54,294 nt of DNA from a virus (IMGVR_UViG_3300020438_000053:1-54294); one strand, 5' to 3'. Positions 1-54,294 are shown, counted from the first letter of the stretch. The notes: a model not told the origin generated them from the sequence alone. Numbers and translations are program-made.

Positions 1-1
1 T

Positions 2-247
2 GAGATAGCTTTGTTCAGCGATGAGAACGGTGACAGCGGAGTGCTTAGCGCCACCGATGTTGCCGACATATACGGCGGGGGCGCTCCCGGAGACCTCACC
101 GCATACAAGCCCCGAAATTGGTATAGAATGGGAGACGGAACGGGTGATTCAGCTACCACTGTGTACGACAGGGGTTCGGACACAGGAACAACCACCGACA
201 TGACTTTGGTCAATGCTTCATACTCTACTGACGTGCCCCAGACATGA
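2..247 (+). CDS. C-terminal fragment of a LamG/concanavalin-like tail or virion protein (5' partial)
   Basis: Frame open from the window edge; WYRMGDG motif typical of the end of phage LamG-like domains. Confidence 0.5.
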   Translation, partial: EIALFSDENGDSGVLSATDVADIYGGGAPGDLTAYKPRNWYRMGDGTGDSATTVYDRGSDTGTTTDMTLVNASYSTDVPQT

Positions 248-480
248 AATACGTAATTATCAGTCAAGAGGAAGTCGCAAGTGTAAACTTTGGAAAAGTT
301 TTGGAGAATTCAGCCGATACCCTTCGATACAATGTCGAGGGAACTGAAACGGTTTTAAAATACTCCGGGTCTAAGCCCGGATTTCTATACGGAAAAGACA
401 CGCACACTCATTCTCAAATTTTAGAAATTATGAACACTGATGAGTGGATAATTCCTATTCCAGAGTCACCACCCGAATGA
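244..480 (+). CDS. conserved phage hypothetical protein
   Basis: 78 aa; ATGA-coupled to both neighbours. Confidence 0.7.
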   Translation: MKYVIISQEEVASVNFGKVLENSADTLRYNVEGTETVLKYSGSKPGFLYGKDTHTHSQILEIMNTDEWIIPIPESPPE

Positions 481-917
481 GACTGCTCGTTATACTAATG
501 CTCATTACTTTTACAGGATGCTCGGTTAAACAATGGTACCCGATGGGCGGTGCTATTGCTGGCGGTACTGTGGGATCTCTTGGGGGTCCGATATCGGCGG
601 GAGCGGGGGCTGGTTTAGGCTATGCGGCTGGGGTTGTCGCGGAAAAAGGAGGATCGAATCTCAAGGACACCGCCGAAACCTTGGAAGCGTTGTCCGAGGG
701 AGACGTAAAAAAACTTTTAGAATTAAAAATGGAGGATCATCAATCGGGATTTGAGGAGTTTACTTCAACCATTAAGAAAATCCTGATGGCGGCTGCTTGC
801 TTTCTTGGAATCTATTTACTGGTTCCCATTTTAGTAGCTCGACGATGCTCCAAGAACGAGGCTGAGAAGCACATGACTCGGGCACCGTTTCCAACCAACA
901 CAAGAGATAAAAAATGA
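477..917 (+). CDS. lipoprotein with glycine zipper and C-terminal TM helix (candidate unimolecular spanin)
   Basis: MRLLVILMLITFTGC lipobox; Gly-zipper; C-terminal hydrophobic ILMAAACFLGIYLLVPILVA followed by RR; start 477 overlaps the previous stop. Confidence 0.55.
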   Translation: MRLLVILMLITFTGCSVKQWYPMGGAIAGGTVGSLGGPISAGAGAGLGYAAGVVAEKGGSNLKDTAETLEALSEGDVKKLLELKMEDHQSGFEEFTSTIKKILMAAACFLGIYLLVPILVARRCSKNEAEKHMTRAPFPTNTRDKK

Positions 918-1030
918 AAAATCTTAAGTTACTGAAAGAGTACTACACCGGACTTTCTCACACCGGAAAAGCATTATGTATACTAGCTGGACTAGTCGTT
1001 GTAATAGGAATTTTGGAGTTAATAACGTGA
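914..1030 (+). CDS. small single-TM membrane protein (38 aa; holin/antiholin-like)
   Basis: MKNLKLLKEYYTGLSHTGKALCILAGLVVVIGILELIT; ATGA/GTGA coupling on both sides; below the ORF-track cutoff. Confidence 0.55.
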   Translation: MKNLKLLKEYYTGLSHTGKALCILAGLVVVIGILELIT

Positions 1031-1176
1031 GAGACGGTTTTCTAGCTGTAACAGGGACGGGCGGTACGTTCGTTCTAACTGATATGAACCCGTATCTGGC
1101 TTTCACTTGCGGAGTTCTTACACTTATACATGTCTCGTTTTCTCTTTTAAAAATGTGGAAAGATCGTAGAAAATAA
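1027..1176 (+). CDS. small holin-like membrane protein (49 aa)
   Basis: GTG start overlapping the upstream stop; hydrophobic segments and basic C-terminus KMWKDRRK. Confidence 0.5.
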   Translation: MRDGFLAVTGTGGTFVLTDMNPYLAFTCGVLTLIHVSFSLLKMWKDRRK

Positions 1177-1180
1177 AATC

Positions 1181-1224
1181 CACAACCGGTTACATTAACC
1201 ATTCGAACACACTATGGTGCGGGA
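1181..1224 (+). promoter_or_regulatory. putative late promoter (CACAACCGGTT box + TATGGT -10), leaderless
   Basis: Box begins exactly 44 nt before ATG 1225; same geometry at five other genes. Confidence 0.7.
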
Positions 1225-2214
1225 ATGGAAACCGAAACCGCGGTGGTTGATTCCCCGCAAGAACCAGTAACCAGCATCGAGGACGCGTCATCAAACGACC
1301 TCCGAGAAGCACTAGGAGTAACCGAGGAGGTCTCGCAAGAGATGTCCCCAGAACACGCTGCCGAACAGCAGCCCGAGGTCGAAGGCCCACAGCCCGAGGT
1401 CGGAGGCGAAAGTGAGGAAGATCGTCTAGCTAAAAGACGAATTCGACCGAGGAACGAGTTAGATCAGCAGGTAATTGACCTATACAGGTCAAATGCTTTT
1501 GGCGGAACTTTCGAAGACGCCTCTCGAATCATCTATAACCAGACGGGACCAGCTCCACCTAGTAATTTACCACCGCAGGAAGCCGAGGCGCCGCCGCCCG
1601 ACCCTTACGACGGACAGGTAAGTGAACTAAAGAGTCAGATCACCGAACTTGAAGAAAAGGTAGCTACAGCAGCCGAAGACCTTGAGACGACCGAAGCGCT
1701 GAGACTTCAGCGTGAGATCATGCACAAGGAACTCGAGATGAGGTCGTTAACTGATCGAAAAGAACGGGAGATGGAAGCTCTATCTCATCAAGCCTACAAC
1801 ACCCACCAAGAAAAAACGGTGGAGAGTCGAGACAAAGTATACGAACGGTTTCCCGAATTGCAGGATAAGACTCACATTATTCGCAAGCAATTCGACGAGT
1901 ACGTACGTGTAGCTCACGGAGATCCCGACTACGCAACTGTGTTCGAGTCACCTAAGTGGCCTGAACTTTTGGCTAACGAATTTGCATCTCATTTTGCCCC
2001 GCCACCGGGTCCGCAGGCTGAAACGCCGCAACCCCCACCGCATCAGGCACCTCAGATGGGAACTCAAGCCAGAGTTTTGACAACCGGCACAGCGGCACAA
2101 CCTGCTAACGCTCCGCTAACCGCGAACGGCGTGGCTGCGCAACTTCCGAATTTATCCTCTCAAGACCTTTATAAGCTCTTAGGATCCGCCGGGGGAGCCC
2201 AGCCAAACCGATAA
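1225..2214 (+). CDS. capsid scaffolding protein
   Basis: Acidic, coiled-coil and Pro-rich; directly upstream of the major capsid gene. Confidence 0.7.
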   Translation: METETAVVDSPQEPVTSIEDASSNDLREALGVTEEVSQEMSPEHAAEQQPEVEGPQPEVGGESEEDRLAKRRIRPRNELDQQVIDLYRSNAFGGTFEDASRIIYNQTGPAPPSNLPPQEAEAPPPDPYDGQVSELKSQITELEEKVATAAEDLETTEALRLQREIMHKELEMRSLTDRKEREMEALSHQAYNTHQEKTVESRDKVYERFPELQDKTHIIRKQFDEYVRVAHGDPDYATVFESPKWPELLANEFASHFAPPPGPQAETPQPPPHQAPQMGTQARVLTTGTAAQPANAPLTANGVAAQLPNLSSQDLYKLLGSAGGAQPNR

Positions 2215-2282
2215 GTAGTTAGGGGAGTACCAACAACTAACAGTACTCATAGCGTAATACATACGCATAACTATATTATACA

Positions 2283-3776
2283 ATGCCTGATAAAACATTC
2301 CCAGCAGACAACGCTGGTGCCGGTCTTTCCGGCGACAACGTTGATCTAATCCAAAACGCTACGTCCTACGCCGAACTCTTGAAAGGCGCCACAAGCGCTG
2401 ATCGAGGCAACGACGAACTGCGCACTAAAATCTGGTCTGAACTCGTAACGAGGGATGCCCGGGAAAAAAACGTGTTCGCAAAATTCATCGGCGGCGAAGG
2501 AAGTGACAAACCTATAACTGAAAAGCGCGACCTATCTGCAGGCGGTTCCGACCGTGTTGTCTTCACTACGGTAGCTCCAATTCGCGGACAAGGTGTCCGG
2601 GGAGAAGCGGTTCTGAAGAACTCTACGGATACGCTCGATTTCGATACCTTCCACATGGAAATCGATCTCGTTCGCCACGCAGTAGCTTGGACGCAAGTCT
2701 TGAAGCTTATGCGCTTCACAGGCAAAACCATCGACCAGCTTTCGGCTGAAGTCATGACTGAATGGATGGCTCGTACTGAGCAAGACCACATCATGCTTGC
2801 ACTTCGCCAAACCTGCTTGAATTCCGCTAATGTTGGAAGCAATCTGATTTCCGCTTATGGCGCTTCCGGAGATCTTAAGTACTCCGAAGGTTTGTCCACA
2901 GACATTATTCAGGAAGCCAAGCAAGCTCTTATTGCTGGTGGAGGTGAGCCCATGAATACCGGAGGAGACGTTAACCAGGAAATTCCAGGTTATTTGTTCT
3001 TCGCGGCCGATGCATGTCTTCGTCCTCTACGCAGTGACCCCGACTACTTGGAAGCAATCACACAAGCTGACGCTCGTGGTGAAAACAACAAGTTGTACAC
3101 AGGTTCATATGCCAAGTGGGACAACAACGTAATCGCAAACCACAACGTGATCATGGATTCAGCTCGCGGCCGTCAAGGCAGCCCGCTTCTTCCTTCGTTC
3201 TCGAACTTCACAGCTATAGCTGACGCTGCGACATCAATCGGTGAAGCTGGTGGAGATTACATGGCTAACTTCGTTGGTGCCGATGTAAAAATTCCTGGTG
3301 GAGGCGGTGACAATGCCGCGCTAGAAGCCGGAACTAAATACATCCTCGGCATCAAGCCAAACGGCGAGTTCCGCTTGTACAGCTACACGAACGGCCTCTT
3401 CAACGCTGACATGAGTGCAATCGAAGGTGCTACTTACGTTGACATCTCCGGTTCTATAACCGCAGGCACCCAATCCTCGGACAACGCGTTCCCAGCCGGG
3501 TCTACGTTCGTTCAAGCTAACTCGATCGGAACTCCGATTGGTTACGCTATGGCCGCCGGAAGAGACGCTCTCTACTACGCTAAAGGTAGCGTATTTGGAG
3601 AACAAATCTTCCACTACGATGACTTCGCTAACTCAGGAAACCAAGCCCACTTGTCGGCTGTAGGTGTTCAATCCGTTTACGGAATGGCCGCTCGCAAAGA
3701 CACTCGTGGCAGGATCCCCGGAGTTCAGCTTGTCGAAGTGGTGCGCCAAGTACCAGGGTTTACGTTTGCTAACTAA
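2283..3776 (+). CDS. major capsid protein (N4 gp56/DUF4043-like, HK97 fold)
   Basis: 497 aa; DLSAGGSDRVVF...GQGVRGEAVL N-terminal pattern; biased codon use; follows the scaffold gene and precedes a hairpin terminator. Confidence 0.8.
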   Translation: MPDKTFPADNAGAGLSGDNVDLIQNATSYAELLKGATSADRGNDELRTKIWSELVTRDAREKNVFAKFIGGEGSDKPITEKRDLSAGGSDRVVFTTVAPIRGQGVRGEAVLKNSTDTLDFDTFHMEIDLVRHAVAWTQVLKLMRFTGKTIDQLSAEVMTEWMARTEQDHIMLALRQTCLNSANVGSNLISAYGASGDLKYSEGLSTDIIQEAKQALIAGGGEPMNTGGDVNQEIPGYLFFAADACLRPLRSDPDYLEAITQADARGENNKLYTGSYAKWDNNVIANHNVIMDSARGRQGSPLLPSFSNFTAIADAATSIGEAGGDYMANFVGADVKIPGGGGDNAALEAGTKYILGIKPNGEFRLYSYTNGLFNADMSAIEGATYVDISGSITAGTQSSDNAFPAGSTFVQANSIGTPIGYAMAAGRDALYYAKGSVFGEQIFHYDDFANSGNQAHLSAVGVQSVYGMAARKDTRGRIPGVQLVEVVRQVPGFTFAN

Positions 3777-3817
3777 CTTCCCATCCACATCAGCGACTAT
3801 TTTAGTCGCTAACCGCC

Positions 3818-3856
3818 GGCTCTCCTCCCTATCGGGGGGAGAGCTTCGGTGTTTTT
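3818..3856 (+). terminator. putative intrinsic terminator after the capsid gene
   Basis: GCTCTCCTCCC/GGGGGGAGAGC stem followed by a T-rich tract. Confidence 0.5.
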
Positions 3857-3863
3857 AGATTTT

Positions 3864-4187
3864 ATGAAGATTATAATAATAGGTAAAAGAGATACTATGG
3901 GCACTACGCCTAACATTCGCGTCAAAGGTGTTTCACGCCTTTCCTACAATTTTTTGTGGGATCCGAAAATACGGCACTATGCGTATGAACCTAAAGACCA
4001 AGCGCAAGTAAATGACATCTTTCGCTCGCAGGGCAGAGTGTATCGGCATATATTTTTCTCGGCATGGCTACCCGAACCCGAGCCGGAGCCCGAGGTTGAA
4101 GAGCCCAAGGCCGAGGTTGTAGAGCCAAAGGTCAAAAGAACCCCTAAGAAAAAAGTTAAAAAAGCGGTTGCGGTAGACAACCGATAG
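3864..4187 (+). CDS. hypothetical virion-associated protein
   Basis: ATG at 3864; PE repeats and Lys-rich tail. Confidence 0.6.
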   Translation: MKIIIIGKRDTMGTTPNIRVKGVSRLSYNFLWDPKIRHYAYEPKDQAQVNDIFRSQGRVYRHIFFSAWLPEPEPEPEVEEPKAEVVEPKVKRTPKKKVKKAVAVDNR

Positions 4188-4219
4188 GCTAACGGGGCAT
4201 GGTAGGTTAGCGTACCTAC
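4176..4219 (+). promoter_or_regulatory. putative late promoter (GACAACCGAT + TAGCGT), leaderless
   Basis: Box 44 nt before ATG 4220. Confidence 0.6.
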
Positions 4220-4972
4220 ATGGCCGTAATTACTTACAAAGCGTTACAGGATCAGCTCGCCTCCATGCTAGGAGCGGACGGTGCATCTGATTTACCCCCC
4301 GTTGATCAAACGCGACTCGGGATATTTATAAACCAAGCGTATCGGGAGTGCTATCTTCCCATAGACGGCCGAAGACCTCAATGGGCATCGCGAAAACTGA
4401 CCTTAAGTTACGCTAAAGAACAAAAGTCAGCAGAACTGGGCACGGATGTAATTGACGTCGACAAAATACCTGAGCTAGACGGCCTTGGACCTTTGAGCCC
4501 CATGTCGGGACCAGAGGACGAAATCCGAATTCGCTCGCACTACAGCTCAGATTTCAAAGCCCCCGGGCTAAGAGGGCTGGGCTTCCCTAATTTCGAAGGA
4601 ATAGAGCCTGAAGTCAGCCGACCCATCTGGTATTACGTCGACACTACCGACAGCGGAACCGACAGCGAAGTGATGCCTAGACTATTTTTATACCCGATAC
4701 CCGATCAGGCATACACGGTAACTCTTCGAGCCAACGTAATGCCTGCGGAACTATCATTTGACTCCGATAAACCTAGGCTTCCCGGAGACGTTGTGTGGGA
4801 CATATTGTTCCCGCTCGCTCAAGAAAAAATGCTAGCTGATCCTAGGTACAACGGAGCAAACAAAGAACTACTCGTGCTGGCAGCTCAAAACGCTCGAAAA
4901 AGACTGTCTACGCTAGCCTCTGCCCAAAAACACAAAGGCTCTATGAGGCTGGTAAAACGCGGAGGCTGGTGA
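4220..4972 (+). CDS. head-to-tail adaptor protein
   Basis: N-terminal helices ...FINQAYRE, then P.WYY..LFLYPIPDQAYTV pattern of podoviral adaptors; position after capsid. Confidence 0.6.
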   Translation: MAVITYKALQDQLASMLGADGASDLPPVDQTRLGIFINQAYRECYLPIDGRRPQWASRKLTLSYAKEQKSAELGTDVIDVDKIPELDGLGPLSPMSGPEDEIRIRSHYSSDFKAPGLRGLGFPNFEGIEPEVSRPIWYYVDTTDSGTDSEVMPRLFLYPIPDQAYTVTLRANVMPAELSFDSDKPRLPGDVVWDILFPLAQEKMLADPRYNGANKELLVLAAQNARKRLSTLASAQKHKGSMRLVKRGGW

Positions 4973-4973
4973 A

Positions 4974-6335
4974 GTGTCCCTAGACCTTAGAATACGACCT
5001 CTCGGTCGTCCGAAAATAACTAAGGACAATGCCCTTGGGTTACAGCGCCTAAGTCGACGGTATGTGGTCGAAGGCCCTAAAGTAACTAAAACCGGAATAA
5101 ACGGGACTCTTGATGGAACCGCGTTGTTTTTGGAGGTAGGTAAACCCGACGAGGAATTTACTGACCATTACTTAATCAACCAACAGATAGAGCCCGGTAA
5201 GACCGTGGACAAAGCCTACTTAACTCGGCAATACGCTCAGTTAAGAAATACGTGGCATTCTGAGCAATCGAGCCAAACTGCGTTTTTAAAAACTCTGTAC
5301 CGAAAATATACAGTGCTCCGCAAAAAAGACGACGTGTTAGGGTATGACGAAACTGCGTGGGGGATGCACCCAGTTAACTCCCTAGGAGGGTCCGACTCAC
5401 ACGATCCTTGGGACTTCCTTCCGCAAATAATAAAAAACACAAGCCCTACGACTTCGTATACCGTTGAGGACATCGTAAAAGCGGCGGAAGCATACCCAAA
5501 GCAATTCGAAGTTGACGATAACGTAATTCAACAATTTGGCGCAGACCTAGTAAACTACATACCTCTTCAAAATTTAGAGTGGATGCCCGCCAATGTTTCA
5601 ATAGACACGTCTAACCCCGGGGTCGACCTATGGGCGGTGTCGTGGAAACTCCCAAGTACCCCGAGCTGGTCTTTCGCTACGGGAAAGGGAGGGTCGTTTA
5701 AACTACCTCAGTTTGTTGATTTTGATGAATCCGGTTTTCACGTGCGAGGGTCTGCGGGGGCAGGAACTTCTTCAAAAAGCGCTTACAACTTTACGTTCTT
5801 TTACACAGGTGCCAACCCTCCCGCTATATTTACCCAAGCAGCGGGGGGAGGGCAGGGGACACCTACCGTCAGTATGGATTTTTACTTTCAAGGAGTAGAC
5901 GGCAGGGTTCAAACATTTAAGAGCACCTTTCCAAATTCCATTTTTAGCTACGGAGTGAATATGAGTGCGTATCTAAAATTCGAATCAAACACCCCAAACC
6001 CAGACGCTGGGATTGGAGTGATGGAAAAAGTCGCGATAGCGAAAAAATCGGGAGCTGCCGGCGAGCTTGTGTTTGGCTGGGACGCCGTAAACCCTTCTCC
6101 TGAGTACGTAAAGGCTAACGGCTATATCATTCCGTTAGCGGACTTTGACAAAATGCCTCACTTTCAAGGGCGTCCAATAGTCAAAGCCGGTGGTAATATA
6201 ACATGGTCTTCAGGTTACAACACCTCTGGCGGTTCCGCTGGGGTAATCCCCACTCGGATCGTGGGCTCTCAAATTAAAGCGGTGCATTCACACAAGGGCA
6301 AACGTATCTGGGTTATTCAACTGACCTTTTTATAA
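4974..6335 (+). CDS. putative virion structural protein
   Basis: 453 aa ORF in the structural operon. Confidence 0.6.
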   Translation: MSLDLRIRPLGRPKITKDNALGLQRLSRRYVVEGPKVTKTGINGTLDGTALFLEVGKPDEEFTDHYLINQQIEPGKTVDKAYLTRQYAQLRNTWHSEQSSQTAFLKTLYRKYTVLRKKDDVLGYDETAWGMHPVNSLGGSDSHDPWDFLPQIIKNTSPTTSYTVEDIVKAAEAYPKQFEVDDNVIQQFGADLVNYIPLQNLEWMPANVSIDTSNPGVDLWAVSWKLPSTPSWSFATGKGGSFKLPQFVDFDESGFHVRGSAGAGTSSKSAYNFTFFYTGANPPAIFTQAAGGGQGTPTVSMDFYFQGVDGRVQTFKSTFPNSIFSYGVNMSAYLKFESNTPNPDAGIGVMEKVAIAKKSGAAGELVFGWDAVNPSPEYVKANGYIIPLADFDKMPHFQGRPIVKAGGNITWSSGYNTSGGSAGVIPTRIVGSQIKAVHSHKGKRIWVIQLTFL

Positions 6336-7453
6336 TGGACGAAGAAATTCGCGAGGAAGAAAAGGCTCGACAGCAAGAGCTCTTGGAGGAGTTACAAGCT
6401 GAAGTAGAAGCCATAAGGGAAGAAATTTCCGACCTTAACGAGCCTACTGCTTTTACATACGACGAGCCTATAAGACCTGCCGTCACTCATTTTATGAAGG
6501 ACCTAGAGGACGGTGCCAGCGTTGACGTTGTGCAAGATGCGTTCGTAAATTTCGTAAAGGATCGGCATGCACAAAAAGCGGAGGACTTGCCCGTGTCCGT
6601 GTCCTTGCCCGACAGCACTGATCTAATCGTTGCTAAATACGGGGACTGCTTAAAGTTTTGCTACCTTTTACGAGTCGACGGTTTTAATCAGCCGAAAGTG
6701 CCGGACAGTTTAGACACTTTAATCCGGGAAGAAGACGTGGGCGGTAAAGGAGAGGCTAAGGGACCTCCCAAAATGGCTTTTATATTCTGGGATAATTGTA
6801 CAGGCGAGGAAACAGACTGCGCGTGCGAATCCATTACGTCGATCGGAGAGTATGAGTGGGACGTGGTAACACAGGAGGGATGCAAGTCTTTTAATATATT
6901 GACCTCCGTATCGAAAGAAGATTCAAGCGGAGGCACTCAGCTAAAGTTCAAAGAGCGCGAAATCCACATAGACAAATGCGGAAAGGTGCTAAAACTAGGA
7001 CCGGAAAGTGACGTGGATATAACTGTGCCGTGCTGCGACCCTACCTCCGATCTTTGCCCAGAGGAGAACAATACGTACACTCTGGTATTTAAGACGTGGA
7101 CTGAAACTGGAGCGAACCATCCACTGTGGAGTCATCTAAATTGCCGTAAGGAAGTGGATAATGTTTTATACAGACCCTACAGGGGCGGCACTTTTACATT
7201 TACGAGAGCTACTGGTTTATACACAGCGCCCGACATCAATGCAGATGCGTGGAACAGGGAGCAACCAAATTGGTGTACCTCTTTTACAGAAACAGCCACA
7301 ACTGGGGCGACTCTCTCGTACGACTCAACCAACGAGCGGTGGAATGTCGACGTAGGTAGTTTTTTTGCAGGCTCCGTACCCGGATGCTCCCCCATAATAA
7401 CCGGAAGTACAGGTACTCAAAATGTATATTATACTGAATACTCCATAGCATAA
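6335..7453 (+). CDS. putative tail-associated protein, Cys-rich
   Basis: 372 aa; N-terminal coiled coil; beta-rich, Cys-rich C-terminus. Confidence 0.55.
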   Translation: MDEEIREEEKARQQELLEELQAEVEAIREEISDLNEPTAFTYDEPIRPAVTHFMKDLEDGASVDVVQDAFVNFVKDRHAQKAEDLPVSVSLPDSTDLIVAKYGDCLKFCYLLRVDGFNQPKVPDSLDTLIREEDVGGKGEAKGPPKMAFIFWDNCTGEETDCACESITSIGEYEWDVVTQEGCKSFNILTSVSKEDSSGGTQLKFKEREIHIDKCGKVLKLGPESDVDITVPCCDPTSDLCPEENNTYTLVFKTWTETGANHPLWSHLNCRKEVDNVLYRPYRGGTFTFTRATGLYTAPDINADAWNREQPNWCTSFTETATTGATLSYDSTNERWNVDVGSFFAGSVPGCSPIITGSTGTQNVYYTEYSIA

Positions 7454-7605
7454 TGACAAAAAAAGAAGAATCTAAAGGGCTAGGCGACACTGTTAAAAAG
7501 GTGACTACTAAGCTGGGCATCAAGCAATGCAACTCTTGTAAAAAGCGTCAAGAAGCTCTCAACCGGTTGGTTCCGTACAAGAAACCTAATAGAAAAGAAG
7601 GATGA
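7453..7605 (+). CDS. small basic CxxC protein (50 aa)
   Basis: MTKKEESKGLGDTVKKVTTKLGIKQCNSCKKRQEALNRLVPY...; the GLGDT..C..C..RQ..LN pattern is common in aquatic phages; coupled to both neighbours. Confidence 0.7.
   Translation: MTKKEESKGLGDTVKKVTTKLGIKQCNSCKKRQEALNRLVPYKKPNRKEG
7558..7601 (+). promoter_or_regulatory. putative late promoter (CTCAACCGGTTG box) inside the upstream ORF
   Basis: Box 44 nt before ATG 7602; weak -10 (TAGAAA). Confidence 0.5.
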
Positions 7606-9809
7606 GGTTTTTCCGGATACCTAACTTCACCGGGATCGAATCGCATCGCGATGACGCCGATCGCGGTACCCTTCGCATAGCCGAAGGATGTATCCCTTCT
7701 GGGCCGGGAGGATTGCGAAGCGGTCCTGTGTGGACGGATCTGGGAAGCGTCTCGCAATATTCCACGACCGATTCAAATTGGCTATCCGGAGCTAACGACG
7801 GCAAAGGCAACTCTTTGCTATTCGCTAGTCGAAACGGAATCGTTCATGACACAAAGTGCTTTCCCTCCGCTAACACTAAATTGGGCGACCTTGGGACGTC
7901 TTTCCAAGTAGCGGTTCCAGGCGGGGATATAAACACTTTTAATACCGAAGAAGCATACATATCTTCCGTAGGGAATCAGGAAATAAGTTGGGGCGACGGG
8001 TCCGACCAAGCAATGTTTGGGGGAGCGGATATCGCAAGCTATTTGAACACCAACTCCTACCCTGAGAATACCATATATAAAATGGAATATTCTCAATTCC
8101 CGAAGTGTAAATTTTTTATAGTTGGCCCCAGTAAATGTATTTTTGCATCGGGCAACCCGTCAAAACCTTTAACTATTTATATATCGGAACCCGCAGGTCT
8201 TACGGTGCCTGAACGAGACTCCCCCTATTCCACCGAGTTAGCTACGTCAGCCAACACTCCCGGCATCTTATCTACAGTAGATATATTGATGTCGAACGCT
8301 ACGAAAATTACGGCTTTGTCAAACAGAGGTAATCAGGTAATCGTACACACCGACGCGGGCGCTTTTTTACTATACGCCCCTACGCCAGATCAAGCGGAAG
8401 ATGGTTACAGGGTAGCGCAAGCTCCGTCTACGGTTACTTCCGCAGCAGTCAACCAAAGCGTCACCGGGGGTGAGGACGGCACACAACCCTTTTATCTAGG
8501 GCACGATGGTCAAATTTACAAAGATGAAGCGTCAAGCCGAGGGTCGGAAGAGACTGACCGATATTCTGATCCCGATCAGGCTAGTTGGAAGGCCAAGGGT
8601 CGATGGGAGAAGGGTCACCCCGTAGACCTATCTAAATCATTTGCGGCGTATGACCCTGAAAGCGGTCAATACTGGGCGTATTTAGAAAACGAGGATTACG
8701 CTCGATATGCGCAACGAATCCCTCCTGCAACCCCTACTGGCTTCACCGTCGGAGAAGCCCCCTCGGCACCTACGGCTTTGGACGCCGTATTTGACTTGGG
8801 CTCAATAGCTCCCACGGCACCTACTTCTTTAGAAACTGTTCTAGACCGATCGTCCATAGAACCTTCAGCCCCATTCAATTTTAAGCTGTCCGCAGAACTG
8901 CTAGAGCCGTCAGCACCTACAAGACTGCGGCTGTCCCCGGTTTCAGATGCGCCTTCCGAACCTACGGATTTCGGGGCGGCAGTAGACGGGGCTACGTTAG
9001 CGCCGACGACTCCGACGCTACTTGAAGCCCTTGAAATAATCGCAGTTCCAGCAGGTCCGACATCTTTTCGGGCTCTAGCGTCTCTCGCCTTGCCCTCCGC
9101 TCCGACAGCTTTTGAAGCTATTCATACACTAGCCTTTCCCGCGACACCGTCCGCTTTTGGAGCTGTCGTAGACCCATCTACTATAGTTCCATCCGCTCCG
9201 ACAGCTTTTGAAGCTATTCATACACTAGCCTTTCCAGCGACACCGTCCGCTTTTGGAGCTGTCGTAGACCCTTCTACTATAGCCCCATCAGCGCCTACCA
9301 ATTTAGGTGTTGTTGTAGACCCTGCTACTATAGCTCCATCCGCTCCAACGGGTCTTGAAGCGGCAGACAGTTGCAACCTAGCCGCTCCATGCGCTGGGTA
9401 CTACGCCGGTGGGTACAGTGTATATGTAAACGTACGCACGTACGGAGCGCAACCCGGCGGGGACGGGTATTTCGAAGGCAGAATCAAGATGCTGCCTGAC
9501 AGCACGGTCAACCATGACGATGATTTTGGGCACCCCGACTACGAAGGCAAATTGCAATACCATTTTCCGGATAGACACTACCCCTACGCAAACCTTCCTG
9601 TCAGAATTTATAAGCCCATGGGAGGCCCTAAAAAAACGGAACTGCGGATTAAATACGCAGCCCCCAATAACCGCGTGTGGACGGTACAATACTTTAAATC
9701 GTGGGCTGCTTCGGGAGCGTGTAGCACCGGTAGATGTTGGGCTGCGGGCACGTATTACGCAGACACTAGCTTCCCGGGATTTGCTAATAGCTACATAGTA
9801 GTTACGTAG
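7602..9809 (+). CDS. tail protein: nozzle/stabilisation-like N-terminal part, PSAPT repeats, variable C-terminal domain
   Basis: 735 aa; FTGI..R N-terminus and beta-propeller-like pattern; about 14 P(S/T)APT units. Confidence 0.6.
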   Translation: MRFFRIPNFTGIESHRDDADRGTLRIAEGCIPSGPGGLRSGPVWTDLGSVSQYSTTDSNWLSGANDGKGNSLLFASRNGIVHDTKCFPSANTKLGDLGTSFQVAVPGGDINTFNTEEAYISSVGNQEISWGDGSDQAMFGGADIASYLNTNSYPENTIYKMEYSQFPKCKFFIVGPSKCIFASGNPSKPLTIYISEPAGLTVPERDSPYSTELATSANTPGILSTVDILMSNATKITALSNRGNQVIVHTDAGAFLLYAPTPDQAEDGYRVAQAPSTVTSAAVNQSVTGGEDGTQPFYLGHDGQIYKDEASSRGSEETDRYSDPDQASWKAKGRWEKGHPVDLSKSFAAYDPESGQYWAYLENEDYARYAQRIPPATPTGFTVGEAPSAPTALDAVFDLGSIAPTAPTSLETVLDRSSIEPSAPFNFKLSAELLEPSAPTRLRLSPVSDAPSEPTDFGAAVDGATLAPTTPTLLEALEIIAVPAGPTSFRALASLALPSAPTAFEAIHTLAFPATPSAFGAVVDPSTIVPSAPTAFEAIHTLAFPATPSAFGAVVDPSTIAPSAPTNLGVVVDPATIAPSAPTGLEAADSCNLAAPCAGYYAGGYSVYVNVRTYGAQPGGDGYFEGRIKMLPDSTVNHDDDFGHPDYEGKLQYHFPDRHYPYANLPVRIYKPMGGPKKTELRIKYAAPNNRVWTVQYFKSWAASGACSTGRCWAAGTYYADTSFPGFANSYIVVT
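9093..9284 (+). repeat. 96-bp near-perfect tandem duplication (32 aa)
   Basis: PSAPTAFEAIHTLAFPATPSAFGAVVDPSTI twice, starting at 9093 and 9189. Confidence 0.9.
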
Positions 9810-9811
9810 CT

Positions 9812-9855
9812 CACAACCGTTTGACTTAACTAACCACAACTAGGAGAATGCACAC
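9812..9855 (+). promoter_or_regulatory. putative late promoter (CACAACCGTTTG + GAGAAT)
   Basis: Box 44 nt before ATG 9856; an AGGAG is also present. Confidence 0.6.
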
Positions 9856-10176
9856 ATGTCAGTAACAGTAAATTTAAGATGGACACCCGGCAGCGGTGGA
9901 GGAACCGTAACAGGGTATGCAATATACCGAAAGACCGGGGGATCGGCTGCCGACCTCGAGAACGATGTCGTGAACGACACGACATTAAAGGACGGGATCG
10001 ACAACCTCTCAGACTTTGTCGCAGACGGTTCAGATTGGACTTACGCCGACACCGGGCTTGCACCGGCCACGACATACAGCTATGTTGTTAAGGCTAAAAA
10101 TTCCACTGGGTTTTCCGCCGCAGCGACGGCTAGCGACTCCAACGGCGGAACAGTAGCAACCGTTACGACGGTTTAA
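9856..10176 (+). CDS. stand-alone fibronectin type III domain protein (virion decoration)
   Basis: V.L.W...GY.IYR...Y.DTGL.P.TTYSY.V.A.N..G.S Fn3 signature. Confidence 0.85.
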   Translation: MSVTVNLRWTPGSGGGTVTGYAIYRKTGGSAADLENDVVNDTTLKDGIDNLSDFVADGSDWTYADTGLAPATTYSYVVKAKNSTGFSAAATASDSNGGTVATVTTV

Positions 10177-10199
10177 ACAGCCAGAAGAGCTGAATACAT

Positions 10200-12398
10200 A
10201 TGTCCGCTCCGGTTGGATGTGAAATCGTAACCGTTGCGGGACTCACCGGCGATGCGGTCGGCCTAAATGGCGAATACCAGTTTGATGACCGCACCCAAGC
10301 GTGGATTAATGCCAACAATGTAGATTATTCAATCGTCAAACAATGGTGGGACGCTAACACTATTGGGCCTGGCAATCCTCAAACGTCAGGGTACCGCTGG
10401 ACAATAGTTTTTGATCCCAAAGGCAGTGACCCCCCTGAATGGGCCACTAAAATATCACTGTTTACCCACCCTACTTTGGTGGGTTCTTACGATCTCTTCG
10501 CCACTGACGGTTGGGCTATAGGGTCAACTGCCGAGGCTTTCGACTCTATGCCTAGCTGGATGAACCCGATTGGCGGGAATATCTGGCCGTATCGACCCTC
10601 GATTAATGTTAACATAACTAGGCACAGCGGATCGAACACCGGCCCCATGGTGGACAGCGGTCATCTCTATGTTGACTTTACCGGAGTCGAGGGGTATGCG
10701 GGAGAGAATGGAGCGGCAGACGGCGTGCTGGGAGCTTTCTTCGGTAATCCTACGGAGCTTCAATGGGCGAACTATATGATTGGTCGTACGCATTTCGACC
10801 TTCAGTACAGCTCGTACCAGAATCTAGCAGACGTAGCACCCCCCAAAATCCGATTTAAAATATTAGACGACCTGCCCACTGTTGCATACAACCCGAGATG
10901 GCAAGAATACAGTTACGCTAATGGATGGGTAGACATCCCGAACGCGAACGGTTACTACGGTACGTTTTTTACCCAAGCCTCAAGGTGGGATATAAACAGA
11001 GGCAATTTTACGGATTACTGGACAGTCTCAGCAGGTGCCCCAGCGAATAGTTACGATAATCGCGAGTTCAATCACATAGCCTATCCCTACGGCCCTGCTG
11101 GCAGATATAATTTTACATATGATGATATCTCGAATGCACCTCTAAATCTTACTACCCTCCCGGAAGCGGATCAGAATGACATAGACAATAACAACGAAGA
11201 TGCGTTAGCAGGAACATGGGAAGAGGGAGGGGCGACAACGCTCCAAGATATATGCATGGGGGTGTCGTATGCGTTAGACTTAGGTTTTGCCGACGCAGGG
11301 TTAGAAGAGTGCCCAGCGGATGCCGATTGGACAGGCACGGGCATAACTATGACGAAGTCGTCTGGGACGGTAACCCCAGGTATCCTTCCGGGAACCCCCT
11401 CGACTTTTACAGCCGTGTTCGACCTCGGCTCAATTGTGCCGTCGACCCCCAGCGCTTTTGAAGCAATCGAAGAAACTGAAAACTTACTCCCAGCAGCGCC
11501 TATCTTGACCTCTATTCTGGTCGACAGCGACGCCGACGGGCCTGTCGACGAATATGACGATTTGCCACTCGACCCCACCGAGCAGGTGGACACCGACGAA
11601 GACGGCGTGGGCGACAACACGGATGAATTCCCAGCCGATTTTACTGAAACTACGGACACGGATGGTGACGGCGTAGGGGACAACGCGAGCAATATTGAAA
11701 TAGTCGGTGAAAGCATGTCCAGCTGGACGGGGTGGACAAAGCCGTCTAGGTTCAATGGCTGGGCTGTAGACAAACTATCTAACGCATTAACCGGGCCTTT
11801 TAGTTGTGAGGATGTTACCGCGCTGACATCAGTTAAAAACACGTCCGACATGGTGTGCGTGACGTCCGATCTAAAGGTAAAAAGCACTGATTTGACAGAC
11901 CTTCGCGAAGGAGGTTTTAAAGAAGTTGATATATTTGGAGGGCTTTGGAACGACCTGACCCAACCCGTCGGGAATGATTTTATCGTAGGCAATCACGACG
12001 GAGCGTTTAGCTACCGAGGACGATACCTGACCACCCCGTTCGCTAAAACTAAAGTGGGGTCGTCTACAATAACAAAACCTCTGTTTTTCTCCAACGCATA
12101 TCTGTCAATCGCCGAAACAGCGTGGATGCATTTAGGGAATGAACACGACGAAAAACAGGTACATCGAATCGACTTCGCTTTCCGAAAAAACTCCGCAGGG
12201 CACCTGTGGGCTTACGTCGAAAGCGATGAGGGGAAAGTCAGCGGTCAATACAAAGGCGAGCTGAAAGAGCACATAAAAGTGTTCACGAACGTTCGCGGTA
12301 GACGGTTTAGAATCCGTATGTTCATCGCCACTCATTCCAAATACCCATGGAATCTTAGAGAGATGGCTGTCGGCTATTTAGTAGGCAAATCATTCTAA
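10200..12398 (+). CDS. tail protein with thrombospondin-type-3-like Ca-binding repeats and a nozzle-like C-terminus
   Basis: DSDADG/DTDEDGVGDN/DTDGDGVGDN repeats near 11520-11690; C-terminal RGRRFRIR...W.L pattern. Confidence 0.6.
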   Translation: MSAPVGCEIVTVAGLTGDAVGLNGEYQFDDRTQAWINANNVDYSIVKQWWDANTIGPGNPQTSGYRWTIVFDPKGSDPPEWATKISLFTHPTLVGSYDLFATDGWAIGSTAEAFDSMPSWMNPIGGNIWPYRPSINVNITRHSGSNTGPMVDSGHLYVDFTGVEGYAGENGAADGVLGAFFGNPTELQWANYMIGRTHFDLQYSSYQNLADVAPPKIRFKILDDLPTVAYNPRWQEYSYANGWVDIPNANGYYGTFFTQASRWDINRGNFTDYWTVSAGAPANSYDNREFNHIAYPYGPAGRYNFTYDDISNAPLNLTTLPEADQNDIDNNNEDALAGTWEEGGATTLQDICMGVSYALDLGFADAGLEECPADADWTGTGITMTKSSGTVTPGILPGTPSTFTAVFDLGSIVPSTPSAFEAIEETENLLPAAPILTSILVDSDADGPVDEYDDLPLDPTEQVDTDEDGVGDNTDEFPADFTETTDTDGDGVGDNASNIEIVGESMSSWTGWTKPSRFNGWAVDKLSNALTGPFSCEDVTALTSVKNTSDMVCVTSDLKVKSTDLTDLREGGFKEVDIFGGLWNDLTQPVGNDFIVGNHDGAFSYRGRYLTTPFAKTKVGSSTITKPLFFSNAYLSIAETAWMHLGNEHDEKQVHRIDFAFRKNSAGHLWAYVESDEGKVSGQYKGELKEHIKVFTNVRGRRFRIRMFIATHSKYPWNLREMAVGYLVGKSF

Positions 12399-12533
12399 AC
12401 CATTCTCTGAATCGACAATTGTCGGTGTAAGACTTGTGGCTTAACAGCTTGAATTTTGTGAAGCTATGTTATATTTTGTTACAAAAGAGTCAATGCACTG
12501 ACTCTGCACTGACTCAATTAAAAAAAGGCGGTT

Positions 12534-12782
12534 ATGAAAGATTGGTTAGATCGGCAAGCGAAAATAGAAAAAGATGTGCTGGATGTAGTAAGCGCTCAAG
12601 TGCGCGGTGTAGTGGATGATCTGCTCCCGCAAATCCGCTTAGCAGCATTAGAAAACCACATGCAGTCTAACATGTCAGTTGATGTTAATTTCGATTTCGA
12701 AAACGACAAAACTGAGATTTCCTGCACAGGATTTGTTCAATTTCCCCCCAAGCATTCGGCGAGTGCTACCGTAACGATGTGA
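12534..12782 (+). CDS. hypothetical protein
   Basis: 82 aa; AAGGCGG upstream; coupled to the next ORF. Confidence 0.6.
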   Translation: MKDWLDRQAKIEKDVLDVVSAQVRGVVDDLLPQIRLAALENHMQSNMSVDVNFDFENDKTEISCTGFVQFPPKHSASATVTM

Positions 12783-13063
12783 CCGACCCCACGCTCGCTA
12801 AACTCGGTCTTACCGCCGAGCAAGTTCGCAAAGCTTTCGGCACACCGGGACCTCCCCCATTCACCAACCGAGACCTTTCAAACAAAAACTACTTAAACGG
12901 AACCGATCAAAAACGTATCCAACGTAGACTGAAAATATATGAGTCGTTTATCTCAGTACGTTTTGTTGAAGGCTACCACCCCGGAACTATCGGTAGAATA
13001 CTAGCGTGTTCCGAAGAATCGGTTCGAGTGCGTCTCCGGAAAGCTGGGTTTTTCAGTTCTTAA
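12779..13063 (+). CDS. hypothetical protein with C-terminal helix-turn-helix
   Basis: TIGRILACSEESVRVRLRKAG HTH-like segment. Confidence 0.5.
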   Translation: MTDPTLAKLGLTAEQVRKAFGTPGPPPFTNRDLSNKNYLNGTDQKRIQRRLKIYESFISVRFVEGYHPGTIGRILACSEESVRVRLRKAGFFSS

Positions 13064-13472
13064 ACAAGTCCCAGCGCTCACGGTATTTTTCGAATTTTGC
13101 TTTTGAATTTGGGTTGTGGGTGTAGAACCATAAACTTTTTACGTTCTCGATCTCGAGGCATGGGATTATGTAAAAAGCATCTTCAGGCTCGATGTAGGCA
13201 ACTAAAAGGTCTACTTTGGTACAATCGATAGGCGTCTTTTTTACGTTCCCGCAAACGGGCTGGATTTTAAAACGTTTAGCGCCGTGGTGTACAATTGTGG
13301 TGTGAGTTCCTTTGACCTGCACCTTGTACATTTTCCCGGCCTGATTCATAACAACGCTGTCCTGTGGTTGCCGTGGCTGCATGGGTAGAAAAGGCATAAG
13401 CCCTCGTTTCATCGCCTCTACAAAAAAAATGTGCTCGAACAAAGCACCCGGATCTACACAGGCACTATTCAC
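13053..13472 (-). CDS. PD-(D/E)XK endonuclease (PDDEXK_5, group I intron-like family)
   Basis: G..FE...D.V...YKVQVK...D....Y......YIIP pattern. Confidence 0.75.
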   Translation of the reverse strand: MNSACVDPGALFEHIFFVEAMKRGLMPFLPMQPRQPQDSVVMNQAGKMYKVQVKGTHTTIVHHGAKRFKIQPVCGNVKKTPIDCTKVDLLVAYIEPEDAFYIIPCLEIENVKSLWFYTHNPNSKAKFEKYRERWDLFKN

Positions 13473-15555
13473 AACCCGCTATTCGCCAAACCCTGTGCCG
13501 AGGTTTGGTCAACCACTCGTTGCCTTTAGAGAATATGTGATTGAGACCCCAACCCAATTTCCTTGGGTTCATGTCCTTCAGTAAAATTCGGTTGTTCTCG
13601 TTGGCTCCGAGTACCACCAGCAATTCGGAAGTCGTACCCTCCCAAGCATCGTCGTGGAGCGTCCGTCGAAACATCCCCAACAGCTCGGAGATGTGACTGT
13701 ATCGGCTGTCGGCTACCGCCATCATTTCGAGTGCCGGGTTTATGTACGCCTTGACGCCAAACCGAATTTCTTGAAGCTCGGTCGGAATATCGTAGTCCAA
13801 CAGCCAACGGCCAAAGGCCGGCAGTTCTTTCTCGACATTGGCTTTGGTGTCGATAGCAAATTCATATGCGTCCGAACATTTAAAAACCATAAGCTTGTCC
13901 TTGATTGACATGTCGAGGTCGGGAAGAAGCCGCATGGAAATCGGATCGTCGTTAAGAGTAATCGAAATCCGCCCGCGCCAGAAAGCCCTGCCTGATTTTT
14001 TAAACTTGCCGGTCACTAAAAAAGTATCGTTGGCCACATGCTCTTTTAGCTTCGCGGTAAACGCCGTATGCATAGCAGCTGACTCCGACGGAGCCTCATC
14101 GTCCACAAGCCACATGCCGTATTCAAACAAGTAATCCGTCCAATCGTTTTTACCGCAAAGATACTCACTAGCCTTGATTCCACCACCGAACAACCCGCCC
14201 AATACGCATTTGTTGTATAGTGTTTTGCCGCTGTTTGGTGGCCCCACTAAAAAATGAGCGTGCCCGCGCTGAGGTTTGCCGAAGTAGGCGTTCTTATAAG
14301 CGTAGGCCAGCCATGCTAATTCATGCTTGAGTTGATCCTCGCCAAGCATAGCAGTCATCCATTCAGATATGATCGGAAACCCTTCAGCCCACTTAACGGG
14401 GGTATCTAATGGGGTTAGTGGTTTTACGCGCGCTGTATTAAAATACCGCTGACCTTCGTGGACAACGATCTTGGATTTAGTGAACGCAAAAGGTATGCCG
14501 GCCTCGACTCTTTTCGAGGTGTTGATCATATGCATAGCTCGCCTAGACTCGCTAACATTTTCGTGTCTCCCGGGGCGTGCGGACAAATCATGACGGCACT
14601 GCAAATCTAACAGCACGTCTTCTTTGCTGTCGTTAAAAAACCCACCAACGCCGTCCTCAATAAAATAGTTTTTGCCGTCAAACCAGTAGCCCTCAATAGC
14701 ATCCCCAATTCTGCCCACCTCGTACTGTTGCACAAACGCCGGCGACAGCACCTCAGCCCAAGTGTAGAAACCCTTCGCCATGTTGAACACCTGCATACCG
14801 GTGTCGCGGATAATCGCGGAGTTAACCGTCTTATGTTGACCGCCCGGGTCAAAAAACGTCGGGCCTCGGTTGCCTTCCTTAAAATCGCCGGGCCACTCGT
14901 GGTCAGGCCACACCTTCTTTACTTCCTCAAACACAGCATCCAGCGGTATCGCGGGGCCTAACCCATTGAAATCACTGGATTTGGAAGTCTCGTACTGCCA
15001 GTAGTGCAGTTCAGCACTGGGGATCCGGGCCTCGGGCTTGACGGGACGCCAATCTTTTCCGTGTAATAAGTAAAACTGTTTACCAAATATTCCAGAGTCA
15101 AAGCCACGAGCAATAGCGTCCCTGCCGTCAAGCTTCAGCTCTTTCGACAACCTCTTAAGAAATCGAGCGGTGCTCTGAGGCCCGTGGCAAAACAAAGGCT
15201 CCTCGAAAAAGAACACGGCGTGTATGCCGTTGTTGTAGCTACGCGATATGTAATTTACAGGGTACTCAAGATCAAGCATTCGACGGACGATCTCTTCAAA
15301 CTCCTCGTCGTTGAAGCTCGCGTCCCAGTCGACGCAGGCGCCATGCAAAAATCGTATAGGGTTCTCGGAAGATATTCTACGTGTTGGATCCGCCCCCTCA
15401 GCAGCAGTGTATGCCAAGTACTTGGTCGTTGGTCGAGCAGCCCAATGCTTGTACTCATTGCCATTTCGAAATTCCGGTAAGTCGAATTCGCACTCCCAAG
15501 GTTTACGTTTACTGACTAGCGACGCCGACAGATTCGGCAATGTGAAAAGTTCCAT
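13465..15555 (-). CDS. primase-helicase (PrimPol N-terminus + SF3/DUF5906-like ATPase)
   Basis: DWD and S....H primase motifs; Walker A GPPNSGKT; Walker B LVDDE. Confidence 0.8.
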   Translation of the reverse strand: MELFTLPNLSASLVSKRKPWECEFDLPEFRNGNEYKHWAARPTTKYLAYTAAEGADPTRRISSENPIRFLHGACVDWDASFNDEEFEEIVRRMLDLEYPVNYISRSYNNGIHAVFFFEEPLFCHGPQSTARFLKRLSKELKLDGRDAIARGFDSGIFGKQFYLLHGKDWRPVKPEARIPSAELHYWQYETSKSSDFNGLGPAIPLDAVFEEVKKVWPDHEWPGDFKEGNRGPTFFDPGGQHKTVNSAIIRDTGMQVFNMAKGFYTWAEVLSPAFVQQYEVGRIGDAIEGYWFDGKNYFIEDGVGGFFNDSKEDVLLDLQCRHDLSARPGRHENVSESRRAMHMINTSKRVEAGIPFAFTKSKIVVHEGQRYFNTARVKPLTPLDTPVKWAEGFPIISEWMTAMLGEDQLKHELAWLAYAYKNAYFGKPQRGHAHFLVGPPNSGKTLYNKCVLGGLFGGGIKASEYLCGKNDWTDYLFEYGMWLVDDEAPSESAAMHTAFTAKLKEHVANDTFLVTGKFKKSGRAFWRGRISITLNDDPISMRLLPDLDMSIKDKLMVFKCSDAYEFAIDTKANVEKELPAFGRWLLDYDIPTELQEIRFGVKAYINPALEMMAVADSRYSHISELLGMFRRTLHDDAWEGTTSELLVVLGANENNRILLKDMNPRKLGWGLNHIFSKGNEWLTKPRHRVWRIAGCE

Positions 15556-16084
15556 TGTATTTTATCTCCATGAATTCGGTTACGGCTAACTCCAGATCCG
15601 TCGAATACGGAGAAATATTTTGGAGGGTTTGATCTACGTGTGAACTGTCTAACTGCAGCTCGGATGGGTGGGTGTCTTGGTCTTTGGTGTGTGGTCTTTC
15701 AATGCGAAGTATCATCCCACCATAAGCATGGATCATGCGCGCCTCGTTGGCAAATCGAACGTCGTCAATTACAACATCTCCGTCCAAACAATCCAATTTA
15801 TTTTTCAATGCTCGGATCCATACGTCCGGATGGATAAGGTGGCGCCCAAACTCTGTGCCCAATGCCTGCATCATATACCTTGCGGATTTACCAAACCCCG
15901 GCACTGGTTTTTCTTTGTCTGCGGCATCGTATATATAGTTCTTGGGTATGCCCATAGCTACTAACATTTCCTTGATGGGCGAAGCAAAACTTCGCACTTG
16001 GAAATCGTAGTTGTGTGCCAAAATGGCACCCACAGAACTTTTGCCGCATCCCTTGCGGCCAGTAAGTCCAATTACTCGGTTCAT
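15509..16084 (-). CDS. deoxynucleoside monophosphate kinase
   Basis: IGLTGRKGCGKS, FASPIK, R..MQ.LGTE.GR, IDDVRF.NE, H.SE. Confidence 0.92.
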   Translation of the reverse strand: MNRVIGLTGRKGCGKSSVGAILAHNYDFQVRSFASPIKEMLVAMGIPKNYIYDAADKEKPVPGFGKSARYMMQALGTEFGRHLIHPDVWIRALKNKLDCLDGDVVIDDVRFANEARMIHAYGGMILRIERPHTKDQDTHPSELQLDSSHVDQTLQNISPYSTDLELAVTEFMEIKYNGTFHIAESVGVASQ

Positions 16085-17988
16085 TTCGTGTACTCCTTGG
16101 TTATTATGCCTTCGGCGGAAAGAGGTACCTCTTTCGCCCACTCCGGCGACGTTGACATTATTTCTATTACTTCCTTTAAACCTTCTTTCGCACGAGCCGT
16201 CTCGATCTCAATCACAACTTCATCATGAACGTGCATGACGATATTGTAGCCAGCTTCGTCCAACTTCACCAACATGTGCGCAAAGATATCGCGAGCAGTA
16301 GCCTGAATCTTGTTTTGAAACAGATTGGCTCCGTAGGTGTATGTCCGACGAACAGACCCCTCTTGGGTGGCTACCGTTATGCCGTCGGTCTCGATGCGGC
16401 ATCGGGTGTAGCGCAACTCCCGACCGCTCGGTATCTCGAACGAGTAATCGTCGCCTGTCTTGGCGGCATCCTTCAGGGCCCAATCGTGTGCCTTCCATGC
16501 CGCTGTGATCCCCGGGTTTTTTGATCGGAAATCGGACACCTGTATGTAGGCGTTTACCCATTGCCGACGGTCGAAGGTCGACAGGGTAGGGTAAGCGGTG
16601 GCCTTGCCCGGCTGGTATGCCGCTGCAAAATCCTTGAAGCGAATCTCGTCGGATTTAGTAAAAGGTAAGTCAAGCAAGTCTTGTTGCCCGTAACTCTTAA
16701 CCGTCTCCGCAAACTTGAACCACCCACTACCGTAGCCTAACTGCAACACACGAACCTTAGCCAGCATATACAGTCCGGGGTCCTCGTCCTTGAGTTTACC
16801 GCCAGTCCATCCCATAGTGATTCTGGCGTGAGCCTCGTACGGAGACATGCCGCCACCCAGCTGTTCTAAGAATTCGTAATCCTCAGCCAACCAAGCAGTA
16901 AGCCGAGCCTCGATTTGAGCAAGGTCTACTATCAGAAGCTTTTTCCCTTTGCCTGCACAGATGCATGACCTTATGTCTACGCCGTACTGAGGTGCTCGTG
17001 GCAAATTCTGAATGTTGAACCCGCCGTCACCTGACCATCGTCCGGTAGCATCGGCGCCAAAATATTTTAAGTTGTAGCTAATGCGATCCATGGCATTCAA
17101 CCTTTCCTCCATCGCTCGCAAACCCTTTAGGTGCTTGTTAATTCTTTGTACCGCCTGCATATCTGCCGCGAATGTTATCTGCTTGCCGTATTCTGCATTC
17201 CATTGCAGAAAGTCCTCGCTGTTTTTGTCGAGAGATTTAGGTGGGGGTATGCCCAACTTCTTGCACTCGATGGCTAACGCTTTTTTAGAATAAACGGCAA
17301 AGGTTTTGCGAGTGTCGGGATCGATCTCGTCGTACCATGGAAGGCGTTGCTTAGCGTCGAACAACTGGCGCTCCAAATGATTTATGCCGTCGCGAATGGT
17401 CTTAATCGCGGGGGGTAAACCATCCCAAGCCATCGCGCGGGTCATCATGGAAAGCCTACGCTCGTACGCAGGCCAACCGCCCTCTAACTTTTCCCAAATT
17501 TCGTAGCAGTACCGAGCGTCATCCAGTGCGTACTCGAGGGTCTCTTTGGCCTTGTCTTCGGCCACCAAGTCGTCCCAAGTCTTGCCCTTCATGTTGTCAC
17601 GCACCTCTTTGGACATGTCCACACCGAGAATCGCCTTGGCGGCTCCCTTGAGGTTGCGTTGATACTGGTAGTACACGCACATGTCGGCGGTACATTCCCA
17701 CTCTACTTTTATGTCGGATGGAATAATCCCAAGTTCTTGGAGACGCTCGAACACACGTTGGTCAAAGCTAGCATTGTGTGCTACCAACGTGTAACCATCC
17801 AAGCGTCTCCAATCAAAGTTTTCCGGGTTGCCTACGAACTCTAGTTCGGACGAGTAGATCGCCACTAAGTAGGCTAAGAATTCCGGGTGATTTACGTACT
17901 GCCATGTCGACATTCTGGCGATGGAGACCAAGGTAGAATAGAAGGTCTCGAAGTCGATCGCCGCAACTTTTCTTTTATTTTTTTTCAT
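16081..17988 (-). CDS. polA: family A DNA polymerase with 3'-5' exonuclease
   Basis: IDFET and HNASFD (exonuclease); TGRWS; motif A DLAQIEAR; motif B AKVRVLQLGYG; motif C HVHDE. Confidence 0.93.
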   Translation of the reverse strand: MKKNKRKVAAIDFETFYSTLVSIARMSTWQYVNHPEFLAYLVAIYSSELEFVGNPENFDWRRLDGYTLVAHNASFDQRVFERLQELGIIPSDIKVEWECTADMCVYYQYQRNLKGAAKAILGVDMSKEVRDNMKGKTWDDLVAEDKAKETLEYALDDARYCYEIWEKLEGGWPAYERRLSMMTRAMAWDGLPPAIKTIRDGINHLERQLFDAKQRLPWYDEIDPDTRKTFAVYSKKALAIECKKLGIPPPKSLDKNSEDFLQWNAEYGKQITFAADMQAVQRINKHLKGLRAMEERLNAMDRISYNLKYFGADATGRWSGDGGFNIQNLPRAPQYGVDIRSCICAGKGKKLLIVDLAQIEARLTAWLAEDYEFLEQLGGGMSPYEAHARITMGWTGGKLKDEDPGLYMLAKVRVLQLGYGSGWFKFAETVKSYGQQDLLDLPFTKSDEIRFKDFAAAYQPGKATAYPTLSTFDRRQWVNAYIQVSDFRSKNPGITAAWKAHDWALKDAAKTGDDYSFEIPSGRELRYTRCRIETDGITVATQEGSVRRTYTYGANLFQNKIQATARDIFAHMLVKLDEAGYNIVMHVHDEVVIEIETARAKEGLKEVIEIMSTSPEWAKEVPLSAEGIITKEYTK

Positions 17989-18000
17989 AGGACAATAGGA

Positions 18001-18033
18001 AAGAGTGGGCGACCGGGAATTTCCCGGCCACCC
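18001..18033 (-). terminator. hairpin between SSB and polymerase genes (possible partial terminator)
   Basis: CCGGGA/TCCCGG core stem extended by GGGTGG/CGCCC, then CTCTTT on the minus strand. Confidence 0.4.
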
Positions 18034-18080
18034 ATGAACACACACCACTGAGTATTCAGATTACTAAACCAAGTAATGGA

Positions 18081-18791
18081 TTAGCTAAAATCAGCGAGCC
18101 ACTCACGAAATTCGGGAGTGTTCTTGTGCCCTCTTCGAAGATCCGGTACAACCACGGTGTTGTTGCCGAACACATCGGTACCCGTGTCGAGAGTGAACGT
18201 GCCGGCGGTAAAGCCTTCACGGTAGTACATGCGGAATGCAGTGAACATTTTTACTGCAGCACGCTTGTACGCCACTCCCTTGATACGCCACATCGCGAAA
18301 GCGTAGTTCTCCTTGCCGTAATCAAACGGGTAGATCTCAGGATCATCGCCCTTAATTGCGATCAAAGCATCCGCTATAGGCATCCAATCAGGCTTCTGCC
18401 CGTTGGAACCCCACTCGAATGATCCACCCGCCTCGTGAGCTTCTTTCTTGGTGAGAATTCGAGGAATCTCGCCGCCATCCCAATCCACGTTTTCTTCATA
18501 CATCTTGCCAATGCGAATAACCGTGAGTTCTATAGGAGCTTTTAGCACGAACTCGTTGTCTAAAACGATGTCACCCGCGTTATACTCCTTCTCTTGGGCC
18601 TTCTTACTGACCGCCTGTAATATAGAAAGCCTCGGGAACGCTATGTCGCTAGCATCTAGATCGTCGACTAACCCCCCTACGGTCAACCCCGCTGTAGCTG
18701 AGCCCTCCGTATAGGTTACCTCGCCGGACGCTTCCGCCAGTACTGTCGTTTCCGTTTCTTCTACTTCTTCACTTAGTGCTTTTTTTGCCAT
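18081..18791 (-). CDS. putative single-stranded DNA-binding/annealing protein
   Basis: DIAFPRLSILQAVS pattern; acidic N-terminus; lies between nuclease and polymerase. Confidence 0.55.
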   Translation of the reverse strand: MAKKALSEEVEETETTVLAEASGEVTYTEGSATAGLTVGGLVDDLDASDIAFPRLSILQAVSKKAQEKEYNAGDIVLDNEFVLKAPIELTVIRIGKMYEENVDWDGGEIPRILTKKEAHEAGGSFEWGSNGQKPDWMPIADALIAIKGDDPEIYPFDYGKENYAFAMWRIKGVAYKRAAVKMFTAFRMYYREGFTAGTFTLDTGTDVFGNNTVVVPDLRRGHKNTPEFREWLADFS

Positions 18792-18853
18792 CTTCTTGTT
18801 TTGTTTTTTGTGTTTCTGTTTTGTTGTCCATAACGCAAGCGCCATGGGTAAAT

Positions 18854-19963
18854 TTAAAGTTTTTTTGCTTTCTTTAGGTAAGGAGTGCGATCTCGGTCTT
18901 CCTCGGCGGCTAGCATCCCCGCCTCTTCCAAGGCTATCTCAATGGTGCCGCGAGCGTTTTTCTTCTCCCCTCGGGGAAGCTTCTTGCCCAATGCCTTAGA
19001 CAACTGGGCCAACGTTACGTTGCTCGCTTCCATGAATTCTTCGGGAGTCAGTAGGTGTGCTAGGGTGTCGTAAGCCTCTTGGGCATTCTCAATCTTAGTC
19101 GATGGAGTGCGCCAACGCAAATCGTAACCCGGTATCTCACGACCCTCTTCCTCCGCTAATTTTAACGCCTGCTTCTTGGCAGCACCCGCCCAACGATCCA
19201 AAACCGACGCCACATTGAGCATCTTTCCAATTACGTCAGGGTCTTCGACCTGAGCAGGGTCGTAGTTGTGCCACAGCACTGTCTGAAAATCATCTACGGA
19301 CTTCTCGTACTTCTTGGCGATGGGCAACAGCTTGTCGCTCAAAGCCTGACACGTCAGCCGATGCTTGCAGAAACGACAGCCCTCGGTGTTTGGTCGAAGG
19401 TCGGGGGTCTCTTCCTCGGCTTTAGTGATTATCAAATCTAAACGCATACCGACATCCTCCATGTCTTCCCGAGTATACTCGGCTTCGAGAAGCTCGTCAC
19501 GGCGAGGTATCAACAGCACCGTCGTGGCTGTTTTCAGGTCGGAAAACTTATCAAATATTCCTTTGGCGTAGGCTTGGATCTGTATGTTTATGTCGGCGTC
19601 GTCAACCTCGCCGTAGCCAAACTTGTAATCAATTATGAAGGCGTGAGTACCCACAATTATAACCAAATCGACGGTTCCAAATATGGAACTACCGTCTTCT
19701 CGATATACGACCTTTACCCGCATCTCTTTGTGAATCTCATCGGCGTCGGTGCTAATCTTTTTTACATAATCCAATACGGTGCGGACACACCGTACTTGTT
19801 CGTCATTTAACCCGTCTAGCTTTCCCGTCTCGGCGGCTGAGTGCAGCATGGTGCCCTCTTCAGCAAACTTATTTGTTTCGTTGCTTGATCGGTACCCCGG
19901 GCAAATCTCTACGTATTTGAGGGTGCTCGGGCCGAGCTCGTGATGTTCTTCGGGTGATGACAT
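18854..19963 (-). CDS. Cas4-like/DUF2800 PD-(D/E)XK exonuclease
   Basis: H..LGPS...CP, GT.LH, FGTVD...IIDYKFG, Q..AY, C.FC.....C. Confidence 0.85.
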   Translation of the reverse strand: MSSPEEHHELGPSTLKYVEICPGYRSSNETNKFAEEGTMLHSAAETGKLDGLNDEQVRCVRTVLDYVKKISTDADEIHKEMRVKVVYREDGSSIFGTVDLVIIVGTHAFIIDYKFGYGEVDDADINIQIQAYAKGIFDKFSDLKTATTVLLIPRRDELLEAEYTREDMEDVGMRLDLIITKAEEETPDLRPNTEGCRFCKHRLTCQALSDKLLPIAKKYEKSVDDFQTVLWHNYDPAQVEDPDVIGKMLNVASVLDRWAGAAKKQALKLAEEEGREIPGYDLRWRTPSTKIENAQEAYDTLAHLLTPEEFMEASNVTLAQLSKALGKKLPRGEKKNARGTIEIALEEAGMLAAEEDRDRTPYLKKAKKL

Positions 19964-19965
19964 AA

Positions 19966-20277
19966 TTACTTATCCTGTTTTTTATCCACTTCGATGGCTA
20001 CGGCTTCGAGAGCTTGGTATAGAACTTTTACTTCCTCTTGTAAAGAAGCAATTTGAACACTCTGAAAAGCCACGTAACTCATAACACTTTCAGCTTCGGT
20101 ACAACCTCTGTCTTGCTGAGCTTTTTTAGCAATTCCATCAGCATGGGCAAGCATCTCTGCATGCATTGTCTTGTACTCTTCCGGCAAGTCTTCAAGACCG
20201 CCTATGCTGTGAAACTTAGAGCGTATGGGGTCGGGGTCGTTGCCCTGAGAAAACCTCACTCGATAGCCCCCGAACAA
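19966..20277 (-). CDS. hypothetical protein
   Basis: ORF in the operon; C-terminal coiled coil. Confidence 0.55.
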   Translation of the reverse strand: MFGGYRVRFSQGNDPDPIRSKFHSIGGLEDLPEEYKTMHAEMLAHADGIAKKAQQDRGCTEAESVMSYVAFQSVQIASLQEEVKVLYQALEAVAIEVDKKQDK

Positions 20278-20507
20278 TGGGTGTTGAGGAAGTTTACAAA
20301 CCCCGCCTTAGTCGTTTCACACACAACCATGGAAGGCTCTAACGCCTCAGCGCCGTCTTCGTTAAAATAATCCGGGTGTCGATTGGAATTAACCCTCCGG
20401 AATTGTTTGGTAGCTTCCGTGACGCCAGTGAACCACAGGTCGTGGTGGCCCCCTAAGCTGCTGTCTACGTTAACCACACGTACTTGGTGTATTATTGTTT
20501 GTGCCAT
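20256..20507 (-). CDS. hypothetical protein
   Basis: 83 aa; ATG preceded by an A-rich leader. Confidence 0.6.
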   Translation of the reverse strand: MAQTIIHQVRVVNVDSSLGGHHDLWFTGVTEATKQFRRVNSNRHPDYFNEDGAEALEPSMVVCETTKAGFVNFLNTHCSGAIE

Positions 20508-20537
20508 GTATCTTGTTTTTTATTGTTTTTTGTGAAG

Positions 20538-20843
20538 CTACCCGCTCACTTGAATGATTAGGTAACCTATGTAAATTAAACCTCCCGCCGACAAAGCCAG
20601 CAAGGTCATGACGGCCCACAATATCGCGTCGTTCACAGTCGCGGAGCCTTTCGTAATCCACTTTGCTTCTTTGAGGCGGTGTCGAATGTAGGCTTTCGCC
20701 TCATCAGCCGATAAACCATGCCCCGGAGTAAACTTATAATTGCCCATATTTTCTTCATATTTTTTCCTTAGTTTTAGCATTCGCTCTTGGTAGCGCTGGT
20801 TTTCGTTACGGACTTCGATGTCCTTGTTGCTCATCTTTGACAT
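20538..20843 (-). CDS. hypothetical membrane protein
   Basis: C-terminal TM segment AILWAVMTLLALSAGGLIYIGYLII. Confidence 0.6.
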   Translation of the reverse strand: MSKMSNKDIEVRNENQRYQERMLKLRKKYEENMGNYKFTPGHGLSADEAKAYIRHRLKEAKWITKGSATVNDAILWAVMTLLALSAGGLIYIGYLIIQVSG

Positions 20844-20848
20844 AATTA

Positions 20849-22198
20849 TTAAAGTACGGGATTCAACTCGTCATCATTGATTCGGTCTAAATTCGTGAGC
20901 TTTCGACGGACGGCGCGACATACGCCCATCTCAACAGTGTCAGCCGCAAACACGATCTTTTGTACCGATGCCGTCTCACCCCCGGCACGGTGGACTCGTC
21001 CTAACGTTTGCCGCAACTCGACCGCCGAAAAACTTGGAGATATTAGACTTACACGGGGATGACCGCCATGCTCGTCATGCAAATTTAACCCTACCCCGCC
21101 CGCTTGGATCATACATACTATCACACGGGCATGATTGCTCTGAAAAGATTCTACGTTCTCCTGCCTTTCACTACCAGTCTGGTCACCGTGTACCGTGGCT
21201 ATAGGAATATCTAGGGTCAATCGACCAATGACGGCATCTAAAGTCGCCCTGAAATTTACAAACAATGCAACAGAATTTCCATCGTTAACAGCATCGCGAG
21301 CCAACTCCACGAAGACAGGCACCTTTAGCAACTCGGTCTCCTGCCGTGCACGTAGCTGTATGGTCAAGGGAGATTCCTCGTCATCACCCATAGTGACAGC
21401 CAACTGAGCCAACTCGTTGCTCATGACGGCATAAATGTCATCTATGTCCTCGCTCTCGTCTATGCGATAACCATCAGCCACCACCAAGGTGTCGGGAAAC
21501 GCACCCTCAGGCAATTCACTGATGCGTATGCGACTACCGCGACTAGGGTAAATGTGATTGTGCAAAGCACTTAGCACCTTAGCGCTGTTGTTAAATACCA
21601 ACCCACCAAAAACTCCACGCTTGCACCCAGTGCGCAAACACCAATTCCACCAACCTCGGTAGTCGTGCAAACCTAACAAATAACCAATGGATTTCATCTC
21701 CACGGGATTACTGCATACAGTAGCGGATAACATCATAGTAGGTATGCCCTCGGCCTTAGCCGTAGCCAACATTTTTGAGTTTACGGTCTTGTCGCCCTTG
21801 CAACGGTGTACCTCATCGAAAATCAGTACCACGGTGTTCTTGTCCAAGTTCCAACGAATCTTTTTGCCCTTCTTATGCAGAAAAGCGGTGTTGCCACCAC
21901 GCAGTTTGTCGTAGGTGTAGGCAAAATGAGTGGGGTCGTTCGGGCGAAATGCCTTCATCCAATCAGTCCAACTAGGTATAACCGCTTTAGGGCATACCAC
22001 GAAAGGTATACGACCCAAACGTCGACAAACTTCTAACGCCATTATCGTCTTACCCGTGCCCGTGTCACTGCCGTCCAATGCGTGGCCGTAGGTCCTCATC
22101 GCGTGGGTCAAGGCGTCAACGTGATCCTCCTGCCAGTCATGCAGGGTAGGGCAAGAAGACTGTAGAACCTTACCCGCTTTGACTTGTGCTACTGACAT
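20849..22198 (-). CDS. SF2 (SNF2-like) helicase
   Basis: DTGTGKT, FDEVH, LSAT, GGVGLNL, Q.LGRVHR; ATG 22198 follows AGGAGG. Confidence 0.9.
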   Translation of the reverse strand: MSVAQVKAGKVLQSSCPTLHDWQEDHVDALTHAMRTYGHALDGSDTGTGKTIMALEVCRRLGRIPFVVCPKAVIPSWTDWMKAFRPNDPTHFAYTYDKLRGGNTAFLHKKGKKIRWNLDKNTVVLIFDEVHRCKGDKTVNSKMLATAKAEGIPTMMLSATVCSNPVEMKSIGYLLGLHDYRGWWNWCLRTGCKRGVFGGLVFNNSAKVLSALHNHIYPSRGSRIRISELPEGAFPDTLVVADGYRIDESEDIDDIYAVMSNELAQLAVTMGDDEESPLTIQLRARQETELLKVPVFVELARDAVNDGNSVALFVNFRATLDAVIGRLTLDIPIATVHGDQTGSERQENVESFQSNHARVIVCMIQAGGVGLNLHDEHGGHPRVSLISPSFSAVELRQTLGRVHRAGGETASVQKIVFAADTVEMGVCRAVRRKLTNLDRINDDELNPVL

Positions 22199-22442
22199 CG
22201 TGCTCAATCCCTCCTTTGCGGTTTTCTATTTCCGTGAATAACTGTCGTGACCAATCTATGGGGTTTAAACCCTCTCGGCGAGCCACTGCTGAAAAAGATG
22301 CGAACATCTTCTTTAAACCACTCTGCTCTATCTGACGAACACGCTCGCGGGTTACACCCATTACGTCCGATATCTCCTGCAAAGTGTAAGTCTGACCCGC
22401 GTCAGGATCGTAAAAATGCTCGGTGCCGTCAGGCTGAATCAT
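22170..22442 (-). CDS. stand-alone sigma-70 region 4 HTH protein
   Basis: TLQEISDVMGVTRERVRQIEQSGLKK; likely ATG at 22442 after GGGGGAG. Confidence 0.8.
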   Translation of the reverse strand: MIQPDGTEHFYDPDAGQTYTLQEISDVMGVTRERVRQIEQSGLKKMFASFSAVARREGLNPIDWSRQLFTEIENRKGGIEHDVSSTSQSG

Positions 22443-22737
22443 CGGTAGCTCCCCCGCCATGAACTGAGCCAAACGGGTGTCGGCACTGGTAGTCTTTTCC
22501 AGAGAGTTTCCAGCTAACGGCACAAACGCGGGCTCTTTCGGCGGCTTGACCGAAGCCGTGGACGATTTCCCGGAGCTCTTGGACTTCACGTCCGAGCTTG
22601 AAGAGCTCTTCTTCTGAGTACTCTCGCGTTGTGAAACGGATGCCGCAATTAGGGCATCCACGACGGCGTCTTTTGTGTCCTTCTCCATGTCTAGTGTCTT
22701 TTGTTTGAGTTGGGGTGTCGCATTCAGGGCACTTCAT
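22429..22737 (-). CDS. NrdR-like N-terminal zinc-ribbon protein without ATP cone
   Basis: MKCPEC...DTR....RRRRGCPNCG.RFTT.E matches the NrdR DNA-binding domain. Confidence 0.8.
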   Translation of the reverse strand: MKCPECDTPTQTKDTRHGEGHKRRRRGCPNCGIRFTTREYSEEELFKLGREVQELREIVHGFGQAAERARVCAVSWKLSGKDYQCRHPFGSVHGGGATDDSA

Positions 22738-22880
22738 CGAAGCTCTTCCGCGTCGCACAACCAACAAGGGCCGTGGCCCTGTGCGGGACATACATGGACA
22801 TTTACCGTGTCTCTACAGACAGGGGTCGTTGGTCGACAGCCAAAGGTCGACAGGGTGAGAAGTGTTAGAATCTTAATCAT
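22734..22880 (-). CDS. small Cys/His-rich putative lipoprotein (48 aa)
   Basis: MIKILTLLTLSTFGC-RPTTPVCRDTVNVHVCPAQGHGPCWLCDAEELR; preceded by AACCACACACCAC; ATGA-coupled to the Zn-ribbon gene. Confidence 0.55.
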   Translation of the reverse strand: MIKILTLLTLSTFGCRPTTPVCRDTVNVHVCPAQGHGPCWLCDAEELR

Positions 22881-23003
22881 GTGGTGTGTGGTTTTTCGCA
22901 TCGGGTAATTCCGATGTGAGCCTTTAACGTCTCATTTTGTTATACGAAAGTCAAACAAAATTAAACAAATATTAAAAAAAGTTACGCATCCCAGTGTTTA
23001 AGC

Positions 23004-23666
23004 CTAGTTCGAGAGCTCTTTTCGTATTTTACCCTCGCCCAAAATGTAATCCCCCCACTGCTTTGCCATCGCTTTCGCAAATCCCGGGAACGTCTTGCTC
23101 CGATAACGAGCCCGCTCGCTCGGGGGCATGCCCATACTGCGAACATGCCACATCGGATCCTTGCGCCCGTCCTTATATACGTACATGTCGGGCTCCACTA
23201 TTTCGGTAGCCTCCAACAACGGTAAATTCTTCAACCACAACCCCGTCTTCTTGCTGTGCTCGTCACCGAAGAAATAAGGATGCACGTACTGATCGGGCTT
23301 GCGCCATTCCGTAGACATTATGCCAACGGGATTTTCTATCGCTATGCTGTAGATGTCGGCATCAGCCAAGGCCAGGAAGAACTTTATCGCATCCTCCCTC
23401 TGCTGTGGACGATCAGGAAAACGATCACGAAACTCAGGCTTCATCCACTTGTTCCCCGTTACCGTCAAATAAGTGCAGGGAGGGTGGGCGATCATCAAAT
23501 CCCAATCACCCTCAACCATTACGTCCAACACATCCTCACGAATATGCCACTCGGGATGATCACCACTACACTCCACCAGATCACAGGAATAAGCATTGAA
23601 ACCCCTAGCACGAAAAGCGCAGGTCACCACCTGACTCTCCTCGCAAGCTACCAGTACTTCCCTCAC
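23004..23666 (-). CDS. DNA cytosine methyltransferase-like protein
   Basis: VLVACEES, SCD, DLMIAHPPCTYL, IENP; GTG start overlaps the upstream stop. Confidence 0.75.
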   Translation of the reverse strand: MREVLVACEESQVVTCAFRARGFNAYSCDLVECSGDHPEWHIREDVLDVMVEGDWDLMIAHPPCTYLTVTGNKWMKPEFRDRFPDRPQQREDAIKFFLALADADIYSIAIENPVGIMSTEWRKPDQYVHPYFFGDEHSKKTGLWLKNLPLLEATEIVEPDMYVYKDGRKDPMWHVRSMGMPPSERARYRSKTFPGFAKAMAKQWGDYILGEGKIRKELSN

Positions 23667-24124
23667 CGAATCGCCCAATCTAAAATCAATAAAGCATCTG
23701 CTGTAGCGTTCGTCACCTTCAACTCGGGGTACAACCTCTTGGCATTGTCCACCAGACATCGTTTACGCTCGGTGTAACCCATCTTAGGCTTCAACCCACG
23801 CAAACCCTTCTGCCATTTCTTCGGACCCACCAAGTGCAAAGGTACGCCTAGGCCCCTGATCACACCCATCTCGAATCCAAAATTTACACCCAGTTTGAAA
23901 CTGCTCGCGTTGCTGGTAGCTCTACTCACGTACGCGGGCACGTCTTCTATGTAGCATACGTTGGATTTGTCCTTACTTCCGAGCACTGATACGAAATCAA
24001 TAAACTCGCTCTCCGTCGTAAACTTACACAGCTCAATCTCGCCTGTCGTCCGCAGCATAGCCATGCCACCTCCGACCCCAGGGTCAACACCCAGGACTCT
24101 ATCGGGTCTCAGAGCACCAACCAC
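23663..24124 (-). CDS. RuvC-like Holliday junction resolvase
   Basis: LGVDPG..GG, YIEDV, F.LG..FG, P..WQK, ADALLI. Confidence 0.85.
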   Translation of the reverse strand: MVGALRPDRVLGVDPGVGGGMAMLRTTGEIELCKFTTESEFIDFVSVLGSKDKSNVCYIEDVPAYVSRATSNASSFKLGVNFGFEMGVIRGLGVPLHLVGPKKWQKGLRGLKPKMGYTERKRCLVDNAKRLYPELKVTNATADALLILDWAIR

Positions 24125-24308
24125 GGTAAGCGGGAGGGAGGCTGGACTTCTGCTTGGGCTGCTTGGGCCGTTTAAGCCCCTCCAAGTACCTCGAAACAGC
24201 TAAGCGAATCACTTGCGACGGGGTAGACTTGGTAGAAGAGGCTTCCGCCTTTAGCTCGTCTAGCAGTTCGTCGTCAACACGAAAATTTATTTGGTTATCT
24301 AGAGACAT
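24099..24308 (-). CDS. ribbon-helix-helix (CopG/Arc-like) regulator
   Basis: INFRVDDELLDELK...SQVIRLAVSRYL. Confidence 0.8.
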   Translation of the reverse strand: MSLDNQINFRVDDELLDELKAEASSTKSTPSQVIRLAVSRYLEGLKRPKQPKQKSSLPPAYRGWCSETR

Positions 24309-24314
24309 TGTTTT

Positions 24315-24343
24315 GTTATACTAAAAGATGAGACGTGTGTCAA
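24315..24343 (-). promoter_or_regulatory. sigma70 promoter for the replication operon, leaderless
   Basis: TTGACA-17 nt-TATAAC, then 6 nt to ATG 24308. Confidence 0.8.
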
Positions 24344-24369
24344 TGCGATACTTTGAGGTACGAAGGTGC

Positions 24370-24672
24370 GATTTTTTAACGTTTTTACGTTTCGGTGTGC
24401 GTTATTTAACGTAAAAACGTAATTCGTAAACCGTTGGAGGTGTTGCTACTTACGTACCTCTTTACATTTTTAACGTTTTTTTTATAAAAAGTATAGTAAC
24501 TGGGTATATAGCAACGGCAACGGTAACCCTGCAGCGTTTATGTAGTAATTTAACGTTCTAGGGAGGGTTTGGTACGTAAAAACGTAAAAACGTAAAATAC
24601 GCGCCTAACTCTAAGTGTATTAAAGCCTTACGACTTTACGTTTTAGGTTTTGTATCGTTATTAAACGTTAAC
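24370..24672. repeat. AT-rich region with many ACGT-centred (AACGTAAAA/TTTTACGTT) repeats; candidate replication origin
   Basis: More than 10 copies in both orientations, e.g. TACGTAAAAACGTAAAAACGTAAAA; non-coding. Confidence 0.55.
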
Positions 24673-24778
24673 TGGCTTTCTAAAATAGTAACCCAATCTA
24701 TTTCAGGCTTCTTTGACCACACCACAATTCGAAGACCCATCTCAGCAGACACCAAGATATGTACGTGGCCCCCCGGTA

Positions 24779-25048
24779 TCATTTCTTTTTACTGCGCCTT
24801 TTGGGCGAAGCGCTTTTGCGTTTGCGCGCGAATGATCTGTTTTTGGCCTTAGACACTACCCGAAGATTCTTTTTACGGTTGTCGGCAGTGTTTCGGTTTT
24901 TATGGTCTACGTCTTTACCGTCGCCTTTTCTCGCCTTACCTGCCTTAACCATCTTAGCCCTTGCGCTATTGCGCTGAGCCCTCCTCTTTTTTTGCTTAGG
25001 CCTCTTGTGGTATAAGTACTCTTTCTTGTAGTTTCTAGCTTTAGCCAT
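24779..25048 (-). CDS. small basic HNH endonuclease
   Basis: RNYKKEY...GDGKDVDH.......N...NLRVVS...NR. Confidence 0.85.
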   Translation of the reverse strand: MAKARNYKKEYLYHKRPKQKKRRAQRNSARAKMVKAGKARKGDGKDVDHKNRNTADNRKKNLRVVSKAKNRSFARKRKSASPKRRSKKK

Positions 25049-25092
25049 GGTCTTAGGGTACCCACGGGGGGTTTCCGTTGCAATCCGTTGTG
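25049..25092 (-). promoter_or_regulatory. putative late promoter (CACAACGGATTG + TACCCT), leaderless
   Basis: Box 44 nt before ATG 25048 on the minus strand. Confidence 0.65.
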
Positions 25093-25239
25093 GATCGGCT
25101 AGGTACTATCATGCCTGCAGAGGTGCTAAAAAGTGCTTGGTGCTTTTAAAATCCCACACATTTCCTTATTTCAATAATTGAAATTAGTCATGGTTTATTT
25201 AAAATTTTTAAAAAATTTTATAAAACCGTGTGGGAACAT

Positions 25240-25330
25240 TTGGTGCTTAATGCTTGGTGCTTAGTGCTTAGTGCTTAGTGCTTAGTGCTTGGTGCTTGGT
25301 GCTTGGTGCTTGGTGCCTGGTGCTTAGTGC
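25240..25330. repeat. 7-bp tandem repeat (TRGTGCT) about 13 times
   Basis: tggtgct/tagtgct units read directly. Confidence 0.9.
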
Positions 25331-25345
25331 GAACCGAACTAATCT

Positions 25346-25660
25346 CTTCACGAACGTAGCAATACGTTCACACTGCAATACAAAACACAAAACAAGAAAC
25401 CGAACGTAGCAACACGTTCACACTGCAACCAAAACACAAAACAACGAACCGAACGTCGCAACACGTTCACACTGCAACTAAACACTGCAAAAAACCAAAA
25501 ACGGAAAGGAGATGCTATGGACCCATAGCTAAACTTGCCCATATCCAGACGTCGAAAGATGTCTGCACTGCAACCCAACCAACCATGAACTACGGACCTG
25601 AGTAAGTCCTAACAACTGCTCATTCTTCACGAACGTCGCAACACGTTCCTACTGCAATCT
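25346..25660 (+). repeat. array of GNRA-tetraloop hairpins each followed by ACTGCAA
   Basis: GAACGTmGCAAyACGTTC at 25352, 25402, 25451, 25631; variant AGACGTC-GAAA-GATGTCT near 25546. Confidence 0.8.
25594..25622 (+). ncRNA. compact H-type pseudoknot motif, copy 1
   Basis: GGAC/GTCC stem plus TGAGTA/TGCTCA stem. Confidence 0.6.
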
Positions 25661-25754
25661 AAACAAAAATACATACCGGTACTAAGCGTGTTAACAGCAA
25701 ATACTTACAAACCTAACATACGTAAATACGCACGCTGAAAAGCCACTATCACTA

Positions 25755-26003
25755 ATGAAACTACTAGCTACAGTTCTACACTCCGACTACATCTCCATTT
25801 ACGAATGGGACGGCAGTCTTCACAGAATTCAATACTTCGAAATCGAAGAACAAGGTACATTCAAACGTTCCTACATTCTAAAGTACTCCGACGGCACTAC
25901 ACAAAACGTCGCATCCAGCTACTTCAACAGCTTAGAAATCTGCCCAGAACGCCTTGTCCAAGCATGGAACGGCAACAAACCGCTAATTCCACACAACTCC
26001 TAA
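25755..26003 (+). CDS. hypothetical early protein
   Basis: 82 aa ORF with the local codon style. Confidence 0.6.
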   Translation: MKLLATVLHSDYISIYEWDGSLHRIQYFEIEEQGTFKRSYILKYSDGTTQNVASSYFNSLEICPERLVQAWNGNKPLIPHNS

Positions 26004-26004
26004 C

Positions 26005-26283
26005 ATGAAACCACACATCATAGATCCCTTCGGAAAACCAGATCACCTCATTCAACTTCTCAAAGAAGAAGGTGAAGTAACCAACCTAAGCGTCGACCAA
26101 GCCGGCTTCGACACTCTGCTCGAAAGACTACTCGCCATCGGAATAGACGGCGAACTCGCTAACAACAACGAATTCATCATGCACGTCTGCGAAAGTTTCG
26201 AAGCAGGAGGCGTACTATGCTCTCGCAACACCGACGACAAAACCATCGTCGCAATCTCAAAACCAGAGGCAACCTCTTTATGA
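26005..26283 (+). CDS. hypothetical early protein
   Basis: 92 aa, tightly packed. Confidence 0.6.
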   Translation: MKPHIIDPFGKPDHLIQLLKEEGEVTNLSVDQAGFDTLLERLLAIGIDGELANNNEFIMHVCESFEAGGVLCSRNTDDKTIVAISKPEATSL

Positions 26284-27107
26284 TCATGCAAAATAAAACA
26301 ACCGGAACATCACTAGAAACCATAACACCAGCTATAGCTACTCAGTACTTGAAGCTAAACAGGCACAATAGAAAGTTGTCCAACAGAACAGCAGAACGGC
26401 TTGAACAAGCCATGAAAGATCTCAACTGGAAAACCAACGGTGAGACTATAAAGTTCGGAACCGGACTTGAAGGTAAAGAAATACTACTGGACGGACAACA
26501 CAGATTAACAGCCTGCGTTACCGCAAATGTTCCATTCTCAACGTACGTCATCCGAGGGCTCGACCCCGATGTCTTCGACACTATAGACAGCGGTAAGAAA
26601 CGCAATCTAGCAGATGTCTATTCCACCATGGGATGCAAAAGCACCACCATGCTAGCCTGTTCTATTGTTCTCGTCGACAGATATACTATCGGCAAATTAG
26701 CTCATCACAACAGTTCAGACTACCCAAACGAAGTAGCTCAAACACTCATCGATCTTTACCCCGAAATCATAACAAGTGTAAACCTAATAGAACGACTCAA
26801 GAAAACGCTCCCGCTAGCCCCAGGAGCCGTTGCTGCCGCTCACTACATCTTTGCACAAATAGACGTAGAAGAAGCAGACGCCTTCGCAGTCAAACTATCT
26901 AAAGGTATCGGACTCACAGAACACTGCCCGATACGGCACTTCCGCGAACAAATGATCAAAGACAGAGCTCGCAAAAATCCTTGGACACGGTTCGAACTGC
27001 TCGGAACTATCATCAAAGTATGGAACCACGTACGCTTTGCACGGTCAATGACCAGATCAGCCACGCGATGGACGCCAGATACGGCACCACAACCTGTCGC
27101 CAAATAA
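26280..27107 (+). CDS. ParB/Srx-like (DGQHR) protein
   Basis: ITP..A..YL..N..NR, W..NGE.I, LLDGQHRL, D.GK.R; ATGA overlap at 26280. Confidence 0.75.
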   Translation: MIMQNKTTGTSLETITPAIATQYLKLNRHNRKLSNRTAERLEQAMKDLNWKTNGETIKFGTGLEGKEILLDGQHRLTACVTANVPFSTYVIRGLDPDVFDTIDSGKKRNLADVYSTMGCKSTTMLACSIVLVDRYTIGKLAHHNSSDYPNEVAQTLIDLYPEIITSVNLIERLKKTLPLAPGAVAAAHYIFAQIDVEEADAFAVKLSKGIGLTEHCPIRHFREQMIKDRARKNPWTRFELLGTIIKVWNHVRFARSMTRSATRWTPDTAPQPVAK

Positions 27108-27114
27108 GCAGCAC

Positions 27115-27143
27115 AGACCTGAGCATGTCTTAACAACTGCTCA
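27115..27143 (+). ncRNA. compact pseudoknot motif, copy 2
   Basis: AGAC/GTCT plus TGAGCA/TGCTCA. Confidence 0.6.
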
Positions 27144-27150
27144 TCCCTTT

Positions 27151-27345
27151 ATGACCGAAACAAAAAAAGAAACAGAAAAGCCTAATACGCTTATACAATC
27201 GAAATACGAATACGACAGCTTCAAAGAATGGCTGGCAGAGTCCCCCTCAGACTTAGATCCTGATGTCTTACTATTCTGGCAAAATGAACTAACTAAATGG
27301 GAAAAGCTCCTGCCCCCCAGTTTACATGACCTGAGTAAGTCTTAA
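27151..27345 (+). CDS. hypothetical protein
   Basis: 64 aa ORF between two pseudoknot motifs. Confidence 0.5.
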   Translation: MTETKKETEKPNTLIQSKYEYDSFKEWLAESPSDLDPDVLLFWQNELTKWEKLLPPSLHDLSKS

Positions 27346-27355
27346 CAACTGCTCA
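27328..27355 (+). ncRNA. compact pseudoknot motif, copy 3
   Basis: GAC/GTC plus TGAGTA/TGCTCA. Confidence 0.55.
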
Positions 27356-27362
27356 ATCTTTC

Positions 27363-27468
27363 TACTCGTTCGCTAGTGACACATGTGGGCGCGATTGAAC
27401 CACGGCGAGACAGAGCAACGCTAGGATTAGCTACCCTAAACTTACACTCCCTAGACTTCGAACGAGTA
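27363..27468 (+). ncRNA. candidate Y-RNA-like structured RNA upstream of the Ro60-like gene
   Basis: 5' TACTCGTTCG pairs perfectly with 3' CGAACGAGTA; CTAG/CTAG pairs after a bulge; internal hairpins GTGG/CCAC and TAGG/CCTA. Confidence 0.5.
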
Positions 27469-27513
27469 CGATTTATTCACCTAATCCCTTTATAACAATC
27501 CACACACCATACT

Positions 27514-29040
27514 ATGAGTAATCTATTACAAAACGTAGAGAGAGCTACGAACTCAACTCTCACAGAAAACGGTGCCTTGACGCACAAAAGCACACTCAAT
27601 GAGTGCTTAAACTTATTCTCCCGCGCAGGCGGGTTACGCAACAACCCAGTAGAAGCCTTAAACCTCTTCAAGAATGCATACGCAGAAGACCCAATCGCTG
27701 CAGTCATAACCCTATTCTACATTCGTGACATCCGAGGCGGGATGGGCGAACGACTCATATTCCGAGTATGTATGGACTGGTTGCTCGACAGGCAACCAAG
27801 CATGTACCGCAACATCGTCAATTGCACTCCTGAATTCGGGCGGTGGGACGACGTAGTGCGTCACTATCACGTCAACAAGGAACTAATTAAGAACCAGATC
27901 CGAGAAGACGTCGACAACACGGACGCACTACTCCCTTGCTCACTGCTCGCCAAGTGGATGCCCAGCATCTCAGCTAGCAACGATGCTCAGAAGCTTCTCG
28001 CCAAAGAAATCGCTTCCGACATGGGAATGACCCAAAGGTTATACCGAAAGCTGCTCGCCAAACTACGAAGTCACATCGACATCGTCGAAAGGCACATGTG
28101 CTCTAAGAACTGGTATGACATCGACTTCAGCAAGGTACCAAGCCAAGCCATGCTGAAACTCAAATCAGCCTTCTGGAAGAACCAACCAGAACGTTTCAAA
28201 GCCTACATAAACTCCGTCGAGAAGGGCGAAGAGAAGATCAATGCGGGCACTATCACCCCCGACCAGCTGGTCAAAGCCTACAACAGGGAACCGCACAATC
28301 ACATATACGGAGATCCCATCGTACTCGATCCAGTAATCGAAGAGCAATGGAAAGCCCTACCAACATGGGGCGAACCACAAGACATGCTCGTCGTAGCTGA
28401 TGTAAGCGGAAGCATGTACTGGTCAGAAACTCGACCTATCGACATCGCTATCTCACTCGCTCTGTACGCTAGCGAACGTAATGCCAACCCCCTCTGGCAG
28501 AACACGTTCATGACGTTCGACTCGAAGCCACAGCTGATGAAGGTGAATCCTCACAACACTCTACTAGAGAAAGTGCAAGAGCTCCAGAATGCCCCATGGG
28601 GCGGTAAAACTAACCTCCAAAGAGCCATCGATCTAATCATCGACAGCTGTGAGGTTGAGGCAGATCTACCCGATTCGCTGGTAATCATCAGCGACATGGA
28701 GTTCGACTACGCTACGGCTGGAACCACGAACTTCGACGCTTTCAAACAAAAAGCCGAAGCAAAAGGATTCAAGCTTCCTAACATAGTCTTCTGGAACGTA
28801 GACTCTAGGAATCGCCAATCGCCCGTCACCTTCGACGAGCGAGGCGTAGCCCTCGTGTCAGGTCGCTCACCATCGATTCTGCAAATGGCATTCGACGGCA
28901 ACTTCGATCCGATGTCCTTCTACCAAGAAGCGGTACTCAACAACCGCAGGTACAAAGATGTCAAACGCGGAGCACAGTTCGGTAACTCCTGCTGGGCAGA
29001 CACGCCCGTAGCAGACCAAGCTCAAGTCGATGATGCTTGA
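27514..29040 (+). CDS. Ro60/TROVE-like vWA protein (DUF2828 family)
   Basis: TENGA, RDIRGGMGER, GRWDD, AKWMPS, VPS.AM, MIDAS DVSGSM, ISDMEFD, FWNV. Confidence 0.88.
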   Translation: MSNLLQNVERATNSTLTENGALTHKSTLNECLNLFSRAGGLRNNPVEALNLFKNAYAEDPIAAVITLFYIRDIRGGMGERLIFRVCMDWLLDRQPSMYRNIVNCTPEFGRWDDVVRHYHVNKELIKNQIREDVDNTDALLPCSLLAKWMPSISASNDAQKLLAKEIASDMGMTQRLYRKLLAKLRSHIDIVERHMCSKNWYDIDFSKVPSQAMLKLKSAFWKNQPERFKAYINSVEKGEEKINAGTITPDQLVKAYNREPHNHIYGDPIVLDPVIEEQWKALPTWGEPQDMLVVADVSGSMYWSETRPIDIAISLALYASERNANPLWQNTFMTFDSKPQLMKVNPHNTLLEKVQELQNAPWGGKTNLQRAIDLIIDSCEVEADLPDSLVIISDMEFDYATAGTTNFDAFKQKAEAKGFKLPNIVFWNVDSRNRQSPVTFDERGVALVSGRSPSILQMAFDGNFDPMSFYQEAVLNNRRYKDVKRGAQFGNSCWADTPVADQAQVDDA

Positions 29041-29122
29041 TCTAATAATCCTCGGAGCAGTGATGATGCTGACTCCGATCTCCTTCGTAATGATCATGGA
29101 CTACTTGACCATGCGAAGATAA
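29030..29122 (+). CDS. 30-aa single-TM peptide
   Basis: MMLDLIILGAVMMLTPISFVMIMDYLTMRR. Confidence 0.45.
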   Translation: MMLDLIILGAVMMLTPISFVMIMDYLTMRR

Positions 29123-29143
29123 AAACTATCACCACACACCAAC

Positions 29144-29223
29144 GGACGCCGAAAGTCGTCCTTACAGCCTGTTCTAGTGAATCACATGTCTACCAACGAC
29201 ATGCACTGGAGCAGGCTTTTTTT
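29144..29223 (+). ncRNA. structured RNA and/or long terminator downstream of the Ro60-like gene
   Basis: GGACG/CGTCC hairpin; 14-bp stem AGCCTGTTCTAGTG/CACTGGAGCAGGCT with G-U pairs; bulge; CATGTC/GACATG; T-tract. Confidence 0.6.
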
Positions 29224-29256
29224 CTTACACGGGTTCTTACATATAACCACACACCA

Positions 29257-29589
29257 ATGAACATGAAACCTCAAATGTCTAAGCAAAAACACATATCTAC
29301 TGAAATAGAATCTCACGCACTAGATGTACTAACTTACGAAGTAAACCTACAATATCTTCAACATGAACTACAACAACTTGAAAATATATATCCCACCAGC
29401 TTCGAAACAGAACACTACTACGACTTCCTAACTGACATATTCAACAACCTAAAAGGTGAATATAAAAGAATATTCTACGAAGTAACTAACTCAGAGGAAT
29501 TTAAACTAAAACAACAATTATTCCTACGCAAACACCGCAACTCAAAAACAAACAGAGAAGCCATCGAAAAAATTCTAAAAATAATCTAA
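29257..29589 (+). CDS. hypothetical protein
   Basis: 110 aa; preceded by AACCACACACCA. Confidence 0.6.
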   Translation: MNMKPQMSKQKHISTEIESHALDVLTYEVNLQYLQHELQQLENIYPTSFETEHYYDFLTDIFNNLKGEYKRIFYEVTNSEEFKLKQQLFLRKHRNSKTNREAIEKILKII

Positions 29590-29591
29590 CC

Positions 29592-29684
29592 ATGAACGAA
29601 CACACAGCCGACTGGGGCTTCATCCTTCTAGTAATCCTAGGCGTAATGATCCTAAGCTACTGCCTAACTGAAGTTCACCTATAA
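29592..29684 (+). CDS. 30-aa single-TM peptide
   Basis: MNEHTADWGFILLVILGVMILSYCLTEVHL; fills the intergenic gap. Confidence 0.5.
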   Translation: MNEHTADWGFILLVILGVMILSYCLTEVHL

Positions 29685-29696
29685 CCACACACCATA

Positions 29697-30263
29697 ATGA
29701 AACCAATAAACCAAAACAACATAACGCGTGCCAACCGCACACCAAATGAATTACTACACTTCCTTCTATGGACAACAACCGTAGCAGGAAAACGATCCGA
29801 CGTTCAGACAGAGAAGTTCAACGAGCTATTCAAGGAAGCCGACCTCAGTCTCATCGCCAAACACGGCAACAGCCTACGAGCTAAGATGAAAACAGTCGGC
29901 CTGGGTCAATACAGTCGACTAGTACAATGCTGGAAGCACATCAACCGACACATACGACCAACCAAATTGAGAACTATCACTAGAGACGAGCTAACGAAAA
30001 TACCTGGAATCGGCCCCAAGACCGCCAGCTTCTTCATAGCTCACTCACAACCGTGGCCAGAAATTGCCGTACTCGATGTACACATTCTCAAATGGCTACA
30101 AAAAGAATTCCCTAAACAAAAAATCCCTAAAGTAACTCCAAGCGACCCCGATCAGTATCGGGACATCGAAGCCCTCTTCTTGGGCAGGAGCTGTCAACTA
30201 AACACAAAACCGTCAGATCTCGACACCTTGATCTGGCAAAAAGCCACTAACCATGTGTCGTGA
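29697..30263 (+). CDS. HhH-GPD DNA glycosylase/AP-lyase-like protein (Ogg2-like)
   Basis: HhH LTKIPGIGPKTASFF with Lys; AVLDVHIL with catalytic Asp; Y..IE; LD..IW. Confidence 0.8.
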   Translation: MKPINQNNITRANRTPNELLHFLLWTTTVAGKRSDVQTEKFNELFKEADLSLIAKHGNSLRAKMKTVGLGQYSRLVQCWKHINRHIRPTKLRTITRDELTKIPGIGPKTASFFIAHSQPWPEIAVLDVHILKWLQKEFPKQKIPKVTPSDPDQYRDIEALFLGRSCQLNTKPSDLDTLIWQKATNHVS

Positions 30264-30323
30264 AGATCCATACAGCGTTCATTACGACCCTAACTACAAC
30301 AACCAAATAGACAAAGACACAAC

Positions 30324-30626
30324 ATGCTACACCGCACAAAACTACATCAGATTATACAACGCCTTGGACACGCTATCTTCCACATTACGTGGATTAAAAA
30401 AGACGGAACCGAAAGAAAAGCAAACGTCCGATGCAAAGTCATCAAAGGAATCAACGGAAAAGGTAAACGTATCAACCGAGCCAACAACGCAAACATAAGT
30501 ATATACCTAATGGGAAACGAAACAGGGTATCGCACGCTAAACTTAAACACGGTACGCTCGCTCAAATGCTACGGCTACAATGCCACTATCACACCAGATC
30601 CTATTACAAATGAAAAAAAAGTATAG
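30324..30626 (+). CDS. WYL-like SH3-fold protein (DUF2693-like)
   Basis: F.ITWIKKDGTER...GYRTLNL.TV. Confidence 0.6.
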   Translation: MLHRTKLHQIIQRLGHAIFHITWIKKDGTERKANVRCKVIKGINGKGKRINRANNANISIYLMGNETGYRTLNLNTVRSLKCYGYNATITPDPITNEKKV

Positions 30627-30819
30627 GTTCTTTTATCACTACAACAAAAATAATAGATGCTTAACAGTACACCACAGAGGTAAATGTTTACTAACTGACG
30701 CAATAAACATATCAGTACCTACCGAATCCAAAACAAACCCAAAGCAACAGCCTCACATCGTCATGCAAGGCTGGTGCACCAACCTAACTCACACAACTAA
30801 TATAACAACAATATCATGA
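30610..30819 (+). CDS. conserved phage hypothetical protein
   Basis: RFFYHYNK...TVH....C...QPH.VMQG. Confidence 0.6.
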   Translation: MKKKYRFFYHYNKNNRCLTVHHRGKCLLTDAINISVPTESKTNPKQQPHIVMQGWCTNLTHTTNITTIS

Positions 30820-31637
30820 ACGATCATCGATTATATATGCATTGCGGAGCAACACCCGTAAACAAGACCGAGGTATACAAAACAAAAACACCGACGAATA
30901 CGAATACACACTATCCGATACCGCACGGTACGTTTCTCGACAATGTATTCAACACACTAAACGAAGTAGGGCTAGTTACCACTAACGAACACTACGGGCT
31001 AAACCACGAAGGCAACGATTTATTCGCCCTTCTCGAAATAGAACGGAGCGACAACGGTGACAACGACAATGGTACATTCACCAACGCAGTCGGAATACGT
31101 AACAGTCACATCAAACACTTCTCCGCTAGCCTAGTAGCAGGCGGTCGAGTCTTCGTATGCGACAACCTAATGATCAGCGGTGAAATCAAAATGAATCGAA
31201 AACACACTCGAAACATCCTAAAAGATCTACCAAATCTCATCGGTCACATGGTACTACAGCTCGTCGACAAATGGCTATTCCAAGAAGTACGTTACGATGC
31301 ATATCGCGACACAGAACTCACCCAAAGCCAAGCCGACGAACTACTAGCACTATCATTCCGTAAAGGATGCATACCAGGCTCGAAGTTACAAAAAGTAGTC
31401 AACCAATGGGAAACACCAACTCATGATGAGTTTCAACCACGAAACGCTTGGAGCATGTTCAACGCGTTCACGGAAGTTCACAAAGAATCTCCGTCACAAC
31501 TACCAACTCGTAGTATGCGATTACACAACACGTTCAATGGGTACTGCAAAAACGCCCTTGACGATCTTATGAACCAACGAGGTATCGCAATAGATGCTGA
31601 CATATCACAAATCGAGGACGCTGAAATAATAGTGTGA
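30816..31637 (+). CDS. DUF932/DUF945-family protein
   Basis: YPIPH, RNSH....S, G.RVFVCDNL, H, W..FNAFTE. Confidence 0.75.
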   Translation: MNDHRLYMHCGATPVNKTEVYKTKTPTNTNTHYPIPHGTFLDNVFNTLNEVGLVTTNEHYGLNHEGNDLFALLEIERSDNGDNDNGTFTNAVGIRNSHIKHFSASLVAGGRVFVCDNLMISGEIKMNRKHTRNILKDLPNLIGHMVLQLVDKWLFQEVRYDAYRDTELTQSQADELLALSFRKGCIPGSKLQKVVNQWETPTHDEFQPRNAWSMFNAFTEVHKESPSQLPTRSMRLHNTFNGYCKNALDDLMNQRGIAIDADISQIEDAEIIV

Positions 31638-31846
31638 CCCTTTGGAGAGCTCTCAAAATACTCAACGCTCTGTACCAACACAGCGATGAGGACATTCGAG
31701 AAGCTATCCAAATACACCAGAGACACGTTCGCAAAATTCTTTGCCCACAATGCAAAGAACAACTTATTAGCATCGGTCTAGCCAACACAGCAGGCCAATG
31801 CTTACAATGTCACATAAGCAACGAAACTCCAACTACATATGACTAA
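31634..31846 (+). CDS. small zinc-finger protein
   Basis: CPQC...CLQC; GTGA coupling. Confidence 0.5.
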   Translation: MTLWRALKILNALYQHSDEDIREAIQIHQRHVRKILCPQCKEQLISIGLANTAGQCLQCHISNETPTTYD

Positions 31847-31848
31847 TC

Positions 31849-32655
31849 ATGTCAAAGAATAACTCGACTCAACTAAGATGGAACCAAGGTAATGTTAAGT
31901 TACCAGATCGAATACTTCATTTCAGCCTACCATCAGGCCACAGCTGTCCAGCAGCACTGAAGTGTTTAGCCAAGTCCGATTACCACACAGGTAAAATCAC
32001 CGACGGCAGACAACAAACCTATAGATGTTACGCAGCCATGCAAGAAGCTAGGCACTCACGCATACGTCATCAAAGATGGGATAACTTCAAAATACTCAGA
32101 CGCTTGGGGCGAAAGAAAATACTATCATTATTGAAAGCTACTCTTTGCCCCCTGCACGACGAATACTTTGCCAATCACCAACAATATCCAATCGTACGCG
32201 CTCATGTAGGCGGTGACTTCTTCAAAGAAGATTACTTTCTAGCCTGGATGGATCTAGCCAACTACTTCGATCTAACGCAGTTCTACGCTTACACTAAAAG
32301 AACCGACCTATGGATAATGCATATGGACAACATACCTCTGAACTTCGAACTCAATGCCTCACGCGGAGGTAAGTTCGACGATCTCATAGACACACATAAA
32401 CTAAAATCTGCAGAAGTCGTATTCTCCACGGAAGAAGCTAAAACTAAAGGACTAGAACTAGATCATGACGACAGCCTCGCATACACACCCGGACCCTCGT
32501 TCGGACAACTCATCCACGGATGCCAACCCGCAGGATCAGACGCCTCTAAAGCTCTTATCCAACTCAAAACAGACATCGGCTGGACAGGTTACTCGAAAAA
32601 TACCAAGGGAAGCCCAAAAGAAAATAACAACGTTCTTCTCTCAACTAAAAACTAG
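31849..32655 (+). CDS. gp88-like protein (Cys-cluster, radical-SAM-like)
   Basis: GN.KL, FSLPSGHSCP.A..C, CYA, R.HVGGDF, FYAYTK. Confidence 0.75.
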   Translation: MSKNNSTQLRWNQGNVKLPDRILHFSLPSGHSCPAALKCLAKSDYHTGKITDGRQQTYRCYAAMQEARHSRIRHQRWDNFKILRRLGRKKILSLLKATLCPLHDEYFANHQQYPIVRAHVGGDFFKEDYFLAWMDLANYFDLTQFYAYTKRTDLWIMHMDNIPLNFELNASRGGKFDDLIDTHKLKSAEVVFSTEEAKTKGLELDHDDSLAYTPGPSFGQLIHGCQPAGSDASKALIQLKTDIGWTGYSKNTKGSPKENNNVLLSTKN

Positions 32656-33253
32656 AGAAGTAAATCGTTACATCCAAGATTGGGAACGGATTCGTCCTAA
32701 AACCAATCAAGAAACCATCAATCGATGGCGATTCGCCTACTGCACCATCCACACACCGTGGGAACGCAGTTGCGATCAATACGATCAAGTAAAAGGTATA
32801 TACGGCAAAGCCAACCTAAACAGCCTCGAACGATTACTATCACGCTCAACAGGCGGAATGTGGTCGATCAAAGCTAACGGGATGTACCACTTCCAACTCG
32901 AATGGGCAACGAACAAACAATTGTTCAAACCTACCAACGATTGGCAGACTTGGCGTAACAAACTAGTCGAGACACTACCCGGCATCGGGCAAGCCAAAGT
33001 TAGTTTCGCCATCGAAATGATTCATCCGACGGAAGCTCAATGCATATGTCTCGATCGACACATGCTCAAAGCCTTCGGCTGGACACAACTAGACAGCCAA
33101 CCAGAACTAGATCAATATATGATCTATGAAGACTACTGGTTAAAGCTATCCGCTGAACGGGGCGTCCCGCCTGTAATCAGCAGAAATATATTCTGGGACA
33201 GAATACAAAAACAAAACAGCTCACTCTACTGGGCTAACTCGATAATAGACTAA
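32465..33253 (+). CDS. second HhH-GPD DNA glycosylase-like protein (true start uncertain, probably near 32600)
   Basis: LPGIGQAKVSFA, CLDRHML, Y..YE, .WD. Confidence 0.7.
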   Translation: MTTASHTHPDPRSDNSSTDANPQDQTPLKLLSNSKQTSAGQVTRKIPREAQKKITTFFSQLKTREVNRYIQDWERIRPKTNQETINRWRFAYCTIHTPWERSCDQYDQVKGIYGKANLNSLERLLSRSTGGMWSIKANGMYHFQLEWATNKQLFKPTNDWQTWRNKLVETLPGIGQAKVSFAIEMIHPTEAQCICLDRHMLKAFGWTQLDSQPELDQYMIYEDYWLKLSAERGVPPVISRNIFWDRIQKQNSSLYWANSIID

Positions 33254-34212
33254 TGCACAAAACAATAAACCACACACCACAACAACCTCCGTATTCTATT
33301 ACGGATAATTCAATAACCATCCTCTGGAACGGTGAATCACACACCGTGTCCAGTTCCGCACCTAACTATAAGGATCTCAAAGACTGCATCATCAACGGTG
33401 CATGGGATGTCATAGACGAAGCACTGACCCCATCGAAATCATTCGAAAAGATCAGTGACGGTCAGATCACTATAGAAAATAACGCCGTCCACTATCAAGG
33501 CAAACCCATCCACAACGCAGCTACCCAAAAGCTCATGGATCTACTAGCACAAGGCTTATCAGATCCAAAACCTTGGATGAAATTCATCGAGAAACTCATG
33601 GCTAATCCCAGCTACAACAGCAGGGAACAAGGCTACAAGTTCCTCGAACACCGCAACATGCCCATCACAGCGGACGGCAACGTAATCGGATACAAAGGAG
33701 TCAACAGCGAATACAAAGACATCTACTCAGGTAAATTCGACAACTCAGTCGGACAACGCTTATCAATGAATAGATCCGGCGTTGACGACAATGTAGATCA
33801 CGGATGCTCAGCCGGCTTTCACATCGGAAGCCACGAGTACGCCGACTCTTGGGGATCCAACGGCAAACTCATGGTCGTTGAATTCTCACCCGAAGACATC
33901 GTCTCAGTACCAACCTGTTCAAGCTACGCCAAATTACGAGTATGCAAATACGAAGTAATCGGCGAATGCCACAACAGAGAGAAGCTGAACGACGGTCTCT
34001 ACGGACACGAAGGCGACATCAGATACGAAGACATATTCAAGTATCTCGAGAAACGCTGGAACAAAGGCAAATCCCCACGCTTCCGCAAGCTAAGCAAGAA
34101 GTTCCCAGGCATCAGCATAGAGGAACTCAACTCAGCTACCGAAGGCTACGGAGCTCTCACCACACTTGAGTGGGACGACTCCAAGAACGATTACCTAGTA
34201 ACTTTGCATTAG
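33253..34212 (+). CDS. rIIB: rIIB-like protein
   Basis: L.ANPS, FLEH..MPIT.DG..IGYKGV, DNSVG...M.R..VDDN....CSAGFH, DIVSVP, K.RVCKY.V. Confidence 0.85.
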   Translation: MHKTINHTPQQPPYSITDNSITILWNGESHTVSSSAPNYKDLKDCIINGAWDVIDEALTPSKSFEKISDGQITIENNAVHYQGKPIHNAATQKLMDLLAQGLSDPKPWMKFIEKLMANPSYNSREQGYKFLEHRNMPITADGNVIGYKGVNSEYKDIYSGKFDNSVGQRLSMNRSGVDDNVDHGCSAGFHIGSHEYADSWGSNGKLMVVEFSPEDIVSVPTCSSYAKLRVCKYEVIGECHNREKLNDGLYGHEGDIRYEDIFKYLEKRWNKGKSPRFRKLSKKFPGISIEELNSATEGYGALTTLEWDDSKNDYLVTLH

Positions 34213-34230
34213 CGGTTACTAATGGTTATG

Positions 34231-34259
34231 GCGACCTGAGCACGTCGTAAAACTGCTCA
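34231..34259 (+). ncRNA. compact pseudoknot motif, copy 4
   Basis: GCGAC/GTCGT plus TGAGCA/TGCTCA. Confidence 0.6.
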
Positions 34260-34294
34260 CCTATTTAACCACACACCACTAATCGCACACTATC

Positions 34295-34999
34295 ATGAAC
34301 GATATTGATCCACAGTACATTCATCAATCGGGACGTCACAAAGGACAACTAAATCAATCTCTCCTTCAAACAAAAGGTAAATTCAGACGCGGTCAACTCC
34401 ACCCTCTATGCGCTGGCATCGTATTCCGAAGCTATAAATCAGCAATAAGGAAAAACAGACCATCAAACAGAAAAAATCTGCAATCATGGACAACTCAAGA
34501 GCAACATGAAAAAGAAAACGCGCGTCATCGCAAGTATCAAAGTAATTGGAGAAAAGAAAACCCAGAGAAAGAAAAAGCAAATAAACTCAACATGACGACC
34601 GAACAACGCGCAAGACGCTGTATTTACTTCAGAGCATACAATACAAAACGACGCGCCGAGGATCCCGAATTCAGACTGCTTAATAACTTACGAAACAGTC
34701 TTTACAAAGCGGTCACTGCCCAAAGCAGTCACCAATACAAACTAAAAACAATAAAACTAATCGGTTGCACTCCCAAACAACTCCAAATCCACATCGAATC
34801 TTTATGGACAGACGAAATGAGCTGGGAAAGCTATGGACTTCGCGGATGGCATGTCGATCACATCAAACCCTGCGCATCCTTTGATCTAAAAGACCCAAAT
34901 CAACAAAAGAAATGCTTCCATTACACTAACCTACAACCTCTTTGGGCTGAAGACAACCAGTCCAAAGGAGCAAAACTCAACTGGCAGAAAGCTGCCTAA
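34295..34999 (+). CDS. free-standing HNH homing endonuclease
   Basis: IGC....L..HIE....MSW..YG..WHVDHIKPCASFDL.....CFHYTNLQPLWA..N..K. Confidence 0.85.
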   Translation: MNDIDPQYIHQSGRHKGQLNQSLLQTKGKFRRGQLHPLCAGIVFRSYKSAIRKNRPSNRKNLQSWTTQEQHEKENARHRKYQSNWRKENPEKEKANKLNMTTEQRARRCIYFRAYNTKRRAEDPEFRLLNNLRNSLYKAVTAQSSHQYKLKTIKLIGCTPKQLQIHIESLWTDEMSWESYGLRGWHVDHIKPCASFDLKDPNQQKKCFHYTNLQPLWAEDNQSKGAKLNWQKAA

Positions 35000-35044
35000 C
35001 CACTAACCACACACCACTAACCACACACCACTAATCGAACTATC

Positions 35045-35275
35045 ATGAAAATAGAATGCACAGACGGATTCACGTTCAGCATGGTCACAGGCTCAGGCAC
35101 ATATGCCATGCCAGGATGCGCTGAACTCGGATATCCATCAGAACCAGACGAACTATTGGAACCTCATCGAGAACAACTCAATGAAGATCCAACGGAATGC
35201 GTCTATCCATACACACCACTAACCGTAGTAGCACAACTACTCAAAAAGCATAACCACACACCAGATAACCAATGA
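35045..35275 (+). CDS. conserved phage hypothetical protein
   Basis: C.DGF.FS...YA.P...ELGYPS...VYPYTP. Confidence 0.65.
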   Translation: MKIECTDGFTFSMVTGSGTYAMPGCAELGYPSEPDELLEPHREQLNEDPTECVYPYTPLTVVAQLLKKHNHTPDNQ

Positions 35276-37521
35276 AACTAGCAACAAGTAACGCAACGCC
35301 GGCAGTGCATAATCTGTCATCACCATCTCACTTCTCGATCAAGAAGGAGAACATGTCACACATCATAGGAATACTCCGATCCAAGATCTATTCCAACAAA
35401 TGGCTGGCTGTCCTCAGAGAATACCTAACCAACGCAGTTGACGCACACGTCGAAGCAGGCCTACTAGCCTATCAAGTAGAACTAACGCTCCCGACACTAT
35501 CATCGCCTACGTTAATCATCCGTGACTTCGGTAAAGGATTAAGCGAAGAAGATGTCCGAGAGATGTACATCATGTACGGCTCATCAACCAAGCGACAATC
35601 CAATGACTACACTGGATGCTTGGGCATCGGATGCAAAGCCGCGTTCGCCTACACTGATACGTTCACCGTAACGTCATATCAGAATGGCAATCGCAGTACC
35701 TACAATGCAGTCATCACCGACGGCGGTGAAGGTAGCATCTACTGCATCGATTCATCCGACACCAATGACATGGACGGAATAGAAATCAAAGTACCAGTAC
35801 GAACGGAAGACATCGAGAACTTCAAAAGGGAAGCATTCGGAATCCTTCCATACTTCGACACGCCACCACGTCTTATCAACGAAGACATGGAGTATCCAAC
35901 GCTGGATATCATTGATGCCGGAACAAACTGGAGATTGAAAAAAGATACCAGCGGAAGCCACGGTTATCATCGTAACCACGGCAAAGCTACCGCCGTCATG
36001 GGTAACATCCCATACAAACTAGAAGTAGATAAGATGGGTAACACTGAACATTCCGACATAATCGAATGCAGTAACATCATCATCAACTTCCCCTTGGGTA
36101 GCTTGGACATCGCTGCCAACCGTGAATCGTTGGAGTACACACCACGTACAATCAGCAACATCAACATCGAAGCAGAGCGAGTAATCAAAGACTTAGCTAC
36201 CAAGCTACAAGTCAAGATATCAAACTGCAAAAACCTATGGGATGCATCACTCAAAGCTCATGAAGTAACCAAGAACTTACCGTATGGAATAGCCAACAAA
36301 GTATTCGATGCCATGCGATTCAATAACGAACGCCTGAAAAGAAAGTTCCGCTTTCCTTGTAGCGTCACAAGACATTACAGGAAGCACAGGTACAGAGCCA
36401 ACGACTACGCCAATGCGAAAGAAGACACTAGTCTCATAGGCGTCGATGAACACAGCACCGTATGCATATACGACGTCCGCGAACTATCATCGGTTCAAGC
36501 GACGATGCGGGTAAGAACACTGCAAGCCAACAGTAACTGGGACAAAGAGAAAGTATTCTATGCAATAGCATACGACTCCAAAGCTAAGTTACCCAAAGGC
36601 ACACGCATACTTACCACCGACGTGTTACCTGCAAAGTTCCTAAAGAAACTACCAAAGCCTGCGGTAAACGCTGACGGACAATCATTACCATGGGAGTCCG
36701 ATGCTCACTTACTCAAAGACAACTACATCAACCTGAATGAGGTAGAAACGTACAAGCCTGCACGTAAGAAAAAGAATGACGATGGATCTACGACACCCGT
36801 CAAGATCGATACATGCTTCTTAAAGCCAAATCATCTCGCATCAGGTAGAATCGTCCAATCGGAATACCTAGCACCATGCAATGGCATGCACATCTACATA
36901 CCGTTGGATCGCTACTCGTGGCACGACAAGAAGTACAGCTTAGAGCATGATGACTTCAAACTCATACGAACAGCACTACAAATGATGCATCGCTTGGAAG
37001 GACTACCCAAACCAACCATCCACGGAGTAAAGAAACACTTCTTAGATAAGTTAGACGACACATGGGTAGAGTTAGACGACTGGTACAACAAGCTGTACAA
37101 GAAAATAAAGAACACGCATCGCAAAAAGATCGCGCTCGCTGCAAATGAAGTATTAGGACACGGCACCCCATACACATACTCAGAACATAAAATATTCGAG
37201 AAACTACCAAAGAGTTTACGATTCCCCGAATGGGAAACATTCAAACTCATAAGGGAACAGCACGAATACAACCCGGGCAACGTCAACTATGTTACAGTAC
37301 GCGACACGTCCGACATAGATACAGACGACGAAGTCAGTCACCTTCTTCATCATGTATGGAGAATGTTTAACCCTGACTTCCAATCACCAAACACAATACA
37401 TGAAGCCTACGAAACATTCCTCAAAGCACATCCAATGATGAGGTATTTCAACACAAACTGGCAACGCAACGACAAGGAGGAAGTAAACGATGTCAAAGAA
37501 TATCTTACACGAGGAGCCTAA
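35272..37521 (+). CDS. rIIA: rIIA-like protein (GHKL ATPase N-terminus)
   Basis: IYSNK..AVLRE..TNAVDAH, IRDFGKGLS, STK..SND..G.LGIGCK..FAY, F..G.LDI..NRE.L. Confidence 0.88.
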   Translation: MKLATSNATPAVHNLSSPSHFSIKKENMSHIIGILRSKIYSNKWLAVLREYLTNAVDAHVEAGLLAYQVELTLPTLSSPTLIIRDFGKGLSEEDVREMYIMYGSSTKRQSNDYTGCLGIGCKAAFAYTDTFTVTSYQNGNRSTYNAVITDGGEGSIYCIDSSDTNDMDGIEIKVPVRTEDIENFKREAFGILPYFDTPPRLINEDMEYPTLDIIDAGTNWRLKKDTSGSHGYHRNHGKATAVMGNIPYKLEVDKMGNTEHSDIIECSNIIINFPLGSLDIAANRESLEYTPRTISNINIEAERVIKDLATKLQVKISNCKNLWDASLKAHEVTKNLPYGIANKVFDAMRFNNERLKRKFRFPCSVTRHYRKHRYRANDYANAKEDTSLIGVDEHSTVCIYDVRELSSVQATMRVRTLQANSNWDKEKVFYAIAYDSKAKLPKGTRILTTDVLPAKFLKKLPKPAVNADGQSLPWESDAHLLKDNYINLNEVETYKPARKKKNDDGSTTPVKIDTCFLKPNHLASGRIVQSEYLAPCNGMHIYIPLDRYSWHDKKYSLEHDDFKLIRTALQMMHRLEGLPKPTIHGVKKHFLDKLDDTWVELDDWYNKLYKKIKNTHRKKIALAANEVLGHGTPYTYSEHKIFEKLPKSLRFPEWETFKLIREQHEYNPGNVNYVTVRDTSDIDTDDEVSHLLHHVWRMFNPDFQSPNTIHEAYETFLKAHPMMRYFNTNWQRNDKEEVNDVKEYLTRGA

Positions 37522-37882
37522 GGTAACATGGATCAGCAGTCGCAAGCTCAAACGGAACTTACAAAGTTTCGATCAAAGCTTACAACTAGCCCCAGGAAAC
37601 ACACTCAAACGTAACTTCGAAGACGGCTTATGGATATACAAAGACTGGACTTACGTAAGCTTCCGCTTCGTTCACAACCATAATCAAGCAAACGTGCATC
37701 CCAACGGTTATCACTCCAGCGCTTGGGGATGGTGGGGCGAACTCAGTGCCGTCGCAGACAAAGACAACATCATCCACATACACACCAAGACAGGATCATG
37801 GCCAAGCATCGAGCACTTCCACTGGACAGTGAGCAAAATCGATGAGCTACTTCCCACAGCCCGTCGTTTGTACGGTCTATAA
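37490..37882 (+). CDS. hypothetical protein
   Basis: 130 aa; AAGGAGG upstream. Confidence 0.6.
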   Translation: MSKNILHEEPKVTWISSRKLKRNLQSFDQSLQLAPGNTLKRNFEDGLWIYKDWTYVSFRFVHNHNQANVHPNGYHSSAWGWWGELSAVADKDNIIHIHTKTGSWPSIEHFHWTVSKIDELLPTARRLYGL

Positions 37883-37889
37883 TATCGAA

Positions 37890-37917
37890 CCACCTGAGCA
37901 CGTGGCTAAACTGCTCA
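37890..37917 (+). ncRNA. compact pseudoknot motif, copy 5, followed by a T-tract
   Basis: CCAC/GTGG (compensatory) plus TGAGCA/TGCTCA. Confidence 0.6.
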
Positions 37918-38114
37918 CCTTTTTTTAATCAGGGTCTATCGGCTAGCACACTATCATGCCTCGGTGCGGTCTTCGACCTCATGGTGCTTTGGTGCTTAAT
38001 ACAAATACATTTTAAATACAATTTCCATATTTCATATGTTAATATAATCAAGTACTTAGTGCTTGGTTCCTTTAAACGCCGACGGTGCAGGCTAAAGCAC
38101 CAACCTTCCAAACT

Positions 38115-38465
38115 ATGAAATTGAAAGCCTTAACTGCAAAGCAGATCACAGCTCGCAACCTCAAAGTTCAAAACATGGCGGTCTCCTCAGACTCAACCGC
38201 TGGTCTGGAATTCCTCAACCAGCTTACCGATGTTGCAAACATTGGGGGATGTCGTGCGGTTCTCAACAACCTCACACAATCCAACCGCCCAATGTTCGTG
38301 CTATACGGCGACGACGGTATTCCGTTCGCCAAGCACATCCCTTACCACGGCAAGCCAGCCGACGAGCTAGAGCAGGCATTCGGCAAGCTCGACGACCTCG
38401 TAATCGGTACGGTTTACGACGCGGTTGTCACAGGCGGGAGACTCCGTTCTCTCGTTGCTACCTGA
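38115..38465 (+). CDS. hypothetical protein
   Basis: ATG 38115; followed by a terminator. Confidence 0.65.
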   Translation: MKLKALTAKQITARNLKVQNMAVSSDSTAGLEFLNQLTDVANIGGCRAVLNNLTQSNRPMFVLYGDDGIPFAKHIPYHGKPADELEQAFGKLDDLVIGTVYDAVVTGGRLRSLVAT

Positions 38466-38488
38466 TCACTATCATCCACGGCTTCTCA

Positions 38489-38527
38489 GCTCGTCGGCTC
38501 CCTTGCGGAGTCCGGCGGGCTTTTTTT
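38489..38527 (+). terminator. intrinsic terminator
   Basis: GCTCGTCGG..TCC/GGA..CCGGCGGGC stem plus T7. Confidence 0.75.
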
Positions 38528-38539
38528 GCCGAGGGTCAG

Positions 38540-38582
<43 letters not shown>

Positions 38583-38686
38583 GTGCTTTGGTGCTCTGGT
38601 GCTCTCAAACTATCATACCAAAGCAAGAAGCAATTTCCGTATTTCATTCGGTAGTCACAAAATTCAACCTAATGGAGATACATACT

Positions 38687-38863
38687 ATGCTTGATGATGC
38701 CATCCTTCACCTACGCCTCATGATCCGCCTCAAACTGCGACCGGAAACACCAGAATTCGAATCAATGGCAAGAACCTTTCGCAAGACCTACAAGCCTTAC
38801 GTGCGAAAGCTTGCCAAGGCGGGCATGCGACGCCGAATGACTGTCTTCCTCGACAGCGTTTAA
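38687..38863 (+). CDS. small basic hypothetical protein
   Basis: GGAG 9 nt before ATG 38687; followed by a terminator. Confidence 0.5.
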   Translation: MLDDAILHLRLMIRLKLRPETPEFESMARTFRKTYKPYVRKLAKAGMRRRMTVFLDSV

Positions 38864-38874
38864 CCACGGAGGTA

Positions 38875-38901
38875 AGTCCCGCTTCGGCGGGCTCTCTTTT
38901 T
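38875..38901 (+). terminator. intrinsic terminator with cUUCGg loop
   Basis: CCCGC-TTCG-GCGGG then CTCTCTTTTT. Confidence 0.75.
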
Positions 38902-39257
38902 GATTCGGGTCTTGACAAACCTCTACTACGATACATATCGTGTGTCTTATAACCCTAGGGAAAGGGCAAATCCCGTCGACCCTCGACCCTTGACCCTCGT
39001 TTCGACACCCGTCGGTCAACGGTAGATGGTCTCAAGCCGGCGGTCACGCACCCTCTCCCTTCGCTGTCTCGTCGCTAAAGCGTCGACAGCTGGTTGCCTC
39101 GCCCTTGCCGAGGGTGCGTGACCTTAGATGCATCGGCTCGCCGACTATCATGCCTAGGCAGTAGCCTAGTGAGTCTAGCACTCCCCCACCCCCGCCACGG
39201 TACCTCTATCACTAACAATCGTACTAGACTACCAATCACAAGAAATAAGGAAACCCT

Positions 39258-39323
39258 TAGGGGGGTCTTTTATTTCTGGGACCACACAGAACAATAGGGG
39301 GGTCTTTTATTTCTGGGACCACA
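39258..39323. repeat. 29-bp perfect direct repeat upstream of terS
   Basis: TAGGGGGGTCTTTTATTTCTGGGACCACA at 39258 and 39295. Confidence 0.9.
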
Positions 39324-39363
39324 ACCGGTAGCAAGGGGGGTACCCTATAGATAAGGTTATTGG
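39320..39363 (+). promoter_or_regulatory. putative late promoter (CACAACCGGTAG + TAAGGT)
   Basis: Same box-to--10 spacing as the other copies; predicted start at 39364 with a short leader. Confidence 0.6.
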
Positions 39364-39389
39364 GAATAGGGAACCCATATTATAAAAAT

Positions 39390-39797
39390 ATGACTGTCAG
39401 AAAATCAGTAAAACGCCTTCGAGAAGACATCCATAAGTTCATAGCGGACGAGGACTTCGAAAACGCGATGCATGCCCTACGCGACGGCTTGCAAGCCACT
39501 TCAGTGGTTCGAAAAAACCGCGCAGACGGCCAACGTGGGGTAGAGTACGCCGAAAAAGCCGACCACACTACCCGATTACACTCCGCGCGACTATTACTAG
39601 AGTACGGATTTGGCAAACCAGCCACCCGACACGACATTTCCATCAACGACGAGACCCAAAAAACGGTGTCTCCAGCCGAAATTATGGCGAGATTGCGAAA
39701 TTCAGGCGCTCAGCTAACCGAAATTCTAGATGTTTACACCGAATCAGTACAAGAAGCTCAAATATCGCCTATAGCAGAGCTTGAAAATAGCGATTGA
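39390..39797 (+). CDS. putative terminase small subunit
   Basis: Helical; R..SA..LL.YGFGKP pattern; first gene of the block containing TerL. Confidence 0.55.
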   Translation: MTVRKSVKRLREDIHKFIADEDFENAMHALRDGLQATSVVRKNRADGQRGVEYAEKADHTTRLHSARLLLEYGFGKPATRHDISINDETQKTVSPAEIMARLRNSGAQLTEILDVYTESVQEAQISPIAELENSD

Positions 39798-39822
39798 CCC
39801 TTAATAATCAGAAAAAACACTT

Positions 39823-42036
39823 ATGAGTAAATACGACGACCTATTTAACAGACAAAAACAAGAGCGAAAAGCCGCCATGAACAATAGACAAGGGGCGGGG
39901 TCTATACGCGATCAAAACCGTTCCTGGTACAACGCCCCAAAAAAAAGAAAGGGCGAACAGCAGCCGCAGCAGCCGCAAAAACCTTTTTACCACCCCCCGG
40001 CGGCCCAAACCGCTGGCCTACTCCCCCAGACCGAAGACGATACGCCCACGATAACCCCTTACACCGGAGACCCTAGGGTAACCACACCCCCCGACGGCCA
40101 AACACCCCCGAGCTCAAGACCTGTACACAACGGCACTCCCCATGTGCCCAACCAGCAGGACCGGATGTCAAAAATGACCGCAACCCAGCGGAATGACCGC
40201 ATCCGCAATAACGGTAATCCGAGGGTCAACACTCCCGATCCGCTGTTAAATCAGAAAAGCAACCCTATTCCCGATTACAAAAAAACAAATCAGCAATTAA
40301 CGGATCAAACAGCGGAGCCCAAATGGAACAAAGGCGGGGAAACCGGGTACAACCCTAAGACGGGATCTATAGACCCCCTCTCTAATCGGGGAAAAAGTAT
40401 TCGAGGTGCTCGCGAGGGGTATTCTCCGGTTGTAGAATCCGTAAACGGCAAGCCCCGAATAACTGGGTGGAAGAAGAAAGACCAAGTAAAGCAGGAAGTT
40501 GGGCAGTACGGAACTCAAGATAACGCCCAAGGCGCCTCTTACGCCCCTGGTTTCAACGTTCATCAAGACGCCAGACGGCGTGCCTTGAAAAACATGCCTC
40601 AAACCGTAAAAAACCAAGACGGCTCGGTTGCCGGTATAGGATTTGCCGAAAGACAAAAACGTGAGACCGAAGCTCATTTGAACGCCCAGCAAGACACAAA
40701 AGACGGTGTCGTGTTACCGCAGAGGCAAGGCGCGGCCGGAGCCACAGGAAAGCATGGACCTTTCGGTGGTGCTGGTGGCACAAGTCCCCAGAACAATCCT
40801 TTTGATGCCCCGCAGAATATTCGCCACAAAGACCCGAACAACCGCCCGGGATTTCGCTCCAGACCTATTCAGCCCGGTATGAACAACAAGACATCCGGAA
40901 ACTTTGATTTAGAGCGTCAAAAGCGACTAGCGGCCGCAGGCCGTCTACCGTACGCCGTAGGCACTAAGTCACCCTATCAATATAAAGACGAAAGCGACGA
41001 AGATTACGATGCTCGCGGCGGCACTGGCAACTTCGGTAAGCCTGAAGCGGACTATGCTCAGCCAGGCACCCCAGCTGCGGGTGGCGGTGTCCAGCCCGAT
41101 GATTACGAAGTGGACGACGGCCCGTTACCTGATCACGAGCTTGCCGCAGCCGATGTAGCGGCGGGCCGAACCCCAGGGGCACCCTCATTCCCAGGAGCCT
41201 CGGAAGATCCCGGAAGTAGAAACCCTCAAGATTATCCTTTAGAGAACCCCGACATCGAAAGAGAAGAGCTGCTTAACAGTAATCCAGTTGGAGAAGGAGT
41301 ACCGGCTCAAGGGGCTCAAGAACCTTTTAATCCTGTTGCTACGGATTCTTCAGCGGTTGGTTGGAATTCCGGCGGAAATATGACTTCAGGTCAACAGCAA
41401 GACCTCAAAGCTCAAATGATGGATGCCGAAAGAGAAGAGCTGCTTAACAGTAACATAGTTGGAGAAGGAGTACCGGCTCAAGGGGCTCAAGAACCTTTTA
41501 ATCCTGTTGCTACGGATTCTTCAGCGGTTGGTTGGAATCCCGGCGGAAATATGACTTCAGGTCAACAGCAAGACCTCAAGGCTCAAATGATGGATGCCGA
41601 AAGAGAAGACATGCTTAATAGTAATCCAGTTGGAGAAGGGGTGCCCGATCAAGGAGCTCAAGACCTCAAGGCTCAAATGATGGATGCCGAAAGAGAAGAC
41701 ATGCTTAACAGTAACATTGTTGGAGAAGGGGCGCCCGATCAAGGAGCTCAAAACTTCGCACCCAACAACGATCGAGGCGCTCGCGGAAGGAACTACGCAC
41801 CTAACCAAACAGGGCGAGACCCCCGCGAAGATTACTTCCAAGACGATCCCGTAGAAGGAGTGCCCGATCAAGGAGCTCAAGACGAGGGCTACGAGGTTGA
41901 TGAAGACATCACGGATCCGGACTATGACGATGGATACGGCGAGCAAGTCGGCCCTGCTTTTGGCGAAGACGAAGAGGAATGGTACAAACGCAGAAGAGCC
42001 GAAAACTTGTACCGATCCGAAGCCTGGGAGCAATAA
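39823..42036 (+). CDS. low-complexity Q/P/G/N-rich protein with acidic repeats (putative internal virion protein)
   Basis: 737 aa; disordered; basic N-half and acidic C-half. Confidence 0.6.
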   Translation: MSKYDDLFNRQKQERKAAMNNRQGAGSIRDQNRSWYNAPKKRKGEQQPQQPQKPFYHPPAAQTAGLLPQTEDDTPTITPYTGDPRVTTPPDGQTPPSSRPVHNGTPHVPNQQDRMSKMTATQRNDRIRNNGNPRVNTPDPLLNQKSNPIPDYKKTNQQLTDQTAEPKWNKGGETGYNPKTGSIDPLSNRGKSIRGAREGYSPVVESVNGKPRITGWKKKDQVKQEVGQYGTQDNAQGASYAPGFNVHQDARRRALKNMPQTVKNQDGSVAGIGFAERQKRETEAHLNAQQDTKDGVVLPQRQGAAGATGKHGPFGGAGGTSPQNNPFDAPQNIRHKDPNNRPGFRSRPIQPGMNNKTSGNFDLERQKRLAAAGRLPYAVGTKSPYQYKDESDEDYDARGGTGNFGKPEADYAQPGTPAAGGGVQPDDYEVDDGPLPDHELAAADVAAGRTPGAPSFPGASEDPGSRNPQDYPLENPDIEREELLNSNPVGEGVPAQGAQEPFNPVATDSSAVGWNSGGNMTSGQQQDLKAQMMDAEREELLNSNIVGEGVPAQGAQEPFNPVATDSSAVGWNPGGNMTSGQQQDLKAQMMDAEREDMLNSNPVGEGVPDQGAQDLKAQMMDAEREDMLNSNIVGEGAPDQGAQNFAPNNDRGARGRNYAPNQTGRDPREDYFQDDPVEGVPDQGAQDEGYEVDEDITDPDYDDGYGEQVGPAFGEDEEEWYKRRRAENLYRSEAWEQ
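41257..41751 (+). repeat. intragenic 171-bp (57 aa) tandem repeats plus shorter copies
   Basis: Units start at 41257, 41428, 41599 and 41689. Confidence 0.9.
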
Positions 42037-42072
42037 ACAGTACTACGGAACTGAAAACCACCCAAACAAACG

Positions 42073-42270
42073 ATGAAACCAAAAAATCAAAACAGAGACG
42101 ATTCAGCCCACCAATTTGCAAACGAGTTAATGTCAGTATTTATTCGCTGGTACGAAGAGTCGGATTTAGACGACGAAGAAATGGCAGTGGCAGCTGGTCA
42201 GGTAATTGATCAATTTTGTGGAACCGAGGTAGATTTTGATTCAGAAATCCCTTTTGACGAGGAAGACTAA
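42073..42270 (+). CDS. small acidic hypothetical protein
   Basis: 65 aa. Confidence 0.6.
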   Translation: MKPKNQNRDDSAHQFANELMSVFIRWYEESDLDDEEMAVAAGQVIDQFCGTEVDFDSEIPFDEED

Positions 42271-42275
42271 AAACC

Positions 42276-42587
42276 ATGGATAAATCACTAGAAAAAAACA
42301 AACGAAAAGAGACTAAACGATACGCTCGCAGGAGCGCTAAAATGTCCGAAAAGGCGGAATCTATCAATGCCGACGAAGGTATGGAAGCCGCTCAACGTTT
42401 TTTAAGGAAAAAAGCCAAAAAGTTTGCTTCTAAAGAGACCCCCAGCGAGCGAAAAGCTGCTGAAGCACGAGGCGCTGAGACTAAAAGCGAGCGTATCGCA
42501 GCTGAAGTCGAATCAGGAAAACGTAAAATTGGGGGAAAGAAGAAGAAGAAAAAATTCGGTACAGGCAACCACCCCAGGAATAAGTAA
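42276..42587 (+). CDS. basic hypothetical protein
   Basis: 103 aa, K/R/E-rich. Confidence 0.6.
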   Translation: MDKSLEKNKRKETKRYARRSAKMSEKAESINADEGMEAAQRFLRKKAKKFASKETPSERKAAEARGAETKSERIAAEVESGKRKIGGKKKKKKFGTGNHPRNK

Positions 42588-42685
42588 TGTGGGATTTAGA
42601 CACAATTAAGAAGATAAACACGGGCGTGGAAGTCCGTAAACGCGCAAAAATTGCCCGAGCTTTGAACAAAGGTCAATCAAAGTGA
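42587..42685 (+). CDS. 32-aa basic peptide
   Basis: MWDLDTIKKINTGVEVRKRAKIARALNKGQSK; coupled on both sides. Confidence 0.45.
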   Translation: MWDLDTIKKINTGVEVRKRAKIARALNKGQSK

Positions 42686-43206
42686 ATATAATGGACGAGC
42701 CTACGATACATGTCACCCACAGGCTCATTGCGGAAGAAATACGAGATTGGTCTGAAAAGGTACTGGAAGTGCCTAGTGATGAATTCAACGGATTACCCCC
42801 CTGCCCGTATGCAAAAAAAGCATGGATGCAGAATAAAGTTAGAATGCACGTAACAGCAGGGATAAGTGACTGCATACAAATAAAAAAGGAATGCCCCGAT
42901 GATGATTCAGTGGATGTCGTGGCTTGGACGGATTACAAAAAGATGTCGGCAGAGAAGTTTGACCAGTGGTTGGATAATCTGAACGAAAGTCACAATGGCA
43001 TATGGGCTATAGGGTTTCACCCGGACCACCCGGCAGACGAATCGCTTGAGGAATTTGAGGGCAATGGCGCTCCCGAATATGCGCTAATTCTAATACAGTC
43101 GCTTAAACACCTGTCAAAATCATCAAAATCTATTTTCAACCGCGGTTACTACCGTAACTACACAAAACCAGACATTAACCATATAAAAGAAAGAAACTCA
43201 TCATGA
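42682..43206 (+). CDS. DUF1415-like protein
   Basis: W...VLE...GLPPCPYAK...GFHPD. Confidence 0.6.
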   Translation: MNIMDEPTIHVTHRLIAEEIRDWSEKVLEVPSDEFNGLPPCPYAKKAWMQNKVRMHVTAGISDCIQIKKECPDDDSVDVVAWTDYKKMSAEKFDQWLDNLNESHNGIWAIGFHPDHPADESLEEFEGNGAPEYALILIQSLKHLSKSSKSIFNRGYYRNYTKPDINHIKERNSS

Positions 43207-43307
43207 GAGGAAGAAAAGGAATGAAGAAAAAACCTATGGCTAAGGGCCGTAAAGTAATGAAAAGCCGTATGCTTAAAAAAAATCGGGCAGGAAAAAGTAA
43301 ACGCTAA
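43203..43307 (+). CDS. 34-aa protamine-like basic peptide
   Basis: MRGRKGMKKKPMAKGRKVMKSRMLKKNRAGKSKR. Confidence 0.55.
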   Translation: MRGRKGMKKKPMAKGRKVMKSRMLKKNRAGKSKR

Positions 43308-43312
43308 TTCCG

Positions 43313-43585
43313 ATGGCGGTTAAAAGAAAGCCGAGTAAGCGAATCCCTAAAACCACCAAGGGCAAGGGTGCGAACTACCGCACCGCAAAAGCGGGTGCCG
43401 GTATGACTAAAAAGGGTGTAGCTGCGTATCGAAGAGCTAACCCCGGGTCTAAGCTCAAAACGGCGGTCACGGGCAAGGTCAAAAAAGGTAGCAAAGCAGC
43501 CAAACGTAGAAAAGCATTCTGCTCACGATCCAAAAGTTGGAAGGGTGAGCGGGGTAAAGCCGCTCGAAGACGTTGGAAGTGCTGA
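43313..43585 (+). CDS. conserved basic phage protein
   Basis: GAGMT.KGV..YRR.NPGSKLK...RRK.FC.RS...RRRWKC. Confidence 0.75.
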   Translation: MAVKRKPSKRIPKTTKGKGANYRTAKAGAGMTKKGVAAYRRANPGSKLKTAVTGKVKKGSKAAKRRKAFCSRSKSWKGERGKAARRRWKC

Positions 43586-44625
43586 TGACCGACCAAGAAT
43601 ACGAGCTAGAGCCTTTCGGATACGACGAAACGTCGTCCAGCTCCCGCGCGTACACCCCGCCGCCACCCGTGCCGTCCCTATTGGACCAAGCAGGCAAGAA
43701 GTATCGCAAGGGGTTTAATTACCAACCACCCTTGGGGAAGTATAGTCGCAACTACCCGGGCCCCACGACTTTGGACGAAGCGGGAAAAACCTTGAAGGAC
43801 CTTGCGGTACATACCGCAAGACCTCAAGTGGGGAGGGCGATGACCAATTTAATAGATCCCGAAAGCGGTTATTACAACTATAAGGATTTAATGAAAAACA
43901 TCGGTGAAATAGGCATCCCAAATGCCGCATGGTCGGTTTATGCGGATCAGCCTATCTACCCGGTGGCTACGCCTGAACAGGTAGCTGAATTCCCTCAAGA
44001 GTACGGAGCGCAGAAATTGTGGCGGGAAGGTTTTGATTTACCGGACAGGCCCGGCCACGAGTCCGTAAACAAAGCCTTATGGAGCCGTGTACCAGGTAAA
44101 CATAAGACATTCACCCCCAATTTGAACGAAGCCCCCGGAAAATTATATTCTCATCATATTAATCATTCTCTAGCCCGAGAAATGGACGAGAACTCTAGGG
44201 TTAACCCTAGCACCCCTGTATACACCCCGACACTAGGACAAATGTATATGTCACAAGATTCTAAAGATCAAGGGGGTCGCGTGCACACTCAAGACACCTT
44301 TGACATAATTTCGGGAGATGAGACTGTGGATAAAAAACCCCACGTACGGATGCACGGGCTTGGTCACGACTATCTTGAGGAACCTAGAGAAGGCTTACTC
44401 GAACGCGGGCTGTTTAAACTTAGACAGGGGGTGAACAACCTTATGGATCCCGCTAAAGTAGAATATTCCGTGGATCCGCAAACACTGAAACAGTATACGC
44501 GGCCGAAAGAAACCCCCGATAACCCATACGATTCGGATTGGAAACCCCCTTACAAAAGGTACTCCCCCGACTACACCATCAAAAAAGGCCCCCTTAAATC
44601 GTACCCCTTCCCTCTTTCGCGATGA
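43585..44625 (+). CDS. hypothetical protein
   Basis: About 346 aa; coupled to terL. Confidence 0.6.
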   Translation: MTDQEYELEPFGYDETSSSSRAYTPPPPVPSLLDQAGKKYRKGFNYQPPLGKYSRNYPGPTTLDEAGKTLKDLAVHTARPQVGRAMTNLIDPESGYYNYKDLMKNIGEIGIPNAAWSVYADQPIYPVATPEQVAEFPQEYGAQKLWREGFDLPDRPGHESVNKALWSRVPGKHKTFTPNLNEAPGKLYSHHINHSLAREMDENSRVNPSTPVYTPTLGQMYMSQDSKDQGGRVHTQDTFDIISGDETVDKKPHVRMHGLGHDYLEEPREGLLERGLFKLRQGVNNLMDPAKVEYSVDPQTLKQYTRPKETPDNPYDSDWKPPYKRYSPDYTIKKGPLKSYPFPLSR

Positions 44626-46373
44626 CGGACAAAGACCAGCAATTGGCTGACTTGATTCGGGTCGACCCCGAGGTTTGGTTTAGCACGTTTGCGATGATTA
44701 AAGACAAGCGTGGCCGAAACATAAAGCCTGAACCTAATGTTTTACAGAGAAAGATGTTTGCTCACTATCGCGAATGTCAGTTAGAGCAAAAACCGTGTAA
44801 AATGATCATTTTGAAGCCCCGCCAGAAGGGTGCTTCCACATGCGCGCAGGCGTTGACTTACCATCATATGCGTAAGCATGAGAACCTAAGCGGCTCTTTG
44901 ATGGGCGATATAGCCGGAACATCGGACAAAGTGTTCGAGATATACCGTCGATATGCGGAAAACGACATGTTTCCTTGGGACGAGACCGGAGTAAACTTGG
45001 AAGACGGAGGAAACTTAGCGGATTTGATCAAATTGTCCAGTTCAAGCGCCTACGGCAAGGAGACCGCAGGATCTAAGAATGCGGGTAGATCCGGCACGAT
45101 TCAGGTTGGTAACATGACTGAGGTGGCTTTTTGGCCATTGGGCGGGGAAAGAGACCCTGCACTGGGGTATTTGCAGTCTTTGTACGACGGAGACAACGTT
45201 TCTCTCGTTGTTGCCGACTCCACGCCCAACGGGCCCGCCGGTTGGTTTTACCGAACATGGGTGCAAGACAACGAATGGGCGAAGATATTTGCGGCGTGGT
45301 TCGAGTTCGAGGACTCGGTGATACCTTTTAAGAACAAAAAAGAACTGCAGGAATTTAAAGACACGATGTCCGACGACGAAAAGTCGGAGTTGGAGCGGTT
45401 TGACGTGACGTATGAGAACCTCCACTGGCGTCGCAGAGTGCTACAAGACAAATGTAACGGTGACGTAAGTAAGTTTCGCCAGGAATATCCGAGCGATCCC
45501 GAAGAATGTTTCCTCATGTCGAGCCGTCCAAGGTTTCATATGGAAAGTTTGAACGACATGGTTAAGCACTCTAAGTCCCAGGATTACCAAATTGGCGTAA
45601 TGTCGGTGCAGGAGGGGAACAAAGGGTCTTTTAGAAAGGATTTAGGTGGAAACTGGAGAGTGTATGACGAACCGGAACACGACTCGAAGTACTTAATATC
45701 GGTAGACACGTGTACGGGCGAAGACCAACAGATGCAGGGTTTGGCCGCCGACCCCGATTTTCACAGTGTGCAGGTATGGCGAGCTCCTTTCGAGGATTGG
45801 CACGGTGACTGGCACGTCGCTAGGCTGGTAGCCGTGCATCATTCTCGGCTAGATATCGGGGTTTTGGCGCAGGAGGTTGAAGGAGCTGCGCGTTGGTACG
45901 GTGGCGCATTCATCGTCCCCGAGGTTAACAACAGCGGATTAGCCTTGTTGAAGTATTTATTGGAGATGGGTTTGAGCGTATACCGCCGGAGAAAGGTCAA
46001 CGACTCCAGCGGAATGGTCGAAAAGAGTTTCGGATGGTCTACGGACAAGATAACCCGAAAGACGGTAATCGACCACATGGCTGCGGAATTAATGGAAGGA
46101 AATTTTGATATACCCGACAAGGATATCTTGCATGAGATGAAGGTTTTCGTGGTAAATGACCGGGGAAAGCCTACAGCGGCTCCCGGTCACCACGACGACC
46201 ACGTACTTGCCGCCGCCATTGCGTTATACAATTTGGATTTAGCTTCTACATACAGACTACCCAAGAAAAAGAAGCTCTCCACACGCATGCTTCGAAAGAA
46301 CCCCGGTCTTTTGTGCCCTGATGGATTTATGCGGTTACCGCTAGCCCAAATGAGGGCGCACAAGCGGTTGTAG
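44622..46373 (+). CDS. terL: terminase large subunit
   Basis: ILKPRQKGAST (Walker A), TEVAFW, DSTPNG, FRQEYP, nuclease ISVD, E.NNSG, HDDHV. Confidence 0.92.
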   Translation: MTDKDQQLADLIRVDPEVWFSTFAMIKDKRGRNIKPEPNVLQRKMFAHYRECQLEQKPCKMIILKPRQKGASTCAQALTYHHMRKHENLSGSLMGDIAGTSDKVFEIYRRYAENDMFPWDETGVNLEDGGNLADLIKLSSSSAYGKETAGSKNAGRSGTIQVGNMTEVAFWPLGGERDPALGYLQSLYDGDNVSLVVADSTPNGPAGWFYRTWVQDNEWAKIFAAWFEFEDSVIPFKNKKELQEFKDTMSDDEKSELERFDVTYENLHWRRRVLQDKCNGDVSKFRQEYPSDPEECFLMSSRPRFHMESLNDMVKHSKSQDYQIGVMSVQEGNKGSFRKDLGGNWRVYDEPEHDSKYLISVDTCTGEDQQMQGLAADPDFHSVQVWRAPFEDWHGDWHVARLVAVHHSRLDIGVLAQEVEGAARWYGGAFIVPEVNNSGLALLKYLLEMGLSVYRRRKVNDSSGMVEKSFGWSTDKITRKTVIDHMAAELMEGNFDIPDKDILHEMKVFVVNDRGKPTAAPGHHDDHVLAAAIALYNLDLASTYRLPKKKKLSTRMLRKNPGLLCPDGFMRLPLAQMRAHKRL

Positions 46374-46402
46374 CCGCAATTAACTATAACTAAGGTATCT
46401 AT
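46359..46402 (+). promoter_or_regulatory. putative late promoter (CACAAGCGGTTG + TAAGGT), leaderless
   Basis: Box 44 nt before ATG 46403. Confidence 0.65.
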
Positions 46403-48436
46403 ATGTTCGAAGAAACAATGACCCAACAGGTAAACGGAAAATGGTATCATAAGGACATGTCCCCCGCGGACATTATGGAGGCAGAGCGCATCAACGCCGC
46501 TCGTCAGGGCTCTGAGTCCGGTGACAAAACTCGCGGCGAGCAATTTAATGAGGACTGGATAGACCCGTGGTCAAAAATCGACGATGACGACAACTGGTTG
46601 CAAAGGATTGGAAAAACGGCAGCCGACTGGACTGCAGCTTCCCCCATGAAGCTCGGCAGCGCCATAGGCGACCAGATAGAGGATTTAATGGGGAATAACG
46701 ACGGGAAGGAGAAAGAGTGGCGCGTCAATCCCTTTGATTTCACGGAGGGCGGCGGCGAAGATTTCTGGAATGCTGTGTTTTCCTATCCGGCATTCAAGGC
46801 CGGCAAAATCGCGATGACGTCTTTGCCCGCGCTACTCAAAACGTTTAAGACGGGCGGAAAACCCGCGCTTGACCGCTACATGAGAGAAATAGTAGGTAAG
46901 ACGGGCTTCGGCGCACGAGGTACCACTAGCGCAAAGCAGCTTAAAAACAAATTTAATATATACCCCTCCAAAATAGGTTGGAAGGAAAGGTTGAAAGGAG
47001 CCACCTATCCCGCAACTATCGCCGGCGTCGGCATGGCGAGCGGGCCCCTGGACAACCCCTTCGATGACGAGGAAAAGTCGGAGAATGCCACGGTCGTAGA
47101 AGCCGGCCACCAACCGAGAGAACTCATGGAACTGGAGGAGAGGCTGGGCAGAATGCCCACGAAGGAAGAATTTGAGACGGTGTCGGATGGTAGCTATGAA
47201 GACTACGTACAGGCGATAGAATTGGCTCGTGCGCGGGTGACCCAAGGGGGTGGCCAAACACTCCCCGGCCAACCCCCTGAAAGCCTCGACCCAAATATCG
47301 ACCGCTTAGATTCTTGGAAAACTGCCCGAGAATTTTTAGAGGGGGGCATGGCGGACCACAAGAACTTCGACCCTTCTTTATTTCCTAACGACCCAGCCCA
47401 CGGCATTGATCAGGTCGCATTGCGTCAAGCTTTGCAAGGTGACGTAGACACTCATCAGATCGGCAAATACCACCAAAAGCTAAAAGATTTAGAAAACCGC
47501 AGCAATGTCGTAGACAGCCACCAGGATTTGATCGACGACTGGAAGGCTTCCAAAGGGATTGAGGGTGCGTGGAGCGAGCAAGACAAAATGAAATGGATCA
47601 TGGCCTACACCAGAGGCGAACTTGACGACTTCAAACTCAAAAGAACTCCATTTACCGACAAACCTCCAAGTCTAGACGACCCTAGCCCTACCCCCAAACC
47701 CGGTCCCGGCACCTCGCCCACCCCTAAGTCAGGCGATGAAAGTCTAGGCTTCGGAGGAAGCACGGCACCGTGGGCGCAAATCGGACTCACCGGCGGCGCC
47801 TTGGCCCTATGGTTGGCGAGCAGGGGCAAAGTCAAACCTAAATTTCCAAAACCCCCCGCTCAGTTAGGATTACCCAACAGAGTAGGTAATTTCACTATGC
47901 CGGGCGCGGGAAGACAATCTACACCTTTTTCTAAAGCCTCCCCCTATAATCCACCAAGGCCACCGAAACAGCTATCCAATTCCGGACCACGTCCCGGGCA
48001 GCCTCGACTAAGCAACAAACAGCCTCGTTTGGATAACGCCCGTCCTAACTTTTCCATGCCGGGAGGGCCAAATAGCCCTAGGCAAGGTATGCCCGGCGGA
48101 CCGCGCAGACCCCAGGCCGACGACGTATTCAACATGCCCGGTAGCCGGCCCAGACTCCAGAATACTAGACCGAATAACCCGTACTCCGAGGCAATGCCTT
48201 CCGCACCTCCGGGCGCCCCAGGCGTTCAAGTACCCGTTTCAAAAAACTGGCCGCAGTGGATGCAACCAAAAGGGCGAAGACAGCCCACCTTAGATGACTT
48301 CGGCGCAAACTGGTGGGACGACGCATTAGCAAAATCTAGTAATTTAAAAAAACACGGAGCAGCTTTGCCGTTTGTCCCCGCCGCTATGGTGGATGACCTA
48401 GACGAAAACTGGTGGGACGACGCATCGCGAAGATAA
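46403..48436 (+). CDS. putative internal virion/ejection protein
   Basis: 677 aa; one hydrophobic segment; P/R-rich C-terminus; two terminal NWWDD motifs. Confidence 0.55.
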   Translation: MFEETMTQQVNGKWYHKDMSPADIMEAERINAARQGSESGDKTRGEQFNEDWIDPWSKIDDDDNWLQRIGKTAADWTAASPMKLGSAIGDQIEDLMGNNDGKEKEWRVNPFDFTEGGGEDFWNAVFSYPAFKAGKIAMTSLPALLKTFKTGGKPALDRYMREIVGKTGFGARGTTSAKQLKNKFNIYPSKIGWKERLKGATYPATIAGVGMASGPLDNPFDDEEKSENATVVEAGHQPRELMELEERLGRMPTKEEFETVSDGSYEDYVQAIELARARVTQGGGQTLPGQPPESLDPNIDRLDSWKTAREFLEGGMADHKNFDPSLFPNDPAHGIDQVALRQALQGDVDTHQIGKYHQKLKDLENRSNVVDSHQDLIDDWKASKGIEGAWSEQDKMKWIMAYTRGELDDFKLKRTPFTDKPPSLDDPSPTPKPGPGTSPTPKSGDESLGFGGSTAPWAQIGLTGGALALWLASRGKVKPKFPKPPAQLGLPNRVGNFTMPGAGRQSTPFSKASPYNPPRPPKQLSNSGPRPGQPRLSNKQPRLDNARPNFSMPGGPNSPRQGMPGGPRRPQADDVFNMPGSRPRLQNTRPNNPYSEAMPSAPPGAPGVQVPVSKNWPQWMQPKGRRQPTLDDFGANWWDDALAKSSNLKKHGAALPFVPAAMVDDLDENWWDDASRR

Positions 48437-48448
48437 TCGGAGGTACTT

Positions 48449-51400
48449 ATGGCTTGGTGGGACGACACACTTGACCTGGGTGCCGATCGGTATCGCAAGG
48501 ACGAAGAAAACGGCATAGACGAGTTCTTGACGAAACCGTCTCAGCGGCCATATCAGCCGTTTACTCCGCAACAGCCTGCCCAACAGCAGTATCCTCAGCC
48601 TGCCCAGCAGGAGCCGGCTCAGCAGCAGCCCGCTCAACAGCAGTACCCTCAGCAGTACCCTCAGCAGTACCAATCTCCGTTAGATGAACTGGATGCTTAC
48701 GACAGCATGCAGTCCCAACAAACTATGATGGGCAAGGATGCCACGGAATTTAAAAAATCCGCAGATATATGGGAAAACCGTTACAAAAAGTTCAAAAAGG
48801 AAAAACTCGAACCCTTTTACGGTGGGCTGAATTTATTTGGGGATGTAGAAACGGATGATGATTACATCACGCACATAGACGAGGAATTCGACCGCCTTAC
48901 CAAGCTCTCAAGCGAGGAGGATGGGTTCTTTTCCTTTGGCCCTTCCGACGAGAAGATTTCGGCTAAAGAACGTCTGAAGGCCTTCGGGGGCTGGAATGCA
49001 CCTCACGGCCTCAGGGATCAGTTCCGAAAACTCAAGGAAGAGTCCGAGGGCCGAAGGTCAAGGGCCGACGAAGCCGACATAGTGAGTTCCAACATGATGG
49101 AGGCTATGTTAAACATTCCCCGCACTCAGCGCGAGGCGATGGACAGCCAGATAAAGGCTCGCAAGAAGAGCACGAGTAAAACTCCACCAAGCAAAAAGAA
49201 AACAGACGATTTGCTAGACTCGTTGCACTGGGAAAAGCCCAAGTACTGGAAAGGTGGTTTACTAAATCCGGATCGCATAGATCCCCGCACGGCACTAAAA
49301 TCTACAGGCAAAGAGTGGTGGAACGAGTACAACGCCAACGCATCCAATCAGAAGCAGAACGAACGCATGGTATCTGCCATGAAAGGCGACTTGGACGGTG
49401 TCTTAAACCGTCGTCAACAAGTTATAAAAGATCGTCGTCTACGTTCGAGAGGGGCTATGTTCTCTTACGGCAACGGCACAGTCGACGGTCATTATCCGAC
49501 GGGCTTAGCTAAAAGCGACACTGACTTGTTGGACTTGGACAGGATGCGCAAGGCCGGAATGACTGAATACAACGGTCAGCCTTTAGAAAACATGGTTGCT
49601 CAATTGGGAGGCCCTGAGCGTTTAGGAATGGCTAAAATTCTTAGTAGCGTGTATGAGGCCAAAAACAATTGGCAGGATTCCCAAATACAATTTTTAAAGT
49701 CCATTGGGAGTTCCCAATCCGATAAGCTCAAGAAAGACATGCAAGCCGCCGAAGAGCTCATGCACAAGTCGGTCTCCATAGCAGCTCAGCACGGCCTGGA
49801 CAACGAGCTATTCGAGCAGGCCGAGTCCGTCGGATGGTTGGAGAGCCTAGGCAATGCAATCACTCGCGGTGGCTTGATGAGCGAGCAGAGTAATTACACC
49901 AAGGAATTTATCACGAACACCTTGGACTTGGACGACATGCAACGTCTGATCGAGATACAGAGCGAGATCGAAGACTTGCCGGGTAGCACCGCCTTGGAGC
50001 GGTACCAAAAGATGGACAAGGGTGATACTTTGATTAAAGCGATGGGGAAGCTGGTTCTAGATGAGCCTCTAGCCGCCGTCGAAATGTTCGTGGAGTCCAT
50101 GTCCGCCTTACTCCCCACGGCCGTAAAGGTCGGTGTCCCCACGGCTGTGGGCGGTGTCATCATAGGTGCCCTGACAAAAGGCAAAGGTGGCGCGGAAATA
50201 GGTGGTCGAATTGGGGCAGCCCTCGGAATGGGACTATCATCTTTTTCTCTGGAGGCCGCCGGGAATGTCATGGAGAGCATGCAGGAGCTCAACATCAACA
50301 TTAAGGACCCCAAAGTATTTGCGGCGGCGTGGCACAACGACGTAGTTCGTAACAAGATCGTCGACAAGGCAGTTAAGAAGGGTGTACCTATAGGATTTAT
50401 GGATGCGGCTGCCGGCGGAATGGCCGGTCGTGTGTCCGCTAGCCTGGTTCATGCGAACAAAGCCATGTTCAAGGGCGGCAAGTTAATAGACGCTAAAACG
50501 TGGGCAAAATCAGTTGCGGATGTCCCGAGGTTCACCCGGTGGCAGCGCGCCAGATCCGTTGGTGCCGAGCTCGGGTTTGACGCATTCGGCGGCATGGGCG
50601 GGGAATATTTAGGTCAGGCTTGGTCCAAGGAGCCTGGCGAGGCTTGGGATTGGGATGCCATAGCAGCGGAAGGCGTGATTGGCATAGGACCCGGCGCAAT
50701 CGGGGGTGCCATAGATTATTACAACACCAGCAAGGGCCGGGTGGAATTCGAGAACGCCACCTTCAACTACTCCAATGTGCGCACTGGCCCCGAGGGCAAG
50801 AGCGGAACCATGAACCGGGCAGGGTGGATCGAGGATTTCAGAACATTCAGCAGTGCCGACGGCATGACGGACGCTCTGCTAAAGGCGGGCAATCTAAATG
50901 TTTCGACCGACCCCAACGCCCCGGCGGACAAAGCCATGTGGGTACAGGATTGGATCGCCCGTATGTGGTCAGCCAACCCCGAGAAGATGAGCAATCTCCG
51001 GGTGGTCATGAACTCCCAAAGAACCTCTGTCCGCGGTGGCGACAAATTGGGCGGGGCCTTCGAGCACGACGAGGAAGGCAATCCCGTTCTGTACATAAGC
51101 AAGGTGGGCATGAAGGACAACCCCATCGCCCACTTCATGCATGAGTCCGGGCATTTTGCTCGGGAAATGATCTTCGAGAATCCTCAGGAGATGTACGACA
51201 TGTACGACACCCTGAGCAAGCAAGATCGGCTGGAAGCTTATAGCGCGTACCACAACAAAAAGCCCGGTGTATCTTTTCACGATTTAAGCCCTGCCGAACA
51301 AAACAAAACCCAAAAGGCCTTCGACAACATGGGCCAGGAAAAGCTCGCCGAAGAGTGGTTTGCATATCAGTGGGGAGCGCTATTGGCAGGTCAAACCGTC

Positions 51401-54294
51401 GACAATACCGTGTCCGCCCCTCTAAAACAATTTTTAGATGGTCACATTAAACCGTATCTGGAAAAGTGGATAGGCGACCCTAATTTAGGAAGCAAGGAAA
51501 ATTCCGTACGACTCCAGCAAAAGGTCTTGGGGTGGATGGGGTACGACAGTTACGGCGTACCCAAGATGGGAGGAGCAGGCACCGAAGTTGATTTCGACGC
51601 CCCCAATATGCGATCCCCCGCCGGCGTCCACGTCATGGATGGGTTGAACGAGCAGGAAGGTCTCAACGCATTGGTCGATAAGCTGCGGTTGACCTACAGA
51701 ACCGAAGACGGACTTTGGGGGGAGGGCCCAGAAGGTGGGGACATGTCCGTAGAGGAGATCGTCGATGCCATGGAGGAATATATAGGCGAAGACATGTCCT
51801 CGGTTAGGGCCGCCATCCTGGATGAGCGCGAAGCACAAAACTTAGATGAGGCGGCATCCGGAATAGATCCTGAGGCACCACCACCGGCCGAACCGCTCGA
51901 CCCCGACAGACCCACGATAAAAAGTCCCTACGATTCAGATGCCGATCCTGAAGACGCCACCGCTGCCGCACCCAGCCCTGCCGAACCAACGACACGAGAC
52001 AAGGATGCCGCTCGTCGCCGCAAGCTCGGCGAATATTTCCCACAAACTTTCGTGGATTCCGCCCCCGAGGGAAAGTTCACCGTCACGGAGTCGCTACCCG
52101 GATTCCGTTCCGGCGAGCGCGGAGCCATTGGAGATCCTTCGGGCGGGGGCAAGGTCACCACCTACGACAGTCGCGAGGAAGCCGAGGCGGCAGCCAAAAA
52201 GATTCGGAAACGTCAACACGACGACATAACCGCATCCCACAAGAAGCTTACGGACGCAAAGGAAGTCCTGGAGGACGACGTTAAATTCCAGGCGGCATAT
52301 GATAAAGCCGCGGAGAAACTTGCCGATGAGTACGGGGGCGCGGAAAAGGTTCCCGACACGGCAATCGCAGCTGAGATAATCGGCTTGGAGGGCATGCGAG
52401 AAGAGTCCTACTGGGGCGACCACCACATGGGCCAAAAGCTCGCGGAAGAGGGCCTCGGAAAAACCTTGGATCACCAAGTCCTAGATCAATTGGTGTTTGA
52501 ATCCGAAGCGAAGCGCGAAGGAGCTCGAGACGCCATCCAAGGCGAGATTGACGAGCTGAAGCAGCACATGGAGAAGAACAAGGGGCTGGATCTCACCGGC
52601 GAGGAGCGCGCAGAAGGAGTGAAGCAAAAAGCTGAGTGGACTAGCCGTCTGGATGCCCTCGAGAAATACAAGGATTTGCTGATCCCTGAGGAGTATGGGG
52701 TAGACTGGAAAGACACCCCGCATCCGCTTCTAGAATGGCAATTAGTCGACAAGGATGGAAAGGCCCTTAGCAAGGCAAAGGTGTATGCCGAAACGGGAGA
52801 GCGAGGTGGCGAGGTGACCGGAAAACTTACCTTCGGTGAGATGGCACAGCAGTCCGGCAGAGTGGGAAGAACGGAAGTCAGTAAAGGCGTTTACCGCGAG
52901 ATAGGATCGTGGAACAAAACAGGTAAATGGGAGAGGAAGGACCAGCACAACCTCCAACAGAAACTACAGGAACTCGCGCGCGACCCTTCCGATGGCGGGT
53001 ATGATCCCAGCAAGCAGGCTACTGGCCCCGACGCACCGATCAGCAAGAAAAAAGAAGGCCTGACCCCCAATCAATACAGAAAACTTTTAGATGCCGTCAG
53101 AGCGGCGGAACTTTCGCCCAGTCAGTTCGACGTAGGCACGAGCCCCAAGGGCAAGATAAAAATCGATCCGAAAGGCAAGGAACTCCCCGGCGACGTTTCA
53201 GCCGGATTTTCGGCAGGCAAAGGAACACCCCTCGCGACCCTCGCCTTGGATAAGGTACAGCGACTATCCGACCAACGAGCTAAAGACGAATTCCATGCAG
53301 CTCGCGGCGGCAAGCCCGGCAAGCCCAAGGCGCCGGTACAGAAGCTTGTCATGCGCTATAAGCCGCACTCCTCGCCGGAAGCGAAGGATGGCTACGGCAT
53401 GGCACGCGACGGAATGACCGGGGAGAACACGATGGATTGGATCGAGGCGGGGCAACGTACAGCCACCACGCGACTGAAACAAAAAGGGGATTCGAAGTTC
53501 AAAGGTATCGAGGGCCTAAAGGTTGGGGACGTCGTAGAGGTCGTGGACGGAGATCGTAAACTTCTTGTAGAAGTCACGAAGGAGCCATACCCCCCAGAGA
53601 CCCTATCCGACGAAGAATGGAGCCAGTTGGAGGGCTGGGCACCGGAAGAGCACGCCAAACATGCCAAAGGAAGCCACCTACAATTTCAATATAAGCTCTA
53701 CGACCCTTCCGCCGAAGCCGCCGCATCAAGACGCCCGGATGAAAAGGTCAACCGCCGTCCACGCACATCCGAAAACACCAATCTGTCAAACCCCACCACT
53801 TACGCTTTATCCCAATACGGGGGCACGCCATACGAAAAGAGCGGTGGCTTAGTCCAAAGCCGCAAGGAATATTTGCAAGACATGTTGACCCAACGACGCT
53901 TGGATTACGTACAGGGTAAAATAGACGAGCACCTAAAGACCGGGGGTCGCACTGCGGAGGAATCCCTGAAGACCTTGAATGATTTGAAAGGGCGATTGGA
54001 CAGCATTCGCGCCAGAGGTTCCGAGGTCGACGGGTTTGGGGACTACGCTTCAGGAGTCGAAGAGGGGCCGGAATTCCCCGGCAGAACTGCGGCAAAGACC
54101 GCCCCGCCCGTTCTCGACGATCAAGGCAACGTGCTTGATCCCGGATCGCCTATGACAATCCGTTGGGATGAAGCCGTATCGGAATTTGCAGAAGGTAAGC
54201 CGAGAGAAGACGCCATAAAAGCGCTACTGGACATAATCGAGACTGACATCACGAACGACGCCAACAATCGGCGCATGCAAGTCGGCGGCCAGTT
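48449..54294 (+). CDS. giant polyvalent virion protein (at least 1948 aa, 3' partial) with zincin metallopeptidase and ASCH domains
   Basis: GGAGG then ATG 48449; no stop in the parts translated; same frame at window end; HESGH at 51140-51154 with downstream LAEEWFA; IEAGQRTATTR...KVGDVV near 53440. Confidence 0.8.
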   Translation, partial: MAWWDDTLDLGADRYRKDEENGIDEFLTKPSQRPYQPFTPQQPAQQQYPQPAQQEPAQQQPAQQQYPQQYPQQYQSPLDELDAYDSMQSQQTMMGKDATEFKKSADIWENRYKKFKKEKLEPFYGGLNLFGDVETDDDYITHIDEEFDRLTKLSSEEDGFFSFGPSDEKISAKERLKAFGGWNAPHGLRDQFRKLKEESEGRRSRADEADIVSSNMMEAMLNIPRTQREAMDSQIKARKKSTSKTPPSKKKTDDLLDSLHWEKPKYWKGGLLNPDRIDPRTALKSTGKEWWNEYNANASNQKQNERMVSAMKGDLDGVLNRRQQVIKDRRLRSRGAMFSYGNGTVDGHYPTGLAKSDTDLLDLDRMRKAGMTEYNGQPLENMVAQLGGPERLGMAKILSSVYEAKNNWQDSQIQFLKSIGSSQSDKLKKDMQAAEELMHKSVSIAAQHGLDNELFEQAESVGWLESLGNAITRGGLMSEQSNYTKEFITNTLDLDDMQRLIEIQSEIEDLPGSTALERYQKMDKGDTLIKAMGKLVLDEPLAAVEMFVESMSALLPTAVKVGVPTAVGGVIIGALTKGKGGAEIGGRIGAALGMGLSSFSLEAAGNVMESMQELNINIKDPKVFAAAWHNDVVRNKIVDKAVKKGVPIGFMDAAAGGMAGRVSASLVHANKAMFKGGKLIDAKTWAKSVADVPRFTRWQRARSVGAELGFDAFGGMGGEYLGQAWSKEPGEAWDWDAIAAEGVIGIGPGAIGGAIDYYNTSKGRVEFENATFNYSNVRTGPEGKSGTMNRAGWIEDFRTFSSADGMTDALLKAGNLNVSTDPNAPADKAMWVQDWIARMWSANPEKMSNLRVVMNSQRTSVRGGDKLGGAFEHDEEGNPVLYISKVGMKDNPIAHFMHESGHFAREMIFENPQEMYDMYDTLSKQDRLEAYSAYHNKKPGVSFHDLSPAEQNKTQKAFDNMGQEKLAEEWFAYQWGALLAGQTVDNTVSAPLKQFLDGHIKPYLEKWIGDPNLGSKENSVRLQQKVLGWMGYDSYGVPKMGGAGTEVDFDAPNMRSPAGVHVMDGLNEQEGLNALVDKLRLTYRTEDGLWGEGPEGGDMSVEEIVDAMEEYIGEDMSSVRAAILDEREAQNLDEAASGIDPEAPPPAEPLDPDRPTIKSPYDSDADPEDATAAAPSPAEPTTRDKDAARRRKLGEYFPQTFVDSAPEGKFTVTESLPGFRSGERGAIGDPSGGGKVTTYDSREEAEAAAKKIRKRQHDDITASHKKLTDAKEVLEDDVKFQAAYDKAAEKLADEYGGAEKVPDTAIAAEIIGLEGMREESYWGDHHMGQKLAEEGLGKTLDHQVLDQLVFESEAKREGARDAIQGEIDELKQHMEKNKGLDLTGEERAEGVKQKAEWTSRLDALEKYKDLLIPEEYGVDWKDTPHPLLEWQLVDKDGKALSKAKVYAETGERGGEVTGKLTFGEMAQQSGRVGRTEVSKGVYREIGSWNKTGKWERKDQHNLQQKLQELARDPSDGGYDPSKQATGPDAPISKKKEGLTPNQYRKLLDAVRAAELSPSQFDVGTSPKGKIKIDPKGKELPGDVSAGFSAGKGTPLATLALDKVQRLSDQRAKDEFHAARGGKPGKPKAPVQKLVMRYKPHSSPEAKDGYGMARDGMTGENTMDWIEAGQRTATTRLKQKGDSKFKGIEGLKVGDVVEVVDGDRKLLVEVTKEPYPPETLSDEEWSQLEGWAPEEHAKHAKGSHLQFQYKLYDPSAEAAASRRPDEKVNRRPRTSENTNLSNPTTYALSQYGGTPYEKSGGLVQSRKEYLQDMLTQRRLDYVQGKIDEHLKTGGRTAEESLKTLNDLKGRLDSIRARGSEVDGFGDYASGVEEGPEFPGRTAAKTAPPVLDDQGNVLDPGSPMTIRWDEAVSEFAEGKPREDAIKALLDIIETDITNDANNRRMQVGGQ

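Follow-up and report, generated by a model that had tools for sequence, protein, structure and literature searches.

The stretch of viral DNA analysed here (54,294 nt, hereafter the window) carries five copies of a short element for which the original prediction had proposed an H-type pseudoknot fold. Scanning the whole window with the pattern CCTGAGYA-N5-16-ACTGCTCA returned five matches and no others, every one on the + strand (25597-25622, 27118-27143, 27330-27355, 34235-34259 and 37893-37917); shuffling the window yielded no match in any of 100 shuffles, i.e. none is expected by chance. A covariance model built from 144 family members recovered the same five copies with 36.2-43.8 bits, the next best score in the window being 12.7 bits, which confirms the predicted set.

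Copy 1 (25594-25622; 36.2 bits) lies within the untranslated early leader, with the best sigma-70-like site (25178-25205) about 390 nt upstream and no + strand ORF ending nearby. Its stem 1 pairs 25594-25597 with 25606-25609 (GGAC/GTCC) and its stem 2 pairs 25599-25604 with 25617-25622 (TGAGTA/TGCTCA), leaving C25598 as loop 1 (L1), A25605 as the junction nucleotide (L2) and 25610-25616 (TAACAAC) as loop 3 (L3). Copy 2 (27115-27143; 40.0 bits) follows the TAA (27105-27107) of ORF 26217-27107 after 7 nt and comprises stem 1 at 27115-27118/27127-27130 (AGAC/GTCT), L1 C27119, stem 2 at 27120-27125/27138-27143 (TGAGCA/TGCTCA) and L3 at 27131-27137. Stem 1 of copy 3 (27328-27355; 36.3 bits) has only 3 bp (27328-27330/27339-27341, GAC/GTC), with L1 C27331 and stem 2 at 27332-27337/27350-27355 (TGAGTA/TGCTCA). 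The TAA of a small ORF (27151-27345) falls in L3 of this copy, and a 158-nt non-coding stretch follows before the gene for a Ro60-like protein (ORF 27514-29040; domains DUF2828/DUF7788/VWA). Copy 4 (34231-34259; 43.8 bits) starts 18 nt after the TAG of an rIIB-like ORF (33253-34212), with stem 1 at 34231-34235/34244-34248 (GCGAC/GTCGT, one G.U), L1 C34236, stem 2 at 34237-34242/34254-34259 and L3 at 34249-34253 (AAAAC); a related contig (L091) has a copy at 3539-3573. Finally, copy 5 (37890-37917; 43.8 bits) begins 7 nt past the TAA that ends ORF 37490-37882; it is built from stem 1 at 37890-37893/37902-37905 (CCAC/GTGG), L1 C37894, stem 2 at 37895-37900/37912-37917 and L3 at 37906-37911 (CTAAAC). 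Two nucleotides (CC) further 3', on the same strand, is a run of seven T (37920-37926), an apparently terminator-like arrangement in which the pseudoknot would replace the simple hairpin. Being a pseudoknot, the structure is of a kind that the hairpin-based terminator scan does not call; copies 1-4 are without a run of four T downstream. The earlier description of four copies (2-5) at or just after stop codons, and of a T-tract after the last one, thus holds.

The five elements are members of a large RNA family for which Rfam has no matching model. Its common element is, as read from the alignment, an H-type pseudoknot of about 25-28 nt; hundreds of copies from other phages show covariation in each of its two stems. 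Stem 1 comprises 3-6 bp of free sequence closed by a conserved C-G pair; loop 1 is a single C, the junction is 1 nt long, and stem 2 has 6 bp, with U-R-R-N-Y-A pairing with U-R-N-Y-Y-R. Loop 3 is A-rich and ends in AAAC or CAAC. The stem 1 covariation claimed for the window reads as predicted, apart from the shortened helix of copy 3, and across the family the stem 1 sequence varies freely with pairing kept (3-6 pair types per pair). Among the IMG/VR matches listed, 111 unique canonical instances with validated stem 1 (5 of them from the window) compare with 136 matches, and stem 1 is present in about four fifths of the canonical ones; by our own estimate its chance rate is about 3.5%. Among the listed copies with a validated stem 1, a mutated stem 2 position 12 was met by a complementary partner in 67 of 67 cases and a mutated position 11 in 96 of 96, whereas in listed matches without stem 1 the stem 2 partners are scattered. 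The statement that stem 2 varies only by C-G versus U.G is therefore true of the window, where it is always TGAGYA/TGCTCA, but not of the family, in which positions 10-13 change with full compensation and G10-C35 becomes A-U in several copies. Strong conservation is found around the junction (the closing C-G, the loop 1 C, U9, Y13-A14, AAAC and U31-G32), the junction nucleotide L2 itself being variable (T 64, A 42, C 9 and G 1 in the 116 copies listed). Downstream of stem 2 the copies listed share only Y-Y-W-W, with G depleted; stem 2 is followed by A in about 88% of them, by CC in 30/116 and by CCA in 14/116, the last in none of the five window and none of the seven cultured-phage copies. No further conserved helices were found in the flanks of the family alignment. 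Nested folding energies are modest (-5 to -9 kcal/mol); a truly stable fold would depend on tertiary contacts.

Other phages carry the motif too: searching IMG/VR, as had been suggested, we found it in at least 119-120 loci in each of three pattern scans. Cultured carriers are Roseophage SIO1, Arthrobacter phage Amigo, Bacillus phage Page, Lactobacillus phages KC5a and phig1e, Staphylococcus phage StB12 and the crAss-like cr7_1; their host groups include Alphaproteobacteria, Actinobacteria and Bacillota, in addition to the crAss-like phage. The pseudoknot occurs in phages of hosts from at least four bacterial phyla, and MAG contigs of Saccharibacteria, Bacteroidota and others that also carry it suggest more. 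Copies are dispersed and single, unlike a type III antitoxin RNA (ToxI-like) with its tandem repeats beside an endoribonuclease toxin gene; the sole match to a ToxI model was phig1e (15.9 bits, E 1.2). Cultured phages often have one copy, at the boundary between gene modules, and in these single-copy phages the neighbouring genes are quite different; several Bacillota phages carry theirs upstream of the scaffold and major-capsid genes.

The position of the copies follows clear rules. Only 2 of the 116 copies listed lie inside a same-strand ORF, and at least 97 of the copies listed share their strand with the upstream neighbour, against 9 that have it on the opposite strand. Spacers between stop codon and stem 1 of less than about 5 nt are rare, a sharp limit that roughly coincides with the edge of a terminating ribosome, and the lengths peak at 5-7 nt, with 5, 6 and 7 nt all common (5-7 nt in 32/80 and 0-4 nt in 1/80 copies listed; 44/112 and 6/112 in an independent set). 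The next start codon is a median of 113 nt downstream among the copies listed. At 12 of 13 loci with a DUF932 gene, the pseudoknot lies 5-18 nt 3' of the stop of this gene, and the gene that follows differs between loci and is 20-1157 nt away: the pseudoknot is anchored to the stop codon of the upstream gene, not to the downstream gene. Ten of the copies listed are 4-12 nt upstream of a tRNA gene and none is directly downstream of one; with phage Amigo, where the gap is 2 nt, this makes 11 cases of a tRNA gene 2-12 nt 3' of the pseudoknot. Four or more T within 10 nt downstream occur in 30/145 family copies listed (3.8% of controls) and in 48/175 copies of the independent set, an overall frequency of 21-27%, so that roughly 75-80% of copies have no U-run; the run starts 0-2 nt past stem 2 in 14 of the 31 T-run cases listed. 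Promoter-like sites upstream are not enriched (18/145 copies listed versus 18.8% of control windows). In a few loci (L116, L117) a good promoter-like site ends 8 nt before the pseudoknot, placing it at the probable 5' end of the transcript.

Among the neighbours in the window, the original prediction had named the Ro60-like and a WYL-like protein as candidate binders. Neither is supported: in a tblastn search with all window ORFs, no Ro60-like homologue was found in the 119 motif-bearing loci listed, and none of the 25 + strand window ORFs scanned gave a WYL family match at E <= 0.01. Beyond lineage effects, no protein family comes up repeatedly at the motif loci listed, and the genes neighbouring the motif share no common pathway. 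As for the proposed Y-like RNA, the 158 nt after copy 3 do form a long terminal stem, yet their folding is unexceptional (z = -1.0) and no Rfam family matches at E <= 10. Nor does any Rfam family match the pseudoknot at the gathering threshold, and no antiterminator, riboswitch or ribozyme model matched in the window scans or the cultured-phage copies.

The nearest Rfam family is GP20-b (RF03003), a candidate cis-regulatory motif upstream of phage scaffold genes and, like our motif, phage intergenic; it was reached by a single copy, below threshold. The KC5a region aligns to the whole model, with stem 2 of the pseudoknot on the model's first hairpin, but scores 20.5 bits against a gathering score of 36.2. 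Only in KC5a and phig1e does the pseudoknot share the position of GP20-b, upstream of a scaffold gene of PF06810 (formerly GP20). At the E-value limits used, GP20-b gave no match in the SIO1, Amigo, Page, StB12, cr7_1 and phig1e copies, and the window region 25300-27600, with copies 1-3, was free of it at E <= 10; for copies 4 and 5, coverage comes from the whole-window scan at the gathering threshold. Eight GP20-b matches (six above the cut-off) look, on inspection by eye, like two small hairpins, each match continuing with UAAAA(A) and a short stretch complementary to its loop or flank. GP20-b is a 62-nt two-hairpin motif with other conserved letters and one gene family, whereas the window's family has one pseudoknot of 25-28 nt and spans many gene contexts and host phyla. 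We therefore reject membership in GP20-b, given the score under 36.2 and the lack of a PF06810 gene among the 25 window ORFs scanned, including those downstream of the five copies.

Other small pseudoknots resemble the element in shape. The preQ1-I aptamer is a very small H-type pseudoknot in which a hairpin is followed by an A-rich tail that runs along stem 1 and pairs with the loop through its end. Our family differs in its 6-bp stem 2 (3-4 bp in preQ1-I), its 1-nt loop 1, the lack of a conserved ligand-pairing C and its absence from 5' leaders of queuosine genes; with no Rfam match, diverse neighbouring genes and an anchor at the upstream stop, it does not qualify as a preQ1-I riboswitch. 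Luteovirus (BWYV-type) frameshift and retroviral read-through pseudoknots are of similar size (about 28 nt) and share further features with our element: a C in loop 1, a loop 3 rich in A, a junction of 1 nt and a distance of 5-8 nt to the A-site codon. In contrast to these, an ordinary stop lies upstream of our element, no slippery site is conserved, and what follows is a tRNA gene or a gene that has its own start codon. The motif itself closes two of three frames (TGA in stem 2 and TAA in loop 3, read from A1), and these closed frames, the common occurrence of 5-, 6- and 7-nt spacers and the ten tRNA genes within 12 nt argue against a recoding signal. Finally, the 3' strand of stem 2 contains a boxA-like UGCUC, which we do not read as a single-stranded boxA because it is base-paired and covarying; since it changes with compensation, a nut/boxA site (GCUCUUUA-like, NusB/NusE) was rejected.

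That the pseudoknot works as RNA and not as a double-stranded DNA site, as originally argued, follows from the covariation of its stems, the U.G pairs on the sense strand, the avoidance of ORFs and the ribosome-sized distance to the stop. A promoter, an origin or nick site, or a recombination sequence might be imagined from the single copies at module boundaries, but pairing is kept rather than sequence, the U.G pairs, confined to the sense strand, would be A-C mismatches on the other, orientation strictly follows the genes, and the hexamers within the motif are 7-12 nt apart (by eye, A1 and the KC5a copy), unlike sigma-70 spacing; a DNA-level signal is thus extremely unlikely. At the RNA level, a very small self-cleaving ribozyme cutting polycistronic phage transcripts is very improbable: 25 nt is much less than in any known natural self-cleaving class, and neither flanking helices nor Rfam matches (pistol, hammerhead, twister) were found. 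It would share its setting (phage intergenic, co-oriented with genes, near tRNA genes, conserved core with variable stems) with hammerhead, twister and pistol ribozymes, and the pairing of hairpin loop and tail resembles the P1/pseudoknot part of pistol. Distinctly unlikely is a small aptamer, riboswitch-like or a specific protein site, whose folded state would depend on a ligand or protein that many bacteria share. The missing common pathway and recurrent protein family, the variable L2, the absence of a riboswitch match and the tie to the upstream stop, rather than to a downstream ribosome-binding site or terminator, speak against it, although conserved nucleotides clustered at a helical junction between variable stems are typical of binding pockets and the overall plan is like preQ1-I.

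Three further readings would make the pseudoknot a signal or obstacle for general machinery. The stacked stems may mimic a tRNA acceptor arm that RNase P or another tRNA-processing enzyme cuts in loop 1, separating cistrons and giving the downstream RNA a 5'-terminal hairpin. A nearly universal enzyme and the adjoining tRNA genes fit this, as do U9 before the G10-C35 pair, the A after stem 2 and the CC after some copies. The stacked helix of 10-11 bp, however, falls short of the 12 bp in tRNA, and G10-C35 is not invariant. According to PMC12710915, bacterial RNase P cuts small H-type pseudoknots in loop 1 with a preference for U before the cut, its pseudoknot substrates including the TYMV tRNA-like structure and a biotin aptamer with a GCCAC tail; the likeness to our family extends to a single-stranded loop 1, a U that comes just ahead of the acceptor-like stem's first pair and an A after that stem. 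Cleavage in that study depended on a 3' RCCA, and CCA is rare in our copies; we rate this reading as quite unlikely. Fairly improbable, too, is a block to machines moving 5' to 3' (sliding post-termination ribosomes, RNase J or Rho) that would insulate or protect downstream RNA such as tRNAs and scaffold and capsid messages. In its architecture, with loop 3 rich in A and lying over stem 1, the element is like frameshift-stimulating pseudoknots, which resist the ribosomal helicase; it abuts the terminating ribosome, precedes tRNA genes and highly expressed head genes and, in L116 and L117, probably lies at a transcript's 5' end. Against this, anchoring is to the upstream gene, and RNase J (TIGR00649) scored above cut-off in only two of five motif-bearing MAG genomes, which are possibly incomplete or mis-binned. 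A cis signal to RNA polymerase, either a factor-independent antiterminator of the put type (HK022) or a pause or attenuation signal, could carry transcription across untranslated stretches or set the level of read-through. The polymerase is universal, in line with the host range; the best promoter-like site precedes copy 1, which belongs to the early leader; copies mark points at which ribosomes come off the message and a long untranslated stretch starts, and some directly precede tRNA genes or, in Bacillota phages, the long head and tail operon; and the U-runs tie the pseudoknot to termination. Nevertheless, put RNAs are two stem-loops of about 70 nt without similarity to our element, no Rfam antiterminator resembles it, and an antiterminator would be expected near promoters, which are not enriched, and not near stops. 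We regard such a signal as unlikely.

Of the functions put forward originally, that of a processing or nuclease-blocking element agrees best with where the copies lie. Like intrinsic terminators and intercistronic 3' stabilisers (T7 RNase III sites, REP hairpins), the copies closely follow stops, are co-oriented with genes, occur several times in an early operon and are enriched for U-runs; they differ in being a pseudoknot with conserved junction letters instead of a free-sequence hairpin, in mostly lacking a U-run and in keeping the same fold across phages of different phyla. From fold, strand, position rules, U-run enrichment and distribution we infer, tentatively and at clearly less than even probability, that the pseudoknot is a compact structural cap which would define and protect the 3' end of the upstream transcript and could serve as the structured half of a terminator. 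It would act in the transcript outside the coding sequence, as near to the upstream stop as the terminating ribosome permits, and would stop 3'-to-5' exonucleases and possibly other processive enzymes, thereby defining and protecting the 3' end of the upstream message. This end may arise via termination or via cleavage further downstream, e.g. when RNase P cuts at an adjacent tRNA, so that the new 3' end carries the pseudoknot. With a U-run behind it, as for copy 5, the pseudoknot itself might be the structured half of an intrinsic terminator. The occurrence of one fold across phages of very different hosts would be explained by a passive barrier, since it needs no host-specific partner. Some observations sit less easily with a cap: a simple barrier does not obviously need so conserved a junction, the Bacillota copies before scaffold and major-capsid genes would equally fit protection or activation of the downstream message, the promoter-like sites of L116 and L117 place the pseudoknot at a 5' end, and nested folding energies are modest and most copies lack a U-run. 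The RNA runs at hand consist of assembled contigs at depth 1-10, in which transcript ends do not show.

The pseudoknot might be a phage counterpart of the viral exoribonuclease-resistant RNAs, a fold of about 25 nt that alone would stop processive RNA-degrading or translocating enzymes at cistron ends and would have spread because it needs no host-specific partner; we consider this possible but doubtful. If true, few natural RNAs whose conserved tertiary function is autonomous would be as small as this pseudoknot.

The pattern CCTGAGYA-N5-16-ACTGCTCA matches the window five times, always on the + strand (25594-25622, 27115-27143, 27328-27355, 34231-34259 and 37890-37917, copies 1-5), and has no match in 100 shuffles of the window. 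Under a covariance model built from 144 family members these copies score 36-44 bits and the rest of the window at most 12.7 bits, so that pattern and model both recover all five copies that had been described, with nothing comparable elsewhere in the window. The described covariation of stem 1 is also seen among them: its sequence differs from copy to copy with the pairing kept, and stem 2 reads TGAGYA/TGCTCA. All five copies lie in a + strand block that begins after a strong sigma-70-like site (25178-25205) and extends through rIIA- and rIIB-like genes. The contig itself (54 kb, labelled linear, completeness estimate 81% in the IMG/VR record) has no close relatives among the 50,697 phage records searched; the only relative seen by tblastn of the window ORFs among the motif loci listed is contig L091, one of the motif-bearing IMG/VR loci. 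The original observation is thus confirmed and much extended, and the interpretation attached to it is supported in part.

The canonical pattern occurs in at least 119 IMG/VR loci. The element is exactly 25 nt long in 82 of the 136 matches listed, though the pattern permitted 21-32 nt, and stem 1 is also present in about four fifths of the canonical matches listed, compared with a chance rate of about 3.5% (our own estimate, made without a tool computation). Among the matches listed this leaves 111 unique canonical instances validated by stem 1, five of them the window's own. In the collection of bacterial and archaeal genomes, 73 of the 118 matches listed lack stem 1 and most of the 118 are attributable to chance; 30 have a stem 1 of at least 3 bp, and the MAG contigs that hold them bear the labels Saccharibacteria, Alistipes, Flavobacteriaceae, Anaerolineae, Polynucleobacter, Atribacterota, Omnitrophica and others. 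When the phage collection was queried with two 35-nt sequences, copies between genes turned up in cultured phages, namely Roseophage SIO1 and its relatives Lentibacter ICBM1-3 and Celeribacter P12053L, the Arthrobacter Amigo group, B. megaterium Page and Pony, Lactobacillus KC5a, phi jlb1, Lj771 and phig1e, Staphylococcus StB12, and the crAss-like phages cr7_1 and cr124_1. The covariance model supports all seven cultured-phage loci fetched, the match in Page being partial. Whole-record searches gave a single copy for each of SIO1, Amigo, Page and StB12, and in cr7_1 two clear matches plus a weak third (16 bits) on the opposite strand; five copies in the window are therefore at the high end. 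The carriers thus comprise phages of Alphaproteobacteria, Actinobacteria and Bacillota, Bacteroidota-associated crAss-like phages and MAGs of candidate phyla.

The pseudoknot is real, with decisive covariation in both stems. In the 144-sequence alignment A1 each stem-1 pair is represented by 3-6 pair types (e.g. UA 69, AU 60 and CG 12 for columns 6-17). As the A1 sequences had been chosen for pairing, a separate test that presumes no stem 2 was run, consisting of two IMG/VR scans in which one position of the 5' strand was forced to be non-canonical and its partner left unconstrained. When position 12 was other than G, all 67 stem-1-validated copies among the matches listed had a complementary partner (A-T 57, T-A 6, C-G 4); with position 11 not A, it paired in 96 of 96 such copies (G-C 89, G.T 6, C-G 1). 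In listed matches lacking stem 1, which are mainly chance occurrences, the partner letters were scattered. The fetched loci contain additional copies with U-A at 13-32 and A-U at 10-35. The weakest pair is the terminal U9-A36, where about 12 copies carry C, U or G in place of A36 with no compensating change. The statement that stem 2 varies only by C-G to U-G does not hold for the family, in which UGAACA/UGUUCA and UGGGCA/UGCCCA variants are common; because they are, mimicry of boxA or of a tRNA D-stem (UGCUCA/UGAGCA) was dropped as an explanation. The junction is invariant (closing C-G, loop-1 C, U9, Y13-A14, U31-G32 and a loop 3 ending in AAAC or CAAC), with the reservation that several of these letters were fixed by the search patterns, so that their conservation is partly ascertainment. 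Nested folding recovers the stem-2 hairpin alone, at -5 to -9 kcal/mol.

Rfam 15 contains no family that reaches threshold on the window, and around copies 1-3 relaxing the limit to E <= 10 adds only a mir-499 match on the opposite strand, attributed to chance; the proposed covariance-model and database searches thus produced a family in IMG/VR and none at threshold in Rfam. Among seven cultured-phage copies the sole related Rfam match is that of KC5a to GP20-b (RF03003), a phage motif upstream of scaffold genes; at 20.5 bits this match falls short of the gathering score (36.2), and it has stem 2 lying on the first hairpin of the GP20-b model; StB12 and phig1e gave no GP20-b match. In KC5a and phig1e the element shares the GP20-b context, upstream of a PF06810 scaffold gene. 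Eight GP20-b matches (L488-L495, six above the family cut-off) were fetched from 5 of 151 Bacillota genomes, and by eye they look like a pair of small hairpins; after each comes UAAAA(A) and then a short segment with complementarity to the loop or flank. They resemble two tandem mini-pseudoknots, in which an upstream GGT would pair with ACC of the first loop and GGC of the second loop with GCC past UAAAAA; no pseudoknot marks were seen in the structure line of the GP20-b model. The element and GP20-b may be architectural cousins, and when examined for membership of GP20-b the element fell outside that family. A description of the motif was not found in the full-text literature, within the portions of the papers available to us; it may be listed in the supplements of PMC10690425, which reports 10,006 candidate phage RNAs, or of PMC5737381, where GP20 is absent from the main text as far as accessible and the GP20 motif descriptions are placed in the supplements.

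The position of the element is that of an RNA feature at the end of genes. Among the matches listed, just 2 of 116 copies fall within an ORF (70 codons or more) of their own strand, at least 97 have their upstream neighbour on that strand compared with 9 that have it on the opposite one, and the median distance is 20 nt to the upstream stop and 113 nt to the next start. For 80 of the 145 copies listed, an ORF of 80 or more open codons terminates nearby; measured from its stop codon to where stem 1 begins, the spacer shows an abrupt floor, with one copy at 0-4 nt, 32 at 5-7 nt and then a tail. In the independent set of 175 listed copies with variant stem 2, the 112 spacers include 6 of 0-4 nt and 44 of 5-7 nt. 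The helicase site of the ribosome lies about 11 nt from the first base of the P site; with a stop codon in the A site about five single-stranded bases would be left, in agreement with the observed floor, which represents an independent, genome-scale footprint of the terminating ribosome. At DUF932 genes the element follows the stop by 5-18 nt in 12 of 13 loci, with a downstream gene that differs and is 20-1157 nt away: the element goes with the upstream gene. Covarying pairs, avoidance of ORFs, orientation with the genes and a ribosome-sized stop spacer together bear out the original view of an RNA element, and the rival reading as a DNA signal is argued against by these positional and covariation data, as is a regulator of one gene family by position and context. 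A promoter was rejected, sigma-70-like sites showing no enrichment around the element (upstream 18/145, downstream 21/145, control windows 136/725); a strong site ending 8 nt before it was found at the motif loci L116 and L117 only. A recoding signal is argued against as well: TGA and TAA within the motif close two frames, the spacer may be 5, 6 or 7 nt with each length common, and some copies are followed by tRNA genes.

Downstream, four or more consecutive T occur within 10 nt at 30 of the 145 copies listed (3.8% of control positions) and at 48 of the 175 in the second set, and G makes up 9% of the bases just after the element compared with 22% overall. Canonical hairpin-plus-T terminators at +12 to +200 are not enriched (20/145 copies versus 80/580 controls), and a small RNA made of pseudoknot plus terminator was discarded at this control rate. 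A tRNA gene begins 4-12 nt downstream of 10 listed copies, and no listed copy lies directly 3' of a tRNA gene; in Amigo the pseudoknot stands between the SSB gene and, 2 nt further on, tRNA-Gly. Cleavage of a small H-type pseudoknot within loop 1 by bacterial RNase P is reported when a 3' RCCA is present, and the same paper calls the targeting of pseudoknots in vivo an open question (PMC12710915). An RNase P-type processing site is among the rivals, and a CCA tail was found to be too rare among the copies. Further rivals are a put-like element directed at RNA polymerase, a roadblock in the 5'-to-3' direction, an aptamer and a ribozyme. A link to RNase J was rejected, as TIGR00649 scores above cut-off in two of five motif-bearing genomes, which gives no clean association. 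Of the binders suggested originally, the Ro60-like protein (27514-29040; DUF2828, DUF7788, VWA; PHROG 850 'RNA-binding protein') has no homologue by tblastn in the 119 motif loci listed, and none of the 25 window ORFs scanned matches any WYL family. More generally, tblastn and clustering of 1349 ORFs from these loci returned no shared partner, only lineage-level families (DUF932, Hsp20, WhiB, GP88-like). The Y-like RNA placed after copy 3 has a long terminal stem; its folding energy is unremarkable and it has no Rfam match.

We tentatively propose that the element could serve as a compact structural cap at the end of the upstream cistron. As part of that end it would stay folded beside terminating ribosomes and block 3'-to-5' exonucleases, leaving the upstream message with a protected, structured end, produced by termination or by a cut further downstream, e.g. 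by RNase P at an adjacent tRNA. Where a U-run follows, as at copy 5, the pseudoknot may form the structured half of an intrinsic terminator. Being passive, such a device would function in any host, in keeping with the wide distribution. Two observations weaken the case for the cap: the conserved junction points to something beyond bulk stability, and the position of the single copy in Bacillota phages, ahead of scaffold and capsid genes, would also be consistent with a function for the downstream RNA. Four metatranscriptome runs cover 24000-39500 with assembled contigs at a depth of about 1-10, and at this shallow, assembled coverage the contig ends (e.g. 27106, 27148, 37894) and depth steps at copies 2-4 are not evidence of transcript ends or levels. 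RNA contigs, which may include DNA carry-over, bridge copy 2 (27037-27251) and copy 4 (33848-34319).

Several other features of the window were recorded. An RNA contig at 25278-25537 is about 200 times deeper than the remaining region (up to 1280 in RNA run X8; bin means 283 in run X6 and 648 in X8), contig depth being a rough measure; it lies just 3' of the sigma-70-like site at 25178-25205, ends about 57 nt before copy 1 and could represent an early leader or a small RNA of very high abundance. A second motif, consisting of a GAACGT-NGCAAY-ACGTTC hairpin with NYACTGCAA after it, has four copies (25352-25378, 25402-25428, 25451-25477, 25631-25657) and no match in 100 shuffles; three form a 49-nt tandem array within the abundant RNA, and a similar hairpin, AGACGTCGAAAGATGTCT then GCACTGCAA, lies at about 25547-25573. 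The 7-nt unit TTGGTGC is repeated 13 times in tandem (25240-25330) in the interval that separates the promoter-like site from the hairpin repeats. Repeats of ACGTAAAA / TTTTTACG crowd the intergenic region of the divergent gene blocks (24350-24620); they are iteron-like and may mark a replication origin or genome end. The stretch ATCGGCTAG-N2-3-ACTATCATGCC is common to 25093-25115 and about 37938-37960, and CACACTATCATG lies at 34283-34297, ahead of ORF 34295; the shared stretch has a TATCAT -10-like hexamer directly abutting ATG and no Shine-Dalgarno sequence, and may represent promoters for leaderless or short-leader messages. On the coding strand of the early block (26000-38000) the AT skew is +0.24 to +0.31 and the GC skew -0.12 to -0.21, giving an A- and C-rich, G-poor message with the pseudoknots among its few structured spots. 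Just after the terminase- and portal-sized genes, an ORF of at least 1948 aa (48449-54292) continues past the window end, with no sequence matches in Pfam, PHROG or PDB. Motif locus L103 carries an unrelated 40-nt TCTCCTGCTTCTGGGAGAGGGGTCGGGGGTGAGGCGTCTTT-like repeat three times (109-150, 452-493, 3063-3104).

Taken together, this is a new, widespread and structurally well-supported phage RNA pseudoknot, for which the mechanism is a proposal. With its covarying stems and conserved junction, the 25-nt RNA would rank among the most widespread uncatalogued phage RNA elements, and it is open to experiment now in the cultured carriers SIO1, Amigo, Page, StB12, KC5a and phig1e. It bears on how phages punctuate and stabilise polycistronic messages without host-specific signals, on whether RNase P targets pseudoknots in vivo and on whether a pseudoknot can stand in for the hairpin of an intrinsic terminator; if it is a tiny, host-independent insulator or stabiliser, it might also become a part for synthetic biology.
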